From positions 132,765-196,764 of the forward strand of contig JAJDCD010000004.1 in NCBI GenBank assembly GCA_029261035.1: a stretch of DNA of 64,000 bases, written 5' to 3'. The stretch comes from Candidatus Omnitrophota bacterium. GTDB taxonomy: Bacteria; Omnitrophota; Omnitrophia; Omnitrophales; JACROU01. The notes under the pieces were generated by a model, which worked only from the letters and a program-made list of their open reading frames with translations, was not told where the DNA came from and did not search any database. Each line of letters starts with the position of its first letter. Positions within the stretch are counted from its first letter, which is position 1. The translations under genes were made by a program, and so were the position numbers. Shown here in pieces: positions 1 through 64,000 of this stretch.

Positions 1-638
1 GCTGCCAAAAGAGATGCTCCTAACGCTGTTTGTTTTGCTAAGAGTGTTGCTTGTTTAACCGTAAGACCTCTCTTCACACCTTCCTTAGTTGCCAATTCCA
101 TCAATAAAAAATAATAAGCAGGACCACTTCCACTTAACGCGGTAACAGCATGAAAATGTTTTTCATTCAAAACGATAACTTCTCCACAGCATTCAAAAAT
201 TTTTATAGCTGAAGAAAGTAATGGTTTGTGCCCAGCCAATGCTGTAATCGACTCGCCCACTGTCGCTGCTAAATTGGGCATACAGCGAACAACTTGTACT
301 TTTGAACCAAAGTTCTTTTTTAATACCTGAACTGAAACTCCTGCTAAAATAGATATAATCTTAAGATTCTTTGGCTTTAGCCCTCGAACTATTTCTGCAA
401 TTTCTTTTAAGTTTTGAGGCTTCACAGCAAGAACAATAACATCCGATTTTTCAACTAAAGACTTAATTTCTTTAATCCATTTAACTTTCAATTCTTTTTG
501 TAACGCTTTTGGATTTTTAGAAATTACGTCATATACATATACTTGCGAAGGCGAAATTAGTTTTTGAAATAAAACACCTCTAATAATAGCCTCTCCCATA
601 TTACCAACACCGATCACACCTAATGACTTAAGTTTCAT
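1..638 (-). CDS. proC: pyrroline-5-carboxylate reductase (N-terminus complete, C-terminus runs off window start)
   Basis: Minus-strand ATG at 636-638 gives MKLKSLGVIGVGNMGEAII (Rossmann GxGxxG) and later an LSGSGPAY motif typical of P5C reductase. SD-like GGAGAA lies upstream. Absent from the ORF track because it is truncated by the window edge. Confidence 0.8.
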   Translation of the reverse strand, partial: MKLKSLGVIGVGNMGEAIIRGVLFQKLISPSQVYVYDVISKNPKALQKELKVKWIKEIKSLVEKSDVIVLAVKPQNLKEIAEIVRGLKPKNLKIISILAGVSVQVLKKNFGSKVQVVRCMPNLAATVGESITALAGHKPLLSSAIKIFECCGEVIVLNEKHFHAVTALSGSGPAYYFLLMELATKEGVKRGLTVKQATLLAKQTALGASLLA

Positions 639-658
639 TCTTTCTCCTCACTATAAAT

Positions 659-1333
659 TCAATAAACTCTTTCACCAAAAATAACGGTTCCTAAACGAAC
701 CATTGTCGCACCCTCTTCAACCGCTATGGAATAATCATGGCTCATCCCCATAGATAATTCTTTTAATTCTAACTTGTGATATTGAGCTTGCAACTCCTCA
801 CGCAAACAGCGTAATTCCTTAAAACAGTTTCTTATGATGCTTAGATCATCAGAGTGTGGCGCCATCGTCATAAGTCCTTTTACCCGAATCCGGTCCAATT
901 CTAGTATCCGCCCTAAATCAGACTCGACCTCAGAAGGCTTAAATCCATATTTCGTTTCCTCACCAGAAACATTAACTTGTAACAATACAGAAACTGTAAC
1001 ATCAACCTTCTCTGCTATTTTCTGAATTTCTTGTGCTAAACGAACACTATCGATGGAATGAATTAAAAACGTCTGTCCTACCAAATCCTTAACTTTATTC
1101 GTTTGAACATGCCCTATCATATGCCAACGGATATCTGACGGTAGTTCGGATTTCTTCCTCAAAAGCTCTTGGATCCGGCTCTCTCCAAAATCTCTAACCC
1201 CTAGATCATAAGCCTCTTTAATTTTATCTATATCCACTTTCTTACTTACTAGAACTAGTTGGCAAGCCTCTGTACTTGAATTATTTAACCCCATTAAAGC
1301 ATTCTGCACTTTAGTCAAATTATTCTGAATCAT
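659..1333 (-). CDS. YggS-family PLP-binding protein (alanine racemase N-terminal fold, PLP homeostasis)
   Basis: The 224-aa ORF has the length and motif pattern of the YggS/PROSC family (VSKKV...HMIGHVQTNKVK...MGMSHDY). Confidence 0.75.
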   Translation of the reverse strand: MIQNNLTKVQNALMGLNNSSTEACQLVLVSKKVDIDKIKEAYDLGVRDFGESRIQELLRKKSELPSDIRWHMIGHVQTNKVKDLVGQTFLIHSIDSVRLAQEIQKIAEKVDVTVSVLLQVNVSGEETKYGFKPSEVESDLGRILELDRIRVKGLMTMAPHSDDLSIIRNCFKELRCLREELQAQYHKLELKELSMGMSHDYSIAVEEGATMVRLGTVIFGERVY

Positions 1334-2699
1334 AACTCACTCCTAAATGAGAAATGATGTCTAATAGAATCAAAACGTCCTTTGGTGCCAATCGAAGTAT
1401 TTTAACATCATTTAAATCATCATGACTACCGCTTTTCACATATCCTTCAGATTTTTTTTCTTTTCCCGTAAGCTTAGCTTCAAAAACAAATGAGTCTTTT
1501 GTTTTCAATTTCAAAAAAATAGGGTCCATTTCATTCAAAACATCCCACTTCTCTTTTTTTTCTTGAGAAACATACTTTAATTCTTCAAAGGTATGCATCA
1601 AGTTCTGAAGCCAAGTTAGAGCCTCTGGATTTAAAGAATCTTCATTTTCCCACCATTGATTCTCAATTTTTTCAAAAGAATTGATTTGTTCATTGTGTTT
1701 AATATCTACCCTATTAATACCACCCAAGCTTTCCATCCATAAACGGCGATCGTAAAAATCTTCTGCTTTTCGGTTTAAATGCTTAGAAAAACGGGAATGG
1801 ATCATTGCCAAAGGAACTTTTTGGTCAATATGAATATAAAGCCCTGTTAACTCTCTAGAAGCATAGCCCAAATAAACTGTTTGGGGTTTCTGATTATAAA
1901 AAGAAAGCCTCACGTATTGCCTCTTATTTTTCAACCCCCACTTATCAGAAGTCCAGTCTTCCCCATCCACATATTGCGCAATAGACACCGAACGCAAGAA
2001 TTTAATATAGGCTTCAACTTCTTCCGAGTTTACTTTCTCATTTTTAAAGATCGAATTCGGATTAAAACCCCATCCGTTTTCAGAACGCACTAAATCAAAA
2101 TATCTCCCAGAATGCGCAATCCGAATACTTTTCACATCCCTTGGAACAAAACTAAACACTCCTCTTCGTCTTAAAGAATCCACAGATTTATCTAATGATT
2201 TTTTCAAATCTTCAGTAAGGTAAAATACCTGGGTGCTCCCATCCCACTTCGCATAATACAAATCTCTCAACTTCAACTTCTGTCCTACGATCAAAGTATG
2301 ATGAGCCCTAGACACAGTCGAGCCGACAACGAGTTTAAATAAAGGTTCATCAAATCCATAAGCTGCCCCTGTATCCTGAGAAAGAAACCCTTTTCCTTTT
2401 TTCCCATATCTCAACGACGTCAAGATACTCCCTACTGTTGCAGCATCACAAATTGTTTCTGTAGGCTCACTCATAAACCAATCTTCTTTAACTAATTGCA
2501 TTCTAATAGTTTTCTCGCCTAAACGTTCAAAACTTAAATAGTTGATTCGATCTTGAATGGGGAGAGGAAAAAGAACTTCTGCTTGAATAAATTCCTGAAA
2601 CAAATCCTTTTTATCTTCATTAATCACTTTAACTACTAAGTAGCCTACACCTAAAGCAACACATAAAATTAAAAGAATGGTTGTTCTGATTGTTTTCAT
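1320..2699 (-). CDS. DUF4340-like protein with N-terminal TM anchor, commonly found downstream of GldG-type genes
   Basis: 459-aa ORF with an N-terminal hydrophobic helix and no catalytic motifs. It is co-operonic and overlaps the gldG-like gene by 4 nt. Confidence 0.4.
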   Translation of the reverse strand: MKTIRTTILLILCVALGVGYLVVKVINEDKKDLFQEFIQAEVLFPLPIQDRINYLSFERLGEKTIRMQLVKEDWFMSEPTETICDAATVGSILTSLRYGKKGKGFLSQDTGAAYGFDEPLFKLVVGSTVSRAHHTLIVGQKLKLRDLYYAKWDGSTQVFYLTEDLKKSLDKSVDSLRRRGVFSFVPRDVKSIRIAHSGRYFDLVRSENGWGFNPNSIFKNEKVNSEEVEAYIKFLRSVSIAQYVDGEDWTSDKWGLKNKRQYVRLSFYNQKPQTVYLGYASRELTGLYIHIDQKVPLAMIHSRFSKHLNRKAEDFYDRRLWMESLGGINRVDIKHNEQINSFEKIENQWWENEDSLNPEALTWLQNLMHTFEELKYVSQEKKEKWDVLNEMDPIFLKLKTKDSFVFEAKLTGKEKKSEGYVKSGSHDDLNDVKILRLAPKDVLILLDIISHLGVSYDSE

Positions 2700-4228
2700 T
2701 TTTTAATCGTTTTTTTATAGCGAATCCAACGAAAAATAGTTCCAAGTAAAAGAATGCTGCACGGAAGATACACTGTAGGGGTCCAAAAAAGAATTTGCTG
2801 ATCTCCTGACTTGAGGACAAGAGGCGTATTAGGTCTTTGTTTATCCTGTATCCGTACTAAAGATAATTCGTCCGTAAGCCAAGCAATACTATTTAATATG
2901 AGATCCCGATTACCTGAGACATTGATATTGTTATTAATCACAAAATCTGAATCGCCAAATACAATCAATTTGTATTTTGTTTTTTGATGCCTCTGCAACT
3001 TAAGGTCTAATTCTGGAAAAGCCGTAACATTATCATCCTCGTTAGATTTTTCTGAGGAGGTTAACAAATCAAGGTTGTTTAACATAACATCAATTTTTGG
3101 AGTCTCACCCCCCTTAGTTGTTACTTTATCCACGCCCCCCACTTGACCTTCAACAACACAAGCAATAGAAACAGGCCCTTTCAAATCTTCAGAAATATCT
3201 AAAAACGCTTCCCCCTTTTCTAACTCTAGAACGTTAGACTCGGCCCAACTTGTTCCACTTGTAAAAGCTAAAGGAATTACAGAAACTCCAGGCGGAATAG
3301 CTTTTGATGGAGTCACTGAACGTGTTACGGGTAGCAAAGAAGCCAAAGTAAAATCGCGCGTTACAGGATGATCAGCATATTGAGTAACGACGGGAACTAA
3401 CAGGTCTGCACCTAAAGCTTTCCCAAGTTTATCCACAATAATGTTTTCTCCTAAATCAACACCCTTACGTCTGACCCATGTCTCAAAGCGAATTAAACTA
3501 TCTGGATTTACAGGATCAATAAGTATCAGTAAGTTACCACCTTCCATTAAATAACGTTCCAAAGAGTCCATTTCCAATTCAGAAAAGTCTGCTTTTGGGC
3601 CAAGAACAAGAACTACATCAGCATCTTCAGGAACGCCTCTATCATCTAAAACTAAATCGTCAACCGCATAGTTTTCATCTTCCAACTTCTGAGCAAGAGC
3701 CAAAGCCCCTCTTTTTGTTTTGCTAGTCATCAAAGACTCTCCATGCCCTTTAACAAAATACACTTTCTTTTTTTCTCCTCGAATAACACGTAAAAATGCA
3801 TTCGTCATTCTTTCTTCGCTAACTCCTTTAAGCCGTTCCGTTCGATCCATCACCTCAATGAGAACAACGCCATATTCATCCACACGGTATTTCTGGGTCA
3901 TAGAAGGTGTTTGATCTGGGTCATAGATAATGACTTGTAGCTTTTTTAATTTAGACTCATAACTCTTCATTAATTCCCTAAAGACTTCCCTCTCTCTGGA
4001 ATTGGATCTAAAAAAGGCTATCACTCTAACAGGTTCGTTTTCGATTTCTTGTAACACTTTGCCTGTAACACTTCCTAAACTAAAAATACGATTAGAGGTA
4101 AGATCAAATCTTAAGTTAAATTGAGTAACAATCCCATAAGCAAAGCAAATTAATATTGTTAAAATTAAAAAGCTAATTCCAATATGAAATTTTCCCCAAA
4201 ATTTAAATCGGCTTAAAGGTTGCTTCAT
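2696..4228 (-). CDS. GldG-like ABC-transporter accessory protein (ABC-type uncharacterized transport system)
   Basis: 510 aa with N- and C-terminal TM helices and a large periplasmic domain. Overlaps the upstream permease gene by 4 nt and lies in an A-F-G order with the ATPase and permease genes. Confidence 0.6.
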   Translation of the reverse strand: MKQPLSRFKFWGKFHIGISFLILTILICFAYGIVTQFNLRFDLTSNRIFSLGSVTGKVLQEIENEPVRVIAFFRSNSREREVFRELMKSYESKLKKLQVIIYDPDQTPSMTQKYRVDEYGVVLIEVMDRTERLKGVSEERMTNAFLRVIRGEKKKVYFVKGHGESLMTSKTKRGALALAQKLEDENYAVDDLVLDDRGVPEDADVVLVLGPKADFSELEMDSLERYLMEGGNLLILIDPVNPDSLIRFETWVRRKGVDLGENIIVDKLGKALGADLLVPVVTQYADHPVTRDFTLASLLPVTRSVTPSKAIPPGVSVIPLAFTSGTSWAESNVLELEKGEAFLDISEDLKGPVSIACVVEGQVGGVDKVTTKGGETPKIDVMLNNLDLLTSSEKSNEDDNVTAFPELDLKLQRHQKTKYKLIVFGDSDFVINNNINVSGNRDLILNSIAWLTDELSLVRIQDKQRPNTPLVLKSGDQQILFWTPTVYLPCSILLLGTIFRWIRYKKTIKK

Positions 4229-5001
4229 TTACTTAACACTCTCATTTCAAGTCTCATAATAGTAGCCATAAGAAAAAATAACGTTAACAAAGAATAATAA
4301 ATCACATCCTTCACCTCTAAAACTCCTTTAACCAGACTCCTATAATGATTCAAAGCTGAAAGGTGTCCTGTCCAACTAAGCCAAGAAGATTGATTCAAGC
4401 CTTCGATCCAACCAATAACCCACAAAAACATCATTATCGAAAAAGCAACAACAGCAGCTACAATTTGGTTCTCTGTTAAACTAGAACAAAAAATACCAAT
4501 TGCCATAAAAGAAGCTCCTAGCAACATCACTCCCAGAAAGCCTGTCAGCACCGTTCCCCATTCAAAATACCCTCCAACCATCTGAATTAATATTGGGTAT
4601 AAAAATAAAGGGAACGCCATAAAGAAAAACAATGTCATCATAGACAAGTATTTACCCACCACAACTTCCCAATCTCTCACTGGAAGAGTCAACAAAAGCT
4701 CTAAAGTCCCTTGTTTTTTTTCTTCAGAAAAACTTCTCATCGTTATTACCGGAACAAAAAAGATAACCAGTACAGCAACATTAGAATAGAGATGCGTTAG
4801 AACCATCTCCGTAAGATTGAAATTAAGGTTCTGGATCCCAGGGTTTTCATTCCACTGCTGAGACATAATAGAAAAAGAAGCCGTTAGAGAAAGAAAAAAA
4901 TAACTCGCAATAGATATAAATAGCGCCACCAATAAATAAGCTATAAACGAATGCAGCAGTTGAAACACTTCTCTTTTGTATATTGTAAAAACAGGTCCCA
5001 T
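4225..5001 (-). CDS. ABC-2 family permease (GldF-like)
   Basis: 258-aa polytopic membrane protein that immediately follows the ABC ATPase gene. Confidence 0.65.
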   Translation of the reverse strand: MGPVFTIYKREVFQLLHSFIAYLLVALFISIASYFFLSLTASFSIMSQQWNENPGIQNLNFNLTEMVLTHLYSNVAVLVIFFVPVITMRSFSEEKKQGTLELLLTLPVRDWEVVVGKYLSMMTLFFFMAFPLFLYPILIQMVGGYFEWGTVLTGFLGVMLLGASFMAIGIFCSSLTENQIVAAVVAFSIMMFLWVIGWIEGLNQSSWLSWTGHLSALNHYRSLVKGVLEVKDVIYYSLLTLFFLMATIMRLEMRVLSK

Positions 5002-5016
5002 AACTTAATATCCTAT

Positions 5017-5997
5017 TTAAATGTGTGTTGACGCTTTTTCTTGATTTCGTACTAATGCTAAAAAAACGTCTTCTAATTTCGATTCCTCTTCGACCATCTC
5101 TCTAATTTCTATATGATCATGAACTAGCTTCTCAAGTACTTGAGAAAGAATCTCGGCCTTTGGATTTGAAACAATTCTATAAAAATTATATTCTTCCAAA
5201 CTCTTCAGTTTAAGAACGGATTCAACTCCTGTAATACTTTTCAACAAAACCATTACCTTTTCATCATTTCCTTTTACTCCCAAACGATAATAACGTTTTA
5301 CCTTTAAGCGATCTGTCAACTCACTGGGTTTTCCACTCGCCAGAATTGTTCCTTGATTCATAATAAGAACACGGTCAGCCACCTTTTCAACTTCCGACAA
5401 CAAATGGGTAGATAGAATAACAGAAGAGTCTTTATTTAATTTCTTGATCAATTGCCTCATTTCTACTGTTTGCTCTGGGTCCAACCCTGATGTCGGTTCA
5501 TCCAACAAAATAAGCTTAGGTTTACCCAAAATAGCCTGAGCTAACCCCACTCGTTGCTTAAACCCCTTAGATAACTTTCCTATCAAATGAGATTCGACAG
5601 ATTCCAAAGACAAGAAATTCAACACTCGATCTAACTCTTCTTTTCTTTTTTGTTTATGAAGACGTTTCATATTGGCTATAAAAATCAAAAATTCTTTCAC
5701 CGTCATATCTAGATATAGAGGAACATTTTCAGGAAGGTAACCAATCTGTTTTCTAGAAAGAATAGGGTGTCCAACTAAGGAAAACCCATTAACAAAAATC
5801 TCACCTTGTGTTGGGGGAAGAAAACCTGCCAACATTCTTAAAGTGGTTGTCTTACCGGCTCCATTAGGACCTAACAACCCTAATGTTTCTTGAGGATGCA
5901 GCTTAAAAGTTAAATCAGTAACAGCATCAAAAGTACCAAAGGTCTTTTTTATATGATTAACTTCTAGAATAGATAAAGGTTGGTTTATTTCTGACAT
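5017..5997 (-). CDS. ABC transporter ATP-binding protein (GldA-like)
   Basis: Walker A GPNGAGKTT, ABC signature LSKGFKQRV and Walker B ILLDEP. Confidence 0.85.
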   Translation of the reverse strand: MSEINQPLSILEVNHIKKTFGTFDAVTDLTFKLHPQETLGLLGPNGAGKTTTLRMLAGFLPPTQGEIFVNGFSLVGHPILSRKQIGYLPENVPLYLDMTVKEFLIFIANMKRLHKQKRKEELDRVLNFLSLESVESHLIGKLSKGFKQRVGLAQAILGKPKLILLDEPTSGLDPEQTVEMRQLIKKLNKDSSVILSTHLLSEVEKVADRVLIMNQGTILASGKPSELTDRLKVKRYYRLGVKGNDEKVMVLLKSITGVESVLKLKSLEEYNFYRIVSNPKAEILSQVLEKLVHDHIEIREMVEEESKLEDVFLALVRNQEKASTHI

Positions 5998-6045
5998 TAA
6001 TATTCCCGAAACTAAGGTTTGATTTTTTAGAATTGATGATTTGGA

Positions 6046-7254
6046 CTAAGCTTTACAAACTCTTGCAAATTTTCTCTTCCCACACTGAATAATTACTTCT
6101 TGATCTAAATCAATTTCAAGCTTCGTATCCGTTATTTTTTCTTGATTAACTTTCACCCCACCCTGTTCTATTAGCCGGCGCGCTTCAGATTTACTACTAA
6201 CAAGCTTGATTTCAAACAACAAAGGGCCTATTTCCATCGAACTCTCTTTAAAAGTAAATAAGGGCATATCCTCAGGTAATTTTTTATTCTTAAAAATATG
6301 CTCAAATCCTTCATAAGCTTCTTCTGCTCGAGACTCATCATAATAAAGTGAAACGATTTGCTTTGCTAATTTAACTTTCATTTCTTTGGGGTGAATTTTT
6401 TCTTTATTCAAATCATTCTCTAAAGCATCACATGTAGCTCGATCCCAACCCGTAAAGTAGCGCATATATCGAAGCATTAAAGTATCTGAAACAGACATGA
6501 CTTTACCAAAAATTTCTGAAGGCTCCTCTTGAACTCCAATATAATTACCCAAAGATTTCGACATTTTTTGCACACCATCCGTTCCTTCAAGAATAGGTAA
6601 TGTTAAAACAGCTTGAGGAAACTTGCCATAATCCCTTTGTAATTCACGGCCCACTAATAAATTAAATTTCTGATCCGTACCACCTACTTCTACATCCGAA
6701 TCCACAACCACAGAATCATAACCCTGAAGCAGGGGATATAACAGTTCAATCACGGCTATGGGTAGATTCGATTTAAAGCGCTTATTAAAATCATCTCGCT
6801 CCAGGAGACGCGCCACAGTATATCGAGAAGTCAATGTAAGGAATTCCGTTGGAGACAATGCATCCAACCATTCGGAATTGTATCGAACCTCAGTTTGTTT
6901 TTTATTTAAAATTTTAAAAACTTGTTCTTGGTAAGTAATTGCATTTTGTTTAACCTCTTCTTCAGATAACGCTTTACGCGTTTCCGAAACACCTGAAGGG
7001 TCTCCAATACGCGCTGTAAAATCTCCAATAATAAATACAACAGTATGTCCAAGCTCTTGAATTTCACGAAGCTTTCTTAAAGGAACCGTATGCCCCAAAT
7101 GAATATCCGGAGCTGAAGGATCTGCGCCATACTTAACCCGCAAAGGCCTTTTCTCTTTCGCAGCGATTTCTAGCTTTTTAGAGAGTTCTTCTTCAGAAAT
7201 AAGCTCTTCCGCACCCTCTTTAAATACATCAATCTGATCTTTGACTGATTTCAT
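6046..7254 (-). CDS. tyrS: tyrosine--tRNA ligase
   Basis: Class I HIGH motif (HLGH), a KMSKS motif and a C-terminal S4 domain. 402 aa. Confidence 0.9.
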   Translation of the reverse strand: MKSVKDQIDVFKEGAEELISEEELSKKLEIAAKEKRPLRVKYGADPSAPDIHLGHTVPLRKLREIQELGHTVVFIIGDFTARIGDPSGVSETRKALSEEEVKQNAITYQEQVFKILNKKQTEVRYNSEWLDALSPTEFLTLTSRYTVARLLERDDFNKRFKSNLPIAVIELLYPLLQGYDSVVVDSDVEVGGTDQKFNLLVGRELQRDYGKFPQAVLTLPILEGTDGVQKMSKSLGNYIGVQEEPSEIFGKVMSVSDTLMLRYMRYFTGWDRATCDALENDLNKEKIHPKEMKVKLAKQIVSLYYDESRAEEAYEGFEHIFKNKKLPEDMPLFTFKESSMEIGPLLFEIKLVSSKSEARRLIEQGGVKVNQEKITDTKLEIDLDQEVIIQCGKRKFARVCKA

Positions 7255-7289
7255 AACATCCTCATAAAAGACAATTGATTTTATCTAAA

Positions 7290-7325
7290 ACAAAAAAAGG
7301 TCGCTCTAAAAAATAGAGCGACCTT
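7290..7325 (-). terminator. Rho-independent (bidirectional-looking) terminator downstream of rpsA
   Basis: GGTCGCTCT-N7-AGAGCGACC hairpin flanked by an A-run on one side and a T-run on the other. Confidence 0.55.
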
Positions 7326-7360
7326 TGTAAAACAGAACTACTCGATATAATTAACGACCA

Positions 7361-8986
7361 TTAAGATGCGCTAGAAACAGCTTCTTCAATAAGTCCTAAT
7401 GCAATCTTACGACCTTCCACATCGACCGTTAAAATATTTACCTCAATTTCTTGATCCACTTTAAAAGAATCTTCTAAGTTTTTAGATTGAGACTCAGGAA
7501 TCTTTGAAATATGAAGCAAGCCTTCAAAGCCGCCCACTAATTCAAGAAAAACACCAAAGTTTATTACTTTAGATACCTTTCCCTTAATAACAACCCCTTC
7601 TTTAATTTCTTCTGGTATAGAAGGCCATGGGTCTTCTTCTAACTGCTTAACTCCAAGAGATATTTTTCTTTCGCCAATATCCACAGAAAGGATTTTAGCT
7701 TTTACTTTATCTCCTTTATTCACAAATTCGCTAGGATGATTGATTTTTTTCACCCAAGACATATCAGAAATGTGAACGAGCCCACCAATTCCTGGTTCTA
7801 GCTCAACGAAAGCACCGTAATCGGTAAGATTACGAACTTCACCTTCAATAGTCTCACCCTCTTTATACTTGTCGTTAGCTTCACTCCATGGATTTTGTTC
7901 AATTTGCTTAATCCCAAGAGCAATTTTACGGCTTTCTTTATCGCAGCTCAAGATGATAGCTTCAACCTCATCACCAATCTTAAGAATCTCAGATGGATGC
8001 GTAATACGTTTCGTCCAAGAAAGCTCACTGATATGAACTAGTCCTTCAATTCCTTTTTCAATTTCAATAAAAGCACCATAAGGAAGAATGTTAACTACTT
8101 TCCCTTTGACTCTTTCATTAATTGGGAATTTATCACTCACACCATCCCAAGGAGATGCTTGGCATTGTTTTAGACCTAATGAAATTCTTTCTTTCACTTT
8201 GTCAAAACCAATAACCTTTAAATCCAACTCTTGGTTTAAAGAAACGATTTCACTTGGGTGAGAAATACGCCCCCAGCTAATATCCGTGATATGAAGCAGA
8301 CCATCAATACCGCCTAGGTCAATAAAAGCACCAAAGTCTGTAATGTTCTTAACACGACCTTTAACAATTTGGCCTTCTTCAATTTCACCCAACATTTTAC
8401 TGCGCGCTTCTTGCTTTTCACCTTCGAGAAAATCTTTTCTACTTAAAACAACATTCTTTCTCTTAGAGTTAATTTTTACGATTTTAAATTGACCACCTTG
8501 CCCTAAAAATTGGTCAAGATTTTTAGTTGGTTTCAAAGCAACTAAACTAGCAGGTAGGAAAGCTTCCATCCCAACATCAACCATAAAACCACCGCGAACT
8601 TTTCTGAAGATTCGGCCTTCTACAACATCCCCCTCTTCCATCTTAGAAAGGATGTCATTCCAACATTTGACCTTATCTGCTTTTCTTTTAGAAACAACAA
8701 CCATTCCTTCATCATCTTCTTGGTTCTCTAAAAGCACATCAATCTTCATTCCAATTTCCACTGTATGCGGATCTGTAAACTCATCTAACTTTAAAACACC
8801 TTCTGATTTATAGCCAATATCGACTAACACCTCTTTATTGCTTAAAGCAACTACCTCTCCCGAGATAATTTCACCTTCAGCAAAATTCTTAAAGGTGTCT
8901 TCGTATAGAGCTAACGTACTTTCAGAAGTTGTTCCTTCTTCGAGTTCGCTTTCAGTTTTGTTAAGTTCAAGTTCAGTTGATACCAT
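7361..8986 (-). CDS. rpsA: 30S ribosomal protein S1
   Basis: 541 aa with about six tandem S1 RNA-binding repeats (recurring GxV.GxV..i.dfGaFv). Confidence 0.9.
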   Translation of the reverse strand: MVSTELELNKTESELEEGTTSESTLALYEDTFKNFAEGEIISGEVVALSNKEVLVDIGYKSEGVLKLDEFTDPHTVEIGMKIDVLLENQEDDEGMVVVSKRKADKVKCWNDILSKMEEGDVVEGRIFRKVRGGFMVDVGMEAFLPASLVALKPTKNLDQFLGQGGQFKIVKINSKRKNVVLSRKDFLEGEKQEARSKMLGEIEEGQIVKGRVKNITDFGAFIDLGGIDGLLHITDISWGRISHPSEIVSLNQELDLKVIGFDKVKERISLGLKQCQASPWDGVSDKFPINERVKGKVVNILPYGAFIEIEKGIEGLVHISELSWTKRITHPSEILKIGDEVEAIILSCDKESRKIALGIKQIEQNPWSEANDKYKEGETIEGEVRNLTDYGAFVELEPGIGGLVHISDMSWVKKINHPSEFVNKGDKVKAKILSVDIGERKISLGVKQLEEDPWPSIPEEIKEGVVIKGKVSKVINFGVFLELVGGFEGLLHISKIPESQSKNLEDSFKVDQEIEVNILTVDVEGRKIALGLIEEAVSSAS

Positions 8987-9098
8987 TAGGATTGTATCCT
9001 CCTCAGAATATAATAAATTTGGGTTGTGATTATATCATATGTCCTTTAAAAGGACAGAGAAAATAAATTAACACTATAACTATATACTATGAAACAAC

Positions 9099-10280
9099 TT
9101 AAAGATTTACCCGGCTCTCATCTAAAGCTTTATTTTCATCCCTCAACTTCAAAAGAGCTTCACGAATCCTCCCCTGTACTATATGAACCTTATCTTTAGA
9201 TACAGGCAAAGACATCAAATCATCTAAGAATACAGGGGGGCCAAAAACCAAACTCACAGGAGTTTTGTTAACCTTAGACCCACCTCTAGACAGAGCCTTC
9301 TCAGTCCCCTCCATCCACGCTGGAATAATAGGAGCCCCCGTTCTTAATGCCATAAGAGCAGCCCCAGGCTTAATAGATCCTAACTCAAGATCTTTACTTC
9401 TAGTTCCCTCAGGAAACACACACAACGCATGTCCACTTATAATTAAACGCACAGCGAGCCGAATAATCGAGGTAATATCTCCTTTTCCTCTTTTAATCGC
9501 AAACGCGTTCAAACTTTCAATAAACCATTTGAACATAGGTTTTTCAAACAAAGTATCTCTCGCCAAAAAACTCAACATCTGCTTAGCGCCAAAACCCAAA
9601 ATCACGGGGTCTAAATGACTCCTATGATTGCTAGCCAAAATATAACCTCTGTCCTTAGGAAGGTTTTCTTGCCCTGAACTCCTAAGATTAAACATAATCG
9701 GATCAATAACTCTAATTCCAAATTGATACAAAAACCAATACATAAATTTCCAACTTCTCGGCTTTTGATGAATCTCATTTAAAATATGAAGATGTATTTC
9801 ATTCTCCGTTTTTCCATCCACACATACAAATTTCTTTTTTTCAGTTTTATCAAAAGCTTTTTTCTTAGAAAACAAATAAATACAAGATGTTAAAGAACTA
9901 TAAAAAGGTTGAACAAAATCACCAGACACAACAGCATTCAAAGAACCTACTAAATTCTTGTGGACAGAATTTATTTTTTTCCCAACACCTCTATATTCTG
10001 TCAATAAGAGCATCACCTCTTTAAACTTAGACTCCTCTATTTGAAAGTTCACAGATTCCTTTGAGGAATGAAGGTTTTCTAATATTTCAAAAGGAAGAGA
10101 ATCTACAAATAGAACAACTTCTTCTTTGTCATGAGGATTAATTGATTTTTCTAAAATTTGGTTGGCTAAATACTGATAAGTCAGAGTCGTGTCTAAATAG
10201 AAAGCATCTAAACGCTTTGCTAATAACTCCGATTGTGTTTGAACATAAGAAAGAGAATCTCCTTCAACAACAATAATCAT
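9099..10280 (-). CDS. plsC: 1-acyl-sn-glycerol-3-phosphate acyltransferase with an N-terminal degenerate cytidylate-kinase-like domain
   Basis: The C-terminal half has acyltransferase motifs NHRSHLD (HxxxxD) and FPEGTRS. The N-terminal 200 aa resembles Cmk (IIVVEG...LAKRLDAFYLDTTLTYQ) but the P-loop is degenerate. Sits upstream of rpsA, the classic cmk-rpsA linkage. Confidence 0.7.
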   Translation of the reverse strand: MIIVVEGDSLSYVQTQSELLAKRLDAFYLDTTLTYQYLANQILEKSINPHDKEEVVLFVDSLPFEILENLHSSKESVNFQIEESKFKEVMLLLTEYRGVGKKINSVHKNLVGSLNAVVSGDFVQPFYSSLTSCIYLFSKKKAFDKTEKKKFVCVDGKTENEIHLHILNEIHQKPRSWKFMYWFLYQFGIRVIDPIMFNLRSSGQENLPKDRGYILASNHRSHLDPVILGFGAKQMLSFLARDTLFEKPMFKWFIESLNAFAIKRGKGDITSIIRLAVRLIISGHALCVFPEGTRSKDLELGSIKPGAALMALRTGAPIIPAWMEGTEKALSRGGSKVNKTPVSLVFGPPVFLDDLMSLPVSKDKVHIVQGRIREALLKLRDENKALDESRVNL

Positions 10281-10295
10281 AATGTATACCTGGCA

Positions 10296-11126
10296 TCATG
10301 AATTCAGCTTCTTCCGTTTTTTTTCTGCGCTCGAAAGCAGCTTCTTTACAGAAGACCATTTCTTCCCTTTCGACAATTTTATAAAATGATCCAAAGTTTT
10401 CCTGTATTCTTTTAAGGAAGAAAGAAGAAATGGATTCGATGAAACAATATCCACCCATAACCCAGCATCCCCTTGAGCCACACGTGTCACATCTTTAAAC
10501 CCAGCACCACCAAACTGGATATTTTTTGATGGTATAGACTCGATCAAAAGAGAAGCCATCACATGAGGTAAATGACTTATATCCCCGACAATCTTGTCAT
10601 GATCCTTACTCGATACAACAGAAACACGGGCAGCGCCTGCTTTTTTCCAAAAAAGACTCACTTTTTTTATATCTTTTAACGTTCCATGATCTCGCGTCAC
10701 AAAAACCAAAGACTTCTCATACAGCCTCGCTTGCGCCGAAGACAAACCTGATCGATGCCCACCCGCCATAGGATGAGAGCCAACAAAATTCACCTTTTTT
10801 AATTTTGCTTTTTTAATTTTGTCTACAATGGATTTTTTTGTACTACCAACATCCGTAACCAACACTCTACGACTCACGGCTTTATCAATTCTTGAAACAG
10901 TCTCAACAATTTTAGAAACAGGAACACAAACACAAATCAACTCAACATCGTGAGGGATATCAGAAAATGCATTAATTCCTTTAAAAATAATTTTTGTATT
11001 CTTTGCTGTTCGAAGCTTCTTCTTATCCCGAGACAAACCCCACACTTCGTACTTTTTTCCTAACGACAAACCCAAAGAAGCACCCATCAAACCCAAACCT
11101 ACAATCAATACCTTCTTCTTTTTCAT
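10296..11126 (-). CDS. tyrA: prephenate/arogenate dehydrogenase
   Basis: N-terminal Rossmann motif VLIVGLGLMGAS and TyrA-like length within an aromatic amino-acid cluster. Confidence 0.75.
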   Translation of the reverse strand: MKKKKVLIVGLGLMGASLGLSLGKKYEVWGLSRDKKKLRTAKNTKIIFKGINAFSDIPHDVELICVCVPVSKIVETVSRIDKAVSRRVLVTDVGSTKKSIVDKIKKAKLKKVNFVGSHPMAGGHRSGLSSAQARLYEKSLVFVTRDHGTLKDIKKVSLFWKKAGAARVSVVSSKDHDKIVGDISHLPHVMASLLIESIPSKNIQFGGAGFKDVTRVAQGDAGLWVDIVSSNPFLLSSLKEYRKTLDHFIKLSKGKKWSSVKKLLSSAEKKRKKLNS

Positions 11127-11186
11127 ATTTTCCTTTAATTAAAAAGTTTAGCTAAATACAAAAGTTATTTTCTAACGATTGAGTAT

Positions 11187-12203
11187 TTAAATTTCCCTGC
11201 CGACCGCTCCTGCAACCTTCTTCAACTCAGCCATCAAAAGAGCAAATTTTTCAGGAAGCAAAGACTGCGCCCCATCACTAAAAGCATCCACAGGATTATT
11301 ATGCACTTCAATCATAATCCCATCAGCCCCACCCGCCAAAGCAGCTTTCGCCAATGGCCCTACATAATCCCAACGCCCTGTCCCATGAGAAGGGTCAACC
11401 AAAATAGGTAAATGTGTTTCGCTTTTCACAACAGGAATGGCATTGAGATCCAATGTATTTCGTGTTGCTGTTTCAAAAGTTCTAATACCTCTTTCAGCAA
11501 GCATTACATTAAAGTTTCCTTTGGACAATATATACTCTGCCGAAAGCAACCACTCTTTAACGGTAGAGCTCAGTCCTCGTTTAAGTAGGGTTGGTTTTTT
11601 TGAAATACCCACCTCTCTCAATAAATCAAAATTCTGCATATTACGAGCTCCAATTTGTAACATATCCGCATACTTAGCAACTATTTCTACTTGTCTCGTA
11701 TCCATCACTTCTGTGACAACCTGTAGCCCAACCTCGTCTGCCACTTCTCTCAAATACTTCAACCCCTCTTCCCCTAAACCTTGGAAAGCGTATGGAGATG
11801 TTCTTGGTTTAAACGCTCCTCCACGCAAAAAAGTAGCCCCCGACTTTTTAACTTCCTTCGCAATCAAATAAAGCATATCTCTATTTTCAACAGAGCAAGG
11901 CCCCGCCATCACCACAACTTTTTTGCCACCCACAATGGTTCCATCATTCATTTTAAATGAAGAGCTCTCATCTTTAAACTCACGGCTCACCAATTTATAA
12001 GGCTTTTCTATAGGAACAACACTCTCTACTCCAGGAAACGTTTCTAAAGATTCAACTCGAACTTTCCCCTCTTCTCCAATAACACCAATCACAGTTTTCT
12101 CAACCCCTCGAGAAATATTAGGGGTAAACCCTAGGTCTTTAACTTTTTGAACTACATGTTCTAGCTGAACAGGAGTTGCGCTTTTTTTCATTACAATAAT
12201 CAT
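11187..12203 (-). CDS. 3-deoxy-7-phosphoheptulonate (DAHP) synthase, type I-beta, with N-terminal regulatory domain
   Basis: KDO8P/DAHP synthase core motifs ([20 protein letters not shown]). Lies within the aromatic cluster. Confidence 0.75.
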
Positions 12204-12218
12204 GTTTTTTCCTTATCC

Positions 12219-13310
12219 TTATTTTCCTAACAAACTCTTCAACTCTTTGATGAATATCCTATTCTCTGCCATAGTTCCAACAGAAACTCGAACCCATTCA
12301 TTCATTCCGTAAGCTGCCATATCCCGTATGATGACCCCTTTTTTCAAAAGAGCTTGGAACAACTTCTTGCTGCTCGTCTTAACACAAACCAATACAAAGT
12401 TTGCTTCACTCTCAATATAAAAAAGTCCCATTGCTTTAAATTGTTTTTCTAAATAATTCCTACCGTCCACAACTACTTTTTGAGTTTGCTTCAAAAACGT
12501 TTTATCCGTCAAAGCTGCTATCCCTGCGACCTGAGCTAAATGATTCACATTAAAAGGCTGTCTTATTTTATGTAGATAACTTATTAATCGTTCATTCGCT
12601 ACCCCAAAGCCTAAACGAAGGCCCGCCAATCCATAAGACTTTGAAAAGGTTCTTAGAACAATGAGATTATATTTATCTATTAACTTCAATGTGTTGGGAT
12701 AATCTTTCGCTGTCACAAAATCAAAATAAGCTTCATCCACACAGACAACAACACTCTTAGGTATGTCCTCAAGAAAATTTTTTAAATTTTCTCCATTAAC
12801 ATAAGTTCCCGTTGGATTGTTCGGGTTTGCAATAAAAACCACCTTAGTACTTTTATCAATTTTTCGACTCAATGCCATTAAATCATATTTAAAATTTTTC
12901 ATCGGAACCGAAACATACTCTGCTCCAGCAACTTGTGTCACTAAAGGATAAACCAAAAAAGAAATATCGGATGAAACAACACAATCCCCCTCTCTCACAA
13001 ATCCGCGAATCAAAAATTCAATAATTTCGTTAGACCCATTTCCCACAATAATTTGAGCAGGCTTCACCTTATGGTATTTTGCTATTGCTTTTTTTAACTC
13101 TTGGATTCCTCCATCAGGATATACATTCACGAGCCCAGCATTTTTCTTTATCGCATCGATTGCTTTCCTAGATACACCCAAAGGGTTCTCATTACTCGCA
13201 AGTTTAATTACCTTTTTTATACGGTATTGCTTTTGAACTTCATCTATCGGCTTCCCCGGTTCGTACGGGTGAATGGAATCAACATATTTTTTATACATAA
13301 TGCAAAACAC
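12219..13310 (-). CDS. hisC: histidinol-phosphate/aromatic aminotransferase (class II PLP aminotransferase)
   Basis: LASNENPLG N-terminal signature and TFSKSYGLAGLRLG around the PLP-lysine. The true start is probably the MYKKY Met. Confidence 0.75.
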   Translation of the reverse strand: MFCIMYKKYVDSIHPYEPGKPIDEVQKQYRIKKVIKLASNENPLGVSRKAIDAIKKNAGLVNVYPDGGIQELKKAIAKYHKVKPAQIIVGNGSNEIIEFLIRGFVREGDCVVSSDISFLVYPLVTQVAGAEYVSVPMKNFKYDLMALSRKIDKSTKVVFIANPNNPTGTYVNGENLKNFLEDIPKSVVVCVDEAYFDFVTAKDYPNTLKLIDKYNLIVLRTFSKSYGLAGLRLGFGVANERLISYLHKIRQPFNVNHLAQVAGIAALTDKTFLKQTQKVVVDGRNYLEKQFKAMGLFYIESEANFVLVCVKTSSKKLFQALLKKGVIIRDMAAYGMNEWVRVSVGTMAENRIFIKELKSLLGK

Positions 13311-13356
13311 CTTTTTATTAATAATCAGTGGGTTTAAATCAAGAAATATTTAGAAG

Positions 13357-14439
13357 CTACTGAGAAGGATAGGAACCCAACACTTTCAAAAAGCGCACTT
13401 TCTTTTCCATCTCTTTTAACATTTTTTGCACTTTAGGATCATCAACATGTCCTTGGAAATCAATGAAAAAGAAATAATCCCAAACCTTCTTTTTTGAAGG
13501 GCGAGACTCTATCTTAGTCATATTGACCTTGCTTTTTCTTATGGGTTCTAACATTTCATACAACGCGCCTACCTTATCTTTAATCGAAACCATAAGAGAA
13601 GTCTTATCTTTTTTTGTTTTTTTAGGTACGGACTCTCCTATAACAAGAAACCGAGTTCTATTCCCAGAACTATCCTCTATTTTCTCTGCCAAAATATCCA
13701 AACCATACATCGTTGCAGCTAATTTACTACCAATAGCAGCGGACGCCGTTTCTTTTGATGCTTTCTGTGCCGCTTGAGTCGTGCTCATCGTTTCAATCAA
13801 TTCGACTCTAGGTGCATTTTTTTTAAGCCATGTACGGCACTGGCCGAATACTTGTGGATGCGAATATATTTTTTCAATGTCCTTTAAAGCTGCCTTAGAC
13901 ATTAAATTATGCTGAATGTTCTGCACAATTTCTGAACAAATTTTCAATTCCGAGTCAACAAACATATCCAATGTATAATTCACAACACCTTCTGTTGAGT
14001 TTTCAATTGGGATAACACCATAATCCGCATTTCCTTTTTCTACCTCAGTAAAAACATCTCCAATATTAGAACAAGACATATAACTCACACTAGAACCAAA
14101 CTTAGAAATTGAAGCTAAATGAGTGAAGGTGGCTTCAGGTCCCAAATAAGCAATCGTCATAGGATGTTCTAAGGCTAAAGCAGCAGACATAATTTCTCTA
14201 TATACCGCTTTTAAAGAATCTTGAGGTAAAGGACCTTTCTCTGCTAACTTAGCAATCTTAGCATAGACCTGACTTTCACGATCCGGAGAATAAATAGGAG
14301 TCCCATTATCCTTTTTATGATCCCCAATCTTCAACGCTACCTTTGTCCGTTCATTCAGGTAATGAATAATTTTTTTATCCAAAGTATCGATTTTTTTTCT
14401 GTATTCGTCTAAGCTCATGTGATGTTCCTTTTTCTTCAA
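13357..14439 (-). CDS. pheA: bifunctional chorismate mutase / prephenate dehydratase
   Basis: N-terminal AroQ chorismate mutase helix (LDEYRKKIDTLDKKII), then a PDT domain (IAYLGPEATFTH) and a C-terminal ACT domain. Confidence 0.85.
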   Translation of the reverse strand: MKKKEHHMSLDEYRKKIDTLDKKIIHYLNERTKVALKIGDHKKDNGTPIYSPDRESQVYAKIAKLAEKGPLPQDSLKAVYREIMSAALALEHPMTIAYLGPEATFTHLASISKFGSSVSYMSCSNIGDVFTEVEKGNADYGVIPIENSTEGVVNYTLDMFVDSELKICSEIVQNIQHNLMSKAALKDIEKIYSHPQVFGQCRTWLKKNAPRVELIETMSTTQAAQKASKETASAAIGSKLAATMYGLDILAEKIEDSSGNRTRFLVIGESVPKKTKKDKTSLMVSIKDKVGALYEMLEPIRKSKVNMTKIESRPSKKKVWDYFFFIDFQGHVDDPKVQKMLKEMEKKVRFLKVLGSYPSQ

Positions 14440-14542
14440 ATTTAAAGTAATCTAAAACCTTCTTACAACGTGTCATTCCCGAAACCTTTTGTCGGGAATC
14501 CATGATATATCAAACATAACTATACGTTTTACCAAAACCTAG

Positions 14543-14575
14543 ATCCCCGACACAAACATTCGGGGATGACAAACT
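14543..14575 (+). repeat. REP-like hairpin ATCCCCGA-N9-TCGGGGATGACAAACT
   Basis: Family member in the pheA-scpB spacer. A second imperfect hairpin lies at 14472-14505. Confidence 0.55.
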
Positions 14576-14582
14576 GTCCTAA

Positions 14583-15506
14583 TTAAACCTCTTCAGGGTT
14601 TTCTTTATTCTCTTCTTCAGAAGGAGTTTCTTCTTTTGGCTCTTCAGGCATTTCAAACTTCGTATTCGCACTCCCAATAACATCTGTAATCTCCGCCAAA
14701 ACCTTATCTCTTTCTTCAGAGCTAGGGGTATCATCAACTTCTACAGCATCTTTGTTCTCTTCTTCAACAGGAGCTTGATCTTGAGTTTTCTGTTCCAACT
14801 CCAACTCTTCTTTGTTAATCATAGAAGCAACCAGCTCTTTAATTTCACTTATATTTGGCAAATCGTCCAAAGACTTTAATCCAAAATGTTCTAGAAATTT
14901 TTCTGTAGTTCCGTACAACATAGGTCTTCCTGCAATTTCTTTTTTTCCTACAATCTTAATTAAATTTCTATCCAACAATGTAGACAACACTCCAGAAACA
15001 TTAACCCCTCTTAACTCTTCTATTTCCACACGTGTAACCGGCTGTTTATAAGCCAAAATCGCCAAAGTCTCTAACGCAGATTGTGTTGCTTGCTTCTTCT
15101 TTTTCTCGAGCTCCAACTTCATAATCCAAGGAGCATATTGAGGATGAGTCGAAATTTCGTAACCACCCGCTAACTCTTGAACACGAAAACTCAATCCTTG
15201 CTCTATATAGTATTCCCCAAGCTCCTTTAATGCTTTTTGAAACTCAGAGGGTTTAAACCCCTTTACTACCTTTTTCATTTCTTTTAAAGGGACTGGCTTG
15301 TTCGAAACAAACAAAAGAGCTTCAATAATTCGCTTCATAGAATCAAAATCAACTTCTGATTTTTCTTCATAAGTCTCAACATGAGTTTCCGAAACATCTT
15401 CACCCGTTGGAAGTTGTTCTCTAATCTCCCCTTCAATCTCTTTTCTCAACTCTTTAAGTTCTTTTTCTTTCTCTTTTTGCTTTGCTTCCTTCACACTGTT
15501 TCCCAT
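14583..15506 (-). CDS. scpB: segregation and condensation protein B with acidic C-terminal extension
   Basis: Two winged-helix ScpB repeats (IIEALLFVSNKPV; LETLAILAYKQPVTRVEIEELRG). Confidence 0.8.
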   Translation of the reverse strand: MGNSVKEAKQKEKEKELKELRKEIEGEIREQLPTGEDVSETHVETYEEKSEVDFDSMKRIIEALLFVSNKPVPLKEMKKVVKGFKPSEFQKALKELGEYYIEQGLSFRVQELAGGYEISTHPQYAPWIMKLELEKKKKQATQSALETLAILAYKQPVTRVEIEELRGVNVSGVLSTLLDRNLIKIVGKKEIAGRPMLYGTTEKFLEHFGLKSLDDLPNISEIKELVASMINKEELELEQKTQDQAPVEEENKDAVEVDDTPSSEERDKVLAEITDVIGSANTKFEMPEEPKEETPSEEENKENPEEV

Positions 15507-15518
15507 AACACGCCCCCT

Positions 15519-16373
15519 TTAAGCAATAGTATTCAGTTGTTTTCTTACGAGTTTGATTTCCCCAAACATTCCGGCCTGCGCCACACGGACATGTTTCTGT
15601 TTCACAATTTCTAATAACGCTAAAAATGTTGCAATAATTTCATTCTTTGATGCCGGCCCTCTAAATAGCTCCGAGAATAAGACTTCTTTCTTCTCGATGA
15701 TCAAATCTTTAATGTAATCCATTTTTTGTTCTATCGAAACAACTTCTTCAAACACCTCATGTTGAACGTCCTCTTTAGAATGCGTTTTTAACACATGGTG
15801 GAACGCTTGAATCAAATCGTAAAGATCCGCATCAAACTCTTCTTCCACCTCTGGAGCTTTATAATCTTCTCCAAAATAATAATCGCTAATCTGACGCGTG
15901 AAAATTTGATTTCTCTCCGCTTCACGAATTCCAAGTTCTTTAGCCGCTTCCTTAAACGCTTGGTATTCTAAAAGCTTTCTAACCAGCTCTGCTCTTGGAT
16001 CCAAACCGTCCTCATCATCATCATCTTGGTCATCCTCAGGCAACAACATTTTTGATTTAATATATAAAAGCGTTGAGGCCATCACCAAAAAATCTCCAGC
16101 AATATCCAAATCCATCTGACGCATCTGATCAATATAATCCAAATACTGCTTTGTAATCTCGATCATGGGAATATCATAGATATTAATCTCATTTTTTTTA
16201 ATTAAATCTAACAACAAATCTAAAGGGCCTTCATAAGCCGTCAACTTTACAGACAAGGAACTCTCTTCTTTTCTACCAAACAGAGGGGTGTCCTTTTGAT
16301 TCAACGACTCTTCCGTTTGCTGTAATTGTTGTTGTTCAGTCCCATCTTTTTCGTTTTGATTTTCTTCAATCAT
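15519..16373 (-). CDS. scpA: segregation and condensation protein A
   Basis: YEGPLDLLLDLIKKNEINIYDIPMIEIT signature of ScpA. Confidence 0.8.
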   Translation of the reverse strand: MIEENQNEKDGTEQQQLQQTEESLNQKDTPLFGRKEESSLSVKLTAYEGPLDLLLDLIKKNEINIYDIPMIEITKQYLDYIDQMRQMDLDIAGDFLVMASTLLYIKSKMLLPEDDQDDDDEDGLDPRAELVRKLLEYQAFKEAAKELGIREAERNQIFTRQISDYYFGEDYKAPEVEEEFDADLYDLIQAFHHVLKTHSKEDVQHEVFEEVVSIEQKMDYIKDLIIEKKEVLFSELFRGPASKNEIIATFLALLEIVKQKHVRVAQAGMFGEIKLVRKQLNTIA

Positions 16374-16390
16374 TTTTTATCCTCGGCTTA

Positions 16391-16423
16391 TTAGCGTAGA
16401 GCGTTTAGCTTGGAGCGTATAGG
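16391..16423 (-). promoter_or_regulatory. heptad-repeat element (CTNNNCG)x4 plus CTAATAA upstream of scpA
   Basis: Gene-sense CTATACG CTCCAAG CTAAACG CTCTACG CTAATAAGCCGAGGATAAAAAATG. Confidence 0.5.
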
Positions 16424-16452
16424 TTTCCTTTGTCTTTTTTAGGCAAAAGATC

Positions 16453-16483
16453 TATCCGCTCCACGCTATGCGCTAAACGCTAA
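16453..16483 (+). repeat. second heptad-repeat copy in inverted orientation, abutting the trpS stop
   Basis: CTATCCG CTCCACG CTATGCG CTAAACG CTAAT. With 16391-16423 it forms a roughly 31-bp imperfect inverted repeat around a 30-nt loop. Confidence 0.5.
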
Positions 16484-17458
16484 TTATATCCCTACTTTTT
16501 CTTTCGCTTCTTGAAGCGTCGCACTCGCAATTACTCTTGCTCGCTTCGCCCCTTCTTCTAAAATATCCGCTATTTTTCCTTTGTCCTTTTCCAACTCTTT
16601 TCTTTTTTCATAAACAGGCTCTAAGAATTTATTAAGCTCTTTCATTAAACTCTTTTTATCATCCACACAACCTAACTCAGCACTTCGACATCCTTGCTCA
16701 ATACTCGGGATTAAATCCGAATTAAAAATCTTTTGATAATAAAACACAGGACAAACTTCAGGATCCCCTGGGTCGTCTCTTCGTTTTCTCTGAGGGTCCG
16801 TCACCATACCCTTAATTTTCTTCTCTACTTCTTCTGGAGAATCAGACATGTAAATACAATTATTGTACGACTTACTCATCTTACGACCATCTGTACCAGG
16901 CAATTTTTTAACCTGGGTCAACATGGCTTGAGGTTCAGGAAATACCTCCCCGTACAAATGATTAAAACGTCTCGCAATTTCTCTCGTCAATTCCAGGTGA
17001 GGCAACTGATCTTCTCCCACCGGAACAAAATCCGCTTTGTATAACAAAATATCCGCGGCCTGTAACACAGGGTACCCTAAGAACCCATGCGTGTGTAGAT
17101 CCTTACCCTTTAACTCCTGAATCTGATCTTTATAAGTTGGATTTCTCTCCAACCAAGAAAGTGGCGTCATCATCGATAACAACAAAGCTAATTCAGCATG
17201 TTCTTTAACTTGGCTTTGAACAAAAATAGTACACTTCTCAGGATCCAAGCCCCCTGCAAGATAATCTAAAACGACTTCTATCACATTATTTCTAATTTCA
17301 GAATGAGATTCGTACTCCGTCGTTAAGGCATGCCAATCGGCAATCATAAAAAAAGCATCTTCTTCTTGAATCTTTTTCCAATTATCCAAAGCTCCTAGAA
17401 AATTACCTAAGTGCAACTTGCCTGTTGGCCTCATCCCACTTAAAACTCTTTTTTTCAT
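16484..17458 (-). CDS. trpS: tryptophan--tRNA ligase
   Basis: KMSKS motif and TrpS-like length. The track ORF extends to 17491, but the MKKRVLSGMRPTG Met at 17458 is the likelier start. Confidence 0.85.
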   Translation of the reverse strand: MKKRVLSGMRPTGKLHLGNFLGALDNWKKIQEEDAFFMIADWHALTTEYESHSEIRNNVIEVVLDYLAGGLDPEKCTIFVQSQVKEHAELALLLSMMTPLSWLERNPTYKDQIQELKGKDLHTHGFLGYPVLQAADILLYKADFVPVGEDQLPHLELTREIARRFNHLYGEVFPEPQAMLTQVKKLPGTDGRKMSKSYNNCIYMSDSPEEVEKKIKGMVTDPQRKRRDDPGDPEVCPVFYYQKIFNSDLIPSIEQGCRSAELGCVDDKKSLMKELNKFLEPVYEKRKELEKDKGKIADILEEGAKRARVIASATLQEAKEKVGI

Positions 17459-17530
17459 ATTATCCGATCCCAATAGACTCAATATAAACACCTAAATAGG
17501 TGCCCTAAACCTAATAAACAAACGGCATAT

Positions 17531-17565
17531 TATAGCATAAAGAGCGTGTAGCGTAGAGCGGATAG
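17531..17565 (-). promoter_or_regulatory. heptad-repeat element upstream of trpS
   Basis: Gene-sense CTATCCG CTCTACG CTACACG CTCTTTATG CTATA. Confidence 0.45.
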
Positions 17566-17734
17566 TACGTAATTAGTCCGTTTTATGTCATTATTGGGGA
17601 AGCAAGAATCCGATACTCCAAAAGAATTAAGGCTAGAAACAATAGGCAAGGCCTGTATCCCCAACTTTAGAGGGGATGAAAATTTTGAATATAAAGACAG
17701 AAGACCCTATCCTCTATGTGCTAAACGCTCTACA

Positions 17735-18565
17735 CTAGAAGAAGGAAATAATGAGTGTGATAAAACCCACAAAAAAGCAGTAATAGGAAAATAAATAGAA
17801 ATTGCCTCGGATAACGATTCTTGAAAGGATCTTAATCGCCACCAAACCAACAACAAAAGCCACCAAAGCACCAATTATATAAAGAAAAATCTTATCTGTA
17901 GCAAATTGAGAAATGTCTTTTAATTTAAAGACAAAGGCACCTAAAATTGTAGGAATAGAAAGAATAAAGGAAAAGCGAAATGCCAAATCACGACTCAAAC
18001 CCAGCTTCAACCCTGTCGCAATCGTCATTCCAGAACGAGAAACACCGGGCAAAATTGAAATAGCTTGAGCAAGCCCAACAATAAAAGCATCTTTCATTGA
18101 AAGGTCGTTCAACGATTTTTCATTGTACGGAGAAACGCGAGTCAATAAAATAACCCCTCCTGTAAAGATAAGAGAAAGCCCCACAACCAAAAGAGAGTTA
18201 AAAGACTGCTCTATTTGATCCGAAAAATAAACTCCGACACAACCTGCTGGAATCACAGCTATCAAAGCATAAATGAATAATTTTAAATTTTGATTCCGAT
18301 ACATAATATCTTTTACTCGGTTTCCATCAAAAAGTTCACCAAAAGCACTAAGGCTATCGAAAAGGATGTTCAGAAGATCTCTATGGAAATAAACAATAAC
18401 AGACATTAAAGTTCCCATATGAAGCATAATATTCAATTCCAACTGAGCTCCTTCAAAACCCAAAATTTTCTCCATAATCACAAGATGCCCTGAACTAGAA
18501 ATAGGGAGAAACTCCGTAAATGCTTGAACAACAGCTAAAAATATAATTTGAATTAATTCGGTCAT
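17735..18565 (-). CDS. uppP: undecaprenyl-diphosphatase
   Basis: BacA/UppP N-terminal signature FTEFLPISSSGHL and eight predicted TM segments. Confidence 0.85.
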   Translation of the reverse strand: MTELIQIIFLAVVQAFTEFLPISSSGHLVIMEKILGFEGAQLELNIMLHMGTLMSVIVYFHRDLLNILFDSLSAFGELFDGNRVKDIMYRNQNLKLFIYALIAVIPAGCVGVYFSDQIEQSFNSLLVVGLSLIFTGGVILLTRVSPYNEKSLNDLSMKDAFIVGLAQAISILPGVSRSGMTIATGLKLGLSRDLAFRFSFILSIPTILGAFVFKLKDISQFATDKIFLYIIGALVAFVVGLVAIKILSRIVIRGNFYLFSYYCFFVGFITLIISFF

Positions 18566-18574
18566 AACCGTCCT

Positions 18575-19648
18575 TTATAAATAATATTCCATTTTCTTTC
18601 GCTTCAATTCATCAATCACTTTTCTAATATCTTGCGCTCGATCTTTGCTTGCAACCAAAATAGCATCTTCAGACTCAACAACAATCAAGTCTGAAACCCC
18701 TACCAAAGCAACCAGCTTTGAATTTCCATGTACAATATTTTTTCCACTCTCAATAGAAACTATCTTTTGGATACTTGCATTCCTATCTTTATCTTTTGGC
18801 CACAACCCATCAAAAGCGGTCCAACTTCCCACATCCGACCAGCCAAAATCTCCAGGGATTACAAAAACATTTTTAGCTACTTCCATCAATGCATAATCTA
18901 TTGAAATAGATTTCAGTTTAGGATACAGCTGCTTTAACTTTGTTTTAAAGGACTTCTTCCCAATTTGATTTGCTATTTGAGATAATCCCTTAGAAAGAGC
19001 CGGTTGATATTTTTGTAGCTCCTCTAACAACAACGAAACTTTCCATACAAACATCCCACTATTCCAGTAATATCGTCTCGTTTGCACAAAACGCTTAGCT
19101 TTTGCAAGGTTCGGTTTCTCCACAAAACGTTTCACTTTATATACAGGAGTCCCTTTAATAGCCTCAGCCTTTTTACCTCTTTCAATATAGCCAAACCCAG
19201 TCTCTGGTGTCTTTGCAACAATACCAAAGGTTACATGACATTGATTCGACTTAGCAGTCTGAATACCCGCACTTAAAACTTTTAAGAACTCTGTCTTCTG
19301 AGAAATAATATGATCTGCAGGCAAACAAACCATAACTGCATTTGGATCTCTTTTATAAATAATAGAAGCCCCTAACCCAATCGCAGGAGCTGTATTTCTA
19401 CCCACAGGCTCCACAACAAAATTTTTACTCGGAATTTGAGGAAGCACTTTTTTAATTTCTTTAAGCTGAACTTCCTGTGTCAGGATAATTATCCGCTCAG
19501 GGGGAATTGTAGAACGAATACGTGAAACCGTTTCCTCAATTAAAGTCTTCTTGGAACCAAACGAAAGTAACTGCTTTGGTTTTCTTAAACGACTCGCTGG
19601 CCAAAATCGAGTCCCTGCTCCACCAGCCATAATAACTGCCCAATTCAT
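18575..19648 (-). CDS. manC: mannose-1-phosphate guanylyltransferase
   Basis: Nucleotidyltransferase motif IMAGGAGTRFWP and similar length to GMPs. Adjacent to a phosphomannomutase gene. Confidence 0.8.
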   Translation of the reverse strand: MNWAVIMAGGAGTRFWPASRLRKPKQLLSFGSKKTLIEETVSRIRSTIPPERIIILTQEVQLKEIKKVLPQIPSKNFVVEPVGRNTAPAIGLGASIIYKRDPNAVMVCLPADHIISQKTEFLKVLSAGIQTAKSNQCHVTFGIVAKTPETGFGYIERGKKAEAIKGTPVYKVKRFVEKPNLAKAKRFVQTRRYYWNSGMFVWKVSLLLEELQKYQPALSKGLSQIANQIGKKSFKTKLKQLYPKLKSISIDYALMEVAKNVFVIPGDFGWSDVGSWTAFDGLWPKDKDRNASIQKIVSIESGKNIVHGNSKLVALVGVSDLIVVESEDAILVASKDRAQDIRKVIDELKRKKMEYYL

Positions 19649-19662
19649 TTTTTGTCCTTTGT

Positions 19663-19698
19663 CTATTAGCGCATAGCGTTCAGCGGATAGCGGATAGG
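19663..19698 (-). promoter_or_regulatory. heptad-repeat element upstream of manC
   Basis: Gene-sense CCTATCCG CTATCCG CTGAACG CTATGCG CTAATAGACAAAGGACAAAAAATG. Confidence 0.5.
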
Positions 19699-19726
19699 CT
19701 CATTTGCCTTTTTCCCCGACCCAATT

Positions 19727-19811
19727 GTCATCCCCGACTTGATCGGGGATCTAGTGTCTTTTGCATTCAACTATCCAATGGATCCCGGATCATGTCCGGG
19801 ATGACAAACTA
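19727..19811. repeat. two adjacent REP-like hairpins in opposite orientation
   Basis: GTCATCCCCGACTTGATCGGGGATCTAG (19727-19754) and GGATCCCGGATCATGTCCGGGATGACAAACT (19781-19811). Confidence 0.6.
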
Positions 19812-19822
19812 CTTTTAAAAAG

Positions 19823-21181
19823 CTACTTTATTTTTTCCAGAAGTTCATTAACACGGTCTTCGATAGTTCTTCGGATCTCTTCAAGTCGCTTTTCGGTATT
19901 TGCTTCAAAACGCATAACAACGACAGGCTGGGTATTAGAAGCTCGAATCAACCCCCACCCATCTTCGAATGTAACACGAGCTCCATCAATGTCATTCACA
20001 TTGAGACCTTGTCGTTTAAAACTTTCTGTAGCTTCCTTAACCAGTTCAAACTTTCGATCGTCAGAACATTCTCTTCGAATTTCAGGGGTAGCAAAAGTTT
20101 GAGGGATTTCCGAAAGCATTTCTGATAGTGATTTATCCGAGTTTGCAACAATCTCTAATAACCGACAAGCCGTATAAACACCACTATCAAAACCAAACCA
20201 TCTGTCTTGATAAAAAATGTGCCCACTCATCTCTCCCGCTAACTCAGAATCCGTCTCTTTCATTTTTGCTTTAATTAAAGAGTGCCCTGTTTTCCACATA
20301 ATGGCTTTACCACCATGAGCTTCGATATCTTCATACATCAAGTTGCTGCATTTAACATCTCCAATAATCGTAGCTCCCTTTTTCCTTGATAAAACTTCTC
20401 TAGCAAGCAAGATCATCAAGCGATCACCAAACACGATATTTCCTTCGTTGTCCACAACGCCAACACGATCACCATCTCCATCAAAAGACAATCCTAAATC
20501 CACCTTGGATTTTTTAACTTTCCCTATCAATTCTTCTAGATTTTTAGGGACCGTAGGATCTGCTGGATGATTAGGGAATGTTCCATCAAGCTCTGTGTAC
20601 ATTTCCTCTGTCTTACACCCCAACTTCTTAAATACTTCAGGAGCTACAACCCCCGCCATTCCATTCGCACAATCTATAATAATAGACAGTTTTTTCTTCA
20701 ACTTAATTTGACTCACAATTTCATCAATATATTTATCTAAAATTTTAACGGAAGATGCCTTCCCTTTCCCTTCAAGAAAAGTTCCAAGTTGCATCATCTT
20801 ATACAACCCCTGAATCTCTGAGCCATGCATCGACGTCGTACCCACACAAATTTTTAAACCATTGTGATCCGGAGGATTATGACTGCCCGTCACCATAATT
20901 CCACCATCCACTTTCAAATGATGAATCGAATAATAAAGAGCCGGCGTCGTAACTAGACCTAAACGCTTTACATCCATCCCCGTCGAAGTGATCCCATCCA
21001 CTAACGCTTTCTCAATTCTTTTGGAACTAACACGACAGTCATGACCGACCGTCACAACTTTCTTCTTTGCATGCTTCAGCTGAGTTCCATAGGCTTTACC
21101 AATCGCTTCAACAACCTCTGAGGTCAAATCCGTATCAGCAACCCCTCTAATATCATATTCTCTAAAAATTTGTGGGTTCAT
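19823..21181 (-). CDS. manB: phosphomannomutase/phosphoglucomutase
   Basis: Active-site phosphoserine loop TGSHNPPDHNGLK and metal-binding loop FDGDGDR. Confidence 0.85.
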   Translation of the reverse strand: MNPQIFREYDIRGVADTDLTSEVVEAIGKAYGTQLKHAKKKVVTVGHDCRVSSKRIEKALVDGITSTGMDVKRLGLVTTPALYYSIHHLKVDGGIMVTGSHNPPDHNGLKICVGTTSMHGSEIQGLYKMMQLGTFLEGKGKASSVKILDKYIDEIVSQIKLKKKLSIIIDCANGMAGVVAPEVFKKLGCKTEEMYTELDGTFPNHPADPTVPKNLEELIGKVKKSKVDLGLSFDGDGDRVGVVDNEGNIVFGDRLMILLAREVLSRKKGATIIGDVKCSNLMYEDIEAHGGKAIMWKTGHSLIKAKMKETDSELAGEMSGHIFYQDRWFGFDSGVYTACRLLEIVANSDKSLSEMLSEIPQTFATPEIRRECSDDRKFELVKEATESFKRQGLNVNDIDGARVTFEDGWGLIRASNTQPVVVMRFEANTEKRLEEIRRTIEDRVNELLEKIK

Positions 21182-21295
21182 AATATACTTCCATTGTTTA
21201 TAGCCATTCGCTTTTGGCTATTGGTTAATTCTAAATTATGTCTGAACCGCCATACGACTGACTGCGCTAAAGCTTCGTCAGTTAAAAAAGCTGTT

Positions 21296-21362
21296 CTTGT
21301 TTTAAATTATGCCTGGCCCGCCAGACGAAGCTGAGGGCACGAAGAGTGCCTTAGCGTAGTCT
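21296..21362 (-). repeat. conserved tRNA 3'-trailer element (GC hairpin GTCTGGC-CCG-CCAGAC plus TTAGCGTAGTCTGG), copy 1
   Basis: Shares about 55 nt with the segment directly 3' of tRNA-Arg at 44333-44386. Confidence 0.5.
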
Positions 21363-21447
21363 GGTGCAGGGAGGGGGACTTGAACCCCCACGGCCTTGCG
21401 GCCACAAGCACCTCAAGCTTGCGTGTCTGCCATTCCACCACCCCTGC
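21363..21447 (-). tRNA. tRNA-Leu (anticodon GAG)
   Basis: Manual fold: acceptor GCAGGGG/TCCCTGC, anticodon stem CAAGC/GCTTG with loop TTGAGGT, long variable arm, T-arm GGGGG-TTCAAGT-CCCCC and an encoded CCA. Confidence 0.8.
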
Positions 21448-21634
21448 ACTTAAGTCAACCTCTTCACTTTGAAGGACTTGCAAGGGATTATATCGGAATA
21501 ACCTATAGTATTCAAACTTCTTGATTTAAAGGGTAATTCTCAATTTCCTCTGGCTCTCATCTCTTAATAACTTTTTTCTCAAAAACCTCTAGAAATTATG
21601 CAGATCTACCCTTAATATATACAACTCTTAAATA

Positions 21635-21708
21635 TGGGGAATGGTGTAATGGTAGCACGAGTGATTCTGGTTCATTTAGTCAAGGTTCGAGTCCTTGTTC
21701 CCCAGCCA
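21635..21708 (+). tRNA. tRNA-Gln (anticodon CTG)
   Basis: Manual fold: U1:A72 acceptor TGGGGAA/TTCCCCA (as in bacterial tRNA-Gln), anticodon loop TTCTGGT, T-arm CAAGG-TTCGAGT-CCTTG and an encoded CCA. Confidence 0.7.
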
Positions 21709-21822
21709 CACACAACAAGTATGTATGGCCGAGCCCTACTAAATTTTACTGATATGAGCCCTGTACCGACTACGAAGCGCTAGCGAAGTGTTCAGTCTGG
21801 TTCACGGGCCATACTAACAGAT

Positions 21823-24800
21823 TTATGCCGCTTGTGCGATTTGACGGTAAGATTCAATTTGCTCCTGTATCTCAGCTAGCACTCCAAGAACACCCAGACC
21901 TACTATCCAAGAGCTCCCTACCTGATTTAACCCTAATTTTCTTAAGACCCCTTCTCTATCAGAAGCCGCTAGTTGAGAAACTAATAGCAATACGGAAAAT
22001 AAAGGCGCTTTATCTAATTTTCCTCCAATGACGGTTTCATCAAAAGAAACAGATAGCTTATCTTTTTGTAGCACAACTTCTTCTCTTTGACTTTTAGAAT
22101 GAAGTTCTAAAACAGCCTGATTTTGAATCCATAAATCATCATAAGGTAACGGCACGATTCCTTGAGCTTTGGCTAATTCCCAAAGCCTTCTGAGTTGAGG
22201 TGATTTCTGATCAAAGTCCAACATAAAAATAATTTTGTCTTTATTGGATAAATTCTGAATTAAATCTTCCAACTCTTCTTGAGTCTGTTCTTCTAAAAAT
22301 TTTTGCGTTACTAGCAAAACTTTTGGATTATTATAATTTTGAGGTTTTAGATTTAAATATCGAAGCATATCTTCAAATTGAATTTCTTTTTCATCTGCTA
22401 AAACAAAACCTTTTATCTCTTCTGGCCAAACTGCTAAAGCTTCAACATCAAAAATTAAATTAGTTACTTCTACTACCGCAACAACATCCCCTAAACTACT
22501 ACCCAAACTTCTATTTATTCGTTGGCTTTCTCTTGAATTATCCTCAACCATTCTAATGTTTTCTCCTAAAATAACTTCATCTCCAACTGTTATAGAATTT
22601 AAAAACCTCTTCCCCTTTTCAATACCCGGAACAACAGCTCTCAATTTTCCAGTTTTGCGAGAACCGTCATTTAAGGTTACGGTAACGGTAGATAATCTAT
22701 TTATTATTTGTAAGAGTTCTCCAATTTTATTCGGATTTTCAAAATAAGGAACCTCTTCTCCCATACTACTTGCCTGAGTTGATAAATCTTCTGAGAACAC
22801 TCGGGTTCCTAAATTCAGTTTTTCATTAAATACCTGGGATAAGCCTGATGAATCAACAATCGTTCCGGTACGTCCTGGTCTTGCTTGAACAAAACGTACT
22901 ATTTCTTCCACTTTGGGCCCCATACTCCCTTTTGGGAATTGACCTTCTTCTAAATATTTAAGAAGCTGTTTTGGCAAGGGGCGTGACAACACTTCTTCTT
23001 CGGGAGAGCCGAAGTTAATGGTAACTTTAGGAACACCGGTTACAATCAATAAATGAGAGAAATCAAGTTCATGTGCTAATAGCTGTGAACTCCTATCTTT
23101 ATCATTCACCCCCTCAACTTTGGTAATATCTCCTAATTCATTCACAGACACAGGAATTCCTCCCCCACCAACAGCAACAACAACTTTTCCATCATTAACG
23201 GCTTCTCTAATATCTAATAAATCACTCTCTAGAATCGAATAAGGTTTAGGAGAAGGAACAACTCGACGGTATTTTTTAGGATCTTTAGGATCTTGAAGTC
23301 TTTGTTCTTTCAAATCCCAAAAGTTCACTTTCCTCAATCTTTCTGATTGTGTCCTAGTGTAATACTCTCCAACCGGCTTCGTCGGATCAGAAAAAGCAGG
23401 GTCATCCTCCCGCACAATGACATGTGTTTTATTTAAATGAAGTTTTGGCAAGCTGATTTGCAGTTCTGTTGAAAGTTCTTTCCAAGCTCTTTGAATATAT
23501 CCAAAAATATTTTCTTGCGTCTGATCTACGATGTCATATAAAGGCGGTAAACTATCTCTACGCCCGCTTGCAACCTCTGCTTCAAAGTGTTTTAGCAAAT
23601 CTCCAACTTGAGGCCCGTTTCCATGAACCAATAATATTTTATACCCCTGCCGATAAAGATCGACCACACCTCGAAGAGCCTCTTTTACATTTAAATACTG
23701 ACTCTCAGAATCTCTCTTTCCAGCTCTAGGCCCCTCTGTCATAATAAATGCATTTCCACCCAAAGCAATCACAACTCTTTTCGATGCTCCTAAACTATCT
23801 CCAAAAAAACTCTGAATCTCAGTAGCCCTCTTCAATAAAGACTTCCTCTCACCTGTCCCTGGCCCCTTAAAATAGAGCTGTCCTAATTTAAATTTTTTAC
23901 CCCCATTATCAGCAGGATTGTTATAACGAATAACTCCATAAAGAGCTCCCATCTTTAACAGAACTCCAAAAGAAGATGTGCTCAATTTTGATGAGTTTGA
24001 AGCAGGTGCTGCCCAGTCATAAATACCTAATATTTCCCCATCTTTAAATAACTTAATTCCTACAATCTTAATAATATCTAATAACTCTCTTTTAGAAAAA
24101 ACATCAAGCGCTTTAGCTTGAATAGGTTTTACTCCTCCTGATTTTCTGTCTAACAACATGAGGGGAATATCGAACCAAGCTGGTTTTTGCCCTAAAGAAG
24201 ATGCTTTAATTGTTTCAATAGTCCCAAAAGCCAATCTCTGGCGCGCACTCACAACACGTTGTCCCATTAAAGCTACCTGAGCCTCATCAGACTGTGCCCA
24301 TGACGCTTTCATCAATGTTGACTTTCTAAAGCCTCGAACCATTGATTCTTTATATTGAGAAGGTTTAAGCTCTGAAATCCGAGGTTGTATTGAGGAATAA
24401 GAAATCCGCTCCCTTTCAAAGAGTTTAGATAATCCAGATGTGTGAAATCCGCCCGAGACCAAGATGGCTTCCGAATGATTATTCTCTTTCAAATATTCTC
24501 TTATTTTTCTTAAAAAAGTCTCGTCCCTTTTCTCTACTTCTTTGTAAAAAGAAAGAGCTTTGGATATCGCCTCGCCTACACCAAATTCTGAATAAGCTTT
24601 TGTTTGGACTAAGGTTTCATACCGTTTAGGCGTGAGTTCTAAAGCAAGCAAGTCTTGAGTTAAATGAAATTGATGTGTTTTGAGAATTAATTCCGATTGT
24701 TCTAAAGAGAGAGCTATTTTTTCCCAGAGTAGGTTTGCCATTCGATCCACTTCATCAAATAAACCTTCTGAAAAAATCTCAGATTGAAGAATTCGATTCC

Positions 24801-25809
24801 TAGAAAGAGCGCTTAGCTGTGGATAATCCTTAAAAAGAAAACCTCTATCCTTAAATCTTGAATAAAACTGCTCTAGTAAAATTCTTAAAGAAGAAACAGG
24901 AGAACCTCGAGTATCATAATCACTGGAAAATAAAAGTTCCTGCAATTCATGAGCCCAGGGTTGAGCCATCTCCTGTTTCAAAAATAGTTGTGTTATTTGA
25001 TTCCATTCTGTTTTAGCTTGTTCTAAGTCTAATACTTGTTCTTGATTTTGAAGGGCATATAAACGAACTAAATTAGGATACTTCCATTGATGTTTTGCCT
25101 CTTTTAGATTTAACCCCAAGGTCTCTTCAGCCATCAAATATAAAAGATCTACATAAGAAGCCCAAGACTCTGATTCAGGTCTATTCAAAAAATAACGATA
25201 GAGCTTGAGAGATTTTTTACGAAACAACTTTGACGCTTGTTTATCTAGCAATAGTTTTTGTTTTTCCTTCCACTCAACTACTTGACTTTCTATCGCCATA
25301 ACTTCCTGAAACAAATTAAAATTTTTCCTGTATTGCTCGATAGACTCAATACCAATAACTCTAAGGTTTCCATCTTGAAGCAAAGCAAGCTCCGCAGCAT
25401 TAATTTCTCCTAGATCAACAAGGTGCTCCAGCACATTTTCATTCAATAACGGATCTTGATCCAACTGAAGGTAACTAGAGTCTAACGTTTCAACAGCCCC
25501 CTCAAGAAAAACAATCTTCACTCCTCTTTCTTTGGATAATCGTAAAATAAGCTCAGAGACTTTTCTTTGCCCCTGCGCATTACCATGAGCATCTTGAATA
25601 TGGATAATATGAGGGTTTTCAGAAGTAAAGGATTGAGAAAAGAGCTTTTGGCTCTGAATTTTTGCTAAGACAGAAGGAATAGAAACTGCTGAAGTCATAG
25701 GTGCTGAGAGAGTACTTGAAGAAGCGAAACCTAAACTATTTGAAGTTGCAACCAAACTCACAATTAAACTATAAGAAACTAATTTATATAAATATTGCTT
25801 TATGCCCAT
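21823..25809 (-). CDS. very large (1328 aa) putative secreted multidomain protein with an embedded carbamate-kinase-like domain
   Basis: N-terminal signal-peptide-like segment. Central region has carbamate kinase signatures VVIALGGNAF...LLVHGNGPQVG...VAVGGGGIPV...DKD...GSMGPKV. About 650 aa N-terminal and 330 aa C-terminal have no recognisable catalytic motifs (possible TraB/GumN-like GGFHTSG region). Confidence 0.6.
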   Translation of the reverse strand: MGIKQYLYKLVSYSLIVSLVATSNSLGFASSSTLSAPMTSAVSIPSVLAKIQSQKLFSQSFTSENPHIIHIQDAHGNAQGQRKVSELILRLSKERGVKIVFLEGAVETLDSSYLQLDQDPLLNENVLEHLVDLGEINAAELALLQDGNLRVIGIESIEQYRKNFNLFQEVMAIESQVVEWKEKQKLLLDKQASKLFRKKSLKLYRYFLNRPESESWASYVDLLYLMAEETLGLNLKEAKHQWKYPNLVRLYALQNQEQVLDLEQAKTEWNQITQLFLKQEMAQPWAHELQELLFSSDYDTRGSPVSSLRILLEQFYSRFKDRGFLFKDYPQLSALSRNRILQSEIFSEGLFDEVDRMANLLWEKIALSLEQSELILKTHQFHLTQDLLALELTPKRYETLVQTKAYSEFGVGEAISKALSFYKEVEKRDETFLRKIREYLKENNHSEAILVSGGFHTSGLSKLFERERISYSSIQPRISELKPSQYKESMVRGFRKSTLMKASWAQSDEAQVALMGQRVVSARQRLAFGTIETIKASSLGQKPAWFDIPLMLLDRKSGGVKPIQAKALDVFSKRELLDIIKIVGIKLFKDGEILGIYDWAAPASNSSKLSTSSFGVLLKMGALYGVIRYNNPADNGGKKFKLGQLYFKGPGTGERKSLLKRATEIQSFFGDSLGASKRVVIALGGNAFIMTEGPRAGKRDSESQYLNVKEALRGVVDLYRQGYKILLVHGNGPQVGDLLKHFEAEVASGRRDSLPPLYDIVDQTQENIFGYIQRAWKELSTELQISLPKLHLNKTHVIVREDDPAFSDPTKPVGEYYTRTQSERLRKVNFWDLKEQRLQDPKDPKKYRRVVPSPKPYSILESDLLDIREAVNDGKVVVAVGGGGIPVSVNELGDITKVEGVNDKDRSSQLLAHELDFSHLLIVTGVPKVTINFGSPEEEVLSRPLPKQLLKYLEEGQFPKGSMGPKVEEIVRFVQARPGRTGTIVDSSGLSQVFNEKLNLGTRVFSEDLSTQASSMGEEVPYFENPNKIGELLQIINRLSTVTVTLNDGSRKTGKLRAVVPGIEKGKRFLNSITVGDEVILGENIRMVEDNSRESQRINRSLGSSLGDVVAVVEVTNLIFDVEALAVWPEEIKGFVLADEKEIQFEDMLRYLNLKPQNYNNPKVLLVTQKFLEEQTQEELEDLIQNLSNKDKIIFMLDFDQKSPQLRRLWELAKAQGIVPLPYDDLWIQNQAVLELHSKSQREEVVLQKDKLSVSFDETVIGGKLDKAPLFSVLLLVSQLAASDREGVLRKLGLNQVGSSWIVGLGVLGVLAEIQEQIESYRQIAQAA

Positions 25810-25993
25810 GCGTAACCACCGTAAATAAATTTGGGTAAAAGTCTAGCATAAGCACTTATGATTACAAGAGGTTATGTAATAAGAATCTATGATTTTTAGA
25901 TTAAAACTATCTAAGTACTTGTGGTATAAGAATATAGATATAAAACAAGATTGCTTGGTACCAGACACCTAAAGAGGTGCCTGGCACTACAAA

Positions 25994-26386
25994 CTACGAG
26001 CGAGGAAGATTGGGTATTTCATAAGGCTTAGGAGGTGATTTTGGCTTTTCAGGGATTTTAGTCATCTCACCCGCACCCATAGCATCTAAAGCCGCTCTTT
26101 TTGCTCTAACCGCTTGCTGCATATCTCCAATTTCCATATTCAGTTTAGAAATTTTGTCTTTATTGCGATCTCGATCTCTAGAACTTTGAATGTCAGCTCC
26201 AAATTCACTTTGTTCTCTAGCAATTCGTTGCTGTTTAAACCTCATCTCTTTTTCCAAATCTTCTATTTCATACTTCAATTGCTCTGCTTCTGATTTCGCT
26301 TCAGGCCGTTCACTTCCAGCATATAAAGGGCCCATAACTAAACACAATACGATCAAACTCAAACAACTTTTTATCCATACATTCAT
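25994..26386 (-). CDS. small secreted coiled-coil protein (hypothetical)
   Basis: Start moved to the MNVWIK Met, which has AGGAGG 8 nt upstream. Signal peptide, then a charged coiled-coil region. Confidence 0.5.
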   Translation of the reverse strand: MNVWIKSCLSLIVLCLVMGPLYAGSERPEAKSEAEQLKYEIEDLEKEMRFKQQRIAREQSEFGADIQSSRDRDRNKDKISKLNMEIGDMQQAVRAKRAALDAMGAGEMTKIPEKPKSPPKPYEIPNLPRS

Positions 26387-26396
26387 AACACACCTC

Positions 26397-26933
26397 CTAT
26401 TTTGCTTTAGGTCTTGCACCATCTAAATAATCCTTATTATACTTTTTTACGATCTCCAAAGCTTTTTCAGCATTTTCCCAACCCATAACAGCCGTTTCTT
26501 TCTCTTCCATTTCTTTATACCGGTTGAAAAAATATTCAATTTCATCTAACTGATGCTTGGGTAATTCATCATAGTCGTTAACATTTAAATAGTACGGATC
26601 CGTACAATGCACGGCAATAATTTTTTCATCTAGATCTTTCTCATCCCGCATTGTTAAAACACCAATGGGTCTTGACTCAATTAAACAACCGGTAAAAGTA
26701 GGCTCTCTTGTTAACACAAGAACATCTAAAGGATCATCGTCAGGAGCATAGGTGGATGGAATAAATCCATAAGGTGCCGGATATGTAATCGTTGAATAAA
26801 TAGTTCGGTCCAGTTTAAAAACTTCCCATTTAGGATCATATTCATATTTACTTCGAGAACCTTGCGGTATCTCAATAATTGCATTCACCAAATTTATTTC
26901 TAATTTCCCTGCTGGTAATTCTGTTAAATTCAT
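26397..26933 (-). CDS. ppa: inorganic pyrophosphatase (family I)
   Basis: 178 aa with family I PPase fold signatures (EYDPKWEVFKLDR...DDDPLDVLVL). Confidence 0.85.
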   Translation of the reverse strand: MNLTELPAGKLEINLVNAIIEIPQGSRSKYEYDPKWEVFKLDRTIYSTITYPAPYGFIPSTYAPDDDPLDVLVLTREPTFTGCLIESRPIGVLTMRDEKDLDEKIIAVHCTDPYYLNVNDYDELPKHQLDEIEYFFNRYKEMEEKETAVMGWENAEKALEIVKKYNKDYLDGARPKAK

Positions 26934-26940
26934 CTTACCC

Positions 26941-27639
26941 TCACTTTAAAAATTGTTTAGCATTATTCATTAACAAATTAGTTCCATATACATTCTTATT
27001 CACTACTTTATAGACAACATCTCTCTCTCGAACTTTGGACTTTGTAATAATTCCTATCTCTTCTCCTTTACTCGCCTGCTCCACATCTTTGCGATTAATC
27101 TGCATCGATTTAATCTTTTGCTTAAAATCGCTTGTTACACCTTTAATATGGATTTGATCTCCAATTCTCAAGGTTCCTTTTTCAATCTTAATTATACCCG
27201 CTTTTACGCCAGAAAAGTAATGGGTAATCACTCCAACTTGCTCTCCTAACCCTGAAGAAGCCTTGCCTTTCACTCTACGAAGGGCCTTTTTAACAGGCTT
27301 CTTCATTTTTTTCTTCTTCACCGCTTTTTTCTTTATTTTCTTTTTTAAAGGCTTCTTTTTTAGAACTTTCTTAACTTTCTTCTTAGCGACTTTCTTTTTT
27401 GCCTTTTTTTTCTTAACCGCTTTTTTCTTAACTACTTTCTTTTTTTTGGCTTTTTTCTTAACAACCTTCTTTTTAACTTTTTTCTTCGTCACTTTCTTTT
27501 TAGAAACCTTTTTCTTAACAGGCCTCTTCTTCTTAACGGTTCGCTTTTTTACGACCTTTTTCTTCTTACGTCTTTTAGGCTTCTCATCCTCACCCATCAA
27601 AACCTTAAATGCCCTAACCACTCGCTTAAATATTGGCAT
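26941..27639 (-). CDS. lysine-rich histone H1-like protein with C-terminal EF-Tu-domain-2-like beta-barrel
   Basis: Residues 20-115 are almost pure K/V/A/R repeats (nucleotides about 27285-27590 are AAG/AAA low complexity). The C-terminal 100 aa (GVITHYFSGVKAGIIKIEKGTLRIGDQIHIKG) looks like a small beta-barrel. Confidence 0.6.
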   Translation of the reverse strand: MPIFKRVVRAFKVLMGEDEKPKRRKKKKVVKKRTVKKKRPVKKKVSKKKVTKKKVKKKVVKKKAKKKKVVKKKAVKKKKAKKKVAKKKVKKVLKKKPLKKKIKKKAVKKKKMKKPVKKALRRVKGKASSGLGEQVGVITHYFSGVKAGIIKIEKGTLRIGDQIHIKGVTSDFKQKIKSMQINRKDVEQASKGEEIGIITKSKVRERDVVYKVVNKNVYGTNLLMNNAKQFLK

Positions 27640-27731
27640 AACAAACCATCCCTTTTTTAACGATAAGATGCATATCTATGGAGCTTTTGTTTTCACCCCC
27701 CTACCTGCCCCCACAAGATAATAACTTCAAA

Positions 27732-27816
27732 GCTCAGAGATTGCTCTTCGCCGCGAGTTCACAAAAGTGACAATCACTTTTGTGCTGTCTGAGCGCCGGA
27801 GAGCAATCTCTGAGCG
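27732..27816 (+). repeat. nested-hairpin intergenic element, copy 1 (core CGCCGCGAGTT...CTGTCTGAGCGCC)
   Basis: Outer 17-bp inverted repeat GCTCAGAGATTGCTCTTCG/CGGAGAGCAATCTCTGAGC around the conserved core. Lies between gltX and the K-rich gene. Confidence 0.7.
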
Positions 27817-27833
27817 TAAAACCAACTCCTTAA

Positions 27834-29156
27834 TTATTCCTTAAAAGGAAGCTCCCCTAGATTTTCGATCACAAACCCTATTCTCTTAAGAACTTTCTCT
27901 TTTCCTAACAATTCCATAACCTCAAAAAGCCCCGGACTCACACCCCAACCTGTAATTGCCACTCGTATCGGATGAATCAACGTCGCCGCATTCACCCCTA
28001 ACGTTTCAGCCGTTTTCCGAACACACTCCTCTAAACCTTTTTCTGTAAAGTCGCTCAACGCTTCACATGCAGAAAGAACAGAAGTGAGAATGCGACTAAC
28101 TCCATCTACCTTTAAATATTTTTCAACAGAACTCTTGTCATACACCAAGGAATCACAAAAACAATAATCAGCTTGAATCAACACATCCTTCCACGTCTTA
28201 ATGCGTGTCTGAAAAAGCATAAACACTTTCCTAACATCTTCTTCAGAGCATCTCTCAGGAAAAAGTTTTCTGTTCTTCAAAAAAGACAACCCTTCTTCAG
28301 CACAATCTTCTGGCTTCATCTTTTTTAAATGTTCACTATTAATATAGTTTAACTTTTTTTGATTAAATCCAGCATTCGCTGAATTAACACGTTTTAGAGA
28401 AAATTTCTTAATCAGAGCTTCTTTAGAAAAAAGCTCTTCATTTCCTCCTGGCCCCCAACCCAACAGAGCCAAATAGTTCAACAAAGCTTCTGGAAGATAC
28501 CCTTCCTCTTGATAAGAGACTAAAGATACGTTGCCATGACGTTTGGATAAAGGAGCTCCGTCATCCCCCACAATCAAAGGAAGATGCGCATACTTAGGGA
28601 TCTTCCACCCAAAGGCCTCATACAAAAGAATATGCCTAGGTGTATTCGAAACATGATCTTCTCCTCGAATAACATGAGAAACCTCCATATCATGATCATC
28701 GACAACACATGCAAAATGATATGTTGGAAAACCATCCGACTTTAAAATAACTAAATCATCAAAAAGAGAAGCGTCGAATTCTATTTTCCCTTTAACCACA
28801 TCCCAGAAGACGACTTGTTTATGAGGCATTTTAAATTTTATTGCAGGCGTATCATCAACCTTGTAAGCCACCCCCTCAGCAACAAGCTGCTGAGCTAATT
28901 CTTGATAGCGAGGTAAATGCTCCGTTTGTCGTGAGATGTCCCCATCCCACTCCATACCAATCCACTTCAAACTATTCAAAATCTCATGCGTAAACTCTTC
29001 AGCGGAACGCTCTTGATCCGTATCTTCTATACGAAGAACAAATTGGCCTCCTTGATTTCGGGCGTAGAGATAGTTAAACAAAGCCGTTCGCACACCTCCA
29101 ATATGAAGATGCCCAGTGGGTGATGGGGCAAAACGTACTTTAATGTTATTAGACAT
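27834..29156 (-). CDS. gltX: glutamate--tRNA ligase
   Basis: HIGH motif PSPTGHLHIGG, a KMSKS-like LSKR and GluRS length of 440 aa. Confidence 0.85.
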   Translation of the reverse strand: MSNNIKVRFAPSPTGHLHIGGVRTALFNYLYARNQGGQFVLRIEDTDQERSAEEFTHEILNSLKWIGMEWDGDISRQTEHLPRYQELAQQLVAEGVAYKVDDTPAIKFKMPHKQVVFWDVVKGKIEFDASLFDDLVILKSDGFPTYHFACVVDDHDMEVSHVIRGEDHVSNTPRHILLYEAFGWKIPKYAHLPLIVGDDGAPLSKRHGNVSLVSYQEEGYLPEALLNYLALLGWGPGGNEELFSKEALIKKFSLKRVNSANAGFNQKKLNYINSEHLKKMKPEDCAEEGLSFLKNRKLFPERCSEEDVRKVFMLFQTRIKTWKDVLIQADYCFCDSLVYDKSSVEKYLKVDGVSRILTSVLSACEALSDFTEKGLEECVRKTAETLGVNAATLIHPIRVAITGWGVSPGLFEVMELLGKEKVLKRIGFVIENLGELPFKE

Positions 29157-29185
29157 AATTAAACCTATGATTGAATAATGTTAGG

Positions 29186-32100
29186 TTAAGAAGCTTTAGA
29201 TATCGGCTGAGGATCTACTTGCGATGCCGCATTCGCTTTAGAAAGTATATGAGTCACTTTTTTCTTCGCCTCATCCATTTTAGGATAGCGAACTTTTCTA
29301 TAACCCCGAACATATTCAGGAGACTCAAAGATTGTGACATAATCCTGGTAAGAGGTTTTTCCATTTAAAGTCAGCTCATCTACTAAATCAATGTACCAGT
29401 CTCTAAATTGTTTTTCTTTTCGATGCCAAGCTGGAAGTAGTTTTCTTAAAATTCTTAGATGCTTCATAATATTCAACATCCAATCCTTGGTTTTCATATC
29501 AAACTCTATATCCCAAGAACCAATCGTGAATTGAGGACGATTAATATGTGTGTATTTCACTTTATCCCCTCGGTTCAGATCAATACCATATCGTTCCTTG
29601 TCTCTTCGATATTTCTCGACACTGGTTAGCAAATGAGCCACATAAATCTCGTCTTTAATCAACATCACTTTAGCCAAATACAAAATCACAGCTTTAGTAA
29701 CAAGATAACCTTGTTCATCTTTATCTCGAAGATAAATCGACTTAATTCTATCTAAGTATTTTTGCGCATAAGCTAGATCTTCAAACTGAATCAAATCATA
29801 AGTTCGAAGAGCAATTTGCAAGTTCGTTTCATCATCCAATTTTAGGAACTTCACAACCTCTTCAACGTTACGTTTGTACTCTTCAGCTATCTTCTTATTA
29901 CTATTTTTTTGAGACAAAATTTCAAACTTATCATCGATCATCTCTTTATATGTTGCTAAACTTTTTTCTTTCTCAAATTGAGCTGGGTTCTCAGCTACTT
30001 TTCTACCCAAGTTAAAAGCTCTTAAATTTTTCTCAAATCCCCGTTTAGTTGCTGTTGCTTTAATTGCCCATTCAATATTTTCTAAATTTATAGGAAGCTC
30101 ACCCTTTTGATATGCAATACCTAGCATCACAATATTAGAAAAAATAGTATTTCCTAAAAGCTTTTGAGCAATGTCAGAAACATTCACTCCAAAAAAACGT
30201 TCTCTCTTAGAAGAAGCACAAATCATTTCTTCTAAATCTGAAGGGTCAAAATCGTCTTCACCCAACAACATCGTAATGGTAGGTGTTTTTGCTGTATTCA
30301 CAACCGCCGCCGTGTAATCAGGGCTCCCAACGCGTAAATTAAGTTTAGGGTCAAAACTACGAACACTTTCGAGCAAATCAAGGCCTAAGACCAAGTTAGC
30401 TTTTCCGTAAGGAATAATTGGAGAAATAATATTTAGATGATCTTTCTGTGTAAATGTAACGTGCGAATAAACTCCTCCATTACGAATCGCTAGTCCTTTT
30501 TTATCCGCAAAATCAACACGATAACCTTGCTTCAAACCCGCTTGAACCAAAATTGCTGTAACCAAACCAATTCCCATGCCCCCCACACCTGCTAAATAGG
30601 CACTCCACGAATCATCAAACTTATTTAAGTTTGGCAAAGGCAAGTTAGACAAATCAACATCATCCATAGGATCTACTGGTTTTTTATTTCGAACAACAGT
30701 CAATTCTTCAAAAGAAGGGCATGCCTTAACACGAGCACATGCTCCATCTGAAACACACAAAGACAAGTCTGTTGCAATCTTTGGGCCGTAGTGTGTTTTT
30801 TCAACCGTCAAACCAGGGCAACCTGTTGTTGTAGTACACTCCAAACAATTTTCGCAAACTTCAGGAGTTACATTAACAAATGTTTTTTCAGGAAGAAAAC
30901 CTTTATCCCGAATCACCGTTTGTTCATCCCGAATCACTTGGCGATTATAAGTAATACCACACTCTTTATCCGCTATAACAATTTTAACCCCTTTTTCTAG
31001 AACGGTTTTTTCTAAAAGATCTCTATAGCTATCTCGATATTCAGGGTTAACTCGATAAACTGGGATCTCACTATTTTTCGCCATCCCCTTAACCACTTCT
31101 TCAATATTTTGTTTAAAGGTCGACTCTCCCAAAATATCATAATTCTGTCCCGGAGTTGGCTGATGCCCTGTCATCGCTGTTGTATCGTTATCTAAAATCA
31201 TAACCATAATATCTTGGCCGTGTTTCATAGCATCCGAAATTGCAATCATTCCTGAGTGAAAGAACGTCCCATCTCCCATAAACACAATTTGCTTATTATC
31301 AATAAACGGATCAATACCTGCCCCCGTCGCAATACCGAGCCCCATACCGGAGTAATTATGCATCAAAGACTTATTCGGTTTAAACATCAACATCGTGTAG
31401 CAACCCGTATCTCCATGAAAAACTAAATCCACAGAACCTTTAACACCATGATTCTTTTCCATATACTCGACATTCATAAAATTAGTTTTCATATCTAAGA
31501 AAACACTAGAAGAATCTCTATGGGGACATCCGGGACAAAAAGCAGGTGTTCTTGTTGGAATTTGAATATCAAATTGAGATGTTTTCTCAATTAAATTAAT
31601 TTCGCGCTCCCAATAAGAAATAACTTCTTTTTCCTGTTTCAATTCCATATGTTTTAAAAGAGGCACTAAAATTTCAATTAAGACAGAGGTGTTTAAACCT
31701 CGAGTCGAAGGAATTGGTGTTATCCCGCCAGGAAAGTTTTTTCCCCAAACAGAATTCCGTCTAGAAATTTTTCCTTTTTGTTCCGCCACTTTTAAAATTT
31801 CTGTGATTTGAGTTTCAATAAAACTTCTCTTCTCTTCCACAACAACGATATGGTCAACCTGATTAGAAAAATTCAAAAGAATCTCAGAATCAATGGGATA
31901 AGTTAACCCATATTTTAAAATAGGAATTTGTCCTCTAAGCCCTAATAATTCCAAAGCATGTTCCAAGTATCCATAAGCAAGTCCACTCGTAACAAAACCT
32001 ATTCTTTCAACAGAACCTTCCTTCGCTGGGTTAATAATTTTATCTAATTGTTGTTTGCGCACGTATTGATGCAACACCTCATAGCGCCCTTGCAACGTCT

Positions 32101-32776
32101 CTTCTCTTTCCGCTGTACGAGGAGAAAGAACAACTGTTTCTTCTACTGGAATTTTTTCTGTATCTAAAGTGACATGATTATGAGCATTAATTTCAGGATA
32201 TTGATTTGGGGAAACTTCGACCGTTGCACCACCATCCGCTAAGTTCGTGGTCACAAGATAAGTTATGTAAAGGTTAGAACATTGAGAAGCCTCAAAACCG
32301 ATTCGAATCCAATCCTTTAATTCTTGAAAAGTTGCAGGCTCCATTATTGGCATATGTAAATGTTGGGATAAAAATCGAGAATCTGTTGGAACTTGTGTGC
32401 TTTCAGACCATGGGTCATCACCCACAACAACCAGAGCGCCACCCTTACTGCCTGCTTTAGAAATATTCCCCAAAGCTAAACCGTCAGAGGCTACATGAAG
32501 ACCTACACTCTTCATAACACAAAGACCTCGAATATCCGACATCTGAGAACCATTTAAACGCGCAACACCCAAAGCTTCATTATTGGCGATCTGAAGCAGA
32601 ACACCTTTTTCCTTCAAAACTTCATCTGCTTGCTTTGCAATATTAAAGAAATCAGCCACAGGAGATCCTGGATACCCTGTAAGTAAACTGGCACCCCCTT
32701 CTAAAGCTCCCTTAAAGAGAAGCTCCGTCCCCGTGTATGCTTGAATTCCTGATTCTTGAATAAATCGTTTGTCCAT
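29186..32776 (-). CDS. indolepyruvate:ferredoxin oxidoreductase, fused alpha/beta form (2-oxoacid:ferredoxin oxidoreductase family)
   Basis: 1196 aa with a TPP-binding GDG motif (FMGDGTFFHSG) and Cys-rich ferredoxin-like cluster motifs (CENCLEC, CPGC), giving an IorA-IorB fusion architecture. Confidence 0.75.
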   Translation of the reverse strand: MDKRFIQESGIQAYTGTELLFKGALEGGASLLTGYPGSPVADFFNIAKQADEVLKEKGVLLQIANNEALGVARLNGSQMSDIRGLCVMKSVGLHVASDGLALGNISKAGSKGGALVVVGDDPWSESTQVPTDSRFLSQHLHMPIMEPATFQELKDWIRIGFEASQCSNLYITYLVTTNLADGGATVEVSPNQYPEINAHNHVTLDTEKIPVEETVVLSPRTAEREETLQGRYEVLHQYVRKQQLDKIINPAKEGSVERIGFVTSGLAYGYLEHALELLGLRGQIPILKYGLTYPIDSEILLNFSNQVDHIVVVEEKRSFIETQITEILKVAEQKGKISRRNSVWGKNFPGGITPIPSTRGLNTSVLIEILVPLLKHMELKQEKEVISYWEREINLIEKTSQFDIQIPTRTPAFCPGCPHRDSSSVFLDMKTNFMNVEYMEKNHGVKGSVDLVFHGDTGCYTMLMFKPNKSLMHNYSGMGLGIATGAGIDPFIDNKQIVFMGDGTFFHSGMIAISDAMKHGQDIMVMILDNDTTAMTGHQPTPGQNYDILGESTFKQNIEEVVKGMAKNSEIPVYRVNPEYRDSYRDLLEKTVLEKGVKIVIADKECGITYNRQVIRDEQTVIRDKGFLPEKTFVNVTPEVCENCLECTTTTGCPGLTVEKTHYGPKIATDLSLCVSDGACARVKACPSFEELTVVRNKKPVDPMDDVDLSNLPLPNLNKFDDSWSAYLAGVGGMGIGLVTAILVQAGLKQGYRVDFADKKGLAIRNGGVYSHVTFTQKDHLNIISPIIPYGKANLVLGLDLLESVRSFDPKLNLRVGSPDYTAAVVNTAKTPTITMLLGEDDFDPSDLEEMICASSKRERFFGVNVSDIAQKLLGNTIFSNIVMLGIAYQKGELPINLENIEWAIKATATKRGFEKNLRAFNLGRKVAENPAQFEKEKSLATYKEMIDDKFEILSQKNSNKKIAEEYKRNVEEVVKFLKLDDETNLQIALRTYDLIQFEDLAYAQKYLDRIKSIYLRDKDEQGYLVTKAVILYLAKVMLIKDEIYVAHLLTSVEKYRRDKERYGIDLNRGDKVKYTHINRPQFTIGSWDIEFDMKTKDWMLNIMKHLRILRKLLPAWHRKEKQFRDWYIDLVDELTLNGKTSYQDYVTIFESPEYVRGYRKVRYPKMDEAKKKVTHILSKANAASQVDPQPISKAS

Positions 32777-32885
32777 TTATTTCCCTTAACTATAGAATTA
32801 TTTTGATTTAGATATCCCTATCCCAATTACGTCCTATAAGAAGGTTAGAATAAGGTTCATAGAGAGCCTTTATTTCAGATCAAAA

Positions 32886-33719
32886 TCAGAAGGGTATTTT
32901 AAACTTTTCTTGCAGAGTTTGGAAGTAACTTCTTTTAGAACTTTTGATTAATTTGACAGGAGTTTCACTCTGAGTTACCTCTATAAGGTGATTTTCGCCT
33001 ATTTGAAGGCTATTTTGGCCATCTGCCACTAAAAGCGCATGCTCTTCTGGAGCCCGACAAACGATCTTCGAAACGATCTTTTCAGAGCCAGGAACAACAA
33101 TTGGCCTTAACGAGGACACATGAGGACAAATCGCTGTAATAATAATGCCGTTCATTCTAGGATGAACAATAGGCCCTCCAGCAGATAAAGAGTACGCCGT
33201 CGAACCTGTTGGCGTCGCAATAATAACTCCATCTCCAGAATAACTCGTAAAAGTTTCTGAGCCAATTTTTAACTCAACTCTCAAATAACGAGTCAAACCT
33301 TCCCTATTAATCACAATATCATTAAACGCTTGAAAGCGACGGTTCTCATTTGTCTTCTCATCTTTAACACGGCAAGACAACATCGTCCTCTCTTCAATTT
33401 TATACTCTCCAGAAAATACCGTTTTCAATTCTTCAAACAACTCTTCTTTTTTTACTTCCGTAATAAATCCTAAATTTCCCAAATTCACACCCAAAACTGG
33501 AACCGAACGATGAACCATATGATGAGTCAAATTCAAAAGAGTCCCATCACCTCCCATACAAATCAAAAGTTCTGCACTCGCAAGAATCTCATCAATTTGA
33601 GTCGTCTCATTGTCCAAGACAGAGCAACTCCGTTTCTCAAGCCACTGCCTCAACTCTTGCAGCAACTCCAAAGCCCCCTCTTTATTAGAATTAATAACAA
33701 TACCAATATTTTTCATCAT
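32886..33719 (-). CDS. nadK: NAD kinase
   Basis: GGDGT motif (CMGGDGTLL) and NadK length. Confidence 0.85.
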   Translation of the reverse strand: MMKNIGIVINSNKEGALELLQELRQWLEKRSCSVLDNETTQIDEILASAELLICMGGDGTLLNLTHHMVHRSVPVLGVNLGNLGFITEVKKEELFEELKTVFSGEYKIEERTMLSCRVKDEKTNENRRFQAFNDIVINREGLTRYLRVELKIGSETFTSYSGDGVIIATPTGSTAYSLSAGGPIVHPRMNGIIITAICPHVSSLRPIVVPGSEKIVSKIVCRAPEEHALLVADGQNSLQIGENHLIEVTQSETPVKLIKSSKRSYFQTLQEKFKIPF

Positions 33720-33725
33720 TTGTCA

Positions 33726-33759
33726 CTATAGCGCACAGCGTTTAGCGTAGAGCGTATAG
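33726..33759 (-). promoter_or_regulatory. heptad-repeat element (CTNNNCG)x4 plus CTATAG immediately upstream of nadK
   Basis: Gene-sense reading CTATACG CTCTACG CTAAACG CTGTGCG CTATAGT, ending 6 nt before the ATG. Confidence 0.5.
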
Positions 33760-33890
33760 ATTCCTTTATCTTTAAATAAATTTATATTTATTGCGCGAAG
33801 CACCTTATCTACCTTATAACAAAATTTGGCTCGATGCCAAACTTTGTTACCCCTCCCCACACAAAAAAATATGTGTACTCCCTAAGGAGG

Positions 33891-33965
33891 AGGAAGCATT
33901 CCTTACCGCCGCGAGTTGCGCAGGGCAAAGCCCGAGCATGTCTGAGCGCCGGAAAGGAATACTTC
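33891..33965 (+). repeat. nested-hairpin intergenic element, copy 2
   Basis: Same conserved CCGCGAGTT / TGTCTGAGCGCC core as the other two copies but a different, self-complementary outer stem (GGAAGCATTCCTTACCG/CGGAAAGGAATACTTCC). Lies between dxs and nadK. Confidence 0.65.
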
Positions 33966-34004
33966 CGACGACTAAAACTTCCCACAACCACCCATTTTTT
34001 CCAA

Positions 34005-35891
34005 TTAACTTAAAGCAGAAAGGTCTTTAGTTTTATCTAAAATAGTTTTGGAGATCTTTTCAGGAGTAAGACCAAACTTATCAAAAATAATCTCACGCTC
34101 CCCATGCTGAATCACCTCATCCGGCACAGCAATTCGCTGAACATCCACATTCCTCAACTCATTTCTTTCACAAAATTCCAAAACACGCGCCCCTAACCCA
34201 CCCGAGTACACATGATCTTCAATCACCACCCATTTGGTAATAGACTCTGAAAGTTTTTTCAATAAAGTTTCATCTAGTGGCTTAGCAAATCTTAAGTTTA
34301 CAACCGTCGCTTGAATCCCTTGTTCTCTTAACAACTCTCTAACCACGAGCGCTCTAGAAACAAAAGACCCTATCGCCAAAATTGCTACATCATTCCCATC
34401 TGCAACAATTTCACCCTCACCAATCTTAAAGAGGTTCTTTGCTTCCCCTTCAATTTCAGGAACATTTTCTTTAGGATAACGAATTGAAAACACACCTTGA
34501 TGTTCTAAAGATAAACGCATCATCTGATTCATTTCAAAATCAGTCCAAGGACTACAAATCACAGAGTTAGGAATCACTCCTACATAACCAATATCAAACA
34601 AACCTTGATGTGTTGGACCATCAGGACCTACTACTCCAGCTCGATCCAAACAAAAGGTTACATTAACATCTTGTATTGTTACATCGTGAATCAGTTGGTC
34701 AAAAGCTCTTTGAAGAAAAGTAGAATAAATGGCACAAATGGGCTTTATCCCCGATCGGGCTAATGCTCCTGCAAATGAAACAGCATGCTGTTCAGCAATA
34801 CCAACGTCAAAAAAACGATCTGGAAATTTATCTTGGAAGGGTCTCAACCCTGTTCCTTCTCTCATCGCTGCCGTAATTGCAACAACCTTAGGATCTTCCT
34901 CTGCTAGAAGTGTCAAATTATTCACAAAACAATTGGTATAACTCAAAGGAGCTGGAGTTACTGTTGCTTTTTTCTTTGGAGCTCCTGATTCCAAATGAAA
35001 CGGCTGAACTCCATGAGAAGTTACAGGGTCTTTCTCTGCAAATTCACACCCTTTCCCCTTCTTAGTAATCAGATGAAGCAAAATAGGTTTTTTAATATCT
35101 TTGATATTTTTAAATAATTTAACCAGCTCTTTAACATCATGGCCATCTACCGGACCAAAATAGCGAAAACCTAATTCCTCAAAAACAATCCCAGGCACTA
35201 ATAAATTCTTAAAACCTTCCTCAGCATTCTTAACCAATTTTCTTAACCGAGGAAAATTATTAAGTTGTTCTTCTAATTTTTTTCTAACGCGATTATAAAT
35301 AGGGGCAGAAATAATTCTATTGAGATAAGTGCTAATTGCTCCTACATTTGGAGAAATAGACATTTCATTATCATTGAGAATACAAAGAAAATCTGTTTTG
35401 ATGTGGCCAGCGTTGTTTAAAGCTTCATAACAAACACCACCCGTTAACGCTCCATCACCAAAGATAGAAACTATTTTTTCATCTCCACCCTTCAAATCTC
35501 GGGCAACCGCAAGACCTAAACCTTGAGACACTGCTGTGGAGGCGTGTCCAACACTAAAATGATCATGAACACTTTCAGTATGGCTCGTAAAACCACTTAA
35601 ACCTTCATATGTACGAATCGTTTTCATTCGATCCCGCCTGCCCGTAATCAGCTTATGCGCATACACCTGATGACCCACATCCCAGACGAACTTATCTTTC
35701 GGAGAATCAAAAACATAATGAAGAGCCACAATCAAATCAACCGTACCCAAAGACGCCCCTAAATGCCCCCCTGTTTCAGAGGTTATCTCTACAAGCTCTT
35801 CTCTTAAACCAGCGCACACCTCGGGCAATTGCTCTATCGATAGCTTCTTTAAGTCTTCTGGGCTTTTAATCGTTTCAGACAATCGGGACAT
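34005..35891 (-). CDS. dxs: 1-deoxy-D-xylulose-5-phosphate synthase
   Basis: 628 aa with the TPP-binding GDGAL.TGG motif (GDGALTGG) and a transketolase-like C-terminus. Confidence 0.9.
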   Translation of the reverse strand: MSRLSETIKSPEDLKKLSIEQLPEVCAGLREELVEITSETGGHLGASLGTVDLIVALHYVFDSPKDKFVWDVGHQVYAHKLITGRRDRMKTIRTYEGLSGFTSHTESVHDHFSVGHASTAVSQGLGLAVARDLKGGDEKIVSIFGDGALTGGVCYEALNNAGHIKTDFLCILNDNEMSISPNVGAISTYLNRIISAPIYNRVRKKLEEQLNNFPRLRKLVKNAEEGFKNLLVPGIVFEELGFRYFGPVDGHDVKELVKLFKNIKDIKKPILLHLITKKGKGCEFAEKDPVTSHGVQPFHLESGAPKKKATVTPAPLSYTNCFVNNLTLLAEEDPKVVAITAAMREGTGLRPFQDKFPDRFFDVGIAEQHAVSFAGALARSGIKPICAIYSTFLQRAFDQLIHDVTIQDVNVTFCLDRAGVVGPDGPTHQGLFDIGYVGVIPNSVICSPWTDFEMNQMMRLSLEHQGVFSIRYPKENVPEIEGEAKNLFKIGEGEIVADGNDVAILAIGSFVSRALVVRELLREQGIQATVVNLRFAKPLDETLLKKLSESITKWVVIEDHVYSGGLGARVLEFCERNELRNVDVQRIAVPDEVIQHGEREIIFDKFGLTPEKISKTILDKTKDLSALS

Positions 35892-35898
35892 GATCAGA

Positions 35899-36720
35899 CT
35901 ACTTCTTTCTATTTAATATAAGATCTGCTATTTCTGCTAATCTTTTAGACTTTGAATTCAAAAATTGGATGCTCTTTTTTGCTTTAACCGTCACACTAGA
36001 CGCTTCATTGAAAGCTTCATGACGGGACATTATACGTGTAAACCCGTCAGAGTCCAGTATATCATCCACAATTTGGAAGGTGAAACCGAGGTGACATCCA
36101 TAATCATCCATTGCCTTCAAATGTTGCTTTGAAGCTTTAGCTATAAGTGCTCCAGATAAACAACTTACACGAATCAGCTGCCCCGTTTTCTGTATATTCA
36201 CATAAGAAATCTCTGGCAGCTCTAAAGACTCTTTATTCTCTAATTCTTTATCTACAACTTGCCCACCTACCATACCCATCGATCCTATAGCATGTGTAAT
36301 TAAAGGAAGTAACTTATGAACAACCTTACTATCTTTAACCTCACTCAAAATTTGAAAGGCGATCGTCAATAGAGCATCCCCTGTTAAAACAGCATTCGCT
36401 TCTCCGAATCTCTTATGACATGTTGGTTTTCCACGACGGTAATCATCATTGTCCATACAAGGAAGGTCGTCATGCACTAGTGAATAACAATGAATAAGCT
36501 CTAAAGCACATGCCGCAGGAAGCACATCTTTAAGTTTTCCACCCAAAGCCTCACATACTGCGATCGCTAAAATAGGACGAAAGCGCTTCCCTCCATTAAA
36601 AACAGAATAACGCATCGCTTGATGAATTGTTTTTGGGTAAGCTGTACTTTTAGGAAGGTAATTTTTGAGGGCCTCTTCCACAATTTTTTTATTTTTATCG
36701 AAATATTGTTTTAGTGTCAT
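35899..36720 (-). CDS. ispA: polyprenyl (farnesyl/geranyl) diphosphate synthase
   Basis: First and second Asp-rich motifs (LVHDDLPCMDNDDYRRG; FQIVDDILD). Confidence 0.85.
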   Translation of the reverse strand: MTLKQYFDKNKKIVEEALKNYLPKSTAYPKTIHQAMRYSVFNGGKRFRPILAIAVCEALGGKLKDVLPAACALELIHCYSLVHDDLPCMDNDDYRRGKPTCHKRFGEANAVLTGDALLTIAFQILSEVKDSKVVHKLLPLITHAIGSMGMVGGQVVDKELENKESLELPEISYVNIQKTGQLIRVSCLSGALIAKASKQHLKAMDDYGCHLGFTFQIVDDILDSDGFTRIMSRHEAFNEASSVTVKAKKSIQFLNSKSKRLAEIADLILNRKK

Positions 36721-37028
36721 TAAAAAAGGCTTCCCTCATCTTCATCTGATTTAGAAGATTTCTTTTTACGTGTTTTTTTTAAAGCTCCTGTAGATTCATC
36801 TTGTTCTAAATCAAAATCTTCAGTTTCAATCTTACCATTCAATGCTTTGGTTAAAATTTCAACTTTTTTTTCAGCTTGGGTCAATTTCTCAGTACAAATT
36901 CGAGATAATTTCACCCCTTCTTCATATTGTTTTATCGCATCTTCCAAAGAAACATCCCCAGACTCTAACTGAGAAACAATACTCTCCAACTGATCAATTG
37001 CCTTTTCAAACTTTACTTCTCCGCTCAT
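36720..37028 (-). CDS. xseB: exodeoxyribonuclease VII small subunit with K-rich C-terminal tail
   Basis: 102 aa with an XseB helical core (FEKAIDQLESIVSQLESGDVSLEDAIKQYEEG). Its stop overlaps the ispA start by 1 nt. Confidence 0.8.
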   Translation of the reverse strand: MSGEVKFEKAIDQLESIVSQLESGDVSLEDAIKQYEEGVKLSRICTEKLTQAEKKVEILTKALNGKIETEDFDLEQDESTGALKKTRKKKSSKSDEDEGSLF

Positions 37029-37175
37029 AAAACACCTCCTCCTTTTACGCTTAATAATTTATTTCGGATTCAAACCGCATTTCCGCACATGCGGAAATAC
37101 CTTCAACCAAAATAAATTAGGTGCTCGATGCACCTAATTTATTATCCCTCCACACCCCCTAAAGAAGTAAAGAAC

Positions 37176-37256
37176 CATGGAGTTACCCTCGCCGCGAGTT
37201 CACAAAAATCGCATTTCAATTTTTGTGCTGTCTGAGCGCCGAGGGTAACTCCATGG
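37176..37256 (+). repeat. nested-hairpin intergenic element, copy 3
   Basis: Outer stem CCATGGAGTTACCCTCG/CGAGGGTAACTCCATGG around the conserved core. Abuts the xseA stop. Two more unrelated hairpins fill 37078-37153. Confidence 0.7.
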
Positions 37257-37257
37257 T

Positions 37258-38553
37258 TCACAACAACCTCTTAACCTTCTCAACCCTCTTAACTTCCGAC
37301 TCCACAACCCCCTTACCCAACTGCGTCCTAATCATCTCCCCAACCTTCAACTGCCCAGCTTCCCTAACCGGCTTCATCTTCTCATCCACCGTAACACTAT
37401 ACCCTCTAGACAAAATCCCCAAAGGACTCAAAGCATCCAATTGGGCCAGTAATTTAGAAAATCCCGCTTTCTTTTGCAACAAAACATTACTCAACAAAGG
37501 AGTCATCTGAATTCGAGACAACTGAATTCTCTTATCCGATACCACACCCAAAAGATAATTCGACATCTGCCTCAAAAGCTCATCCAATCTCTGCCTTGCT
37601 TGTTCTACTAATCGCTCTGGTTGCGTCAGCGCATAACTCTCTTTCGCATTCGTGATTCTCTCTTTTAAATCTTCTAAAAGATTCTTAACAGCCAAAAGCA
37701 TTCTTTCTTTATTTTCTCTCAACTGCCCCAACAACTCATCTCGACTCGGAACCGCTATCTCAGCCGCTTGAGAAGGAGTCGCCGCTCTCTTATCCGCAAC
37801 AAAGTCACTGATCGTCACATCCACTTCATGGCCCACTGCAGAAATAATTGGAATTTCAGAATTAAAAATAGCACGCGCTACAACTTCTTCATTAAAAGCC
37901 CATAAATCTTCTAAACTTCCTCCTCCACGTCCCACAATCAAAACATCACATAACTTATGCTTATTCATCGACTCAATCGCTTCTACAATTTCTTCTCGAG
38001 CACCGTCCCCTTGCACTTTAACGGGGTATAATAAAATCGGTATCCCAGGGAACCTCCTCTGAGACACATTAATAATATCTCGAATAACAGCCCCTGTTGG
38101 AGACGTAATCACCCCAATTCTTTCCGGCAAAAATGGGATCTCTTTTTTATATTCTTCTTCAAACAAACCTTCATTCTTCAACTTTTCAATCAGCTGTCTC
38201 AAAGCCAGCTCTAAGGCCCCAACACCTTTCGGCTCTACTCTCTCAACAACAATCTGATAATTCCCACGCTTTTCATAAACAGTCACTTTCCCAAACACCA
38301 CAACCTGCAACCCATCTTTCATTTCAAAAGGAATTTTTGCGTTTACGTTTCTAAAAATAACTGCGGAAATTTGAGCTCCTTCATCTTTTAAACTCAAATA
38401 CATATGTCCAGAAGAATGGTGTACTAGATTAGATATTTCTCCCTCAATCCAAACAGAACCATACTGAGTTTCGAGAGAACGTCGAATTTGTCGGGTAATA
38501 TCTGAAATGGAATGGATTGTTTTTTGTTGCTCATCTTTTTCTAAATCAAGCAT
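37258..38553 (-). CDS. xseA: exodeoxyribonuclease VII large subunit
   Basis: 431 aa with an N-terminal OB fold and XseA catalytic region (VGRGGGSLEDLWAFN). Confidence 0.85.
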   Translation of the reverse strand: MLDLEKDEQQKTIHSISDITRQIRRSLETQYGSVWIEGEISNLVHHSSGHMYLSLKDEGAQISAVIFRNVNAKIPFEMKDGLQVVVFGKVTVYEKRGNYQIVVERVEPKGVGALELALRQLIEKLKNEGLFEEEYKKEIPFLPERIGVITSPTGAVIRDIINVSQRRFPGIPILLYPVKVQGDGAREEIVEAIESMNKHKLCDVLIVGRGGGSLEDLWAFNEEVVARAIFNSEIPIISAVGHEVDVTISDFVADKRAATPSQAAEIAVPSRDELLGQLRENKERMLLAVKNLLEDLKERITNAKESYALTQPERLVEQARQRLDELLRQMSNYLLGVVSDKRIQLSRIQMTPLLSNVLLQKKAGFSKLLAQLDALSPLGILSRGYSVTVDEKMKPVREAGQLKVGEMIRTQLGKGVVESEVKRVEKVKRLL

Positions 38554-38580
38554 AGATTCCTACCCAAAGTTTAAAGGTTG

Positions 38581-39375
38581 TTATTTCTGTAAAAATTCCT
38601 GCACACGTTCTATATGAGTTGCTTTACCTGTATTCACATCAACATCAACAATTGCTCCACAAAGCCGTACATCTTCAGTAGCAACATCAAATTTAGAAGG
38701 AAGTTGATTTATAAATTTATAAAGAACAGGTTCGATTTCGCGGCCAATAACAGATTGATGAGGGCCTGTCATGCCCGCATCCGTGATATAGCCTGTTCCT
38801 TTAGGCAACACTCGTTCATCCGCTGTTTGAACATGCGTATGGGTTCCAAACACACAAGAAACTTGTCCGTCCAAAAACCAACCCATCGCCACTTTTTCTG
38901 AAGTTGCTTCTGCGTGCATATCGACAACAATTACTTTCGCATGACCTTTTATTTCTTTTAAAATCCGTTTTACTTTTCTAAAAGGACAATCCAAAGGCTC
39001 CATAAAAACTCGTCCCATCAAATTAATCACAGCAATAGGAACTCCACCCGGAGTTTCTGTAATCACATAACCACGCCCCGGAGTTCCATCAGGATAATTG
39101 GCAGGTCGAATAATACGTTCATCTTCCTCGACCAAATCAACAGCTTCTTTTTTTCGGAAGGTATGATCCCCTAAAGTAACTAAGTCTGTTTCTCCTATAA
39201 AAATATCTTTAATCGTGGAAGGGGTTAAACTGGATCCTCCCGCAATATTCTCTGCATTCGAAATCACATAATCGACATTTTTATTCTTCTTAATTTCAGG
39301 AATCAGCTTCATACAAGCTTCTCGTCCTGGTTTTCCAACAATATCTCCAACAACTAAAATTCTCAAATTCGACAT
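38581..39375 (-). CDS. YmdB-like metallophosphoesterase (TIGR00282 family)
   Basis: MSNLRILVVGDIVGKPGR N-terminus and GTHTHVQTAD motif. The real start is probably the MSNL Met rather than the track start at 39453. Confidence 0.75.
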   Translation of the reverse strand: MSNLRILVVGDIVGKPGREACMKLIPEIKKNKNVDYVISNAENIAGGSSLTPSTIKDIFIGETDLVTLGDHTFRKKEAVDLVEEDERIIRPANYPDGTPGRGYVITETPGGVPIAVINLMGRVFMEPLDCPFRKVKRILKEIKGHAKVIVVDMHAEATSEKVAMGWFLDGQVSCVFGTHTHVQTADERVLPKGTGYITDAGMTGPHQSVIGREIEPVLYKFINQLPSKFDVATEDVRLCGAIVDVDVNTGKATHIERVQEFLQK

Positions 39376-39476
39376 AAGACTCCTCTTGTCCTGCTTATAG
39401 TTTATAGCTCTTGGCTTTTGGTTGAATTTATTATCAAAAAATGCTTTTACCAAAAGCTAAGAGCCAAAAACCATCC

Positions 39477-40052
39477 TTAGTTATGTATCACCAAATCCAT
39501 CTGTAAATCATGCTCTTCAACGGGAAGTTCGCCGACTAATTGAAAATCATATGCCAAACCCACCTTCATTACATGATGATTAAGCTGACTTAAAAACCGA
39601 TCATAATATCCTTTTCCCCGACCCAAACGATGATTCTTCCGATCGAAGGCAACTCCTGGAACAAAAACTAAATCCAACTTCTCTATTGGAAACACAGAAT
39701 CCCACTCTTTCGGTTCCAAAATACCATATTTACCTGGCTTCAAATGATCTAAGTCATGCAACTGAACTGGCAAAAGAGTCTCTTCACCAAGCTGAACAAC
39801 CGGCAAAATCACTGTTTTGTTTTCTGACAAAGCGTGCTTAATTATTTCTCTCGTATCAACTTCTTCTTCCATTGATAAATAAAACATCACGACAGAAGCT
39901 TTTCTATAAGCTGTTAAGTCATGCACCAAACCATCAATGATCTTACAGTTCTTAAACCGGTTTTCCTCAGACTGATGGCGTAATTTTTTTTTCAACGAAT
40001 CTCTAAGCTTTTTCTTATTCTCTTGTATTTTTTGCTTCATAGAACCCATCAT
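39477..40052 (-). CDS. 5-formyltetrahydrofolate cyclo-ligase
   Basis: C-terminal GRGKGYYDRFL motif. The track start at 40142 overlaps a REP-like palindrome, so an internal Met at about 40040-40052 is the likelier start. Confidence 0.75.
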   Translation of the reverse strand: MMGSMKQKIQENKKKLRDSLKKKLRHQSEENRFKNCKIIDGLVHDLTAYRKASVVMFYLSMEEEVDTREIIKHALSENKTVILPVVQLGEETLLPVQLHDLDHLKPGKYGILEPKEWDSVFPIEKLDLVFVPGVAFDRKNHRLGRGKGYYDRFLSQLNHHVMKVGLAYDFQLVGELPVEEHDLQMDLVIHN

Positions 40053-40106
40053 TTTAGCTAAGAATCCACATTCGTCCAAGCTTTTTAGTAACAAAGACTT
40101 TCTATA

Positions 40107-40213
40107 GTCATTGCGAGGCATTAGAAAGTCGAGCCGTGGCAATCTCAGATTAAGGGAAGAAAGGTCCGTCTCAAAACCAAGAGATTGCCGCAGCTCCTTT
40201 GTGGAAGCCTCTC
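40107..40213. repeat. nested inverted-repeat element (GTCATTGCGAGG...GCCGTGGCAAT / ATTGCCGC...CCTCTCAATGAC)
   Basis: Same architecture and end sequences as the element at 42987-43093. Confidence 0.6.
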
Positions 40214-40304
40214 AATGACTGATTTATAAAAAACTATCATCTGTCTCTGATATAATACGAGTCATTACCCACTTTCATCACTTATAAACTACCGAGGGAC
40301 TACC

Positions 40305-42539
40305 ATGAGACATCTCCTTTTTGTTCTATTATTTTTAGTTATTTCTACCCCTTTTGCTGAGGCCAGCATTATCGGAGCATTAGAGAACGTAACTCGACAA
40401 ATTGAGTCCGGAGGTTCATCTAGTAACAACACCTCTTCATCCTCCAGCTCAAGACCTTCTAGCACCACAAATACCAACCCCTCACAATATGAAACTCAAT
40501 ACCCAACACTCATGCCTTCAGACGGAAGCAGTGGCTCTGTTATGTCTATCGATCCAACAACAGGCACAGTGACTCAAAGCTCTTTAAATCCTGATGGCTC
40601 CAGAACGGTAACCGAAACAAACGCGGATGGAAATACAACAGAAGAAGTAATCCCTGAAGATCAACCGGATAGTGCCTCTTCTCTAGATTCCGAAACCGGA
40701 ATCACAACTACTTCCGTTGAAAACCCAGATGGGTCTCGTACTGTTATTGAAACGGATGCCGAAGGCAACATCGTAAGTTCAACACGTGTCCCATCAACGC
40801 AAACAACATCTGCCTCTGCTACAGATCCTGACACAGGCATCACAACAACATCTACTCGAAACGCAGACGGATCTAGAACCGTCACACAAACAGACGCGGA
40901 TGGAAATGTTTTAAATACGCGGAATGAACCCGCTCGTGGTTCAGGAAGATCTTCTGCTTCTTCTACAAATACAGATACTGGCGTTACAACAACTTCAACT
41001 CGCAATGCCGATGGCTCTAGCACAGTTACAGAAACAGACTCTCAAGGTAATACCCTCAGTTCGCGCAACGAGCCCGCCCGAGGATCACGCCCAGACTCTG
41101 CATCCGCCACCGACACCCGTACAGGAAATACAACAACATCCACTCGAAACGCAGATGGCTCTCGCACCGTCACTCAAACAGACTCTCAAGGAAATACTCT
41201 TTCAACACGAACAGAACCTAATAGAAATTCAACACCTTCTTTTGCATCTTCAACCGATTCTAATACAGGAATTACAACAACTTCGACTCAAAATGCCGAT
41301 GGCTCTCGTACGGTCAATCAAACAGACTCTAATGGCAACCTTCTCAATTCTCGAAGAGAACCTGCTCGTGGCTCGAGTCCAAGCTCTGCTTCTTCAACGA
41401 ACACCGATACAGGAGTCACTACAACATCGACTCGCAATGCAAACGGCTCCCGTACGGTTACTGAAACGGACGAGCAAGGAAATACATTAAATACTAGGAA
41501 CGAGCCTGCTCGTGGTTCCCGTCCAACATCTGCATCTGCCACAGATACAAATACCGGAATCACAACAACGTCCACTCGCAATACAGACGGTTCGCGTACC
41601 GTTACCGAAACAGACGAGCAAGGAAATACCTTAAATACAAGAAACGAGCCTGCTCGTGGTTCCCGCCCTACTTCAGCTTCAGCAACGGATACGAATACAG
41701 GCATTACAACAACGTCCACACGCAATACGGACGGATCTCGTACCGTTACCGAAACAGACGAGCAAGGAAATACCTTAAGCACCCGAAACGAGCCTGCTCG
41801 TGGAACAACCCCCTCTTCTGCTTCTGCGACAAACCCAGACACAGGAATTACAACAACATCAACACGTAACCCGGATGGTTCTAGAACTGTGACTCAAACG
41901 GATAAAGATGGAAATGTGTTAAATACACGCAACGAACCCGCCAGAGGAACAGGAACATCCTCCGCCTCTTCAACAAATACCGATACAGGTGTCACAACGA
42001 CATCCACTCAAAACGCAGATGGGTCTCGTACGGTTACAGAAACAGATAAAGACGAAAATGTTCTAGGCTCTCGCAACGAACCCGTATCAGGTACAGCCCC
42101 CTCTTCGGTAACATCAACAGATATGCTGTCAGGAGCACAAACAACCTCTACTATGAATCCCGATAAAAGCAGAACCCTTATCTTAAAAGACAAAGATGGA
42201 AAAGTAATTTCGAAAGAAACTACATATGGGTCCACAGGAATCGTTTCTAAAGTAACTTATAATAAAGATGGAACAGCTTTATTTATTCAAAAGGATGGAA
42301 GAGGTAGAACACTGATGGAAAAATCCTTCGCAAAAGTGCTGCAACCTAAATTTAGAAATCAAGCCATTGATATTCTATTTAACGTATCTAGACCGCAGGT
42401 GTACTCCTTACCTGGTTTTGCCAGCGCTCCTGGTTATCCAGCAACTCCAGACAAAACGGTTATCAATAATTCTTTAGGAGAAAAGATACAAGAGTACGAA
42501 GGCCCTCCTCGCGATTATGATGGGTCCAATTACCAGTAG
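40305..42539 (+). CDS. secreted Ser/Thr-rich tandem-repeat surface protein (putative adhesin-like)
   Basis: Signal peptide MRHLLFVLLFLVISTPFAEA. About 11 tandem 48-aa units (SASATDTNTGITTTSTRNxDGSRTVTETDxQGNTLxTRNEPARGSRPx), then a non-repetitive C-terminal domain. Confidence 0.75.
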   Translation: MRHLLFVLLFLVISTPFAEASIIGALENVTRQIESGGSSSNNTSSSSSSRPSSTTNTNPSQYETQYPTLMPSDGSSGSVMSIDPTTGTVTQSSLNPDGSRTVTETNADGNTTEEVIPEDQPDSASSLDSETGITTTSVENPDGSRTVIETDAEGNIVSSTRVPSTQTTSASATDPDTGITTTSTRNADGSRTVTQTDADGNVLNTRNEPARGSGRSSASSTNTDTGVTTTSTRNADGSSTVTETDSQGNTLSSRNEPARGSRPDSASATDTRTGNTTTSTRNADGSRTVTQTDSQGNTLSTRTEPNRNSTPSFASSTDSNTGITTTSTQNADGSRTVNQTDSNGNLLNSRREPARGSSPSSASSTNTDTGVTTTSTRNANGSRTVTETDEQGNTLNTRNEPARGSRPTSASATDTNTGITTTSTRNTDGSRTVTETDEQGNTLNTRNEPARGSRPTSASATDTNTGITTTSTRNTDGSRTVTETDEQGNTLSTRNEPARGTTPSSASATNPDTGITTTSTRNPDGSRTVTQTDKDGNVLNTRNEPARGTGTSSASSTNTDTGVTTTSTQNADGSRTVTETDKDENVLGSRNEPVSGTAPSSVTSTDMLSGAQTTSTMNPDKSRTLILKDKDGKVISKETTYGSTGIVSKVTYNKDGTALFIQKDGRGRTLMEKSFAKVLQPKFRNQAIDILFNVSRPQVYSLPGFASAPGYPATPDKTVINNSLGEKIQEYEGPPRDYDGSNYQ
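40550..42140 (+). repeat. intragenic 144-bp tandem repeats (about 11 copies, near-identical in the centre)
   Basis: The three consecutive central units are nearly identical at the protein level and at the nucleotide level. Antisense ORFs in this span are frame artefacts of the repeats. Confidence 0.8.
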
Positions 42540-42544
42540 ATTAG

Positions 42545-43095
42545 AAGAAGATTTTGTCATCTCCTCCTTGATCCATTTGTCATCCCCGAATGCTTTAATC
42601 GGGGATCCAGTCAGACAAAACGATTAATTTAGAAATTAAATAAAGCACAAACACATGGATCCCCGCCTTCGCGGGGATGACAGAAAAGCGCGGGAAGATA
42701 CAAGAATAGGACGGTCCACCTCGAAATTATGATGGAAAATTTTATGGGTAGATTTACGCTTGTCATTATTTAATTCAAAGACCCTAGATTCCCGCCTACG
42801 CGGGAATGACAAACACTTTTATTCATTCTTGTCATCCTGAACTAGCGCCTGCCCGCCGTCTTGCCCGCCACGAAAAACGGCGGGTCCGCCAGCTTATTAG
42901 GAGGATTGGGCGGGAAGGATCTCAGACTCAGAGATTCTTCGTCGCAAAGCTCCTCAGAATGACAGCTGTGTAGAAATTTAAATCCGTCATTGCGAGGCTA
43001 AAACAAAAAGAGCCGTGGCAATTTCAGGTTTTTACTTCTTATTCATCCCGAGATTGCCACGGCTCAATATGTCGATACCTCGCAATGACAGTTTT
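42545..43095. repeat. cluster of REP-like palindromic elements (BIME-like) in the 580-bp intergenic region
   Basis: At least six hairpins with GTCATC/GATGAC-type ends: 42578-42610, 42656-42682, 42786-42812, 42830-42895, 42921-42965 and 42987-43093. Confidence 0.7.
42697..42751 (+). repeat. degenerate duplicate of the 3' end of the repeat-protein gene
   Basis: GATACAAGAATAGGACGGTCCACCTCGAAATTATGATGG..TAG closely matches the gene terminus GATACAAGAGTACGAAGGCCCTCCTCGCGATTATGATGG...TAG. Confidence 0.55.
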
Positions 43096-43120
43096 TCTAT
43101 AAGCTAATGGCTGACAGCTT

Positions 43121-44089
43121 TTACTGAACTTGAACTAAATAAGGTTTCATCGCTTTCATTAAAACCCAACTATCATTTGCTTCACCAAAGTGATCTTTGT
43201 CCGTATATAAAACATCGCCCGAAACATTCACACCAGGAATTTGATTGAGATCTTGACTATTAATCTTAACAACTCCATCGGACCAACTGCATTGTTCCCT
43301 TGAAGCAATTAAAGGACAACCGCTCCCAATAATAATGGAGTACATAATCCCTTGTGGTAAAGGACGGCTGGAAAAATTATTTAAACCATCAATCTCGTCT
43401 TCAGGAGCTCCATTTAAATTAATATCCTTACTTTTAAATTCTTCAGGAGAATCAGGTTCGAGCCCCCCTTCTAAATAAATACTCTTCGGTCTTAAGTCTC
43501 GAACAGCATCACTCTTCGTATCTACCTTCCAAACAAGATTTCGAACGGTCTTTGGAATGATCTTAAGGGCTAATTTCTCTACATCAAAATTACTCCCTCT
43601 ATGCGGAGTCCCTAAAGAAACAAATCCTCCAACATCCTCTTTATAATAATCTGATTGCAAATATTCTCTTATAGCCAAACCACCCATGCTATGCCCTATT
43701 AAAATTACTTTCTCGGCACGATTGAAAATTTTAATTTTTTCGATGACTGCCGCCAACTCTTTCCCTTGCTGAACAATCGCCAACTCCCCCGAAGAAAAGC
43801 TCAGCGTATAAATATGTGCAGGCTTCACTATTGTTGGAGAAACCACTACTTCTCCATCAATCAATTTAGGTTTCAGGTCAGCTCCTGTATCCCAACCCAA
43901 GTTATTAAATTCTTTAAAGGTTTTACTCTCTCTCCAATAGTCTCCGCTATAGCCTAATCCATGAACAAAAATAATAGGATACTTCGGAAGATAAACTCCA
44001 TCCCCAAAACCTTGTTGTTTAAACTGACTCTGAGCAGAAGAACAACCCACCAAAGTTAAACATAGAAAAATAATCATTAAATTCTTCAT
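43121..44089 (-). CDS. secreted lipoprotein lipase/esterase (alpha/beta hydrolase)
   Basis: Lipobox LTLVGC after the signal peptide, oxyanion-region FVHGLG and nucleophile elbow GHSMGG. Confidence 0.65.
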   Translation of the reverse strand: MKNLMIIFLCLTLVGCSSAQSQFKQQGFGDGVYLPKYPIIFVHGLGYSGDYWRESKTFKEFNNLGWDTGADLKPKLIDGEVVVSPTIVKPAHIYTLSFSSGELAIVQQGKELAAVIEKIKIFNRAEKVILIGHSMGGLAIREYLQSDYYKEDVGGFVSLGTPHRGSNFDVEKLALKIIPKTVRNLVWKVDTKSDAVRDLRPKSIYLEGGLEPDSPEEFKSKDINLNGAPEDEIDGLNNFSSRPLPQGIMYSIIIGSGCPLIASREQCSWSDGVVKINSQDLNQIPGVNVSGDVLYTDKDHFGEANDSWVLMKAMKPYLVQVQ

Positions 44090-44140
44090 TCTATTTCCTC
44101 CCACTTTTTATGTATTACGAATTATATCTAAATCAGGATT

Positions 44141-44250
44141 TCCCCTCTCCCTTTTTAAGGGAGAGGGCTAGGGTGAGGGTTTGAGTTGATTTAGAATTTA
44201 CCATTAAACCACCCTCACCTTAATCCTCTCCCTCCAAAGGAAGGAGAGGA
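44141..44250. repeat. nested palindromes built from GGGAGAGG / GGTGAGGG motifs
   Basis: CCCTCTCCCTTTTTAAGGGAGAGGGCTAGGGTGAGGGT ... ACCCTCACCTTAATCCTCTCCCTCCAAAGGAAGGAGAGG. Confidence 0.5.
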
Positions 44251-44278
44251 AAATTCAAAGACATTCACTTGTCTGCCT

Positions 44279-44304
44279 GGATTCCCGCCTCCGCGGGAAT
44301 GACC
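44279..44304 (+). repeat. REP-like hairpin (GGATTCCCGCCTCCGCGGGAATGACC)
   Basis: Same family as 42786-42812 and 58234-58260, including the shared CCTGGATTCCC lead-in. Confidence 0.6.
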
Positions 44305-44332
44305 GTATCACCAAAAGCCAATAGCCAAAAGC

Positions 44333-44386
44333 TAACGTCTGGCCCGCCAGACAAAGCCAATGACACGCTAGTGCTTTAGCGTAGTC
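44333..44386 (-). repeat. conserved tRNA 3'-trailer element, copy 2
   Basis: GTCTGGCCCGCCAGAC hairpin plus TTTAGCGTAGTCTGG immediately 3' of tRNA-Arg, homologous to 21296-21362. Confidence 0.5.
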
Positions 44387-44463
44387 TGGCGTCCCCGACT
44401 GGAGTCGAACCAGTGGCCTTCTCCTTAGGAGGGAGACGCTCTATCCATCTGAGCTACGGGGAC
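44387..44463 (-). tRNA. tRNA-Arg (anticodon CCT)
   Basis: Manual fold: acceptor GTCCCCG/CGGGGAC, D-arm GCTC-AGATGGATA-GAGC, anticodon loop CTCCTAA, T-arm ACTGG-TTCGACT-CCAGT and an encoded CCA. Confidence 0.8.
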
Positions 44464-44498
44464 TCTTAAAATATTCTTCTAATTTTTGTATAAAGGGA

Positions 44499-45032
44499 TC
44501 AATACTTTAATAGAGAAAAAACTTTATGGTCTTTAACCTTAGACCTTCCCTTAAGAAAGGATAATTCAATGAGGTATCCTAGCGCTTTAATGTTTCCGCC
44601 CAAACGTTCGACTAGCTTTACCACAGCCTTTGAAGTTCCCCCTGTGGCTAAAAGATCGTCAATAATTAAAACGCGATCCCCTTTATTAATTGCATCTTTA
44701 TGAATCTGAAGAGTGTCTGTCCCATACTCAAGCTTATATGAAACGGAAGCTGTCTTATATGGAAGTTTCCCTTTCTTTCTTACGGGTACAAAACCCGCTC
44801 CTAAATGGCTTGCGATAATCGGAGCAAAAATAAACCCTCGAGACTCCACTCCAATAACAATATCAATTTTATATTTTTCAGCCTTTTCAGAAAAAAGATC
44901 ACACGCCAACTTCAGAGAATCTGGGTCTTTAATTAACGTTGTAATATCTTTAAAGATAACTCCCTTTTTAGGAAAATCTTTAACATCTCGGATCATCTCT
45001 TTAAGTCGGGCTATTTGAACTGTTGTAGACAT
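44499..45032 (-). CDS. apt: adenine phosphoribosyltransferase
   Basis: 177 aa with a PRPP-binding motif ([13 protein letters not shown]) and an Apt-like N-terminus. Confidence 0.85.
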
Positions 45033-45196
45033 GGCAGGAGGCTCCTATGAAAATAAGAAACCAGAGAAAAGAAACAAGAAACCGAGAAACTTACTTGTCT
45101 GGTTTCGTATACCCTGACTTCTCTTCCCGGTACTAATGCTTCATTATCAAATAAACTTGCAGTCTAAAAAGGGTCTATTAAAAACGAACCCTCTCG

Positions 45197-46105
45197 CTAA
45201 TAAACGTAGTTTTCAAACTTATCGTCTTCAAGCAATAACTTTTGACGAACTTTTTGCAGTGCAATTACTTCAATTTGTCGTACGCGTTCTCGAGTAATCC
45301 CAAATTGCTTCGCAGTTTCTTCTAAAGTGTGAGGTTCTTCCCCTTTTAAACCAAATCGAAGCACAATTACTTTTCGTTCACGATCATCCAAAATTTGCAT
45401 AATTTTATCTATGCGTTGAGTCTTAAAAAATTCATCCGTATCTTTTAACGCACGGTCTCCATGCTCATCTTCAATCAAATCGATTAACTCTGCCGATCCA
45501 TCAATACTTAAGGGTGTATTCAAAGAGCTTGGTTTATTCGCAATATTTTCAATCTCTTTAATTTTTGCTTCAGGTACTTTCATATATTTGGCAATTTCAG
45601 CAGCCGTTGGATTACGATCCAACTTTTGCATCAAGGCATCTCGAACTTTTCTCCACTTAGAAACAATATCAAACATATAAACAGGAATACGAATTGTTTT
45701 CCCTTGATTAGAAAGAGATCTCATAATGGCTTGCTTAATCCACCAAGAAGCATATGTTGAAAAACGGTATCCTTTTTTATAATTAAACTTATCTACCGCA
45801 CGCATCAAACCAATATTTCCTTCTTCAACAAGATCAGAAAAAGATAACCCTAAATTGGTGTAACGTTTTGCAATACTGATTACAAGACGCAAATTACTCT
45901 GAATCATTTTGTTTCTGGCTTGTTTTGCTCCGCGAACTTTCGAATGCATTTTCTTTGCTAAATCAACTTCTTCTTGAGGAGTTAATAGAGGGATTTTCTC
46001 AATTTGTCTAAGGTAGATAGACATAGGAGTCTGATTTAATGTAATCTCAGACTGACTGGGTCTTTTTGGCTTGTGTGCTTTTGTAGTTTCAACTCGTTTG
46101 CGCAT
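45197..46105 (-). CDS. RNA polymerase sigma-70 family factor (RpoD-like, no region 1.1)
   Basis: Region 1.2 (IYLRQIEKIPLLT), region 2 (DLVEEGNIGLMRAVDKFNYKKGYRFSTYASWWIKQAI) and region 4 HTH (LEETAKQFGITRERVRQIE). 302 aa. Confidence 0.8.
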   Translation of the reverse strand: MRKRVETTKAHKPKRPSQSEITLNQTPMSIYLRQIEKIPLLTPQEEVDLAKKMHSKVRGAKQARNKMIQSNLRLVISIAKRYTNLGLSFSDLVEEGNIGLMRAVDKFNYKKGYRFSTYASWWIKQAIMRSLSNQGKTIRIPVYMFDIVSKWRKVRDALMQKLDRNPTAAEIAKYMKVPEAKIKEIENIANKPSSLNTPLSIDGSAELIDLIEDEHGDRALKDTDEFFKTQRIDKIMQILDDRERKVIVLRFGLKGEEPHTLEETAKQFGITRERVRQIEVIALQKVRQKLLLEDDKFENYVY

Positions 46106-46236
46106 TTATCTTCCTTATAAACGTTAGAGAAGATGAATCATACGTGAATTTACGGCACGCAATGAAGAGGACTTGAATCTTTAGTATTTTTAATTCTGAG
46201 GGGCACCATACCTAGTGCCCCTCAATTAAATTAGAA

Positions 46237-49002
46237 CTATTTCTTTTTCTTTCTTAAACCTTGCTGTACAGAAGCTTGAGCTGCTGCCAAACGAGCAATC
46301 GGCACTCGGTAAGGAGAACAACTCACATAATCCATACCCACAGAGTAACAAAAAGAAACAGAAGCTGGGTCGCCGCCCTGCTCTCCACAAATCCCAACTT
46401 TCAACTTTGGATTTGTTTTTCTTCCAAGCTCAATCCCTGTTCGAATCAACTGACCAACACCTTCAACATCAACGGATTGGAAAGGATCTTTTTCAATAAT
46501 TTCTTTACTTAAGTAATTTTCTAAGAAAACAGCAGCATCATCTCTAGAGAAACCATAAGCCATCTGAGTCAAGTCATTGGTTCCGAAAGAAAAGAATTCT
46601 GCATCTTCCGCTATTTTGTCTGCAATTAACGCAGCTCTAGGAACTTCGATCATTGTTCCAATCATGTAAGCTACTTTTGTTTTCTTTTGTTTAAAAACCT
46701 CTTCAATTACAGCAAGAGATCTTTTCTTTAAATACGCAAGTTCATTCTTAGTTCCAACCAAAGGAATCATAATTTCTGGAAGAACTTTAATTCCCTTCGC
46801 TTTTACATTAATTGCCGCTTCAATGATAGCGCGAACTTGCATCTCATAAATTTCTGGATAAGTAATACCCAAACGACAACCACGATGACCCAACATCGGA
46901 TTAAATTCACTCAATTGGTGAACCTTCTCCTGAATGGTCTCTAAAGAAACTTTCATTACTTTCGCCATTTCTTTTTGACTGTCAACTTCATGAGGCAAGA
47001 ATTCATGTAAAGGCGGATCTAAAAGACGAACCGTTACAGGAAGACCTTTCATTGCCTTAAATATTCCTTCAAAGTCTTTTCGTTGAATTGGAAGAAGTTT
47101 CAACAATGCTTTTTTTCTTTCTTCTAATGTATCTGAAAGAATCATGTCTCGCATTGCAATGATTCGGTCTGCTTCAAAGAACATATGCTCTGTTCGGCAA
47201 AGCCCAATCCCTTCTGCCCCAAAACGACGAGCAACCAAAGCATCATGAGGAGAGTCTGCATTCGTTCTAACGTTGATGTTACGGAATTGATCCGTCATCT
47301 TCATCAGCTTACCAAACGCTCCACCCAAAGCAGGTTCCACGGTCTTAACTTGTCCTAAGTAAACTTCACCTAAAGTACCGTCCAAGGAAATCCAGTCACC
47401 TTCTTTAACAACTTTTTTAGCTGTCTTAAATGATTTAGTTTTATAATCGATTACGATATCACTCGTACCCGCAACACAGGTTTTACCCATACCACGAGCA
47501 ACCACAGCCGCATGAGAAGTCATTCCTCCACGAGCGGTCAAGATACCTTGAGCTGCATCCATTCCGGCAATATCTTCAGGAGAGGTTTCAACACGAACCA
47601 AAATTACCTTTTCTCCCTTTTTAGCCAACTCTTCAGCATGCTCTGCAGTAAATACAACCACACCACTTGCAGCCCCTGGAGAAGCAGGCAATCCCTTAGC
47701 AATTTTGTCTTTCTTTGCGTTAGGGTCAAATGTAGGATGAAGCAATTGATCCAACTGTTTTGGATCCACACGAAGAATCGCTTCTTTATCGTTAATTAAT
47801 TTTTCTTTCACAAGATCACAAGCAATATTAACAGCAGCCATCGCTGTTCTTTTACCTGATCTTGTTTGCAAGAAATAAAGAGTTCCTTCTTGAATCGTAA
47901 ACTCCATATCTTGCATGTCTCTGTAATGTTTTTCCAATCGGTCTTTAATCTGAACCAATTGCTTGTAAACTACTGGATTTTCTTTTTGTAATAAAGGAAG
48001 TGGTTTTGGTGTACGAATACCAGCAACAACATCTTCCCCTTGTGCGTTCATCAAATACTCCCCGTAGAAATAATTTGCACCGGTAGATGGGTCACGAGAA
48101 AAACAAACACCTGTTCCAGAGGTATCACCCATGTTACCGAAAACCATTGCTTGTACGTTAACCGCTGTTCCGATTAACCCACGGATGTCATTCAACTCAC
48201 GATACTTGTTTGCTCTTGGGTTATGCCAAGATTTAAATACCGCATTGATTGACTTACGTAATTGGTCTTTTGGATTCGTTGGAAAATCTTCTCCAGTTTT
48301 CTTACGAACTAACTTTTTATATGAAGAAACAACTTGCTTCAAATCAGCTGTTGTTAACTCCGTATCTTGAGCTGCATTTACTTCTTCTTTCTTTGCTTCC
48401 AAGATATGTTCAAAATCATGATGATCAATTTCCATCACAACGTTTCCAAACATTTGCATAAAACGACGGTAACTATCCCATGCGAATCGTTCGTTTCCTG
48501 TTTTTACAATCAGCCCTTGAACCGATTCTTCATTAAGACCCAAATTCAAAATCGTATCCATCATACCTGGCATTGAAGCTGCTGCACCAGAACGAACAGA
48601 AACAAGTAATGGATTATTAGAGTCACCAAATTTTGCACCGAATGCTTTTTCTAATTTTTCGATATTCGTATTAATTTGCGCTTCTAGCCCTGATGGCCAT
48701 TTGCGTCCACTCTTGTAATAAAGATCACAAACTTCTGTTGTGATTGTAAACCCTGGAGGAACCGGAATTCCCAAGTTAACCATCTCGGCCAAGTTAGCTC
48801 CCTTACCACCAAGAAGCTCTTTCATTCCTTGTTTACCTTCAGATTTTTTGTTTCCAAAAAAGTATACGTATTTTGTCTTAGAAGCACTTTTAGCTTTAGA
48901 CTTCTTTTTAGCAGGCTTTTTAGCTGCTGGTTTTGCTTTTGTTTTCTTCTTCACTGTTGTCTTCCCCTTTTTCTTAGGTTTTGCTTTCAATAATGTAGCC
49001 AT
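46237..49002 (-). CDS. ppdK: pyruvate, phosphate dikinase with about 45-aa lysine-rich N-terminal extension
   Basis: PPDK/PEP-utilising enzyme motifs (GGMTSHAAVVARGMGKTCV phospho-His domain and a C-terminal PEP-binding TIM barrel). The N-terminus MATLLKAKPKKKGKTTVKKKTKAKPAAKKPAKKKSKAK is histone-like. Confidence 0.85.
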   Translation of the reverse strand: MATLLKAKPKKKGKTTVKKKTKAKPAAKKPAKKKSKAKSASKTKYVYFFGNKKSEGKQGMKELLGGKGANLAEMVNLGIPVPPGFTITTEVCDLYYKSGRKWPSGLEAQINTNIEKLEKAFGAKFGDSNNPLLVSVRSGAAASMPGMMDTILNLGLNEESVQGLIVKTGNERFAWDSYRRFMQMFGNVVMEIDHHDFEHILEAKKEEVNAAQDTELTTADLKQVVSSYKKLVRKKTGEDFPTNPKDQLRKSINAVFKSWHNPRANKYRELNDIRGLIGTAVNVQAMVFGNMGDTSGTGVCFSRDPSTGANYFYGEYLMNAQGEDVVAGIRTPKPLPLLQKENPVVYKQLVQIKDRLEKHYRDMQDMEFTIQEGTLYFLQTRSGKRTAMAAVNIACDLVKEKLINDKEAILRVDPKQLDQLLHPTFDPNAKKDKIAKGLPASPGAASGVVVFTAEHAEELAKKGEKVILVRVETSPEDIAGMDAAQGILTARGGMTSHAAVVARGMGKTCVAGTSDIVIDYKTKSFKTAKKVVKEGDWISLDGTLGEVYLGQVKTVEPALGGAFGKLMKMTDQFRNINVRTNADSPHDALVARRFGAEGIGLCRTEHMFFEADRIIAMRDMILSDTLEERKKALLKLLPIQRKDFEGIFKAMKGLPVTVRLLDPPLHEFLPHEVDSQKEMAKVMKVSLETIQEKVHQLSEFNPMLGHRGCRLGITYPEIYEMQVRAIIEAAINVKAKGIKVLPEIMIPLVGTKNELAYLKKRSLAVIEEVFKQKKTKVAYMIGTMIEVPRAALIADKIAEDAEFFSFGTNDLTQMAYGFSRDDAAVFLENYLSKEIIEKDPFQSVDVEGVGQLIRTGIELGRKTNPKLKVGICGEQGGDPASVSFCYSVGMDYVSCSPYRVPIARLAAAQASVQQGLRKKKK

Positions 49003-49062
49003 TTAATTCTTTCCTCCATTTATCCTTGTTAAATTCAAATTTCGTTTATTTTCTGTCATTCT

Positions 49063-49136
49063 GAGGAGCCTAGCGACGAAGAATCTCTTTGTCTAAGATC
49101 CTTCACTCCGTTCAGGATGACAAAAAACTAAAAACT
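49063..49136 (+). repeat. two-hairpin intergenic element (GTCATTCTGAGG..GAAGAATCT..AGATCCTTCACTSCGTTCAGGATGACA), copy A
   Basis: Near-identical architecture and stems to 59957-60033. The first hairpin also occurs in inverted orientation at 42921-42965. Confidence 0.65.
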
Positions 49137-49141
49137 CTGTC

Positions 49142-51295
49142 TTATAAATTAGAAATACAAGAAAGATCCGCAACCGAATCAACGTAAAGAGAGTTAATCT
49201 TTCTCAATAACGCCTGTCGATTCGCCCGCACTTTTTGATCTTCTGCATTCACAAGCACTCCATCAAAAAATTGATGAATCGGCTCATAAAAAATATCTCC
49301 ATAAAACTCAGTTGCCTCAGCATAGTGCTTACCGACAAGTTTTTCTTTAAACTGAGCTTCATTGGATTCAAACACTTCAAACAACTGCTTCTCTAAATTT
49401 TCTTGAAGCAACTCTTTCTTAATTTGGGTTGGAATCTCATCTTTAACACCTTTGAGAATTCGCCCCGTTCTTTCTACAACCTTGGCAGCTCGTGTGAACT
49501 TGCCTGTTTGCTTCTTAGCATATTTGTTCAGAAGTTCGAATTTCTGATACACATCGCTCAAATCATCAAACCCCGTCTCCAAAATCGCTTGCAAGATTTC
49601 GTAAGACTGCGTTCCTGATTTTGCTTCCAGCTCATAAACCAAACGTTCTTTAATAAAGGAGTTTAGCTTCTTCCCTGTCTCCGCATTAAACTCAGAAACT
49701 TTATTTCCATAAAGCTCTTTCGCCTTTTCGATCAATGCCAATAAAGAAAAAGAAAAACCAAATGCACGAATGGTTTTAACAACACCCCCACAAGCACGTC
49801 TCAGCGCATACGGATCCTGGCTTCCCGTTGGGATTAACCCAGAACCAAAAGCCCCTACTAATGTATCTAATTTTTCAATTATGGCTAACAGAGCACCCGT
49901 AGAATTCATTTGTTTCTTTAATGCAGAAAAACTTAAATTCAGACTCTTAGGCCAATAATGGGCATCAATGGCCTTGGCTACTTCCGATCTTTCCTTACTG
50001 AAGGTAGCATATTCTGCCCCCATCACACCTTGAAGTTCAGGGAATTCAAACACCATCGAAGTAACTAAATCTGCCTTACACAGCTCGGCAGCACGGACCA
50101 AATCTTGTTTCTCTTGCTCTGAGATACCAATAGAATCTGATAAGAATAAAGCAAGTTGCTTTAAACGTCCAGTCTTTTCGTAGACCGTTCCCAGTTTCCC
50201 TAAAAAGACAATTCCTTTAAGCTTAGACACCTTATTTTCCAAGGGTTCGCGCGTATCTTCCTGATAAAAAAACTGAGCGTCTCTCAAACGACTTTCAAGC
50301 ACATTTTGATAGTCTGCAGAGACCTTTTTTGCATTCTTTCTTTTTCCATTCAAAACAGCCACAAACTCTGGCACCAACTTACCTTTTGTGGAGAAACAAG
50401 CAAAAATTTTCTGGTTCTTTTTCATACAGGTTGAAAGCACCTGACTCGGCAGCTTGAGGAAGCTTTTATCAAACGATCCCGAACAAGCAAATGGCTCTTC
50501 GACCAGATCCGTAATTTCTTCAACCAGCCCCGCGTCAAAGTAATCCGCATTCCACGATTTCTTCTTTGCCAGTTGGTTAATTTGTTTTACCACCAAAGAG
50601 CGTCTTTCTTTACGATTCAAAATAACGTGATTTTTCTTAAGAAGCTTTTCATATTCTGCAATGCGCTTCACTTTAAACTCTTTTGGAGAAAGAAAACGAT
50701 GCCCTCGGGACACATTCCCCGTTTTAACTCCTGCAAACTCAAAAGGAACCACTTTATCTTTATATAAAGACAACAACCAACGCACAGGTCGTGTAAAACG
50801 AATTCCTGTTTCTTCCCACCGCATATTTTTAGAAAAAGGTAGCTTTTGAATCAATGTCTTTAACAACTCTGGCACAATCGCTGTGGATTTTTTAGATGAC
50901 TCAGAGACACGTGCAATAATGTACGTTCCCTTGTCTGTTTTTTCTTGAGTTGTTTTTGCTAGGGTTACACCTTTGGATTGAAGAAAACCTTGAAGCGCTT
51001 TTGTTGGCTTTCCATCTGCATCAAAGGCTTTATCAACAGAAGGCCCTCTATGTACTTTATCGGATACCTTTTGCTTATCAGAAACACCCTCAAACAAAAA
51101 TACAATTCGACGGGGCGTTGTATTAATCTGTAATGAGGAGTACTCCAAACGATACTCTTGAAACAAATCGCTCGCTAACTTCTCCCAAGCTCCCGATGTT
51201 ACGAAACGCCAATGACTGAGAGGAAGTTCTTCAACTCCGATTTCCAGTAACAAACGATTACTCTCTGATTTTAATATTTTCTTTTTGTCTGCCAT
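49142..51295 (-). CDS. glyS: glycine--tRNA ligase beta subunit
   Basis: GlyS-like length and motifs. Start placed at the MADKKK Met (ATG at 51293-51295), which shares 1 nt with the glyQ stop (TAATG). The track ORF extends spuriously to 51370. Confidence 0.8.
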   Translation of the reverse strand: MADKKKILKSESNRLLLEIGVEELPLSHWRFVTSGAWEKLASDLFQEYRLEYSSLQINTTPRRIVFLFEGVSDKQKVSDKVHRGPSVDKAFDADGKPTKALQGFLQSKGVTLAKTTQEKTDKGTYIIARVSESSKKSTAIVPELLKTLIQKLPFSKNMRWEETGIRFTRPVRWLLSLYKDKVVPFEFAGVKTGNVSRGHRFLSPKEFKVKRIAEYEKLLKKNHVILNRKERRSLVVKQINQLAKKKSWNADYFDAGLVEEITDLVEEPFACSGSFDKSFLKLPSQVLSTCMKKNQKIFACFSTKGKLVPEFVAVLNGKRKNAKKVSADYQNVLESRLRDAQFFYQEDTREPLENKVSKLKGIVFLGKLGTVYEKTGRLKQLALFLSDSIGISEQEKQDLVRAAELCKADLVTSMVFEFPELQGVMGAEYATFSKERSEVAKAIDAHYWPKSLNLSFSALKKQMNSTGALLAIIEKLDTLVGAFGSGLIPTGSQDPYALRRACGGVVKTIRAFGFSFSLLALIEKAKELYGNKVSEFNAETGKKLNSFIKERLVYELEAKSGTQSYEILQAILETGFDDLSDVYQKFELLNKYAKKQTGKFTRAAKVVERTGRILKGVKDEIPTQIKKELLQENLEKQLFEVFESNEAQFKEKLVGKHYAEATEFYGDIFYEPIHQFFDGVLVNAEDQKVRANRQALLRKINSLYVDSVADLSCISNL

Positions 51296-52194
51296 TACTT
51301 TTTCTTCTTCCCTGACTTTAGTAACGGGAATCCTAACACACGTCTTTTTTCTAAATAGGCCTCTGCACATCCTTTGGCAATACCTCTAACACGTCCAATA
51401 TAGCGGGGCCGTTCAGTAACACTAATAGCACCACGGGCATCCAAAAGATTAAACGCGTGTGACGCTTTCATACAAAAGTCATAGGCGGGTAAAACAAGAT
51501 TTTTTTCTAAAATACGTTTTGCTTCCGATTCGTACTCATCAAAGTGACGCAACAACATCTCGACATTGGCCTCTTCAAAATTAAAAGCGGAGAACTCTTT
51601 CTCCCCTTCTAAATGAACATCGCCATAAGTTTCTTTTCCATTCCAATCAATATCGAACATCGAATCTCTGTTTTGAAGAAACATCGCAATCCGTTCTAAA
51701 CCATATGTAATTTCTATGGGGATCACTTCCAAATCAATACCACCGCATTGTTGAAAATAAGTAAACTGCGTAATTTCTAAACTATCAATCCAAACTTCCC
51801 AACCTAAACCCCAAGCCCCTAAAGTTGGAGACTCCCAGTCATCTTCCACGAAACGTAAATCAAATTCATCCACGTTAATTCCAATATAACGAAGGCTTTC
51901 TAAATAAAGTTCCTGAATGTTTTTTGGAGAGGGTTTTAGAATTACTTGATATTGATAATAGTGTTGTGTTCTCAGTGGGTTCTCACCATAACGCCCATCC
52001 GTAGGACGACGCGAAGGTTCCACATAAGCGGCACTCCAAGGTTCCGGACCTAATGCACGTAAAAAAGTATGTGGAGAGAATGTTCCCGCACCTTTTTCCA
52101 TATCATAAGGCTGTACAACGAGACACCCTTGGCGGGACCAAAACTGGTTTAACCGCTGAATCAGATCTTGAAAAGAAATAGTTTTTGTAGGCAT
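51295..52194 (-). CDS. glyQ: glycine--tRNA ligase alpha subunit
   Basis: 299 aa with a highly conserved GlyQ core ([24 protein letters not shown]). Confidence 0.9.
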
Positions 52195-52371
52195 AAGAGC
52201 CAGCTATTCTAGCAAAAAGCACCTCTCAAATCAAGAGGACTAAGCCCTTTTGAACTCAAGACTTACACAGGGCTTTAATTCCCATTTTTATAAAAAAGAG
52301 GTGGTTCGGGTTTTATCCTCTACCACCTCTTTAACTGGGAAAACTCTAATCGTTAAGAAAATATGTTCAAT

Positions 52372-52662
52372 TTACACGCGAATCTGGCTTTTAATCCTCT
52401 CAAAGGTCTTGGGGCCAATACCCTTTACATTGACGATTTCGTCAATAGAATCAAAGGTTTGATAGACCCTTCGATACTCCAGAATCCGATCCGCGTACTT
52501 AGGACCAATACCCGTAATTTGCTGCAATTCTTCCTTTGTGGCTGTATTGATATTGATCTGGGTTCCTTCAGGTTGAGGGATTTCCTCTGCATTTACTGAG
52601 GACACCCCCATCAAGGCCACCAGACCCAAACAGACTAGAATTAGCTTACTTCGATTCATCAC
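52372..52662 (-). CDS. comEA: ComEA-like helix-hairpin-helix DNA-binding protein with signal peptide
   Basis: Signal peptide plus two HhH motifs (LQQITGIGPKYADRILEYR; VNVKGIGPKTFERI). Confidence 0.7.
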   Translation of the reverse strand: MMNRSKLILVCLGLVALMGVSSVNAEEIPQPEGTQININTATKEELQQITGIGPKYADRILEYRRVYQTFDSIDEIVNVKGIGPKTFERIKSQIRV

Positions 52663-52799
52663 ACCGTTCTCCTTTCGTATTAGAGTAAAAGGAGCTTAAT
52701 TCATTATTGATTTATTGTCAATATTTAATTTAATATACTAAATATTCATATTTTGCGCTTTTTGTTTTTATTTTTCCCAATCATGTCTATTGCTTAAAC

Positions 52800-52842
52800 A
52801 GATCGATAGCGCTATAATCTTTTCACTTTGGAGGAAGTAAAT
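52800..52842 (+). promoter_or_regulatory. putative promoter/RBS for the XRE regulator gene
   Basis: TATAAT at 52813-52818 and GGAGGAAG at 52830-52837 ahead of an in-frame TTG at 52843. Confidence 0.35.
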
Positions 52843-53391
52843 TTGGATATCGGTTTTCGCATTCGACAAGTTAGGAAAGAAAAAAACATCACTCTTGTTG
52901 AGCTTTCTAAATCAACAGATGTTGCTCAAGCCACTCTCTCTCGTATTGAAACTGGAGATATGACGGGGACTTTAGAGTGTCATAGTAAAGTTGCCAACTC
53001 TCTCGGTATGAGTTTGAGCGAACTTTATGAAGGTATCGATAACCGTTCTGCTAAAACCAAGATTACCAAAAATGGAACTGCCGAACTTCTTTCTAAAAGT
53101 ACGGATCAAATCCGCAGCGAAATTTTAACTTCAAAAGCTTTAAAGAAAAAACTCCTCCCTATCAAAACAACTCTTAAACCAAATTCAAAGTCCGAACCTG
53201 AAAAGGCTGAGAAAGCGACTGAGAAATTTGTTTATTGTACAGAAGGTCAAATCACGGTTTATCTCAATAATGAAGGTCATGATTTAGAAACGGAAGAAAG
53301 TATTTATTTTGATGGGTCTTTACCACACAGCTTCGAAAACAAAACCGCTAAGGTTGCAAAACTCATTAGCGTTACTTCTCCACCCGCGTAA
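52843..53391 (+). CDS. XRE-family HTH transcriptional regulator with C-terminal cupin domain
   Basis: N-terminal HTH_XRE (IGFRIRQVRKEKNITLVELSKSTDVAQATLSRIETG) and a C-terminal cupin-like region. Start is TTG at 52843 or 52828 (non-ATG). Confidence 0.65.
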   Translation: MDIGFRIRQVRKEKNITLVELSKSTDVAQATLSRIETGDMTGTLECHSKVANSLGMSLSELYEGIDNRSAKTKITKNGTAELLSKSTDQIRSEILTSKALKKKLLPIKTTLKPNSKSEPEKAEKATEKFVYCTEGQITVYLNNEGHDLETEESIYFDGSLPHSFENKTAKVAKLISVTSPPA

Positions 53392-53407
53392 ACTTTTTTA
53401 AATCGAA

Positions 53408-54490
53408 TTATTCCTGAGCCAAAACATTTTTATAAATTTCTAATGTTTCTTTCGCTGTTTTTTCCCAGCTAAATTCTGCAGCTTTCATTTGTCCTTTATG
53501 CACCAGCTCTTTTCTTAATTGATCATCTACGAGTATGTTTTCGATACCGATCGAGATTTCTTCTATGTCGTAAGGGTTTACTAGTTCTGCTGAGTCTTTG
53601 CCTAATTCTCCGAGACTGGAGTTGTTCGAGCAAAGCACGGGTGTTCCGCAATGAAAGGCTTCGATGAGCGGTAAACCGAATCCTTCGTACAAAGAAACAA
53701 AAGCTACCATTTCGGCTGCGCTATAAGCACAGCTGAGTATTTCGTCCGAAACGAACCCGGTGGTGATGACGTCTTCTTCTAATCCGTTTTGTTTGACGGC
53801 CTTTTCGAACTCGCTACTTCCCCATTGTTTTGCGCCGACGACTAAGAGTTTGGGGATGTCTTTTCTTCTTTTTTTGACTAGGTTAAATGCTTCGAGGAGT
53901 CGGACTAAGTTTTTTCTGGGTTCGATGGTTCCGACGCACAGGACGAAGGGGTCTGTGAGTCCTAGTTCTTTTTCTAAGATTTGTTTTGCGATATCTGTTG
54001 GTTTTTTGACGATGTTGTTGTCGGGTGCGATGTAGGTTACGGATATTTTTTCGGGTGCGATGCCTAAGTGTTCGATGAGGTCTTTTCTTGAGTTTTCGGA
54101 TACGGTGATGAGGTGGTCTGCTTTTTTAAAGCATTTTGGGAGCCATTTACTCCAGTAGTAGCGTGAGCTGAAAGACAAGTTTTGAGGAAATAGGTACCCG
54201 ATGATGTCGTGGGCTGTGATGATGACTTTTGAGTGTTTGAGTTTTTTGACGCCGAAGCCGGGGACGTGGAAGATATCAGCGTTGGATTGCTTGATTATGC
54301 GTGGCAGGGTTACTGCTTCCCAGTAGAGGCGGTTTGGGGTTTTTAGGTCGCCTGTGATGTTGCCGCCTACCTTTCTTAGGTCTAGGCTTGGGTCGTTGAT
54401 TTGTTCGATTGCCTTGATTAGATTGCCTACGTAACGTGGGATTCCTGTGGCGGTTCCGGTTAGGGTGTGGGTGTCTATGGTTAGGTTCAT
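53408..54490 (-). CDS. glycosyltransferase family 4 (GT1-fold)
   Basis: EGFGLPLIEAFHCGTPVLCS signature E-x7-E region. Higher GC than the genome background. Confidence 0.75.
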   Translation of the reverse strand: MNLTIDTHTLTGTATGIPRYVGNLIKAIEQINDPSLDLRKVGGNITGDLKTPNRLYWEAVTLPRIIKQSNADIFHVPGFGVKKLKHSKVIITAHDIIGYLFPQNLSFSSRYYWSKWLPKCFKKADHLITVSENSRKDLIEHLGIAPEKISVTYIAPDNNIVKKPTDIAKQILEKELGLTDPFVLCVGTIEPRKNLVRLLEAFNLVKKRRKDIPKLLVVGAKQWGSSEFEKAVKQNGLEEDVITTGFVSDEILSCAYSAAEMVAFVSLYEGFGLPLIEAFHCGTPVLCSNNSSLGELGKDSAELVNPYDIEEISIGIENILVDDQLRKELVHKGQMKAAEFSWEKTAKETLEIYKNVLAQE

Positions 54491-54500
54491 TTTTTGGCCG

Positions 54501-54734
54501 CTATTTCGTTAATTGTATAGCAGCTGATGTCGCTGCTATCAGTATTAGAATTAAAAGGATTATGTATTTTCCTTTGTTTAGCTGGCGTTCTTGTTTTTTT
54601 AGCCAGCTTTTTACGATGGTTTGTTTTTTGTCGGAATACTCGCCTTTTGTTAGGCGGGCTTCGACTGCTTCTTTGCCTAGGAGTTTTAGGCTCTTTTCGA
54701 ATTCTTTCCAGTAGTGGGTATCTTCGTGTTCCAT
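54501..54734 (-). CDS. small tail-anchored membrane protein (hypothetical)
   Basis: 77 aa with a C-terminal TM helix IILLILILIAATSAAI. Co-directional with and immediately upstream of the GT gene. Other overlapping ORFs in 54436-54946 were rejected. Confidence 0.4.
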   Translation of the reverse strand: MEHEDTHYWKEFEKSLKLLGKEAVEARLTKGEYSDKKQTIVKSWLKKQERQLNKGKYIILLILILIAATSAAIQLTK

Positions 54735-54896
54735 GGTTATCCTCTTCGCTTTGCATGGGATTTAACGTTGGGGGTATTATACAGGAAGTGGGGGGATTTG
54801 GCACGAGTGGGGTGGTTGTTCGGTTCCCTTTGTCATCTTTGGCTTGGTTGGGGATCTGGGGGTTTTGGAGTGGTATACTTTTAGTAGAGGACGAAA

Positions 54897-55553
54897 ATGG
54901 GAAATACAATAAAAATCAAAAAACATCCTACAAAAAACAATCCTAATTATTTTTTAATAGATTCAGACTTTTTTGTTAATAGATACCTATCTAAACATTT
55001 GTCATATTTAAACCTAAACTCGGGAAATAGTGGTGAAGAATCAATAGAAAAAAGTGCTTTATGGTGGAATGAAATTAATTCTCAGCTAAAAAATGAAATA
55101 GCTTATCTATTTATTCCAAATGTTTGCATTTCAGAGACATTTAAAGTCCTAGCTAAAAGACAATACGACAAAGATGAAAAAATCATTAAGAAATATAAAT
55201 ATTACAAGGAGTTAATCGATGAAATTTCAGAAGATCTTCATGTCAACCCTAAACTTCCCGAAACACAGAAGAAAAAACAAAGAATTCATGACCTAGAAAC
55301 AAACCGTGATATTGTTATTGGAACAGATAGATTTTTAAGGTTAATAATGAAAAATGGTTATAAAACAATATCAACATTTGATTTAATGTTGCTAGTTCAT
55401 GGAAAGTTGCTTTTGAAACATTACAACTTTAATAAGAGAAATCTCTTTATTATTACAGGAGATAAAACGCTATACAATGCCTCTAAACCATTTCCTGATA
55501 TTCCACGAGTATGCTGTCCTAACATAAACTCATTTGATAGTTCATTCGATTAA
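54897..55553 (+). CDS. PIN-domain nuclease-like protein
   Basis: Acidic quartet in canonical PIN order: FLIDSDFF, ISETF, HDLETNRD, TFDLML and FIITGDKT (T-x-D). About 30% GC. Confidence 0.5.
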   Translation: MGNTIKIKKHPTKNNPNYFLIDSDFFVNRYLSKHLSYLNLNSGNSGEESIEKSALWWNEINSQLKNEIAYLFIPNVCISETFKVLAKRQYDKDEKIIKKYKYYKELIDEISEDLHVNPKLPETQKKKQRIHDLETNRDIVIGTDRFLRLIMKNGYKTISTFDLMLLVHGKLLLKHYNFNKRNLFIITGDKTLYNASKPFPDIPRVCCPNINSFDSSFD

Positions 55554-55643
55554 ACCCAACGCATTCAATTTTAAAGGTTTAATACCAAAATCGAATTCTA
55601 GATAGATTGGATACGTAGTTTACGAGCGTTAAAACAATAACTG

Positions 55644-58058
55644 CTAAAATGGTAAAGAAGATTTATTTTTAAGTAAATAATATTTTGCATGTGCAATCAA
55701 GAAAACCTTGTTTCTAAAGAAAAAGAACCTTTTTTCTCCTAACTTCTTTTTCAAAATCTTAACATCATCGAATGGTTTATCGGCCTTTTTATCATAACCT
55801 AGCATGTAACTCTTATTAAACAAAGTCTCTATTAGCTTCTCTTTTTTTAACTGATTAAACTTAAACTCTCTAAGAATCTTGATAAATTTCCTATACTCAA
55901 TCTGCTTACCATGATACTCTTGCAACCTTGTAAGAATTTCGGATATTTCTGGAAACTCAGCCCTTGTTTCTGCTATTAAATTATTATTCAAAAACTCTGT
56001 ATAACTTGTAATAGCATATTTTAAGTCCTTTCTATCTACTTTGTGATTGCCATTATTGATAGCAGACTCGAATAACTTTGCAACAAAATATATTAAGTCT
56101 CTTGGACGCTTCGTAATAATCTCCTGTATTATTTCAAAAGGGTGCCTTTTCTCTTTAAAGTTAAAAAATTCCCTCCATGCTTTTTTTTCTAACAATTCAC
56201 TGTCGGACTCATCCAATTTTAATATATGCGCAAATCTATTCTCAATTAACTTTTTTAATAGGCCCGGATAATCTTCCCAGTTTATATAGTGAGCCATAAG
56301 AACTAACTTATCAGGCTCTGCTACCTCGTTGCGAATATAGTTGAATATATCTTCTCTTAAAAAAATAATTTGTTTAACCTCAACCTGAGAATCTTTACTA
56401 AGTAATTCTTTTTGTATTTTATTTTCTATCTCTAATAAAGTACTCATCATCTCTGATTGTATTTTAAGATCATTTTTGGGATCCCAAGTCTTATCTAAAT
56501 TGTCTGCTAAAACAATCACTTTATAGTATTTTTTTCTAATTGATGTAAAGTAATTACGCAAACATGCAGTTAATGGCGAAAGGTATTCTTTAAAAAGAGT
56601 CTCCATGACCTCGGGACCGGAAATCTCCCTTGAATTTGTTCTTCTAACATTAACTTCTCGAACAACTCCAAAAAAGTTAAGCTTAGTGAACTCTTCATTT
56701 TTTTCTACAAAATTTATTATAGCTTCCTCCTCATCAGTCATTGTTACACTATTTTTTTCATCAAGTATACGCTCCACAATAGAAATAGCTAGTTTTGAAA
56801 AAATTACTAATTTCCACACAGCAACAAAAAAGCTTATTCTAGAAGAATCAAATAGTTTGGACAGCTGAATGTCATCAAGCAATTCATCAGACTCAGGTTT
56901 CAAACTAACAATATAATTATTTTTTTCTTCTGGCAAATCATCAGATAATTTGATGTAGATAGCAGATTTTCCACTACCTTTTCGCCCAACAACAATCGAC
57001 TTTTTATAATTTAATGCTTTTTGATATGAAGCAGTATTAACAAAATAACTTAAGAGTTCCCGACTCTCATTCTCTGCTATGTCACACCCAATACCCAACT
57101 CGATTAAATTTGTTTCATGTTCTATGATTTCACTCTTCTCTTGCGTTGTATCAAAAGCTAGTTGTTTGTCCAACCAAGGACTAATAAATTCCTTTATTTC
57201 ATCAGAAATTTCATAAGTAACCAAAATATCATGGTAATCTAAAGGTGGTTTGAACTTTGCAGGTGCAAGCAACAAAACATCACATCCCCATCCACAAGCA
57301 ACTCCAGCATAAAAAGCATTTTTTGCGTTTTCCATAAATGAATTTTGATAATTCTCTCCTAAAAGATGAATAAGAACCACTCTTGCCTTTAAAAGGTTCT
57401 GAAAATACCAAGTTAATGTTTGATATTTAATTTCAGATAAATCATCTGCAACAAGAGATAGTGACTTATTGTCTTTATAATCAATAATATGGTCCGTAAG
57501 CTCTATTGAATCTTGAGTTGCAAGTTTACTTTGAATATAAAATATGTCTGTACTTTTAGAGGTTAGATTTTTAAAATTCACAAACTTATTTAAAAGATTA
57601 TTTTCAAAGCTTTTTTGCTGAAGGGCTTTCTGGATACAATATGAATTTTTAAAAGGTATATAACGAATATCTTTTAGAATAAATTCTTTGTAAATCTTAT
57701 TGGGAAACCCAAGCTCATTATTAACACTAATATTTTCATTAATTAAGATTAGAATATATTTATTTTTTGCTATAGCATATCCAAGCTCAAACAAAACATT
57801 GTGATTAAAATACGTCAGATCACACACAAAAACTTCACTTCCGTCAATTGCTGAAAGGATTTCCTTACTAATTGTAGTTGTTTGTTTATATTCCTCCCAA
57901 CTTCTAGCTTTATAAGTTTTTTGGTGTTGATTAAAGGCTTCAATCGCCTTTTTAATTGATTCAACATTGTTATCAGCTAACCCATTAGAACGTCCTTGAT
58001 AAGCAAAAAATATTTTTTTTTGTGGTAATTCAGAATTTTTTGATACCATTATTACCAA
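55644..58058 (-). CDS. tandem NDT/TIR-like Rossmannoid domains fused to a P-loop NTPase (candidate defence/conflict protein)
   Basis: Residues about 15-110 KIFFAYQG...EVFVCDLTYFNHNVLFELGYAIAKNKYILIL (nucleoside 2-deoxyribosyltransferase-like FE(L/I)GYA motif). Second degenerate copy ...NAFYAGVACGWGCDVLLLAPAKF. Walker A VVGRKGSGKSAIYI and candidate Walker B YKVIVLADNLD. About 400 aa helical C-terminus. About 29% GC. Confidence 0.55.
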   Translation of the reverse strand: MVIMVSKNSELPQKKIFFAYQGRSNGLADNNVESIKKAIEAFNQHQKTYKARSWEEYKQTTTISKEILSAIDGSEVFVCDLTYFNHNVLFELGYAIAKNKYILILINENISVNNELGFPNKIYKEFILKDIRYIPFKNSYCIQKALQQKSFENNLLNKFVNFKNLTSKSTDIFYIQSKLATQDSIELTDHIIDYKDNKSLSLVADDLSEIKYQTLTWYFQNLLKARVVLIHLLGENYQNSFMENAKNAFYAGVACGWGCDVLLLAPAKFKPPLDYHDILVTYEISDEIKEFISPWLDKQLAFDTTQEKSEIIEHETNLIELGIGCDIAENESRELLSYFVNTASYQKALNYKKSIVVGRKGSGKSAIYIKLSDDLPEEKNNYIVSLKPESDELLDDIQLSKLFDSSRISFFVAVWKLVIFSKLAISIVERILDEKNSVTMTDEEEAIINFVEKNEEFTKLNFFGVVREVNVRRTNSREISGPEVMETLFKEYLSPLTACLRNYFTSIRKKYYKVIVLADNLDKTWDPKNDLKIQSEMMSTLLEIENKIQKELLSKDSQVEVKQIIFLREDIFNYIRNEVAEPDKLVLMAHYINWEDYPGLLKKLIENRFAHILKLDESDSELLEKKAWREFFNFKEKRHPFEIIQEIITKRPRDLIYFVAKLFESAINNGNHKVDRKDLKYAITSYTEFLNNNLIAETRAEFPEISEILTRLQEYHGKQIEYRKFIKILREFKFNQLKKEKLIETLFNKSYMLGYDKKADKPFDDVKILKKKLGEKRFFFFRNKVFLIAHAKYYLLKNKSSLPF

Positions 58059-58233
58059 TCTCCATTAATAAATTATTTTTACAGTCCTTCAGTTGTTGCA
58101 GCCTCTGGGCTCAGTTGTTGAATGTTAAAAAAACATTCACTAAACTTTTAACTTATAACTCTCTATTCCTTTTATATTCTTAGAAATAAATTTTGTCAAG
58201 GAATCAAGTTTTTCTGAGGGTATTTTCAAGCCT

Positions 58234-58260
58234 GGATTCCCACCTTCACGGGAATGACAA
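58234..58260 (+). repeat. REP-like hairpin (GGATTCCCACCTTCACGGGAATGACAA)
   Basis: Family member with the CCTGGATTCCC lead-in. Confidence 0.55.
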
Positions 58261-58330
58261 TTGTCTTGGATTCAGTCGTTAAATATCTAATTATACCTCT
58301 TCCCCCTCCTAAGTACGTTATAATTGGGTT

Positions 58331-59941
58331 ATGAAGAGCTACCGTTTCTTATTCACCCTTCTTTTACTCTACCCCTTTCTCATTCTCACCCTTTCTGCTT
58401 TTCGGCCGGGGCCTGTGAACTCTCCTTTTGTGGAATATCAGGAGCCGGAGTTTTTGACTTATGAGGAGCTTCAGGAGTTGAGTCGGAATCCGGAGCCAAA
58501 TCGGAAGTTGAAGGCTAAGCTTGAGCGATTTTGGAAGACCCCTATTATTAGTAATGAGGCTTATATTCAAGGGATGATGCCTGCTGTGAAGAAAAATCGG
58601 CGTTTGGGCACCTTTATGCGAGTTGCGAGTTGGAATATTGAGAAGTCTCTTAATATTCCAGATGCGATTACTGTGTTTACTTCTCCTGAAAAATTTAAGG
58701 GTTTGATTAACACAGATATTCCTGTGGGTTCTACGGATTATGAATATATTCTTTTGCAGCAAAAACGGTTGATGACTTCGGATGTTGTGATCTTGCAGGA
58801 AATGGATATCGGGGTTAAACGATCGGGTTATAGGAATGCGACTGCCGATTTAGCCAAGGCGATGAATATGAATTACGCCTATGGGCCAGAACAGTTGGAA
58901 GTGGATCCTGTGATTCTGAGTCTTGAGAGTTTAAAGTTTGAAGATGATCGTTTGGATGAGGAAGCTACAAAATACTTTAGAGCCGACCCTGAGAAAGTGA
59001 AAGGGGTTTTTGGGAGTGCTGTTTTGTCTAAGTACCCTATCAAGTCTGCAGAGGTGTTTCAGTTAGAGACTCAGACTTATGATTGGTACTCCGGAGAGAT
59101 AAAGAAAACTACGTTTCTTGAGAAAGGGCGAAGAACGGGTTCGAAGACTGTTTTTAAGAATGAGTTGACGCGTGAGGTTAAGGTTGGCGGGCGAATTTTT
59201 TTTAGAGTGGATTTGTATGTGCCTGAGCTTCCGAATGAGACGTTGACGGTGATTAATGTGCATCTTGAGATTAAGTGTACGCCTAAAGGGCGTGAAATGC
59301 AGATGAAAGAGATTTTGAGTTATATTAAGGATATTAAGAATCCGGTGATTTTGGCTGGGGATTTTAATTCTGCCCCTACCGATTTGAGTCCGACGTCGGT
59401 GACTCGGGTTGTGAAACGGACGGCAAAGAATCCGACGACTTGGCTTTCTGTTGGGATTAATTATTTTACGGCTGAGGGGGCTACGATTAACACTTCCCGC
59501 TTTCTTTCTAATGCGACGAAGAATTTTCAAAATCCTTTGGCGAAGCATATTCCGATTGTGGCTCCGAATGCCGTTAAGGGGTTGTTTGATCGGGTTGAGT
59601 ATTTTCGGTTTAAGGATGATGGGGTTTTTGATTTTCGTGGGAATGGTGAAAGGTCGATGAATGGGAAGGATAAGAAGTTGGCTAATTCGAATGAGAGGGA
59701 TTTGATTGGGTTTAAGACGACGTTTCGTGTGAGACGGCCTATTGGGTTTATTGGGAAGTATCGATTGGATTGGATTTTTGTGAAATCGTTTTTGAAGGAT
59801 GGGAACGATGATTTTGGGTCGTATCGGTTTGCTCCGCATTTTGGGGAGACGCTTGAGGAGATGAATACGAGTTTGGTGAGAGCGGTTTCGGATCATCATC
59901 CGAATGTGGTGGATTTGCCTTTTGAGGAGCCGGGGGTTTAG
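58331..59941 (+). CDS. secreted endonuclease/exonuclease/phosphatase (EEP) family protein
   Basis: Signal peptide and EEP motifs: VASWNIE, ILQEMD, VINVHLE, AGDFNS and SDHHP. GC-rich and G+T-rich coding strand. Antisense ORFs 58364-58762 and 59063-60043 rejected. Confidence 0.65.
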   Translation: MKSYRFLFTLLLLYPFLILTLSAFRPGPVNSPFVEYQEPEFLTYEELQELSRNPEPNRKLKAKLERFWKTPIISNEAYIQGMMPAVKKNRRLGTFMRVASWNIEKSLNIPDAITVFTSPEKFKGLINTDIPVGSTDYEYILLQQKRLMTSDVVILQEMDIGVKRSGYRNATADLAKAMNMNYAYGPEQLEVDPVILSLESLKFEDDRLDEEATKYFRADPEKVKGVFGSAVLSKYPIKSAEVFQLETQTYDWYSGEIKKTTFLEKGRRTGSKTVFKNELTREVKVGGRIFFRVDLYVPELPNETLTVINVHLEIKCTPKGREMQMKEILSYIKDIKNPVILAGDFNSAPTDLSPTSVTRVVKRTAKNPTTWLSVGINYFTAEGATINTSRFLSNATKNFQNPLAKHIPIVAPNAVKGLFDRVEYFRFKDDGVFDFRGNGERSMNGKDKKLANSNERDLIGFKTTFRVRRPIGFIGKYRLDWIFVKSFLKDGNDDFGSYRFAPHFGETLEEMNTSLVRAVSDHHPNVVDLPFEEPGV

Positions 59942-59956
59942 GGAGTAATCGATTGT

Positions 59957-60033
59957 CATTCTGAGGGATTTGGCAAATGCGCCGAAGAATCTTTTTGTCA
60001 GAGATCCTTCACTGCGTTCAGGATGACAGGGGG
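59957..60033 (+). repeat. two-hairpin intergenic element, copy B
   Basis: GTCATTCTGAGG...GAAGAATCT...AGATCCTTCACTGCGTTCAGGATGACA, matching copy A at 49063-49136. Confidence 0.65.
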
Positions 60034-60040
60034 TTATATG

Positions 60041-60220
60041 CACCAGTCTTTGGTCTGCTGGGTTTTCAGTATTAGCAATTTTAAAGATTTTGGGAATATA
60101 TGTACCCGTCTTGGGTCTGCTGGATTTCGAGTATTAGCAATTTTAAAACTTTTGGGAGTATACGCACCCGTCTGGGTCTGCTTGGATGTGTTGTATTAAC
60201 AATTTTAAAGATGTTGATCC
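60041..60220 (+). repeat. three tandem direct repeats of about 62 bp
   Basis: Units at 60041-60104, 60105-60166 and 60167-60220 share CCCGTCTTGGGTCTGCTGG..GTATTAGCAATTTTAAA..TTTTGGGAGTATA at about 80% identity. There are no unique spacers between them. Confidence 0.8.
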
Positions 60221-60399
60221 CATGGGGATTCGGCGCCCTCTGTTCGTTACTTGCTGGTCGCAAGCACTCACTCCGGGTCGGCCACTCGCTTCTCATAAAG
60301 AATTCAACAAATAAAGACCTGACATTGGGTCAGTTCTCTATTTATTTCATCGTGATGTATTTGTCGGCGCTCACTTTGAATTCCCAAGGGAATTCAAAC

Positions 60400-60438
60400 A
60401 TAAAAAAGGCCCAGCTGGTTTTTCAGCTGGGCTTTTTT
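60400..60438 (-). terminator. bidirectional Rho-independent terminator directly 3' of tRNA-Glu
   Basis: GCCCAGCTG-GTTTTT-CAGCTGGGC hairpin with a T8 run on the plus strand and A/T-rich flank on the minus strand. An adjacent perfect palindrome TTGAATTCCC-AA-GGGAATTCAA lies at 60369-60390. Confidence 0.65.
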
Positions 60439-60439
60439 T

Positions 60440-60517
60440 TGGCGTCCCCAAGGGGATTCGAACCCCTGTCGCCAGAATGAAAATCTGGTGTCCTAGGCCT
60501 GACTAGACGATGGGGAC
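60440..60517 (-). tRNA. tRNA-Glu (anticodon TTC)
   Basis: GTCCCCATCGTCTAGTCAGGCCTAGGACACCAGATTTTCATTCTGGCGACAGGGGTTCGAATCCCCTTGGGGACGCCA closely resembles bacterial tRNA-Glu. CCA is encoded. Confidence 0.85.
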
Positions 60518-60581
60518 GCAATTTGTTTGTGCAAAAGAGGGCAAATTATAAACTAATGCTGGGGTTATGTAAATAGCCATT

Positions 60582-61253
60582 TTATGAGCTGCGGGTTACT
60601 CCTATTTTTGGGCAGAATTTTTGCATGGGGCATTGGGTGCATTTGGGGGTTCTGGCTTCGCAGAGGGCGCGGCCGTGGTAGATCATTTCATGACAGAATT
60701 GGGTCCAGCGGGGTTTGGGGATGATTTTCATGAGGTCTTGCTCTACCTTTACTGCTTCCTTATTATACTTTGAGAAGCCGAACCTATAGCTCAAGCGGCC
60801 TATGTGGGTGTCTACTACCATGCCTGGGATGTTGAAGGCGTTGCCTAGGACTACGTTGGCTGTTTTGCGGCCTACGCCTCTTAGTTTGACTAGCTTCTCT
60901 AGTTCGTTGGGTACTTCTCCTCCGTGGAGCTCTAGGATGTCTCTGGAGCAAAATTTGATGGATTTGGCTTTGTTGCGGTAGAAGCCTGTCGACTTTACGG
61001 CTTCTTCTATGTCTGTTAAGGGGGCTTCTGCGAATGCTTTTACTGTTGGGTATTTTTTGAAGAGGCCCGGGGTTACTTTGTTTACTCGGACATCCGTGCA
61101 TTGGGCAGATAAGATGGTGGCAATTAAGAGTTGGAACGGGTTGTTATAGATTAGGGCGCAGTGAGCGTCGGGGTATTCTTTTTTGAGACTGCGTAAGACT
61201 TGGCCTACTCGCTTTTTGAGTTCTTCTTGTTTGGTGCTGGTTTTTTGAGTCAT
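60582..61253 (-). CDS. nth: endonuclease III (DNA glycosylase/AP lyase)
   Basis: HhH-GPD fold with catalytic region LVKLRGVGRKTANVVLGNAF and a 4Fe-4S loop CEARTPKCTQCPMQKFC. GC-rich. The internal ORF 60784-61101 is rejected. Confidence 0.85.
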   Translation of the reverse strand: MTQKTSTKQEELKKRVGQVLRSLKKEYPDAHCALIYNNPFQLLIATILSAQCTDVRVNKVTPGLFKKYPTVKAFAEAPLTDIEEAVKSTGFYRNKAKSIKFCSRDILELHGGEVPNELEKLVKLRGVGRKTANVVLGNAFNIPGMVVDTHIGRLSYRFGFSKYNKEAVKVEQDLMKIIPKPRWTQFCHEMIYHGRALCEARTPKCTQCPMQKFCPKIGVTRSS

Positions 61254-61268
61254 TCGTTTTGGGTAAGT

Positions 61269-61751
61269 TTAGTTACTTTGCTTGTCTGCTTCTTCTTTGA
61301 TCATGATGTTCCACTCTTCCCTTTTAACACGAAGAAGATCACCTAAGGTGTGTTCGTAAGCTTTGTCTTCTGTTGATATCGGCAAGTTACGGAACTCGGA
61401 GTCACAGATGTAACATACTTTGAGGAATTGAAGTTTTTTGTAAAGAATCCAATCGATGAAAGCTGCTACGGCTAAACTAAGACCATAAGTCCAAATGCTG
61501 AGAATGGCTCCTGCAATAAAGATGAGGAGGCCTAGCATTTTGTTGAAATCTTTCACCAAGTAAAAGTCATCGTAACCGCATAAGTGGCATTGAAATTTTT
61601 CTGCTTTTGGGTCTGAGACGAATTTAATTTTGTATTCGCAGTTTCCGCACTGGGTTCCCTCGTTAGGATCATCTACGACCACTTCGTTTTTATATTCACA
61701 AGCAGGACAATAATAACGGAAAATTAAGTCTTCATTTTTTTCTTGGCTCAT
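61269..61751 (-). CDS. zinc-ribbon membrane protein (hypothetical)
   Basis: Start moved to the MSQEK Met. Two CxxC pairs (CPACEY...CGNCEY; CHLCGY) followed by TM helices. Confidence 0.4.
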   Translation of the reverse strand: MSQEKNEDLIFRYYCPACEYKNEVVVDDPNEGTQCGNCEYKIKFVSDPKAEKFQCHLCGYDDFYLVKDFNKMLGLLIFIAGAILSIWTYGLSLAVAAFIDWILYKKLQFLKVCYICDSEFRNLPISTEDKAYEHTLGDLLRVKREEWNIMIKEEADKQSN

Positions 61752-62590
61752 AATGGAAATCCTATCGCTTGAAAGATGTAGTCTGCAAAAAGTTCTCCTA
61801 TAAATACAAAAATACAGGCGACATACAAAATACCTGTCGCCGCTTGATTCGAACGAAGTTTTGCTGTTTCTAAAATCATAAAAGATAAAATCAACGGTCC
61901 TAAAATCCCCCACACCACTCTCATGATGAAAAAGAGACCCAACTCGTTAAAAGACACTGCCCGTAACGGCAACGCATGTGCTTGAGGCCCCAGAAAGAAG
62001 TAGAACATCACAAAGAAAAGAATCAGACTCGCACCACGAATGATAGAAGAGGTTACCAAAGTTTTAGAGGCGTTAATCAAGTAACGAAATGGCAAATTAG
62101 GGGTTACTAAATACCAGTGCCCTAAGATCATCGTTCCGTAACTCCAACCCAACAGAACTGACCCCAACAGCAAAGATGTTCCGCCTAATATTTGAGCAAT
62201 AATAGATAGCTCCCCACTGACACCCATCATCCCTCTAGAAAATACAGTGGCAATCCCAGCAAGTACCGCCACAAACAAAAGGACGCGCGTCATCGTAAAA
62301 GCTTTAAATAAAACAAACAGATAAGAAAGTAAGAACACAGACATAACGATAATCAGCATAGTTTGAAATGTTGGATAATATAATTCAAACACAGCTGAGT
62401 TTGGCGCATTAGGATAGTTCTGTAAATAGTTTCTGAAAAGAAACAAGGAAAACAAAAGAAAGGAAAATGCAAAGAACCCATTGAGCAAATAAAAATTATG
62501 CTTTAATTGTTTGAGAGGCATAAATAACATAAACAATAATATGCCCACACCAAATTGTAAAAAAAACAAACTTGCTATTTGAGATAACAT
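61748..62590 (-). CDS. polytopic integral membrane protein (hypothetical)
   Basis: 280 aa with about 8 hydrophobic helices and no catalytic motifs. Confidence 0.45.
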   Translation of the reverse strand: MLSQIASLFFLQFGVGILLFMLFMPLKQLKHNFYLLNGFFAFSFLLFSLFLFRNYLQNYPNAPNSAVFELYYPTFQTMLIIVMSVFLLSYLFVLFKAFTMTRVLLFVAVLAGIATVFSRGMMGVSGELSIIAQILGGTSLLLGSVLLGWSYGTMILGHWYLVTPNLPFRYLINASKTLVTSSIIRGASLILFFVMFYFFLGPQAHALPLRAVSFNELGLFFIMRVVWGILGPLILSFMILETAKLRSNQAATGILYVACIFVFIGELFADYIFQAIGFPL

Positions 62591-62605
62591 GGGACTTCCT
62601 TTCGG

Positions 62606-62726
62606 TGACTGTCATTGGCCTGCTTTTAGCAGAGCACAGTGACTGTCACCCAAAACTCATTTTAATCACGGTTCAATAATAGTGACAGTCACTTTGCTCT
62701 GCGGTACGCAGGCAAGTGACAGTCAC
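62606..62726. promoter_or_regulatory. array of four GTGAC(A/T)GTCAC palindromes (putative operator sites / large hairpin)
   Basis: Copies at 62606, 62639, 62682 and 62716. Copies 2 and 3 sit inside a longer inverted repeat (GCAGAGCACAGTGACTGTCAC / GTGACAGTCACTTTGCTCTGC). The array lies between the pepA stop and the start of the membrane-protein gene. Confidence 0.55.
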
Positions 62727-64000
62727 TATTTCCAATCTTTAAGTAATTGGCACAGAAGACGAACGCCGGCTCCGGTTGCCCCTACAGGAGTGTATGGATT
62801 TGGACTGTCGGCCCATGCAACACCCGCAATATCTAAATGAACCCAAGGATAATCTGCAACAAAATGTTGCAAGAACTTCCCTGCTGTAATCGTTCCCGCT
62901 AAACCAGAACTTACATTTTGAATGTCACAATATTTACTTTTAATCAGGTCATCATAGTCATCCCACATAGGAAGTTCCCATGTACGCTCACCCGAATCGG
63001 TACCTGCTTTAGTTACCTTAGAACCTAGTTTTGCATTATTAGTCATTAACCCCATGCATTTATCACCAAAAGTGTAAACACACATTCCGGTTAATGTGGC
63101 TAGATCAATAATTGCGTCCGGCTTAAATTTTTGAGCATAGGCTAAAGCATCCGCCAAAATCAAACGTCCTTCAGCATCCGTATTAATTACTTCGATTGTT
63201 TTATTATTGGAAGCCGTAACAATGTCTCCAGGTCTCTGTGCGTTATGGCCTGGCATATTTTCAACACAAGGGGTTATCCCAATGATATGGATCGGTAAAT
63301 TCATTTTACTGATCGCTTTCATGGTTCCGATTACTGCTGCAGCTCCCATCATATCGAATTTCATTTTTTCCATATCTTTTGAGGGTTTAATCGAAATACC
63401 ACCGGTATCGAACGTAACTCCCTTACCCACTAAACAAATGGTCTTCTTCGCATTTTTGGGTTTCTTCTCAAGCACAATCAGGTTTGGTTTATTGATACTG
63501 CCCTGAGCAACACCCAAAAGAGCTCCCATTTTCATTTTCTTGAGATCTGCTTCTTTAAAGACTTTGCAAGTAAGACCCTCTTTCTTTGCCATAGCTTGCG
63601 CTTCTTTTGCTACTTGATCTGGAGTCATCACGTTTGCAGGTTCATTGCCCAGATCTCGAGTAACACACATTGCGTCCGCAACAATAGCTCCATATTCTTT
63701 TCCTTTTTCAGAAAGTTTTTTCTCCCCTGCTTTATCTACAACGTAATCAATCTCTTCTAGAAGAAGTTTTTTGTTCTTAGATTTATCCGAATAATATTTT
63801 CCAAACTTATACTGAGACAGCACCAAAGATTCTGTAATCGATTGAGCAACCCGTTCTATAGACAACCCTTTTCCAGCAAAACTAGGAAGGTAGATCGCAA
63901 CTCTTCTTGTTTTTATTGTTTTAAGCTTTGCAAGTAACCCGGCTACATTTGCCGCCAAACTATGAGCATCCAGTTTCGCTTTACTACCTAAACCTACAAA
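62726..64000 (-). CDS. pepA: leucyl aminopeptidase (M17), N-terminus beyond window end
   Basis: M17 catalytic signature NTDAEGRLILADAL. The reading frame stays open to the window edge. Confidence 0.85.
   Translation of the reverse strand, partial: FVGLGSKAKLDAHSLAANVAGLLAKLKTIKTRRVAIYLPSFAGKGLSIERVAQSITESLVLSQYKFGKYYSDKSKNKKLLLEEIDYVVDKAGEKKLSEKGKEYGAIVADAMCVTRDLGNEPANVMTPDQVAKEAQAMAKKEGLTCKVFKEADLKKMKMGALLGVAQGSINKPNLIVLEKKPKNAKKTICLVGKGVTFDTGGISIKPSKDMEKMKFDMMGAAAVIGTMKAISKMNLPIHIIGITPCVENMPGHNAQRPGDIVTASNNKTIEVINTDAEGRLILADALAYAQKFKPDAIIDLATLTGMCVYTFGDKCMGLMTNNAKLGSKVTKAGTDSGERTWELPMWDDYDDLIKSKYCDIQNVSSGLAGTITAGKFLQHFVADYPWVHLDIAGVAWADSPNPYTPVGATGAGVRLLCQLLKDWK

Follow-up and report, generated by a model that had tools for sequence, protein, structure and literature searches.

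What are the short palindromes that recur in the intergenic spacers of this Omnitrophota genome, and what kind of enzyme, if any, may have spread them? A sequence-only reading of the locus had described at least nine copies of a palindrome with one conserved end and had attributed them to REP elements mobilized by RAYT (IS200/IS605-like) transposases. We re-examined this assignment across the whole stretch of 64 kb (hereafter the window), which has a GC content of 38% and carries nearly all of its genes on the minus strand. Comparison of the window with Rfam returned four tRNAs and nothing else.

Copy number and anatomy of the family A hairpin

Nine full copies of the hairpin, here called family A, were identified in the window, with the shape (T/G)GTC-AT-YCC(C/G)G-loop-C(C/G)GGR-AT-C(C/T)A when read from the conserved end. 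Eight of these correspond to the starts already listed, and the ninth lies at 14471–14502. Family A hairpins are confirmed as a real repeat family whose copy number is far above chance: the motif CGGGRATGAC, with at most one mismatch, matched 12 times against 3.4 expected, a count reached by none of 100 shuffles, and the strict pattern TGTCATYCCCGN{6,11}CGGGRATCYA (27–32 nt) matched six times, against no match in 100 shuffles. The head GTCAT[CT]C[CG] was followed by a matching complementary arm in 9 of its 15 occurrences in the window. All nine copies are intergenic, in a window whose intergenic share is 10.6%, and they are found in both orientations, as had been noted: with strand defined as the one that reads 5′-TGTCAT, three copies carry their tag on the plus strand and six on the minus strand.

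Six of the nine copies are arranged as three inverted doublets with the tags outside and with spacers unrelated to one another. The first doublet (14471–14571) consists of the plus-strand copy at 14471–14502 (TGTCAT TCCCGA...TCGGGA ATCCA) and a minus-strand copy at 14540–14571, 12 nt downstream of the stop of the ORF at 14583–15506 (minus strand). The second (19726–19806) pairs a plus-strand copy at 19726–19753 with a minus-strand copy at 19781–19806, which displays a CCCGGA/TCCGGG stem variant and lies 17 nt downstream of the stop of the ORF at 19823–21181 (minus strand). The third (42578–42682), the interval singled out by the sequence-only reading, is composed of a plus-strand copy at 42578–42609, 39 nt downstream of the stop of the ORF at 40305–42539 (plus strand), and a minus-strand copy at 42656–42682. 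The three singletons are all on the minus strand, at 42785–42811 (TGTCATTCCCGCGTAGGCGGGAATCTAG), at 44277–44304, between a tRNA-Arg gene and a hydrolase gene and with a GGTC tag, and at 58234–58259, a copy with a weakened stem in a divergent promoter region, within an island that is absent from the relative L437 (see below).

When folded as single-stranded DNA, 8 of the 9 copies paired over 8 bp, starting at the base directly 3′ of GTC, with energies of −7.3 to −9.7 kcal/mol; both the tag and the 3′ C(C/T)A tail stayed unpaired. The copy at 58234 folds more weakly, with 6 Watson-Crick pairs and −3.8 kcal/mol, no better than shuffles. Standard pairs occupy all 68 stem cells scored, counting one G-T in the 58234 copy that amounts to a mismatch in DNA. 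Stem covariation is visible at two positions, one with T-A or C-G (four versus five copies) and the other with C-G replaced by G-C in one copy. All nine copies agree at GTC, at stem pairs one and two (A-T, T-A), and at the C that follows the stem; compensatory changes next to a preserved end had thus been read correctly. The base before GTC is T in eight copies and G in one, so that every copy has a (T/G)GTC tag and the GTAG of RAYT-associated REPs is absent. Loops measure 4–5 nt in six copies and 9 nt in three, and the tail is CCA in six copies and CTA in three.

Related families, mosaic clusters, and turnover between relatives

Two further families, B and C, share the GTCAT...ATC frame and likewise form intergenic doublets with the tags outside, in regions that also hold family A. 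Family B is represented by a doublet at 40107–40220 (one GTCATTGCGAGGC...GCCGTGGCAATCTC unit per strand, with the tags facing out), with the same tag and tail design and a weak, bulged stem, and by another at 42986–43094. Family C doublets are found at 42830–42964 (GTCATTCTGAGGAGC...CGAAGAATCTC plus GTCATCCTGAAC...GAAGGATC), at 49055–49122 between glyS and ppdK, and at 59955–60027. In the first of these, about 71 nt take the place of the 5-nt center of one hairpin loop and hold a further tagged hairpin (CGTCTTGCCCGCC...GGCGGGTCC, 42857–42889). Families B and C yielded weak folds only (−1 to −5 kcal/mol). Overall, the window contains 19 tagged hairpins from three families. Adopting the published term HH (tags outside; PMC3733652), all eight dimers across families A to C are HH (three A, two B, three C), and the family A dimers comprise 3 HH, 0 TT, and 0 HT.

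This arrangement culminates in a 581-nt spacer between convergent genes (42540–43120), which consists almost entirely of interleaved tagged hairpin units from all three families. The clusters described earlier at 42.5–43.1 kb and 44.1–44.4 kb are real, but other repeat families are present there besides the palindrome to which they had been ascribed. The mosaic at 42540–43120 resembles enterobacterial BIMEs and the neisserial intergenic mosaic elements (NIMEs) bounded by dRS3, to which a role in recombination has been ascribed, with the difference that its interleaved units are tagged hairpin doublets, whereas those of NIMEs are RS-type repeats.

Next, we compared hairpin content between related genomes, identified through the pyruvate phosphate dikinase (PPDK) encoded in the window, for which all named neighbors at ~70–76% identity are Candidatus Omnitrophota. 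One relative, L437 (PPDK ~83–86% identical, GC 0.389), runs collinear with the window over 35–64 kb and has four hairpins of family A and about five that are B-like, in different spacers from those of the window. Among 16 orthologous spacers, tagged hairpins were found in the window alone at three, in L437 alone at four, and in both but as different elements at two, i.e., hairpin content differs at 9 of the 16. For instance, the spacer between the hydrolase and repeat-protein genes measures 11 nt in L437, versus the 581-nt mosaic in the window. These data show rapid gain and loss of hairpins between two syntenic Omnitrophota genomes, as expected of mobile or highly recombinogenic repeats. Two more distant Omnitrophota, L439 and L440 (PPDK 74–75%, GC 0.46–0.47), displayed no tagged hairpins in 45 kb. 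Presence in the window and L437 and absence from L439 and L440 together indicate that the families expanded in one lineage, with fast turnover.

Resemblance to CGTC-tagged REPs and linkage to Ssn genes

REPs have been split into GTAG-tagged and CGTC-tagged superfamilies (PMC3733652, Di Nocera, De Gregorio and Rocco 2013). Members of the latter have a CGTC tag, frequently in the form TGTC and also as CCTC, an 8–9 bp stem with A-T pairs at positions 1 and 2, a loop of 4–5 nt, and a 3-nt tail close to CCA, and their dimers are mainly HH, with TT rare and HT negligible (PMC3733652). Family A most closely recalls the CGTC-1 family, i.e., dRS3 of Neisseria and RPE-6 of Rickettsia conorii (PMC3733652), through its TGTC tag (eight copies), its stem, which measures 8 bp in 8 of 9 copies and starts with A-T and T-A in all nine, its loops of 4–5 nt (six copies), its CCA-type tail, its HH dimers, the coexistence of several families in one genome, and the lack of an associated transposase in the 64 kb examined. 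Window copies occur in mosaic clusters, an arrangement described as rare outside Neisseria and Wolbachia (PMC3733652). The survey in question reported CGTC repeats from Proteobacteria, Chlorobi, Bacteroidetes, Spirochaetes, and Thermotogae, with no report for the PVC group or Omnitrophota (PMC3733652).

In Neisseria, dRS3 (ATTCCC-N8-GGGAAT) has since been associated with a dedicated nuclease: half of its copies sit in an oriented 28-nt hairpin, the Neisseria Transformation Sequence (NTS; consensus CGTCATTCCCGCGMAVGCGGGAATCYRG), which is the substrate of SsnA, a GIY-YIG nuclease of 94 aa (cd10448; PMC11893778, Chenal 2025). SsnA binds and cuts NTS solely as single-stranded DNA, on the tagged strand alone and a few nt 5′ of the motif; in mutagenesis, binding depended above all on the C that follows the palindrome, and cutting on the three bases that precede it (PMC11893778). 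All nine window copies retain GTC and this C. Comparable Ssn-related motifs (SRMs) flank ssn across phyla, with at least one near 71% of homologs and one on both sides in 42%, and NTS or SRM copies are intergenic, clustered, and present by the hundreds per genome (PMC11893778).

The window hairpins have nearly the same sequence and architecture as NTS and SRMs, i.e., a (C/T)GTC tag, a ATTCCCGCG...CGCGGGAAT stem, and a C(C/T)RG tail. They differ in that the window lacks ssn, that the DNA comes from an Omnitrophota MAG of 38% GC, that the stems vary (CCCGA, CCCGGA, CCCGC), that three loops reach 9 nt, and that every copy has at least two mismatches to NTS. The closest copies, at 42785–42811 and 44277–44304, have two mismatches each to the 28-nt NTS and the others at least four, and none of the nine matches with at most one mismatch, the search rule used for NTS (PMC11893778). 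On sequence grounds, family A copies resemble NTS without qualifying as NTS proper. The published SRM expression, HGTCWYN(0-2)YYVSBRHN(0-5)WNVSBRGN(0-2)RNCYNB (PMC11893778), fits four of the nine copies (19726–19753, 19781–19806, 42656–42682, and 42785–42811); the other five fall outside it through three 9-nt loops, one G before GTC, and one stem G-T. Families B and C are also outside this expression.

We then evaluated the distribution of these hairpins in other DNA. The strict family A pattern was found in more than 120 IMG/VR stretches among the matches listed, with GC contents of 0.32–0.71, and the commonest form among these listed matches was TGTCATTCCCGCGCAGGCGGGAATCCA. Family A is thus shown to be distributed across phyla. 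Among 80 unrelated control loci, which total 1.29 Mb, two carried a family A-type hairpin. An APRT-based search of genome contigs, in which the matches listed were relatives of at most 60% identity, provided a control set and a hint of synteny. Families B and C are as widespread as family A in IMG/VR, and the family C junction, used as a metagenome probe, matched four contigs, all from other lineages (GC 0.43–0.53).

Two samples of IMG/VR loci linked the hairpin to Ssn. Among loci selected for carrying the hairpin, 351 of which entered the neighbor analysis, a home-built profile detected seven Ssn homologs, 7/7 with tagged hairpins within ~100 nt, and where both flanks were visible, the order was hairpin(+)-ssn-hairpin(−), i.e., tags outward. 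The reverse approach, starting from 38 loci found by Ssn alignment, identified a tagged hairpin within 250 nt in 20, on both sides in 14, with the tags outward in 12 of these 14. Physical linkage of the family A-type hairpin to Ssn genes is therefore shown in other DNA, and the hairpin type found in the window is the one that brackets ssn genes in these samples. In the hairpin-selected loci, families B and C had no recurrent gene neighbor beyond phage structural genes of related phages, and one Ssn gene adjoined a B-like hairpin.

A putative Ssn-type partner and alternative explanations

Taken together, these features make it likely that family A belongs to the CGTC/TGTC-tagged REP superfamily, as a CGTC-1 type repeat (dRS3/NTS, RPE-6; renamed Ssn-related motifs) with an Ssn-type nuclease as partner. 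The tag and tail are strictly kept in DNA of widely differing GC content, a pattern that speaks for sequence-specific protein recognition rather than structure alone. We infer, in addition, that this genome encodes Ssn, that Ssn acts on the window copies, and that Ssn or the repair following a nick spreads them. The window itself yielded no Ssn gene by regular expression, three home-built HMMs, or tblastn with 120 Ssn homologs, and none was found in 74.8 kb of Omnitrophota relatives. One tblastn match at 42797–43018 (E-value 0.006, 1 of 120 queries, gapped and containing a stop codon) was rejected as an artefact, which arises because the translation of the hairpin (...YAGMTN) mimics the YIGVTN motif.

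The proposed action on the window hairpins derives from their homology with NTS of N. meningitidis. The hairpin is a strand-asymmetric element: its 8-bp stem, which always starts with A-T and T-A, and its free loop are framed by two unpaired ends, (T/C)GTC as the 5′ tag and C(C/T)A as the 3′ tail. The tagged strand would fold when DNA becomes single-stranded during replication, repair, transformation, or conjugation. A GIY-YIG nuclease of the Ssn family (~95 aa) may then bind the stem and the 3′ C and cut a few nt 5′ of the tag, on the tagged strand alone, leaving duplex DNA and RNA untouched. A tags-outward doublet would offer one cleavable copy per strand, and unlike in IS200/IS605 excision, Ssn would make a single cut per strand, outside the dimer. 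Dispersal would probably proceed through Ssn nicking combined with host repair or recombination; Ssn is not known to move DNA. Since altering the palindrome abolished the activity of N. meningitidis SsnA even when the hairpin was kept (PMC11893778), it cannot be taken for granted that stems with the CCCGA and CCCGGA variants would be active substrates.

In geometry, the window doublets match the pair of hairpins on either side of ssn, and could thus plausibly derive from a hairpin-ssn-hairpin unit from which the gene is missing. A more ambitious version, which we regard as tentative and on balance doubtful, is that tags-outward doublets are active non-autonomous mobile elements derived from such units, moved by a GIY-YIG nuclease and host repair, and that families B and C are further substrate classes with Ssn paralogues of their own. 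This version is compatible with the data because 9 of 16 orthologous spacers differ and because a tagged hairpin is nested in the loop of another.

Alternatively, the hairpins may be orphan relics, dispersed by an enzyme, of Ssn type or otherwise, that the lineage has since lost, and now drifting or recombining passively. The missing partner gene in the 64 kb of the window and the 74.8 kb of relatives, as well as the decayed copy at 58234, would fit such a history, as would two published observations, namely that 19% of genomes with >200 SRMs have no Ssn homolog (PMC11893778) and that CGTC families are perhaps heading for extinction, an idea raised in PMC3733652. However, eight of the nine stems are perfect, and most orthologous spacers differ in content between two genomes that remain collinear, suggesting that hairpins were recently gained and not just lost. 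The perfect stems and rapid turnover argue for recent activity, and we consider passive relics unlikely.

An RNA-level role, with the hairpins acting chiefly as terminators or 3′ mRNA stabilizers and no dedicated DNA enzyme, had been raised by the sequence-only reading and appears quite improbable as the main explanation. In favor of this idea, three of six sites are located 12–39 nt past a stop codon, with the neighboring genes co-directional or convergent; the stems are stable, and REPs in general are mostly downstream of ORFs and probably transcribed (PMC3733652). Against it, a scan for a hairpin plus T-tract was passed by one of nine copies, on the strand opposite to the upstream gene. Copies in both orientations, one copy in a divergent promoter region, and an unpaired tag and tail that stay strictly constant despite large differences in GC content are also at odds with a role confined to RNA. 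Any effect on RNA could still follow incidentally from the repeats being transcribed.

GTAG-type REPs and REPINs share with family A short intergenic hairpins, an unpaired tag, inverted doublets, BIME-like clusters, and recognition of single-stranded DNA by a small dedicated nuclease (putatively of Ssn type for family A), and differ in their GTAG tag and in relying on an HUH/Y1 transposase in place of a GIY-YIG hydrolase. REP-RAYT pairs are typically species- or lineage-specific and mostly vertically inherited, whereas family A is near-identical across phyla. Mobilization by a RAYT encoded elsewhere in the genome, the original proposal, has in its favor small intergenic palindromes in which the stems covary and one unpaired end is conserved, REPIN-like doublets, BIME-like mosaics, and the fact that the data cover a 64-kb window of the genome, but is very improbable given the (T/G)GTC tag in place of GTAG, the observation that CGTC-tagged REPs never flank RAYT or other transposase genes even in RAYT-encoding species (PMC3733652), the sharing of the hairpin by contigs of 32–71% GC, and, in hairpin-selected loci, a single weak match to E. 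coli RayT (one query, E-value 5.6e-5) versus seven hairpin-flanked Ssn genes. The statement that the window holds no transposase was borne out to the extent that no RAYT-like gene was found in the 64 kb, nor in the 74.8 kb of Omnitrophota relatives.

Overall, a plausible but very probably wrong annotation, in which a REP is taken to imply a RAYT, is corrected here, and the repeats are assigned, as likely members, to the system of CGTC-tagged REPs and Ssn motifs. The class was already known; what is new is its high density in an Omnitrophota lineage, with 19 tagged hairpins from three coexisting families in 64 kb, and gene-less doublets that share the tags-outward geometry of the pair around ssn genes. 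If the doublets do spread through a GIY-YIG nuclease, this would represent a route of transposition or homing unlike any characterized. Two collinear genomes with an almost complete turnover of hairpin positions provide a natural experiment on how such repeats spread.

Duplicated sequence at the 42.5-kb hairpin cluster

The family A doublet at 42578-42682, an inverted pair of the REP-like tagged hairpins with tags pointing outward, is flanked by two copies of one sequence: positions 42483-42567, which comprise the final ~60 nt of ORF 40305..42539 and ~25 nt downstream including TTGTCAT, recur on the other side of the doublet at 42695-42775 with 73% identity. In the second copy, this ORF end carries an in-frame stop. 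This arrangement indicates that the hairpin cluster has been duplicated or rearranged locally.

The ORF itself (40305-42539) encodes a secreted, Thr/Ser-rich protein of 744 aa with about ten 144-nt (48-aa) repeats, and its GC content is elevated (0.46). Its ortholog in L437, an Omnitrophota relative collinear with this part of the window, is shorter, at 600 aa vs 744 aa.

Other repeats and tRNA trailers

Several further repeat families were found in the window. At 44139-44252 lies an inverted pair of a repeat distinct from the tagged hairpins, consisting of a hairpin, CCCTCTCCC...GGGAGAGGG, followed by RGGTGAGGG. Because the same motif recurs in 11 of the IMG/VR loci retrieved via the tagged hairpins, it is a further widespread family that co-occurs with them. 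An AGCGT-rich short repeat (AGCGTGTAGCGTAGAGCGGATAG and its complement), which is unrelated to the tagged hairpins, occupies several intergenic spacers (16392-16476, 17543-17565, 17706-17737, 19666-19690, and 33737-33759). A long inverted repeat at 62605-62726 is built of GTGACAGTCAC units, and this unit is also present in L437 (~6650-6690), in a different spacer. Finally, two minus-strand tRNA genes, tRNA-Leu and tRNA-Arg, are each followed directly at the 3' end by a conserved ~50-nt trailer (21313-21361 and 44336-44386) with the palindrome GTCTGGCGGGCCAGAC. This trailer scores as terminator-like at 44336-44353.

A segment beside tRNA-Glu

Comparison with L437 revealed that ~6 kb of the window (54491-60581) is missing from this relative, where the matching point is occupied by just 680 nt that include tRNA-Glu. 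The segment is low in GC (0.305 at 56-58 kb) and encodes a PIN-like ORF (54897-55553), a Sll1717-family P-loop ATPase (55644-58058), and an endonuclease/exonuclease/phosphatase-like ORF (58331-59941), with tRNA-Glu near its end (60440-60517). These features resemble those of a tRNA-adjacent island, perhaps one with a role in defence. At 60030-60215, next to a family C doublet and tRNA-Glu, a 62-nt unit is present in three tandem copies (69-84% identity).

Tagged hairpins in other DNA and a ComEA-like ORF

On IMG/VR contig 3300028840_006884, a putative phage (loci L037 and L073; GC 0.375), all 16 tagged hairpins detected by the scan, most of them from families A, B, and C, are on one strand, a complete orientation bias that the window does not share. 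An unrelated metagenome contig (L434, GC 0.50) carries family C doublets at 77-221, 83-86% identical to those of the window and directly downstream of an apt gene (APRT at 285-788), a relative position matched by the window hairpin cluster at 44.1-44.4 kb.

A ComEA-like helix-hairpin-helix (HHH_3) ORF at 52372-52662 is conserved, in the same position, in L437 and in two more distant Omnitrophota loci (L439 and L440). It is relevant here only because the single-strand DNA nuclease Ssn and its hairpin target, NTS, modulate natural transformation in Neisseria.

Follow-up and report, generated by a model that had tools for sequence, protein, structure and literature searches.

Why does a short stretch of this chromosome carry a strong G+T excess on one strand whichever strand is coding, and was that excess imported or did it arise in place? 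The window (the whole stretch analysed, 64,000 nucleotides) has a background, at positions 1-53399, with GC 0.383, GC skew -0.229 and G+T 0.459. Three segments stand apart from it: 53400-54900 (GC 0.443, GC skew +0.21, AT skew -0.33, G+T 0.64), 58331-59950 (GC 0.436, GC skew +0.31, G+T 0.60) and 60581-61700 (GC 0.446, GC skew +0.16, G+T 0.61). The islet at 54901-58100 has a GC content of 0.296 and skew of the background type. These profiles bear out the compositional mosaic that a sequence-only reading had described, including its islet of roughly 29% GC (29.6%). The GC content of about 50% that it gave for the richer segments holds for local peaks (100-bp windows reach 0.50-0.55), but the segment means are 0.44-0.45. 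The features of the region are:

52828-53391, + strand: XRE-HTH/cupin regulator (Pfam HTH_3 and Cupin_2), the native left flank
53408-54490, - strand: GT4 glycosyltransferase (Pfam Glycos_transf_1 at 1.6e-31), native and syntenic
54491-54896: G+T-rich spacer (G+T 0.69, G 0.28, T 0.41)
54897-55553, + strand: islet gene 1, a 218-aa ORF with weak PIN-like resemblance (PF16289, E 0.0055, below cut-off)
55644-58058, - strand: islet gene 2, an 804-aa protein (NF047389 at 4.7e-62, 210 bits versus a cut-off of 75)
58331-59941, + strand: secreted endonuclease/exonuclease/phosphatase (EEP) family protein (PF03372)
59953-60028: REP/MITE-like hairpin element at the 3' end of EEP (fold -35 kcal/mol, z -2.95)
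60030-60215: three tandem 62-bp repeats (69-84% identity to the first copy, G+T 0.63)
60409-60432: GC-rich hairpin with T-runs on both sides (terminator scan)
60440-60517, - strand: tRNA-Glu(UUC) (ARAGORN and Rfam)
60582-61253, - strand: endonuclease III, nth (PF00730), native and syntenic
61269-61751, - strand: conserved CxxC protein of ~160 aa (p161) upstream of nth, with orthologs in the related genomes L082 and L088

The skew sits mainly at silent sites. The G+T fraction at third codon positions (K3, on the top or coding strand as stated) is, on the top strand, 0.81 in GT4 (-), 0.84 in EEP (+) and 0.85 in nth (-); the window's remaining 44 ORFs range from 0.30 to 0.54, and the skewed genes peak at 0.93-0.97 in 200-bp bins. 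Four-fold sites of the three genes have G 0.43-0.57, T 0.36-0.40, A 0.03-0.11 and C 0.04-0.09 on the top strand (0.57, 0.36, 0.03 and 0.04 in nth), compared with G 0.09, T 0.25, A 0.45 and C 0.21 in the background. In GT4 and nth, codon positions 1 and 2 move by only 0.01-0.08. Coding-strand K3 averages 0.51 (sd 0.064) over 846 ORFs of 200 aa or longer, taken from about 90 fetched bacterial loci and the window. The four most extreme values belong to nth (0.15), GT4 (0.19) and EEP (0.84) of the window and to GT4 of the closest relative, L082 (0.90), and the next are 0.30 and 0.70. The top-strand G+T richness noticed in the sequence is thus stronger than described.

Within the genes, the skew is uneven. 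In EEP, 84% of silent sites are G/T on the sense (top) strand, rising to 93-94% over the final third, and the skew is missing from the first ~20 codons; silent sites of GT4 are 81% G/T on the antisense (top) strand, with 93% in the middle third and a fading 3' third, and those of nth are 85% G/T, also on the antisense (top) strand. The K3 plateaus have fairly abrupt edges near gene ends, at about 53.5 kb, 54896, about 58.4 kb and about 61.26 kb. The XRE gene, convergent with GT4, is unskewed (K3 0.54, four-fold G 0.10), p161 forms the right-hand tail (top-strand K3 0.55-0.70, four-fold G 0.25) and background composition is back from the gene at 61748-62590 onward. On the G-rich strand the density of G-runs is 5-7 times that of the other strand, and residual C on the G+T-rich strand is scarcest after T (2% vs 5-7%). 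No repeated motif that would account for the skew was found, and none of the window's other tRNA genes has it. Because the changes lie mainly at silent sites and independent assemblies give the same sequence, a sequencing or assembly artefact is excluded. With wobble sites at about 45% G and 40% T, the rise in GC (0.44 vs 0.38) is a by-product of the keto skew.

The G+T excess tracks the DNA strand, regardless of gene orientation: the top strand is the G+T-rich one in GT4 (-), nth (-), EEP (+) and the non-coding spacer, and partially so in p161 (-). This argues for mutation rather than codon preference, as had been proposed. Non-coding DNA within the block has G+T of 0.53-0.69, below the wobble sites (0.8-0.97); background spacers (n = 22) range from 0.35 to 0.57, with a mean of 0.47. 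The spacer beside GT4 is missing from relatives, has a sharp right junction at 54896/54897 and is probably non-coding. It holds two spurious-looking ORFs, 54527-54946 (+) and 54487-54909 (-). The former had been taken for a small membrane protein gene, but it matches no Pfam family, lacks the wobble-peaked skew of real genes and is probably non-coding as well.

The neighbourhood is old. The order nth-tRNA-Glu-GT4-XRE-HHH-glyQ-glyS is found also in L082, L088/L089, L087 and L095 and, judged from these gene orders, is ancestral Omnitrophota synteny. The XRE gene is syntenic in L082, L087, L088 and L095, and the tRNA-Glu gene, 90-91% identical to those of L082 and L088, likewise lies between nth and GT4 in L082, L088 and L095; the two supposed island boundaries are conserved neighbours. 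Protein identities (window-L082 / window-L088 / L082-L088) are 68/60/61% for nth and 59/53/54% for GT4, and in the flanking genes 71/60/60% for XRE, 66/58/55% for glyS and 85/77/76% for PPDK. Given this synteny and the same identity pattern as in the flanks, nth and GT4 are native. Conserved residues share their codon in only 20% of cases for GT4 and 23% for nth, versus 47-57% in flanking genes, so silent sites evolved independently.

L082, the closest relative, is skewed at this locus too, with opposite polarity. Its GT4 has a K3 of 0.90 and four-fold G of 0.61, and the skew tails off into nth and XRE; it lies on the sense strand of GT4, whereas in the window GT4 and nth carry it on the antisense strand. 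The strand rule holds in L082 as well, where the + strand is the G-rich one in GT4 (+), in the 3' half of nth (+) and, partially, in XRE (-). The left edge falls inside nth and is sharp (within 200 bp), and protein identity is unchanged across it (67% vs 68%). As in EEP, the start of L082 GT4 escapes the skew (first 10-20 codons in the two genes). More distant relatives with 47-50% GC have no skew; the clade sample examined at the locus consists of two genomes only. We also polarised position-1/2 transitions by branch. For GT4 they run 13:6 towards A/C on the branch of the window and 3:11 on that of L082 (Fisher p = 0.013), and replacement-site transitions of GT4 and p161 in the window differ from those of background genes (p = 0.009 and 0.019); directionality on the window branch is not seen in nth (12:8) or EEP (31:34).

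EEP runs counter to the prevailing gene orientation. It has 810 homologues, and among the matches listed the best (55-65% identity) are named Omnitrophica, which marks it as a conserved Omnitrophota gene, relocated to its present locus. Its homologue adjoins phoB-phoR-porin-pst in L090 and L091, and the homologues of L090, L091 and L092, the closest three with retrievable contigs, are unskewed (K3 0.47-0.51). That EEP is skewed like its new neighbours while its homologues, two of them at the pho locus, are not indicates a position effect.

The islet differs in kind. Gene 1 (GC 0.28, no top-strand skew) is absent from L082, L087, L088 and L095. Gene 2 (GC 0.30) combines a TIR-like/nucleoside 2-deoxyribosyltransferase-like N-terminus with an Sll1717-family P-loop ATPase and has weak PADLOC matches to a TIR effector and PDC-M28C. 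Its homologues, of about 30% identity, lie on plasmids of Bacillus, Leptolyngbya, Leptospira and enterobacteria; it is probably a mobile defence gene. With defence-type genes of patchy, plasmid-borne distribution, and found in no relative examined, the islet is the sole credible insertion in the segment.

We infer a mutational cause for the skew. The explanation we favour, with about even confidence, is that the native GT4 and nth genes, the relocated EEP gene and the spacer were changed in place by a position-dependent, strand-asymmetric mutation pressure, and that the islet was inserted later. The pressure would produce net A to G and C to T change on the top strand and bring silent sites near saturation (80-97% G/T), with the proteins under normal purifying selection; that replacement sites of GT4 follow the skew counts for a mutational origin, as leakage beyond silent sites. 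It would hit anything within about 1-3 kb of the tRNA-Glu locus, and the same locus would have been affected in L082 on the opposite strand. The 3.4-kb AT-rich islet, with its PIN-like ORF and TIR-like/Sll1717 ATPase, would have entered afterwards and be so far unaffected. Deamination of A and C would fit the net change if the strand concerned were unusually often single-stranded, for which the displaced strand in R-loops, the template exposed at stalled or uncoupled forks and repeated one-strand repair synthesis are candidate sources. A self-reinforcing loop between G-richness and single-strandedness could let either polarity become fixed.

Several results sit poorly with in-place mutation. 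Purely neutral mutation predicts a stronger skew in non-coding DNA than at wobble sites, unless the spacers are young (possibly the REP element and tandem repeats) or constrained (possibly the promoter, terminator and tRNA). GT4 and nth appear co-oriented with replication, yet their sense strands are A+C-rich, the reverse of what a leading-strand or non-template-strand effect would give. The hairpin at 60409-60432 is predicted to terminate tRNA-Glu transcription and would also end + strand EEP transcripts; as a bidirectional terminator, it argues against one long + strand transcript over EEP and nth. The missing directionality at replacement sites of nth and EEP and the unaffected tRNA genes elsewhere in the window also count against it.

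Alternatively, nth-tRNA-GT4 (and EEP) may have recombined in from an unsampled, already skewed close relative, the mosaic then consisting of recombination tracts. The plateau-like K3 with its fairly abrupt edges and the sharp left edge inside nth of L082 favour such homologous replacement, which we nevertheless consider unlikely. The nth and GT4 proteins are placed exactly like those of flanking genes, identity is equal on either side of the L082 breakpoint and no closer donor turned up among 5.8 billion proteins (best non-self matches 68%, 59% and 65%). In complete Omnitrophota genomes almost all genes of a replichore lie on one strand (preprint 10.1101/2023.11.21.568195), so a syntenic donor should have G+T-rich sense strands, the opposite of GT4 and nth in the window. 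The skew tails also reach p161 and the XRE gene of L082, and replacement merely shifts the unexplained skew to the donor.

Selection at synonymous sites, whether for G/U-ending versus A/C-ending 'codon dialects' tied to tRNA wobble modification or for transcripts of low self-complementarity, is in our view distinctly improbable. It would account for wobble sites more extreme than non-coding spacers, for the unskewed first codons of EEP and L082 GT4, as if initiation were selected separately, and for replacement-site bias that is weak or absent in nth and EEP. It would also demand opposite dialects of one gene in sister lineages (sense K3 of GT4 0.19 vs 0.90). The DNA strand sets the rule across both gene orientations in both genomes, the skew reaches non-coding DNA (G+T 0.69 and 0.63) and, as partial tails, neighbouring genes, and replacement sites of GT4 go with it.

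Layered horizontal acquisition of the GC-richer, G+T-rich segments from another replicon, the origin first proposed, is very improbable. The atypical composition, the adjacent tRNA, the real insertion in the middle and the different locus of EEP in relatives are in its favour, and the parts of the proposal that stand are the islet insertion and the relocation of EEP. For GT4 and nth it is contradicted by synteny, since gene order and orientation, tRNA and XRE included, are kept in four related genomes (which lack the islet), and by protein relationships congruent with the flanks. The symmetrised dinucleotide signature (90-103; 95th percentile of the native null 107) falls within the native range too, neither an integrase nor an att-like repeat is present, and the wobble keto skew explains the rise in GC. 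All EEP homologues among the matches listed are of Omnitrophota type. A recent local inversion or change of replication direction, leaving a patch of 'wrong-way' replication skew, deserves the least credence of all: the GC skew is opposite in sign to that of the left 53 kb and the right 2.3 kb, a classical signature of an inverted segment, but the genes keep the order, and the orientation to the flanks, that they have in relatives, the patch is no mirror of the background (four-fold G/T 0.43-0.57 / 0.36-0.40 vs 0.21 / 0.45 on the background's G-rich strand), the L082 anomaly lacks a sign reversal, neither a DnaA-box cluster nor a dif-like site is present in the window, and the gene-strand bias of the clade makes it implausible that fork direction reversed across >60 kb of co-oriented housekeeping genes.

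In-place mutation resembles several known systems in part. Like replication-associated asymmetry, it gives a one-strand G+T excess that is independent of orientation and strongest at silent sites, and the ordinary form of that asymmetry is present in the window background (third-position GC skew about -0.45, top strand). The patch, however, covers about 5 kb of native sequence, is opposite in sign to its surroundings, lies at neither origin nor terminus and is far stronger (K3 0.8-0.97 vs about 0.6). Transcription-associated asymmetry puts G+T excess on the non-template strand, and R-loops are favoured by G-rich displaced strands. The net A to G and C to T change on one strand and the dense G-runs agree with this, and EEP and L082 GT4, G+T-rich on the sense strand, fit well. 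GT4 and nth of the window are G+T-rich on the template strand instead, and the zone runs across a tRNA gene and a bidirectional terminator. Strongly expressed loci elsewhere in the window are normal, and the transcriptional skews that have been reported are far smaller. Neither replication nor transcription nor an inversion, in any simple model, accounts for both the window and L082.

The heavy-strand gradient of animal mitochondria is attributed to deamination (C to T, A to G) of a strand left single-stranded for long periods. The wobble keto skew here is comparably extreme, but that gradient spans a whole replicon with strand-displacement replication and the present patch is of kilobase scale in a bacterial chromosome. 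Kataegis-like clusters and deaminase toxins such as DddA/SsdA produce strand-coordinated mutation on exposed single-stranded DNA. Strand-coordinated transitions over kilobases and the rarity of C after T are similar; the locus holds no deaminase gene, the A to G component exceeds C to T, and instead of a burst the pattern reflects near-equilibrium evolution that selection has filtered. As in a tRNA-linked genomic island, there is extra DNA between the tRNA and the next conserved gene, AT-rich defence-type genes included. Unlike such an island, the locus has no integrase or duplicated tRNA 3' end, and the oddest composition is in the conserved neighbours GT4 and nth, not in the cargo.

The promoter scan predicts a near-consensus tRNA-Glu promoter at 60573-60545 (TTTACA-17-TATAAT). 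The REP/MITE-like element has a similar copy in L082 at 3826-3897, and the interval from nth to tRNA-Glu in that genome contains two related ones.

The top strand of the window is C- and A-rich throughout (GC 0.383, GC skew -0.23), the background has a strong third-position GC skew of about -0.45, and 42 of the 47 ORFs (at least 100 aa, greedily chosen) lie on the minus strand. Complete Omnitrophota genomes are reported to have two normal replichores with nearly all genes of each on one strand (preprint 10.1101/2023.11.21.568195), a remark with which the gene-strand bias of the window agrees. Taken together with the extreme minus-strand bias and the C/A-rich top strand, the window thus looks like a single replichore with the minus strand leading. 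Three genes are G+T-rich on the top strand, and the signal sits at their third codon positions (K3 is the G+T share at these positions, on the top strand unless the coding strand is stated):

53408-54490, minus strand: glycosyltransferase gene (GT4), top-strand K3 0.81
58331-59941, plus strand: secreted endonuclease/exonuclease/phosphatase gene (EEP), top-strand K3 0.84
60582-61253, minus strand: endonuclease III gene (nth), top-strand K3 0.85

All remaining window ORFs have a K3 between 0.30 and 0.54. In 200-bp bins of the three genes, K3 peaks at 0.97 in GT4, 0.94 in EEP and 0.90 in nth. Recomputing the composition confirmed the coordinates and directions of the G+T-rich segments in the sequence-only reading. 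Four-fold sites of the three genes carry G 0.43-0.57, T 0.36-0.40, A 0.03-0.11 and C 0.04-0.09 on the top strand, and those of the background A 0.45, C 0.21, G 0.09 and T 0.25. GC3 rises from about 0.30 in the background to 0.47-0.56 in the skewed genes because their wobble bases become roughly half G and half T, so the GC-rich look is a by-product. At codon positions 1 and 2 the shift is small in GT4 and nth (0.01-0.08) and undetectable in EEP.

The nearest relative (loci L082 and L084) is one genome recovered from ENA, JGI and Logan, with a locus GC of 0.38. In a set of 846 ORFs drawn from the window and about 90 fetched loci, GT4, EEP, nth and this relative's GT4 have the four most extreme coding-strand K3 values, each 5-6 sd off the mean. 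Among 5265 one-kb windows from 1.4 Mb of other loci, a G+T of at least 0.61 occurs only at the relative's locus. A Logan contig matches window 60489-61467 exactly, and the three assemblies of the relative (ENA, a 2.17-Mb JGI contig and Logan) mutually agree. Proteins identical to those of the window are found on a 222-kb NCBI contig and in one Logan run. A sequencing or assembly artefact is excluded by these identical independent assemblies and by the confinement of the skew to silent sites. The skew is a form of strand compositional asymmetry that is unusually extreme, local and polarity-switching. No description of a local extreme keto skew or of an Omnitrophota skew anomaly was found in the searchable literature.

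The relative carries the skew at the same locus with opposite polarity. The G+T-rich strand of nth and GT4 is the sense strand in L082 and the antisense strand in the window. L082 GT4 has a K3 of 0.90 (up to 0.96 in bins), with four-fold sites of G 0.61, T 0.30, A 0.08 and C 0.01. The 3' 300 bp of L082 nth are as affected as GT4, with a sharp edge within the gene at which K3 rises from 0.57 to 0.88; identity to the window is equal on either side of this edge (67% and 68%). The L082 skew tail also spans the oppositely oriented HTH/cupin regulator gene (XRE). The window and L082 use the same codon at only 20% of conserved residues in GT4 and 23% in nth, compared with 47-57% in flanking genes. 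Relatives with 47-50% GC have no skew at this locus. A GlyQ search of genome contigs reached no close genome, all its matches being from distant phyla at 70% identity or less, a GT4 alignment search of metagenome contigs returned the L082 genome alone again, and the nth homologues P0003, P0007 and P0008 yielded no third clade member, all being from unrelated, non-syntenic organisms.

We favour position-dependent, strand-asymmetric mutation pressure acting in place. This preference follows from several observations. The skew obeys the DNA strand, whichever way the genes point, in the window and in L082 alike. The non-coding DNA of the block shares the skew (G+T 0.69 in the spacer and 0.63 in tandem repeats, against 0.35-0.57 in 22 background spacers), tails of the skew reach neighbouring genes, and the relocated EEP is as skewed as the syntenic genes. 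No enriched word or motif was found in the block, Chi- and KOPS-like words included, and the effect is diffuse. Furthermore, the direction of polarised replacement-site transitions in GT4 agrees with the local skew in each of the two lineages (13:6 vs 3:11, p = 0.013). Comparing replacement-site transitions with those of background genes gave p = 0.009 for window GT4 and p = 0.019 for the ~160-aa CxxC protein upstream of nth (p161). Neither nth nor EEP has a clear replacement-site bias, and polarised replacement substitutions in EEP are uninformative, being confounded by a drop from 50% to 38% GC. The block has no G-quadruplex motif, and the sole such motif elsewhere is at 44159.

Such pressure would produce net A to G and C to T changes on the G+T-rich strand, with purifying selection on proteins filtering the changes. 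This is the direction expected of deamination on single-stranded DNA, and also that of known replication- and transcription-associated asymmetries. Residual C on the G+T-rich strand reaches its lowest level after T (2%; 5-7% after the other three bases) at third codon positions of window 53600-61253 and L082 10350-12399, where counts are small and codon structure confounds. This pattern hints at a 5'-TC context preference of the C to T component.

Among the alternatives, the one that survives best, although we consider it unlikely, is that alleles skewed beforehand were imported from a sister lineage not yet sampled. It conflicts with the gene-strand bias of the clade and with uniform protein divergence, and would only shift the puzzle elsewhere. 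Protein identities for the pairs window-L082, window-L088 and L082-L088 (L088 is a related locus) are 68/60/61 for nth and 59/53/54 for GT4, and in the flanks 71/60/60 for XRE, 66/58/55 for glyS and 85/77/76 for PPDK. Selection on synonymous codons is less credible still. The main point in its favour is that the skew of spacers within the block is weaker than that of wobble sites, but these spacers may be young or constrained, and selection conflicts with both the opposite codon usage of the orthologs and the non-coding signal.

Acquisition from a foreign replicon is very improbable. The sequence-only reading had proposed layered horizontal acquisition at 53.4-61.7 kb around tRNA-Glu; the compositional mosaic and a true insertion are borne out, but the skewed genes are native. 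L082 has the same gene order as the window: PepA, a 280-aa membrane protein, a 161-aa protein, nth, tRNA-Glu, GT4, XRE/cupin (on the strand opposite to its neighbours), HHH, glyQ, glyS, PPDK and sigma-70. The entire order, tRNA-Glu included, is kept in L088/L089 (GC 0.47), and GT4-XRE-HHH-glyQS is common to two further related loci, L087 and L095. The best matches of nth, GT4 and EEP are all from Omnitrophota, homologues of local genes bear Candidatus Omnitrophica or Omnitrophota names, and the identity triplets of nth and GT4 match those of XRE, glyS and PPDK. The three G+T-rich segments therefore share the phylogenetic affinity of their flanks, and their strand-symmetrised dinucleotide delta* of 90-103 lies inside the host range (null mean 65, 95th percentile 107). 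Their raw tetranucleotide distance is raised, but that of the native right flank is raised too. Searches with Pfam, NCBIfam and PADLOC (main ORFs of at least 120 aa) found no integrase or recombinase in 52.8-62.6 kb, probes of 27 and 15 nt with 2-3 mismatches allowed found no second copy of the tRNA-Glu 3' end in the window, and a repeat search found no flanking repeat. We conclude that the congruent identities, the synteny, the native dinucleotide signature and the lack of an integrase or tRNA-end repeat leave foreign import unsupported for the G+T-rich parts.

The window does contain about 5.9 kb of extra DNA between tRNA-Glu and GT4 compared with L082, L088 and L095, in which the two lie 11 to about 150 bp apart. 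The content missing from relatives at this site spans 54491-60440 (spacer, PIN-like ORF, 804-aa ATPase, EEP and repeats). GT4 and nth are not part of it, being conserved neighbours in relatives together with tRNA-Glu and XRE. From left to right the extra parts are:

54491-54896, no strand: G+T-rich spacer of 406 bp
AT-rich islet between GT4 and EEP, 29.6% GC: 218-aa ORF with weak PIN resemblance, and an 804-aa protein
55644-58058: the 804-aa islet protein, NF047389 (Sll1717 P-loop ATPase family), scoring 210.6 bits (cut-off 75) over residues 324-751
EEP, followed by the next two features in order
59953-60028: REP/MITE-like hairpin of the GTCATTCTGAGG...CAGGATGAC type, -35 kcal/mol
60030-60215: three tandem 62-bp repeats, the later ones 69-84% identical to the first, located downstream of the tRNA-Glu terminator and missing in L082

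A tRNA-associated integrative island would be expected to carry a recombinase or integrase at one end and an att repeat of the tRNA 3' end at its far boundary, but neither was found in the searches above, and content unique with respect to relatives is seen for 54491-60440 and not for GT4 and nth. The left junction of the islet is abrupt at 54896/54897 (G+T 0.73 to 0.39, GC 0.50 to 0.21) and its skew is background-like; it looks like the most recent event. The 804-aa protein has homologues of about 30% identity scattered on plasmids of several phyla. Its residues 40-111 weakly match Nuc_deoxyrib_tr and a PADLOC TIR effector, both below cut-offs. It is predicted to be a defence-type Sll1717-family P-loop ATPase with a TIR-like or deoxyribosyltransferase-like N-terminus. 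The REP/MITE-like hairpin is common to the window and L082 at different positions (L082 3826-3897, ~10730-10775 and ~10960-11005), and in L082 the stretch from nth to tRNA-Glu contains two copies.

EEP has 810 homologues at E <=1e-20, the best listed being 55-65% identical and the named ones from Omnitrophica. In the Omnitrophota loci L090 (1-11693) and L091 (1-12894) the ortholog is found beside phoB-phoR-porin-pstSCAB-phoU, in divergent orientation. This neighbourhood suggests a phosphate-starvation-induced secreted phosphatase or nuclease; in the window, the gene is away from that context. Its composition is ordinary in L090, L091 and, at a different locus, L092. Window EEP is oriented opposite to the majority of genes, has the G+T-rich strand as its sense strand, and is the sole structural difference that tracks skew polarity. 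The first 10-20 codons are unskewed in both sense-skewed genes (window EEP, 58331-58400; L082 GT4, 11323-11352). A TATAAT box only ~5 nt upstream of the ATG suggests that the EEP mRNA is leaderless.

Inversion or fork reversal has the least to recommend it: a recently inverted segment would differ in orientation from relatives and mirror the background, but block orientation is conserved, the four-fold frequencies do not mirror the background, and in one of the two genomes the strand or edge implied by inversion is not the one observed. A skew switch at a replication origin or terminus is not indicated either: the skew regains the background sign after 61.7 kb, without a lasting sign change; no DnaA box lies within 51038-63732 and no dif-like site was found.

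The classical biases also meet difficulties. Window GT4 and nth are on the apparent leading strand and transcribed from it, and their sense strand is 81-85% A/C at wobble sites; both replication and transcription biases should make it G+T-rich. Transcription-associated asymmetry, with G+T on the non-template strand, fits window EEP, L082 GT4 and the 3' half of L082 nth, but does not fit window GT4, nth and p161 or the L082 XRE tail. A single plus-strand, EEP-sense transcript over the zone is ruled out by the strong bidirectional terminator at 60409-60432. For Ter-site fork arrest, 5' resection from a fixed break, tRNA read-through and a long EEP-sense transcript, the predicted strand or edge geometry disagrees with the window, with L082 or with both. 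Composition is unremarkable at the window's three other tRNA genes, and Rfam at a permissive threshold returned only the tRNA and terminator-driven noise in 53-62 kb.

As to what could drive the favoured mutation pressure, we tentatively speculate that the tRNA-Glu position in one low-GC Omnitrophota clade is a self-reinforcing "runaway" zone of strand asymmetry, a proposal that is possible but less likely than not. There, R-loops or forks that stall or uncouple would leave one strand single-stranded unusually often. The exposed strand would gain G and T through deamination, the gain would make further exposure likelier, and silent sites would run to near-saturation. Two stable polarities could result if G-richness and strand exposure reinforce each other. 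The state would then be bistable, on the sense strand in one lineage and the antisense strand in the other, and polarity may have flipped after insertion of EEP, a gene pointing against replication. If true, housekeeping genes of a bacterial chromosome would lie within a natural, heritable hypermutation domain of kilobase scale.

More generally, if mutation did produce the skew in place, an ordinary bacterial chromosome harbours a kilobase-scale domain in which mutation on one strand is biased about 10-30 to 1, on a par with mitochondrial heavy strands, and in which polarity differs between sister lineages. It would be a natural system for studying why one strand stays exposed, with R-loops, stalled forks, head-on genes or absent repair as candidates. 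Anomalies of GC skew or GC content beside a tRNA are routinely taken for islands or inversions. Here the anomalous genes are native and only the AT-rich middle is foreign, a warning for composition-based detection of horizontal transfer. Furthermore, methods based on synonymous sites, among them dS and codon-adaptation indices, will misbehave for the skewed genes.

The A+C-rich strand also carries spurious long ORFs, rich in R, P, N, K, I and H:

window 59063-60043, minus strand: 326 aa
window 54487-54909, minus strand: 140 aa
L082 11350-11949, minus strand: 199 aa

When all wobble bases are G or T, the antisense frame that has its first codon positions opposite them cannot begin a codon with T and thus has no stop codons. 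These long antisense ORFs are by-products of the skew and an annotation hazard. The ORF at 54487-54909 has an ATGA overlap at its end with the GT4 start codon.

A secreted repeat protein is encoded by one of the few genes on the plus strand:

40305-42539, plus strand: 744 aa, with ~45-aa T/S/D/N-rich repeats (…TDxxTGxTTTSTRNADGSRTVTETD…)

The protein has no Pfam match. The GC of its gene is 0.456, with the excess in codon positions 1 and 2 and not in wobble bases.

Follow-up and report, generated by a model that had tools for sequence, protein, structure and literature searches.

A tandem NDT/TIR-like protein with a Sll1717-family ATPase, encoded in an Omnitrophota AT-rich islet, as a candidate one-protein conflict system

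Do the two genes of a 3.3-kb AT-rich islet, one encoding a large NDT/TIR-like ATPase and the other a PIN protein, make up a single defence module, and what might the large protein do? The islet lies in a 64,000-nucleotide stretch of Candidatus Omnitrophota DNA, the whole of which was analysed and is referred to here as the window, and it is the lowest-GC 3.2-kb segment of that window. The anomalous composition noted in a preliminary description of the locus is evident in this minimum (GC 0.30 against a window mean of 0.383, sd 0.024), with values of 0.279 for the PIN gene and 0.300 for the large gene; the flanks, given earlier as about 50% GC, measure 0.38-0.48. Both open reading frames are real (54897-55553, plus strand, 218 aa; 55644-58058, minus strand, 804 aa when read from TTG), and all of the peptide motifs previously quoted from them are found in the translations. 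The ATG at 58049 is favoured as the start of the large gene, since the database contains an exact copy of 801 aa and this ATG is preceded by a GGAG at a distance of 10 nt. The features of the locus are as follows.

54897..55553, plus strand: solitary PIN/VapC-fold protein, 218 aa (AF2, Foldseek, invariant residues)
55644..58049, minus strand: large gene, two NDT/TIR-like domains and a Sll1717-family P-loop ATPase, 801 aa (open reading frame, exact database copy)
58058, minus strand: alternative TTG start of the large gene, yielding 804 aa
57570..58028, minus strand: domain 1, residues ~8-160, flavodoxin-like, NDT/DNPH1/TIR-like, predicted N-glycosidase
57774..57821, minus strand: catalytic-type motif DLTYFNHNVLFELGYA (D77...N84-V85-x-F87-E88-x-G90-x-A92; invariance, DNPH1 alignment)
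57150..57569, minus strand: domain 2 (residues ~161-300), a repeat of the flavodoxin-like fold that is degenerate at the catalytic position (AF2 model, hhalign)
57261..57329, minus strand: domain-2 motif NAKNAFYAGVACGWGCDVLLLAP, with position 247 (Tyr) at the place of the Glu (109-sequence alignment)
55806..57089, minus strand: P-loop ATPase and helical region, NCBIfam NF047389, Sll1717 family (profile match)
56964..56987, minus strand: Walker A, GRKGSGKS (coordinates checked)
56493..56519, minus strand: Walker B-like VIVLADNLD, with D516 and D519 (coordinates checked)
55647..55805, minus strand: C-terminal ~53 residues past the NCBIfam model (conserved in the close-family alignment)
58331-59941: endonuclease/exonuclease/phosphatase gene of normal GC, between the islet and the tRNA

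The tRNA-Glu(ttc) gene reported at about 2.4 kb occupies 60440-60517, and 2.38 kb separate it from the large gene. The genes flanking the islet are housekeeping genes (glyQS, comEA, nth and pepA), so the locus is not a multi-gene defence island; no other defence gene was found among the flanks within the window, and neither an integrase nor an att-like repeat was found at the islet. A defence island at a tRNA is not shown at this locus.

The two genes had been described as divergent, but they converge, their 3′ ends being separated by 90 bp, and are therefore separate transcription units. A nucleotide-centric defence module, for instance a PIN effector or toxin under NTPase control, would account for two genes with conflict-type domains adjoining in one AT-rich islet, and PIN domains do pair with ATPases elsewhere, as in HEC-03 (10.1101/2024.01.29.577857). 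The co-occurrence check speaks against this arrangement: not one of 80 loci of the large family holds a PIN-family match, even at E ≤ 10, and the reciprocal search of 84 PIN-family loci, covering 434 kb, returned no match to the large family. Since co-occurrence is nil in both directions, a PIN-NTPase module is not supported. The two-gene reading is largely refuted, and we consider it very improbable. The islet is best read as carrying two unrelated, horizontally acquired, independently mobile accessory genes; as a lesson for annotation, adjacent conflict-type genes in an AT-rich islet need not form one system.

The N-terminal region of the large protein had been described as NDT/TIR-like; fold and motif support the NDT side of this assignment. 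Domain 1 has a flavodoxin-like fold with a nucleophile-type Glu in an E-x-G motif, which opens the helix following the third or fourth strand. Its motif (D/E)-x-T-x4-5-(N/G)-V-x-(F/Y)-E-L-G-x-A lines up with the segment around the catalytic Glu in the NDT/DNPH1/MilB superfamily, bringing Glu88 onto the ELG Glu of DNPH1/Rcl. All 109 homologues compared retain D77, N84, V85, F87, E88, G90 and A92, so the motif is not a chance resemblance. The large protein scores below the gathering threshold of Pfam PF05014 (Nuc_deoxyrib_tr; 23.2 vs 28.8 bits, E 8e-5); the same model matches 31 of 39 homologues at E ≤ 0.01 (best 6.6e-7), and PF05014 is assigned to several homologues in a precomputed table. The TIR sequence models (Pfam TIR, TIR_2, CAP12-PCTIR_TIR, ThsB_TIR and DUF4062) do not support placing the protein among the TIR-domain NADases: TIR_2 and CAP12-PCTIR_TIR each match one of 39 members at ~1e-3, a PADLOC TIR effector model gives a sub-threshold match to the large protein (E 6e-4), and DUF4062 has no match at E ≤ 1 in the large protein or at E ≤ 0.01 in the 39 homologues.

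The presence of a second, degenerate copy with Tyr in place of the Glu is supported by three lines of evidence. In the AF2 model domain 2 repeats the beta-alpha order of domain 1; hhalign pairs LFELGYA of domain 1 with AFYAGVA of domain 2 (E 0.0039, probability 8.6%); and position 247 is never acidic in 109 sequences (Tyr 44, Phe 26, Leu 20, Trp 18, Ile 1). Residues N241, G249 and A262 of domain 2 are invariant in the same 109 sequences. This conserved Glu-less copy is probably an in-chain pseudo-dimer partner, or else a regulatory or ligand-binding lobe.

The P-loop NTPase predicted to follow the tandem is clearly present. NCBIfam NF047389 (454 model positions, curated cut-off 75 bits) matches residues 324-751 over model positions 2-414 with an E-value of 4.7e-62 (210.6 bits), and homologues bear the NCBI name P-loop ATPase, Sll1717 family. 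In the homologue alignments, which comprise 39-109 sequences for the motifs discussed here, G355, K357, G358, G360 and K361 of Walker A and D516 and D519 of the Walker B-like segment are invariant, with ~155 residues between the two. The region is also matched by phrog_13260 (E 7.6e-23). Membership of the STAND/Avs group, as first suggested, is unproven because the Pfam STAND and ORC models align over no more than ~45 residues around Walker A: nSTAND3 matches 12 of 39 members over model positions 1-51 of 155 (residues ~325-377, best 28.2 bits), and ORC-CDC6-like matches are weak, found in 7 of 39 members and confined to ~40-45 residues at Walker A. The NACHT model gives an E-value of 0.015 with no stretch passing alone, and a PDB profile search gave nothing for it beyond Ras P-loop matches, all at E > 0.3. 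No match spanning a whole STAND NTPase core, from P-loop through winged helix, was obtained, and no TPR, WD40, LRR or similar repeat sensor was found in the large protein or in 39 homologues. The region past Walker B is only ~280 residues long; its C-terminal ~53 residues have no family match in profile searches and may form a sensor or winged-helix-like end. The ATPase module also occurs in prophages without any effector domain, and activating an effector may therefore not be what it basically does.

Relatives of the large protein fall into ~706 clusters (50% identity, E ≤ 1e-3), almost all of 775-810 aa, with more than 213 full-length homologues. At least 426 relatives are found in species genomes of many phyla and 32 on viral contigs (IMG/VR); eight full-length copies lie on viral or prophage contigs. 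The domain architecture is thus fixed across a family with a patchy, cross-phylum and prophage distribution. These homologues are stand-alone genes, with no neighbour family recurring in more than five of 80 loci. A defence or mobile context is seen in several genomes: homologues adjoin ThsB-TIR/SLATT/transposase genes, a Type I R-M system or transposase/Phd-ParE genes. Eco57I/MmeI/DrmMI/PglX-type methyltransferases (R-M/BREX/DISARM-type), transposases and toxin genes are the neighbours seen most often, and UvrD, resolvase and Gp49 also rank among the frequent flanking families. Defence neighbours are a minority (of 144 flanking ORFs, the top family accounts for 6-7), and housekeeping genes are found beside some homologues. 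PADLOC matched no model of a validated system.

Several known systems resemble the large protein in part. Avs5 combines Sir2 with nSTAND3 (10.1101/2025.07.08.663546), and DrHyd or TIR effectors are found on STAND or NACHT proteins (PMC7159879; 10.1101/2022.07.19.500537); as this theme is already catalogued and the ATPase family has a curated NCBIfam entry, the term 'undescribed' applied earlier is too strong. Like Avs5/SIR2-STAND, bNACHT and TIR-NLR proteins, the large protein has an N-terminal NAD+/nucleotide effector-type domain, a P-loop NTPase and an alpha-helical C-terminus in one chain (10.1101/2025.07.08.663546; 10.1101/2022.07.19.500537), and like them it is a stand-alone, patchily distributed gene linked to defence islands or prophages. 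It differs from them in its tandem NDT/TIR-like pair, which replaces Sir2 or a canonical TIR, and in its Sll1717-family ATPase, which lacks any detected TPR, WD40 or LRR array. Swarozyc, a DUF4062 TIR-like NADase whose eukaryotic DUF4062-NACHT kin include TEP1 and NWD1, likewise has a Rossmann-like domain that falls between TIR and NDT in sequence space and keeps a single conserved catalytic Glu. This domain precedes an auxiliary or NACHT module, and its NAD+ hydrolysis is switched on by oligomerisation (10.64898/2026.05.01.722283). The large protein, in contrast, has no DUF4062 match and adds a dead second copy and a P-loop ATPase, whereas the auxiliary domain of bacterial Swarozyc is helical and the protein recognises the phage portal.

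The flavodoxin-like fold and catalytic-Glu motif are shared with the NDT/DNPH1 (Rcl)/MilB superfamily (Pfam clan Nribosyltransf; 'DrHyd' of Burroughs et al.), although identity is only 13-20%, the large protein is fused to an ATPase, and the position of DNPH1 Asp80 is not conserved in the alignment. These enzymes are dimers with composite active sites (10.1101/2023.08.16.553469), which could explain the tandem pseudo-dimer of the large protein. An NDT-like domain also serves as the abortive-infection effector of Retron-Eco1 (Ec86), where it needs dimerisation and is kept inactive until a phage trigger (10.1101/2023.08.16.553469); the retron effector is under the control of RT and msDNA and not of a fused ATPase, and neither a reverse transcriptase nor an ncRNA was found at our locus. 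Component C of PDC-M28, an untested PADLOC candidate, shows weak similarity to the ATPase region (E 4e-6, 24 bits, residues 343-601). PDC systems were proposed from their position inside BREX, DISARM or Type I R-M loci ('guilt by embedding'; 10.1101/2024.01.29.577857), a setting reminiscent of the methyltransferase and R-M neighbours of the large family; PDC-M28 is a multi-gene candidate, unlike the single-gene large family, and the match is to the ATPase only.

We read the large protein, with a probability of roughly 0.6, as a one-protein conflict or antiphage candidate in which an effector is joined to an ATPase and which would act by abortive infection in the manner of Avs, bNACHT or Swarozyc. 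Its parts are an N-glycosidase-type domain with an intact nucleophile-type Glu88, a Glu-less copy, the Sll1717-family P-loop ATPase and a helical C-terminal region. The ATPase and C-terminal part may sense a trigger tied to an invading element; nucleotide-dependent assembly would then bring the N-terminal domains together, the activated domain would cleave NAD+ or (deoxy)nucleotides at the N-glycosidic bond, and depletion of an essential metabolite would abort the infection. The substrate, trigger, oligomerisation and defence phenotype are inferred, the proposed mechanism being modelled on Avs5, bNACHT, SARM1, Swarozyc and the Retron-Ec86 effector. A more specific and tentative proposal, which we regard as doubtful, is that the live and dead NDT-like pair forms a built-in pseudo-dimeric effector against (deoxy)nucleotides (dNMP/dNTP or modified phage nucleotides) and not NAD+, switched by a non-STAND Sll1717 ATPase, so that the ~700 clusters across bacteria would represent a hitherto unrecognised single-gene immune system with a mechanism of its own.

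The distribution and neighbourhoods of the family bear on two other explanations. The protein might serve a mobile element or phage, as an anti-defence enzyme against immune-signal or modified nucleotides or as an exclusion or addiction factor, with an ORC/Cdc6-like ATPase acting on DNA. Full-length and ATPase-only relatives on IMG/VR viral or prophage contigs, PHROG families matching both the ATPase and the N-terminal domain, the ORC-CDC6-like matches in 7 of 39 members and the cataloguing of NDT/DrHyd-type enzymes in viral NAD/ADPr conflict systems (PMC9503650) are all consistent with this. We nevertheless consider it unlikely: the viral-contig relatives are few beside those of cellular species genomes, many of the viral matches are prophage regions of isolates, where host-benefiting defence genes abound, the ORC-CDC6-like match extends over only ~40 residues at Walker A, and chromosomal loci beside R-M or Thoeris-like genes suit host defence. 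The patchy phyla and prophage distribution, the strongly atypical composition and the lack of a conserved operon partner weigh against a housekeeping salvage or sanitising nucleoside/nucleotide N-hydrolase of the DNPH1/MilB type, coupled to an ATPase and with no conflict role. DNPH1, NDT and MilB are the best sequence and Foldseek matches, and housekeeping genes flank the islet and some homologues; yet the 800-aa effector-plus-ATPase design is unlike known salvage enzymes and R-M, TIR, SLATT, toxin-antitoxin and transposase genes recur as neighbours, making this metabolic role improbable. We attach a similarly low probability to N-terminal domains that are non-catalytic TIR-like scaffolds or ligand sensors (e.g. 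a SLOG/TIR-like receptor) in a signal-activated ATPase with its output elsewhere. In favour of this, domain 2 is conserved although it lacks a catalytic residue, the ATPase module works in other proteins lacking the N-terminal domains, and TIR, SLOG and NDT folds double as nucleotide sensors according to Burroughs et al. (2015), cited in PMC7159879. The invariance of E88, D77 and N84 within an NDT-type catalytic motif (109 sequences) argues instead for catalysis, and no other effector domain was detected in the large protein and no conserved partner gene beside it.

If the large protein is indeed immune, a widespread family (~700 clusters, many phyla, some prophages) would join the one-protein 'effector + NTPase' defences. 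Within the TIR-NDT continuum, its effector falls on the NDT/DNPH1 side, and its fixed active/inactive tandem may reveal how composite N-glycosidase sites are gated; an ATPase lineage that is not demonstrably STAND is likewise of mechanistic interest.

The PIN gene is best explained as independent of the large gene: it would encode a solitary VapC-like nuclease belonging to integrative elements and share the islet by chance. The acidic residues recognized earlier in the order D...E...D...D with T-x-D correspond to D22, E80, D162 and T187-x-D189, and the PIN fold is confirmed by Foldseek: the AF2 model (pLDDT 93.3) has 29 PDB matches at E ≤ 1e-3, nearly all VapC/PIN, with probability 1.00 and TM(target) ≤ 0.75. 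No Pfam PIN model reaches its gathering threshold for this protein (PIN_12, 17.6 bits vs a cut-off of 32); sub-threshold matches occur across the family to PIN_12 (50 of 87) and PIN (31 of 87). The protein resembles VapC-type toxins in its fold and in the canonical order of four acidic residues with T-x-D, and differs from them in its length (~210 aa in the family), in its inserted H-D...R-D segment and in the lack of an adjacent VapB-like antitoxin, no plausible small ORF being found upstream of the gene in the window. Across 84 loci no neighbour of its family is conserved; an integrase, present in 7 of them, is the most frequent, and its homologues lie in O-antigen clusters or in integrase/Prim-Pol/relaxase elements. 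This solitary, integrase-linked and antitoxin-free family is also uncharacterised. D22, E80, D162 and D189 are invariant in its 87 members, and the ~80-residue insertion carries invariant H-D...R-D residues (H131-D132...R137-D138 in the protein of the islet).

Two open reading frames occupy the AT-rich islet of the window:

54897-55553, plus strand, small ORF encoding the PIN/VapC-fold protein, 218 aa
55644-58058, minus strand, large ORF encoding the NDT/TIR-like and P-loop ATPase protein, 804 aa from a TTG start

The peptide motifs quoted in the preliminary description were all found in the translated ORFs. The database protein is identical to the large protein but begins at ATG 58049 (801 aa), with a GGAG 10 nt upstream of this codon; residue numbering is therefore taken from ATG 58049. 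The NCBIfam model NF047389 ('P-loop ATPase, Sll1717 family') matches residues 324-751 (804-aa numbering) with a score of 210.6 bits (cut-off 75; E 4.7e-62), and the Walker A residues G355, K357, G358, G360 and K361 (GRKGSGKS) and D516 and D519 of the Walker B-like VIVLADNLD are invariant, which bears out the earlier proposal of a P-loop NTPase downstream of the N-terminal domains. The ATPase module is also matched by phrog_13260 (E 7.6e-23). The likeness of the large protein to STAND and Avs systems is one of architecture, and to this extent the earlier comparison holds; membership does not, as the matches to nSTAND3 (12 of 39 members) and ORC-CDC6-like (7 of 39) span only around 40-50 residues about Walker A. 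Because these matches are so short, the Pfam NACHT match is not significant, no solved structure for the ATPase region is detectable by comparison of the family profile with PDB sequences, and no repeat sensor was detected in the large protein, we do not file it as STAND/Avs. A STAND or ORC class for the ATPase, with matches confined to the Walker A region, was dropped as unproven. For the ATPase region, PADLOC returned only a 24-bit match, to PDC-M28C; PDC-M28 is an untested multi-gene candidate from a guilt-by-embedding survey (10.1101/2024.01.29.577857). Literature searches for 'Sll1717' and 'PDC-M28' found no publication and no experiment. The ATPase module also occurs alone, in proteins of 485-515 aa encoded in prophage-like regions of IMG/VR viral or prophage contigs (loci L183-L205); these begin with an AE-D..L..YF...GRKG[ST]GK motif, equivalent to residue ~320 of the large protein, lack an N-terminal effector domain and have no consistent partner gene.

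In the N-terminal region of the large protein, Pfam Nuc_deoxyrib_tr scores 23.2 bits, below its threshold of 28.8, and matches 31 of 39 homologues, while TIR_2 and CAP12-PCTIR_TIR match one member each of the same 39; the TIR effector model of PADLOC matches at E 6e-4. Comparison of the family profile with PDB sequences gave a weak match to DNPH1/Rcl (E ~0.05), in which NVLFELGYA is aligned with GVGYELGRA, the segment that carries the catalytic glutamate of that enzyme. A confident AlphaFold2 (AF2) model of residues 1-335 (pLDDT 89.5, pTM 0.85) displays two consecutive beta-alpha-beta flavodoxin-like domains. Foldseek assigned a probability of 1.00 to NDT (7o62, 20% identity) and DNPH1 only, with SARM1, RPP1 and CAP12 ranked next at 0.95-0.99; domain 1 (residues ~8-160) is therefore NDT/DNPH1-like, at the border with TIR. 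All 109 sequences compared share D77, N84, V85, F87, E88, G90 and A92. Domain 2 (residues ~161-300) has the same order of secondary structure elements in the AF2 model, and N241, G249 and A262 are invariant in the 109 sequences; the counterpart of E88 is Y/F/L/W/I in 109/109 and never acidic, so that the earlier reading of a second, degenerate copy with tyrosine in place of the glutamate was right as a description. Profile-profile alignment (hhalign) pairs LFELGYAIAKNK-ILIL with AFYAGVACGWG-VLLLAP weakly (E 0.0039, probability 8.6%), and BLASTP of domain 1 against domain 2 was not significant. The apparent homology of the two domains thus rests mostly on their predicted topology.

The large family is widespread: its full-length homologues, ~790 aa long, number more than 213. 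A genome scan with the single sequence returned no relatives; a scan with the alignment, covering one genome for each species, returned at least 426, among them members of the Leptospirales, Planctomycetota, Elusimicrobia, Cyanobacteria/Melainabacteria, Chloroflexota, Acidobacteriota, Bacteroidota, Bacillota and Actinomycetota, and one archaeon. HMMER searches with the N-terminal 335 residues against 1.84 billion representatives gave 706 clusters at E<=1e-3, of which 380 also pass E<=1e-10. The architecture is fixed, since almost all complete members of these clusters are 775-810 aa long with the module at the N-terminus. In a survey of 80 large-family loci with flanks of up to 8 kb, no neighbour family was present at more than five; there is no conserved partner, and the large gene stands alone. 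The commonest families among the 144 immediately flanking ORFs are Eco57I/MmeI/N6_Mtase (6-7 ORFs), which PADLOC labels as Type IIG R-M, DrmMI or PglX, followed by UvrD, resolvase, rve/DDE transposases and Gp49; housekeeping genes are also found. A Type I R-M operon lies near the Leptospira levettii homologue, transposases and Phd/ParE near that of Caldithrix abyssi, and ThsB-TIR, SLATT and transposase genes beside that of Turneriella parva. Taken together, these neighbourhoods give a moderately strong guilt-by-association link between the family and defence. At the Turneriella parva locus (L090, CP002959, locus coordinates 4908-7318), the ThsB-type TIR, rve transposase and SLATT_1/SLATT_3 genes lie directly upstream of the homologue, an arrangement that resembles a TIR-SLATT conflict pair interrupted by an insertion sequence.

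The small protein was assigned to the PIN fold by the preliminary description, and this identity is upheld. Its AF2 model is confident (pLDDT 93.3), and 29 PDB structures, nearly all VapC/PIN, were matched by Foldseek at E<=1e-3. Searching with the one sequence yielded a lone homologue, in an O-antigen-type/polysaccharide gene cluster of a Methylomirabilota member; a profile built from the two sequences found more than 230 family members, which are ~210 aa long and lack any Pfam domain, and metagenome contigs supplied 177 confirmed relatives. In an alignment of 87 members, D22, E80, H131, D132, R137, D138, D162 and D189 are invariant; Pfam PIN_12 matches 50 of the 87 and PIN 31, all below threshold. 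On the strength of the Foldseek matches, the invariant residues (D22, E80, D162 and D189 among them) and these sub-threshold matches, the protein is assigned to the PIN fold, with an insertion of ~80 residues that carries the invariant H-D...R-D. Homologues occur beside integrase and Prim-Pol genes, or integrase, Replic_Relax and TraG-like genes; a tyrosine integrase is the only recurrent neighbour (7 of 84 PIN-family loci), and no conserved or antitoxin-like partner emerged from the 84.

It had been proposed that the two genes form a divergent pair and a two-gene defence module. They are in fact convergent, with their 3' ends 90 bp apart, so a shared promoter is impossible. Searches with tblastn found no match to the PIN protein in the 80 large-family loci, even at E<=10, and no match to the large protein in the 84 PIN-family loci (434 kb) at E<=1. 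Given this absence of co-occurrence at the 80 and 84 loci and the convergent orientation, we reject the module; the genes are linked only by lying side by side in the same islet.

The general kind of system to which the large protein is proposed to belong, a single-protein effector-NTPase conflict system, is already known, and its ATPase family is curated in NCBIfam; what is new is a fixed tandem of live and dead NDT-like domains on an ATPase that is not assignable to STAND. Published catalogues list TIR, DrHyd (NDT-like) and Sir2 domains as NAD+- or nucleotide-targeting effectors where they stand at the N-terminus of a STAND, iSTAND or NACHT NTPase (PMC7159879; 10.1101/2022.07.19.500537). Avs5 (Sir2, nSTAND3 and repeats) depletes NAD+ on sensing a phage protein (10.1101/2025.07.08.663546). 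DUF4062, intermediate between TIR and NDT in sequence space, acts as a Glu-dependent NADase in Swarozyc and adjoins NACHT in TEP1 and NWD1 (10.64898/2026.05.01.722283), and the Retron-Ec86 effector has an NDT-like domain whose dimerisation is required for defence (10.1101/2023.08.16.553469). In the mechanism proposed here by analogy with these systems, the ATPase/C-terminal part would sense a trigger, nucleotide-dependent assembly of the large protein would follow, and a Glu88 N-glycosidase acting on NAD+ or (deoxy)nucleotides would be activated; the dead second copy may be a built-in dimer partner or a regulatory lobe. Rival explanations are that the large protein serves a mobile element or phage, that it is a metabolic N-hydrolase, or that the N-terminal pair is a non-catalytic sensor. 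We rate the interest of this locus lower than the preliminary description did, because the two-gene module did not hold up, effector-NTPase fusion is already an established theme and the surroundings are no defence island.

The genes that surround the islet are housekeeping (glyQ/glyS, comEA, an HTH-cupin regulator, a GT4 glycosyltransferase, nth and pepA), which speaks against the defence-island setting previously suggested for this locus. The islet is the lowest-GC 3.2-kb stretch in the window (0.298 vs a mean of 0.383, sd 0.024); the low GC content given for its genes, ~29%, is borne out (small gene 0.279, large gene 0.300), while the flanks are at 0.38-0.48 and not ~50%. The tRNA-Glu(ttc) at 60440-60517 is 2.38 kb from the islet, as had been noted (~2.4 kb), and an endonuclease/exonuclease/phosphatase gene of normal GC lies between the two. 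A search for mobile-element boundaries found no integrase and no att-like direct repeats; promoter and terminator motif scans gave no excess over chance, and tRNA was the only Rfam family matched. The genome was seen only on a single 222-kb NCBI contig and, in Logan, on short contigs of runs SRR15505516 and SRR15505518. In a comparison aimed at sister genomes, exact-protein look-ups returned nothing for the large protein or for its endonuclease/exonuclease/phosphatase neighbour, and for the GT4 and PIN proteins only contigs of 2-3 kb. Among ~15 billion proteins, GlyQ (51295-52194) and Nth (60582-61253) are each without a relative at 90% identity; with its housekeeping proteins singletons at this level, the lineage of the window (GC 38%) is poorly sampled.

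Several smaller features were observed around the islet:

54501-54734, minus strand, 77-aa ORF with a hydrophobic helix at its C-terminus and no Pfam match
54735-54896, plus strand, intergenic tract unusually rich in G runs
61269-61913 and 61748-62590, both minus strand, two ORFs without a Pfam match, with a listed overlap of 166 nt

The 77-aa ORF is directly upstream of the GT4 glycosyltransferase gene in the same orientation, and an identical gene call is present on an independent Logan contig (L094). The intergenic tract separates this operon from the PIN gene; five runs of 4-6 G crowd into ~160 nt of its plus strand, and it could be a G-quadruplex-prone leader or promoter element. In the overlapping pair, one ORF has CxxC pairs and a hydrophobic segment and the other is polytopic and membrane-like; the true start of the downstream ORF is probably later than listed.

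Follow-up and report, generated by a model that had tools for sequence, protein, structure and literature searches.

The spacer between pepA and the gene of a polytopic membrane protein carries four short palindromes in a row, and the question raised by this locus is whether they are operators of a dimeric repressor, as first proposed, or the parts of a repetitive element. Within the window, that is, the whole 64,000-nucleotide stretch of DNA that was analysed, the exact 11-mer GTGACNGTCAC (GTGACWGTCAC) occurs three times, at 62639, 62682 and 62716, and nowhere else, and 100 dinucleotide-preserving shuffles of the window contained no exact copy. When one mismatch was allowed, GTGACTGTCAT at 62605 and an unrelated site at 27767 were added, giving five matches observed versus 0.51 expected. 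The recurrence described in the initial annotation is confirmed, with three exact copies and one bearing a single mismatch, the first copy beginning at 62605 and not at 62606; the start-to-start distances of the four sites are 34, 43 and 34 nt. All genes at the locus lie on the minus strand, the stop codon of pepA (TAG) being at 62726-62728 and the ATG of the membrane-protein gene at 62590-62588. The array does lie between these two genes, although the spacer has 135 bp and not the 130 bp first given. As seen below, the palindromes are very probably a REP/REPIN-type element, inserted in this lineage only between co-transcribed genes, instead of a repressor operator array. The features of the locus are as follows.

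62729-64000, minus strand: 3' part of pepA (M17 leucyl aminopeptidase; Pfam Peptidase_M17, 1.5e-124), the upstream gene, which leaves the window
62726-62728, minus strand: stop codon TAG of pepA, of which the element provides the G (comparison with five relatives)
62605-62726, no strand: whole element, a nested palindrome of 122 bp, REPIN-like doublet of two REP units (inverted-repeat search, folds, absence in relatives)
62682-62726, no strand: right REP unit, made of a core copy, a 23-nt inner hairpin (62693-62715) and a core copy
62716-62726, no strand: core copy 4, GTGACAGTCAC, whose last base is the third base of the pepA stop codon
62682-62692, no strand: core copy 3, GTGACAGTCAC (exact pattern search)
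62650-62681, no strand: AT-rich 32-nt spacer, the apical loop of the long hairpin, containing the -10-like TAAAAT
62605-62649, no strand: left REP unit, made of a core copy, a 23-nt inner hairpin (62616-62638) and a core copy
62639-62649, no strand: core copy 2, GTGACTGTCAC (exact pattern search)
62605-62615, no strand: core copy 1, GTGACTGTCAT, with one mismatch (mismatch search and inverted-repeat search)
62595-62603, minus strand: Shine-Dalgarno region GAAAGGAAG of the membrane-protein gene, outside the stem
61748-62590, minus strand: polytopic membrane protein of 280 aa, the downstream gene, with no Pfam or NCBIfam family

The longer inverted repeat that had been recognized around the two middle palindromes exists and reaches further than claimed, as the inverted-repeat search returned arms of 45 nt each (62605-62649 and 62682-62726), 84% complementary and separated by 32 nt. 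Each 45-nt unit is also a hairpin on its own, bounded by two copies of the 11-mer, and the inner inverted repeat of the right unit has 17-nt arms that are 94% complementary; the inner stems begin with TT or TG, their loops have 3 and 5 nt, and a CCA tail is not consistently present. Aligning the left unit with the reverse complement of the right one, no gap is needed (GTGACTGTCAY-TKGCCTGC-loop-GCAGAGCAMA-GTGACTGTCAC), and both an asymmetric bulge and the central T of the two cores match between the arms when these are read on opposite strands. Therefore, the element is an inverted duplication of one unit, and its ends read GTGACTG... and ...CAGTCAC.

Regarding its folding, the coding-strand RNA forms one long hairpin (-71.5 kcal/mol; z -8.65 versus shuffles), and the single-stranded DNA reaches -38.3 kcal/mol (z -8.48 versus shuffles). 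The Shine-Dalgarno sequence GAAAGGAAG begins 1 nt 3' of the hairpin foot, is not sequestered, and is homologous to the GAGGAAG of the closest relative. After the 5' unit the RNA reads UAUUAUU, and after the whole hairpin CCGAAAGG; a terminator scan flagged no canonical intrinsic terminator, with hairpin and U tract, inside the element. Rfam holds no family for the element, giving only sub-threshold, microRNA-like noise there, and at the gathering threshold it recognizes in the window only four tRNAs.

The history of the junction was addressed by comparing it with five distinct relatives, probably from Omnitrophota (L123/124, L125/126, L127/128, L129 and L130), of which L123 is the closest, being 85% identical in PPDK and extensively syntenic to the window. 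In all five, pepA is followed in turn by the genes of the membrane protein, the zinc-ribbon protein and nth, as in the window, where the membrane-protein gene is followed by an overlapping zinc-ribbon gene and nth. The membrane-protein homologs are 50-55% identical, and the single named one comes from Candidatus Omnitrophica, so that the window, too, probably stems from Omnitrophota. In every relative, only 1-21 nt separate the TAA of pepA from the next start codon, compared with the 135-bp spacer of the window, and the element was not found at any of these five orthologous junctions; therefore, the 122-bp block is a lineage-specific insertion. Moreover, pepA ends with ...TGGAA(A/G)TAA in the five relatives and with TAG in the window, where ...TGGAAATA is followed by the 122-bp element and then by CGAAAGGAAGTCCC and the ATG. 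The first G of the element converts the ancestral TAA to TAG, and site 4 overlaps the stop codon by this one base. No target-site duplication is seen at the borders of the element, which are flanked by GGAAATA and CGAAAGG. As no promoter fits into a gap of 1 nt, the downstream genes were ancestrally co-transcribed with pepA, and probably also translationally coupled to it.

The architecture of this insertion is the one known from REP (repetitive extragenic palindrome) elements. Two inverted 45-nt REP units with a 32-nt spacer form the layout of a REPIN or of a BIME, which is a REP cluster, a REPIN being defined as an inverted REP doublet that forms one hairpin (PMC3337134). Published traits of REPs and REPINs include inverted doublets, spacers of 20-100 bp and variable presence among relatives (PMC3337134, PMC3733652, PMC2817692). 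REPs are extragenic and typically lie between unidirectional or convergent ORFs (PMC3733652), and those between unidirectional genes lie close against the 3' end of the preceding ORF, often supplying its TAG (Di Nocera et al. 2013, PMC3733652). The element fits this location, between two minus-strand genes and with a one-base overlap with the pepA stop. An earlier fallback proposal, in which the large hairpin would be the pepA terminator and the outer palindromes REP-like, is essentially right about the hairpin and the REP-like copies; a canonical pepA terminator was not detected, and the restriction to the outer copies does not hold, as all four palindromes are REP material.

The same core is used at other intergenic positions of Omnitrophota. 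In L123, a core doublet hairpin at 14902-14944, built as AAATAAATG-core-GTAAA-core-CATTTATT, lies between a comEA-like gene and glyQ, a spacer where the window has a plain terminator and L127 both a terminator and a cluster of GTAG-type REPs. The latter cluster (14449-14588) consists of GTAG-headed REPs (CGTAGTAGCGA-loop-TCGCT) in alternating orientation, and this spacer holds three different hairpin elements in three related genomes. Three metagenome contigs retrieved by DNA pattern alone (L245, L320 and L337) carry the unit AAAG-core-GCYYTTT-core-CTTT, single or clustered, in most intergenic spacers between housekeeping genes, with 33 core sites in 12.5 kb of L245. As for their origin, the AtpD of L337 is 93% identical to a protein named Candidatus Omnitrophota by NCBI, and its named top matches all belong to that phylum.

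The atp operon of these contigs allows a comparison between closer genomes. Matching junctions in L320 and L337 have 150-212 nt with three or four hairpin repeats, and in the relative L383, with 90.5% identity in AtpA and 93% in AtpD, they measure about 7, 6 and 0 nt. The atp repeats represent the same event as the insertion in the window, here between much closer relatives. Presence and absence thus differ among relatives at three places, namely the pepA junction, the comEA-glyQ spacer and the atp-operon junctions.

The exact skeleton of the 45-nt unit gave no match in the JGI metagenome collection, and beyond the 11-mer and its R..Y flanks no convincing sequence similarity of the element to other families was found; a CAGAGCA flank common to the element and one L245 repeat was considered as extended homology and rejected, being within chance given about 800 sites. 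At least 120 metagenome loci have three core sites in a row, many of them ordinary tandem repeats, and some are probably coding, because GTG ACT GTC AC translates to Val-Thr-Val-Thr and the repeat periods are divisible by three; taken as a count, this number is uninformative. In the genome collection, the matches listed for core pairs include repeats from Chloroflexota and other phyla, and none of those listed belongs to the organism of the window. In a Caldilineaceae chromosome (OZ243888.1; L021, L026, L048, L051 and L066), at least 10 scattered copies of an element about 100 nt long, conserved from end to end and bearing the 11-mer near both of its ends, represent a MITE-like use of the core in Chloroflexota. 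A literature search for the 11-mer and other repeat cores returned only primers and shRNAs, and no paper linking Omnitrophota to REPs was found.

The association that defines REP elements is that of a RAYT gene flanked by its repeat (PMC2817692). In the Omnitrophota MAG L384 (GCA_030650425.1), a different short dyad, GGAAACWGTTTCC, fills the atpG-atpD junction (9886-10001), and in the segment 20700-21401 arrays of this dyad flank both sides of a RAYT gene, whose 160-aa product matches Pfam Y1_Tnp and the NCBIfam family NF047646, "REP-associated tyrosine transposase", with 80.5 bits for a cut-off of 80. The dyad has the ACWGT centre in common with the core of the window. When this RAYT was compared by tblastn with all loci retrieved by DNA pattern, 16 homologs were obtained, 12-13 of which have clusters of GTGACNGTCAC on either side of the gene, within 40-300 nt of it, and none inside it. 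NF047646 is the best family for all 10 of the RAYT proteins tested, five of which score above its curated cut-off. The extended consensus near these genes is R-core-Y, to which the three perfect copies of the window conform, and the succession of core, inner hairpin and core that makes up the window unit is also seen in some RAYT-flanking repeats, such as those of L329. By eye, the RAYT-flanking units are direct, not inverted, in the two loci L329 and L306. Within the 64-kb window, tblastn detected no RAYT homolog.

According to their records, the hosts of these transposases include Chloroflexota, Bacteroidota and Fibrobacteria, and the core-flanked RAYTs form at least four groups with a mutual identity of only 21-34%. 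Groups can be recognized in L323, L330, L250, L329 and L068, in L018, L342 and L004, and in L306 and L097, and they are as distant from each other as from the L384 enzyme, which uses a different repeat. A broader proposal, which we regard as tentative and rather doubtful, is that a single REP core, (R)GTGACWGTCAC(Y), is used by at least four groups of RAYTs across Chloroflexota, Bacteroidota, Fibrobacteria and Omnitrophota, besides being an iteron of phage initiator genes. If true, the shared core would imply either that HUH-type single-strand DNA enzymes have an ancient, conserved recognition code in common or that pairs of REP and RAYT have moved repeatedly between phyla; for Omnitrophota, it would further imply that the junctions of essential operons, atp among them, are regularly invaded by repeats of this kind. 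The link between core and RAYT across phyla, if upheld, bears on substrate recognition by RAYTs and on whether the inheritance of REP-RAYT systems is solely vertical.

RAYTs are single-strand DNA transposases resembling those of IS200/IS605. By analogy with known IS200/IS605-type enzymes and REPINs, the element would have arrived through RAYT-type single-strand transposition, or by spreading from a neighbouring REP cluster, and would now be a passenger in the operon. Due to its position inside the operon, it is most likely transcribed, and its transcript would fold into one imperfect hairpin of about 45 bp or into two hairpins of about 20 bp. Such a structure may break the ancestral translational coupling, shield the pepA mRNA from 3' exonucleases, and lower or uncouple the expression of the distal genes through partial termination or RNase III cleavage, while the Shine-Dalgarno sequence would stay free. 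The REP between malE and malF of E. coli and the Correia elements processed by RNase III offer parallels for this stabilisation and uncoupling of mRNA. Should the element have a regulatory effect, its most probable source is the hairpin in the RNA of the operon, and transcription of the downstream operon most likely still starts upstream of pepA. The element may be an old, ageing relic, with which the limited complementarity of its arms (84%), the restriction of the core to one locus in the 64-kb window and the lack of a RAYT there are compatible.

The alternative that survives best, and still an improbable one, is that an intercistronic RNA element (a terminator, attenuator, RNase III site or mRNA stabiliser) evolved locally under selection and was not derived from a mobile element. 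The great stability of the RNA hairpin agrees with such an origin, as do its place between the gene of an abundant cytosolic enzyme and those of membrane proteins, the UAUUAUU tail after the 5' hairpin, and the case of L123, in which the core doublet hairpin is followed by CACCTTTTTATT where the window has an ordinary terminator. However, the building block is an 11-mer repeated genome-wide in other Omnitrophota and found at the flanks of RAYT genes, no canonical terminator was flagged inside, and the element is unique to its lineage. A local RNA role can nevertheless be reconciled with the REP explanation if it is a secondary effect and does not account for how the element arose.

The operator array initially favoured, in which a dimeric repressor on the four dyads would control a promoter of the membrane-protein, zinc-ribbon and nth genes, is very unlikely. 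The sites are perfect 5+1+5 dyads, as suits a dimer, and proteins that read the 11-mer exist, because phage contigs have pairs of it as protein-binding iterons in initiator genes. On the coding strand of the element, the promoter scan gave a single weak sigma-70-like match (CTGTCA, 18 nt, TAAAAT; 9 of 12 positions), with the -35 inside site 3, and site 2 would then fall just past the transcription start. Nevertheless, a conserved operator would be present in the relatives, and the five orthologous junctions all lack the element; the genes there are evidently co-transcribed, with 1-21 nt between them and no space for a promoter, so that the operator reading fails on conservation. Complementarity between sites is superfluous for operators, and it is precisely the sequence between the sites that is complementary here; moreover, there is no second locus in the 64 kb, and the absence of any further exact site there does not point to a regulon. 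No regulator is encoded next to the element, and in other Omnitrophota the core saturates unrelated intergenic spacers and operon junctions. A HTH-cupin gene at 52828-53391 was considered as the binding protein and set aside, since it is conserved in relatives without the sites.

It is just as improbable that the element is a DDE-type MITE. Its 122 bp, long inverted ends, AT-rich centre and insertion behaviour would agree with one, and the Chloroflexota repeats, with the core near both ends of elements of about 100 nt, point in the same direction. Yet the inverted ends come without a target-site duplication, each arm is a hairpin of two core copies, as in REPs, and in the loci examined the core goes with RAYT genes and not with DDE transposases.

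Least credible of all is that the sites are iterons, as the 11-mer is in phage genomes, and belong to a replication origin or a partition site. Of 10 phage loci tested, 7 have pairs of the 11-mer inside replication-initiator genes, and in viral contigs such pairs exceed those of four control palindromes 4-10 times (a half-site-swapped palindrome being about as common there as the 11-mer). However, no initiator or partition gene lies near the element, its flanking genes are conserved chromosomal neighbours, and GC skew and gene orientation do not change at it. pepA and the conserved genes upstream of it remain in minus orientation, and a GC-skew irregularity at 54-62 kb, taken as a candidate replication origin, was rejected, as it coincides with an insertion of about 6 kb and with plus-strand genes. 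In the viral loci (L132, L138, L144, L154, L157, L176 and L178), the GTGACWGTCAC pairs are inside O-like, replisome organizer and DnaD-like initiator genes, with many additional GTGAC or GTCAC half-sites nearby, presumably as origin iterons. An integron attC site was also rejected: the terminal core sites of attC are RYYYAAC and GTTRRRY, which the ends GTGACTG.../...CAGTCAC do not fit, and the flanking genes are conserved neighbours and not cassettes.

Other repeats of the window deserve description in their own right. At 19725-19807, there is a canonical TGTC-tagged REP dimer with outward heads, an 8-bp stem (ATCCCSGA), a 5-nt loop and a CCA or CTA tail; this repeat also occurs twice in L123 (8114-8153 and 15912-15951), and in a GC-rich soil contig (L248) and an alphaproteobacterial MAG (L032), which represent unrelated phyla. 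A family of two copies (27732-27815 and 37172-37259) has an identical inner core (CGGCGCTCAGACAGCACAAAA ... TTTTGTGAACTCGCGGCG) within outer stems of 16 and 19 bp that are wholly unlike each other but pair perfectly. The apical loops also differ between the copies, and at its apex the first one has AAGTGACAATCACTT, one mismatch from the core of the window. With an RNA fold of -55 kcal/mol (z -7.35) and no Rfam match, this family could consist of structured RNA or single-strand DNA elements, or of repeats that enter hairpins already present. Modules of CGTCATTGCGAGG and GAGCCGTGGCAATCTC make up another family at 40131-40196 and 42980-43095, also present in L123 (12044-12096 and 12273-12326); the copies of the window bracket the only long plus-strand ORF of the region (40305-42539, 744 aa), which has no Pfam, NCBIfam or PADLOC family and a local GC of 0.46 versus about 0.38. 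Large intergenic nested palindromes are found at 39397-39474 and 44139-44252 and in L123 at 18158-18234, the AGCTCTTGGCTTTT type being common to the window and L123 and the other being a doublet of CCCTCTCCC hairpins beside a tRNA-Arg. Consequently, as the window holds several elements of REP type, the genome appears to be populated by them, that of 62605-62726 being one.

The insertion of about 6 kb mentioned above (~54500-60520) is missing in L123 and L127, where nth and a GT4 glycosyltransferase gene are 300-680 nt apart. This segment abuts a tRNA-Glu (60440-60517), has a GC content down to 0.305 and a reversed GC skew, and encodes an 804-aa Sll1717-family P-loop ATPase (210 bits) with a weakly TIR/nucleoside-deoxyribosyltransferase-like N-terminus, an endonuclease/exonuclease/phosphatase protein and ORFs without family. 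It is probably a small integrated island, possibly related to defence.

With the palindromes read as a REP/REPIN-type insertion, there is no repressor regulon to chase at this locus, and a false lead is removed. The catalogue of REPs and RAYTs gains a family with a very short, perfectly symmetric core, placed in Omnitrophota, a candidate phylum with small genomes. In addition, repeats inside tightly coupled operons are natural test cases for the effects of hairpin insertion on polycistronic expression.

Among the known systems that use similar sites, the origin iterons in the lambda-O-like initiator genes of phages are pairs of exactly GTGACWGTCAC; the element, however, is neither in nor beside a replication gene, and its complementary spacers form hairpins. 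The matS sites are, to our knowledge, confined to enterobacteria and their relatives. Those of the E. coli terminus, bound by MatP (consensus GTGACRNYGTCAC, PMC6907758), have half-sites GTGAC and GTCAC identical to those of the element but three central bases, compared to one in the core, and they are single sites over hundreds of kilobases, compared to four within 122 bp. On both grounds, an identity with MatP/matS was rejected.

Correia elements, co-transcribed MITEs of Neisseria, have 26-bp terminal repeats and a TA target duplication, and their transcripts form long hairpins that can be cut by RNase III, altering the expression of neighbouring genes. The element of the window resembles them in its size class of about 100-150 bp, its inverted repeats and its intergenic or intercistronic insertion, and differs from them in the absence of a target duplication and in having arms that are composite hairpins.

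The REPs of the CGTC type have an unpaired tag, a stem of 8-9 bp starting with AT, a loop of 4-5 nt and a CCA tail (PMC3733652). With the CGTC- and TGTC-tagged REPs described there, the element shares a core that contains TGTC, dimers that fold separately or as one large stem-loop, and spacers in the range of 20-100 bp, but its TGTC is paired in the stem, its stems do not start with AT, and it has no CCA tail. Membership in the GTAG- or CGTC-tagged REP superfamily was rejected, as the tag is not unpaired, the stems start with TT or TG and the CCA tail is not consistent.

Closest in organization are the REPINs, REPs and BIMEs of P. fluorescens SBW25 and E. coli (PMC3337134, PMC3116915, PMC2817692). 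The core of the window differs from these by being a perfect 11-bp dyad with an A/T centre and without the unpaired GTAG head, and its unit by having two core copies that bracket a 23-nt inner hairpin. The element is present at a single locus in the 64 kb, with no RAYT in the window, and the core arrays at the flanks of RAYT genes are direct in the cases inspected (L329 and L306), unlike the classical RAYT flanks. Despite these differences, as in REPINs and BIMEs, inverted palindromic units and a spacer form one long hairpin, which is extragenic, lies between genes of the same direction and directly follows the upstream stop codon; its presence varies among related genomes, and its core flanks RAYT genes in other genomes.
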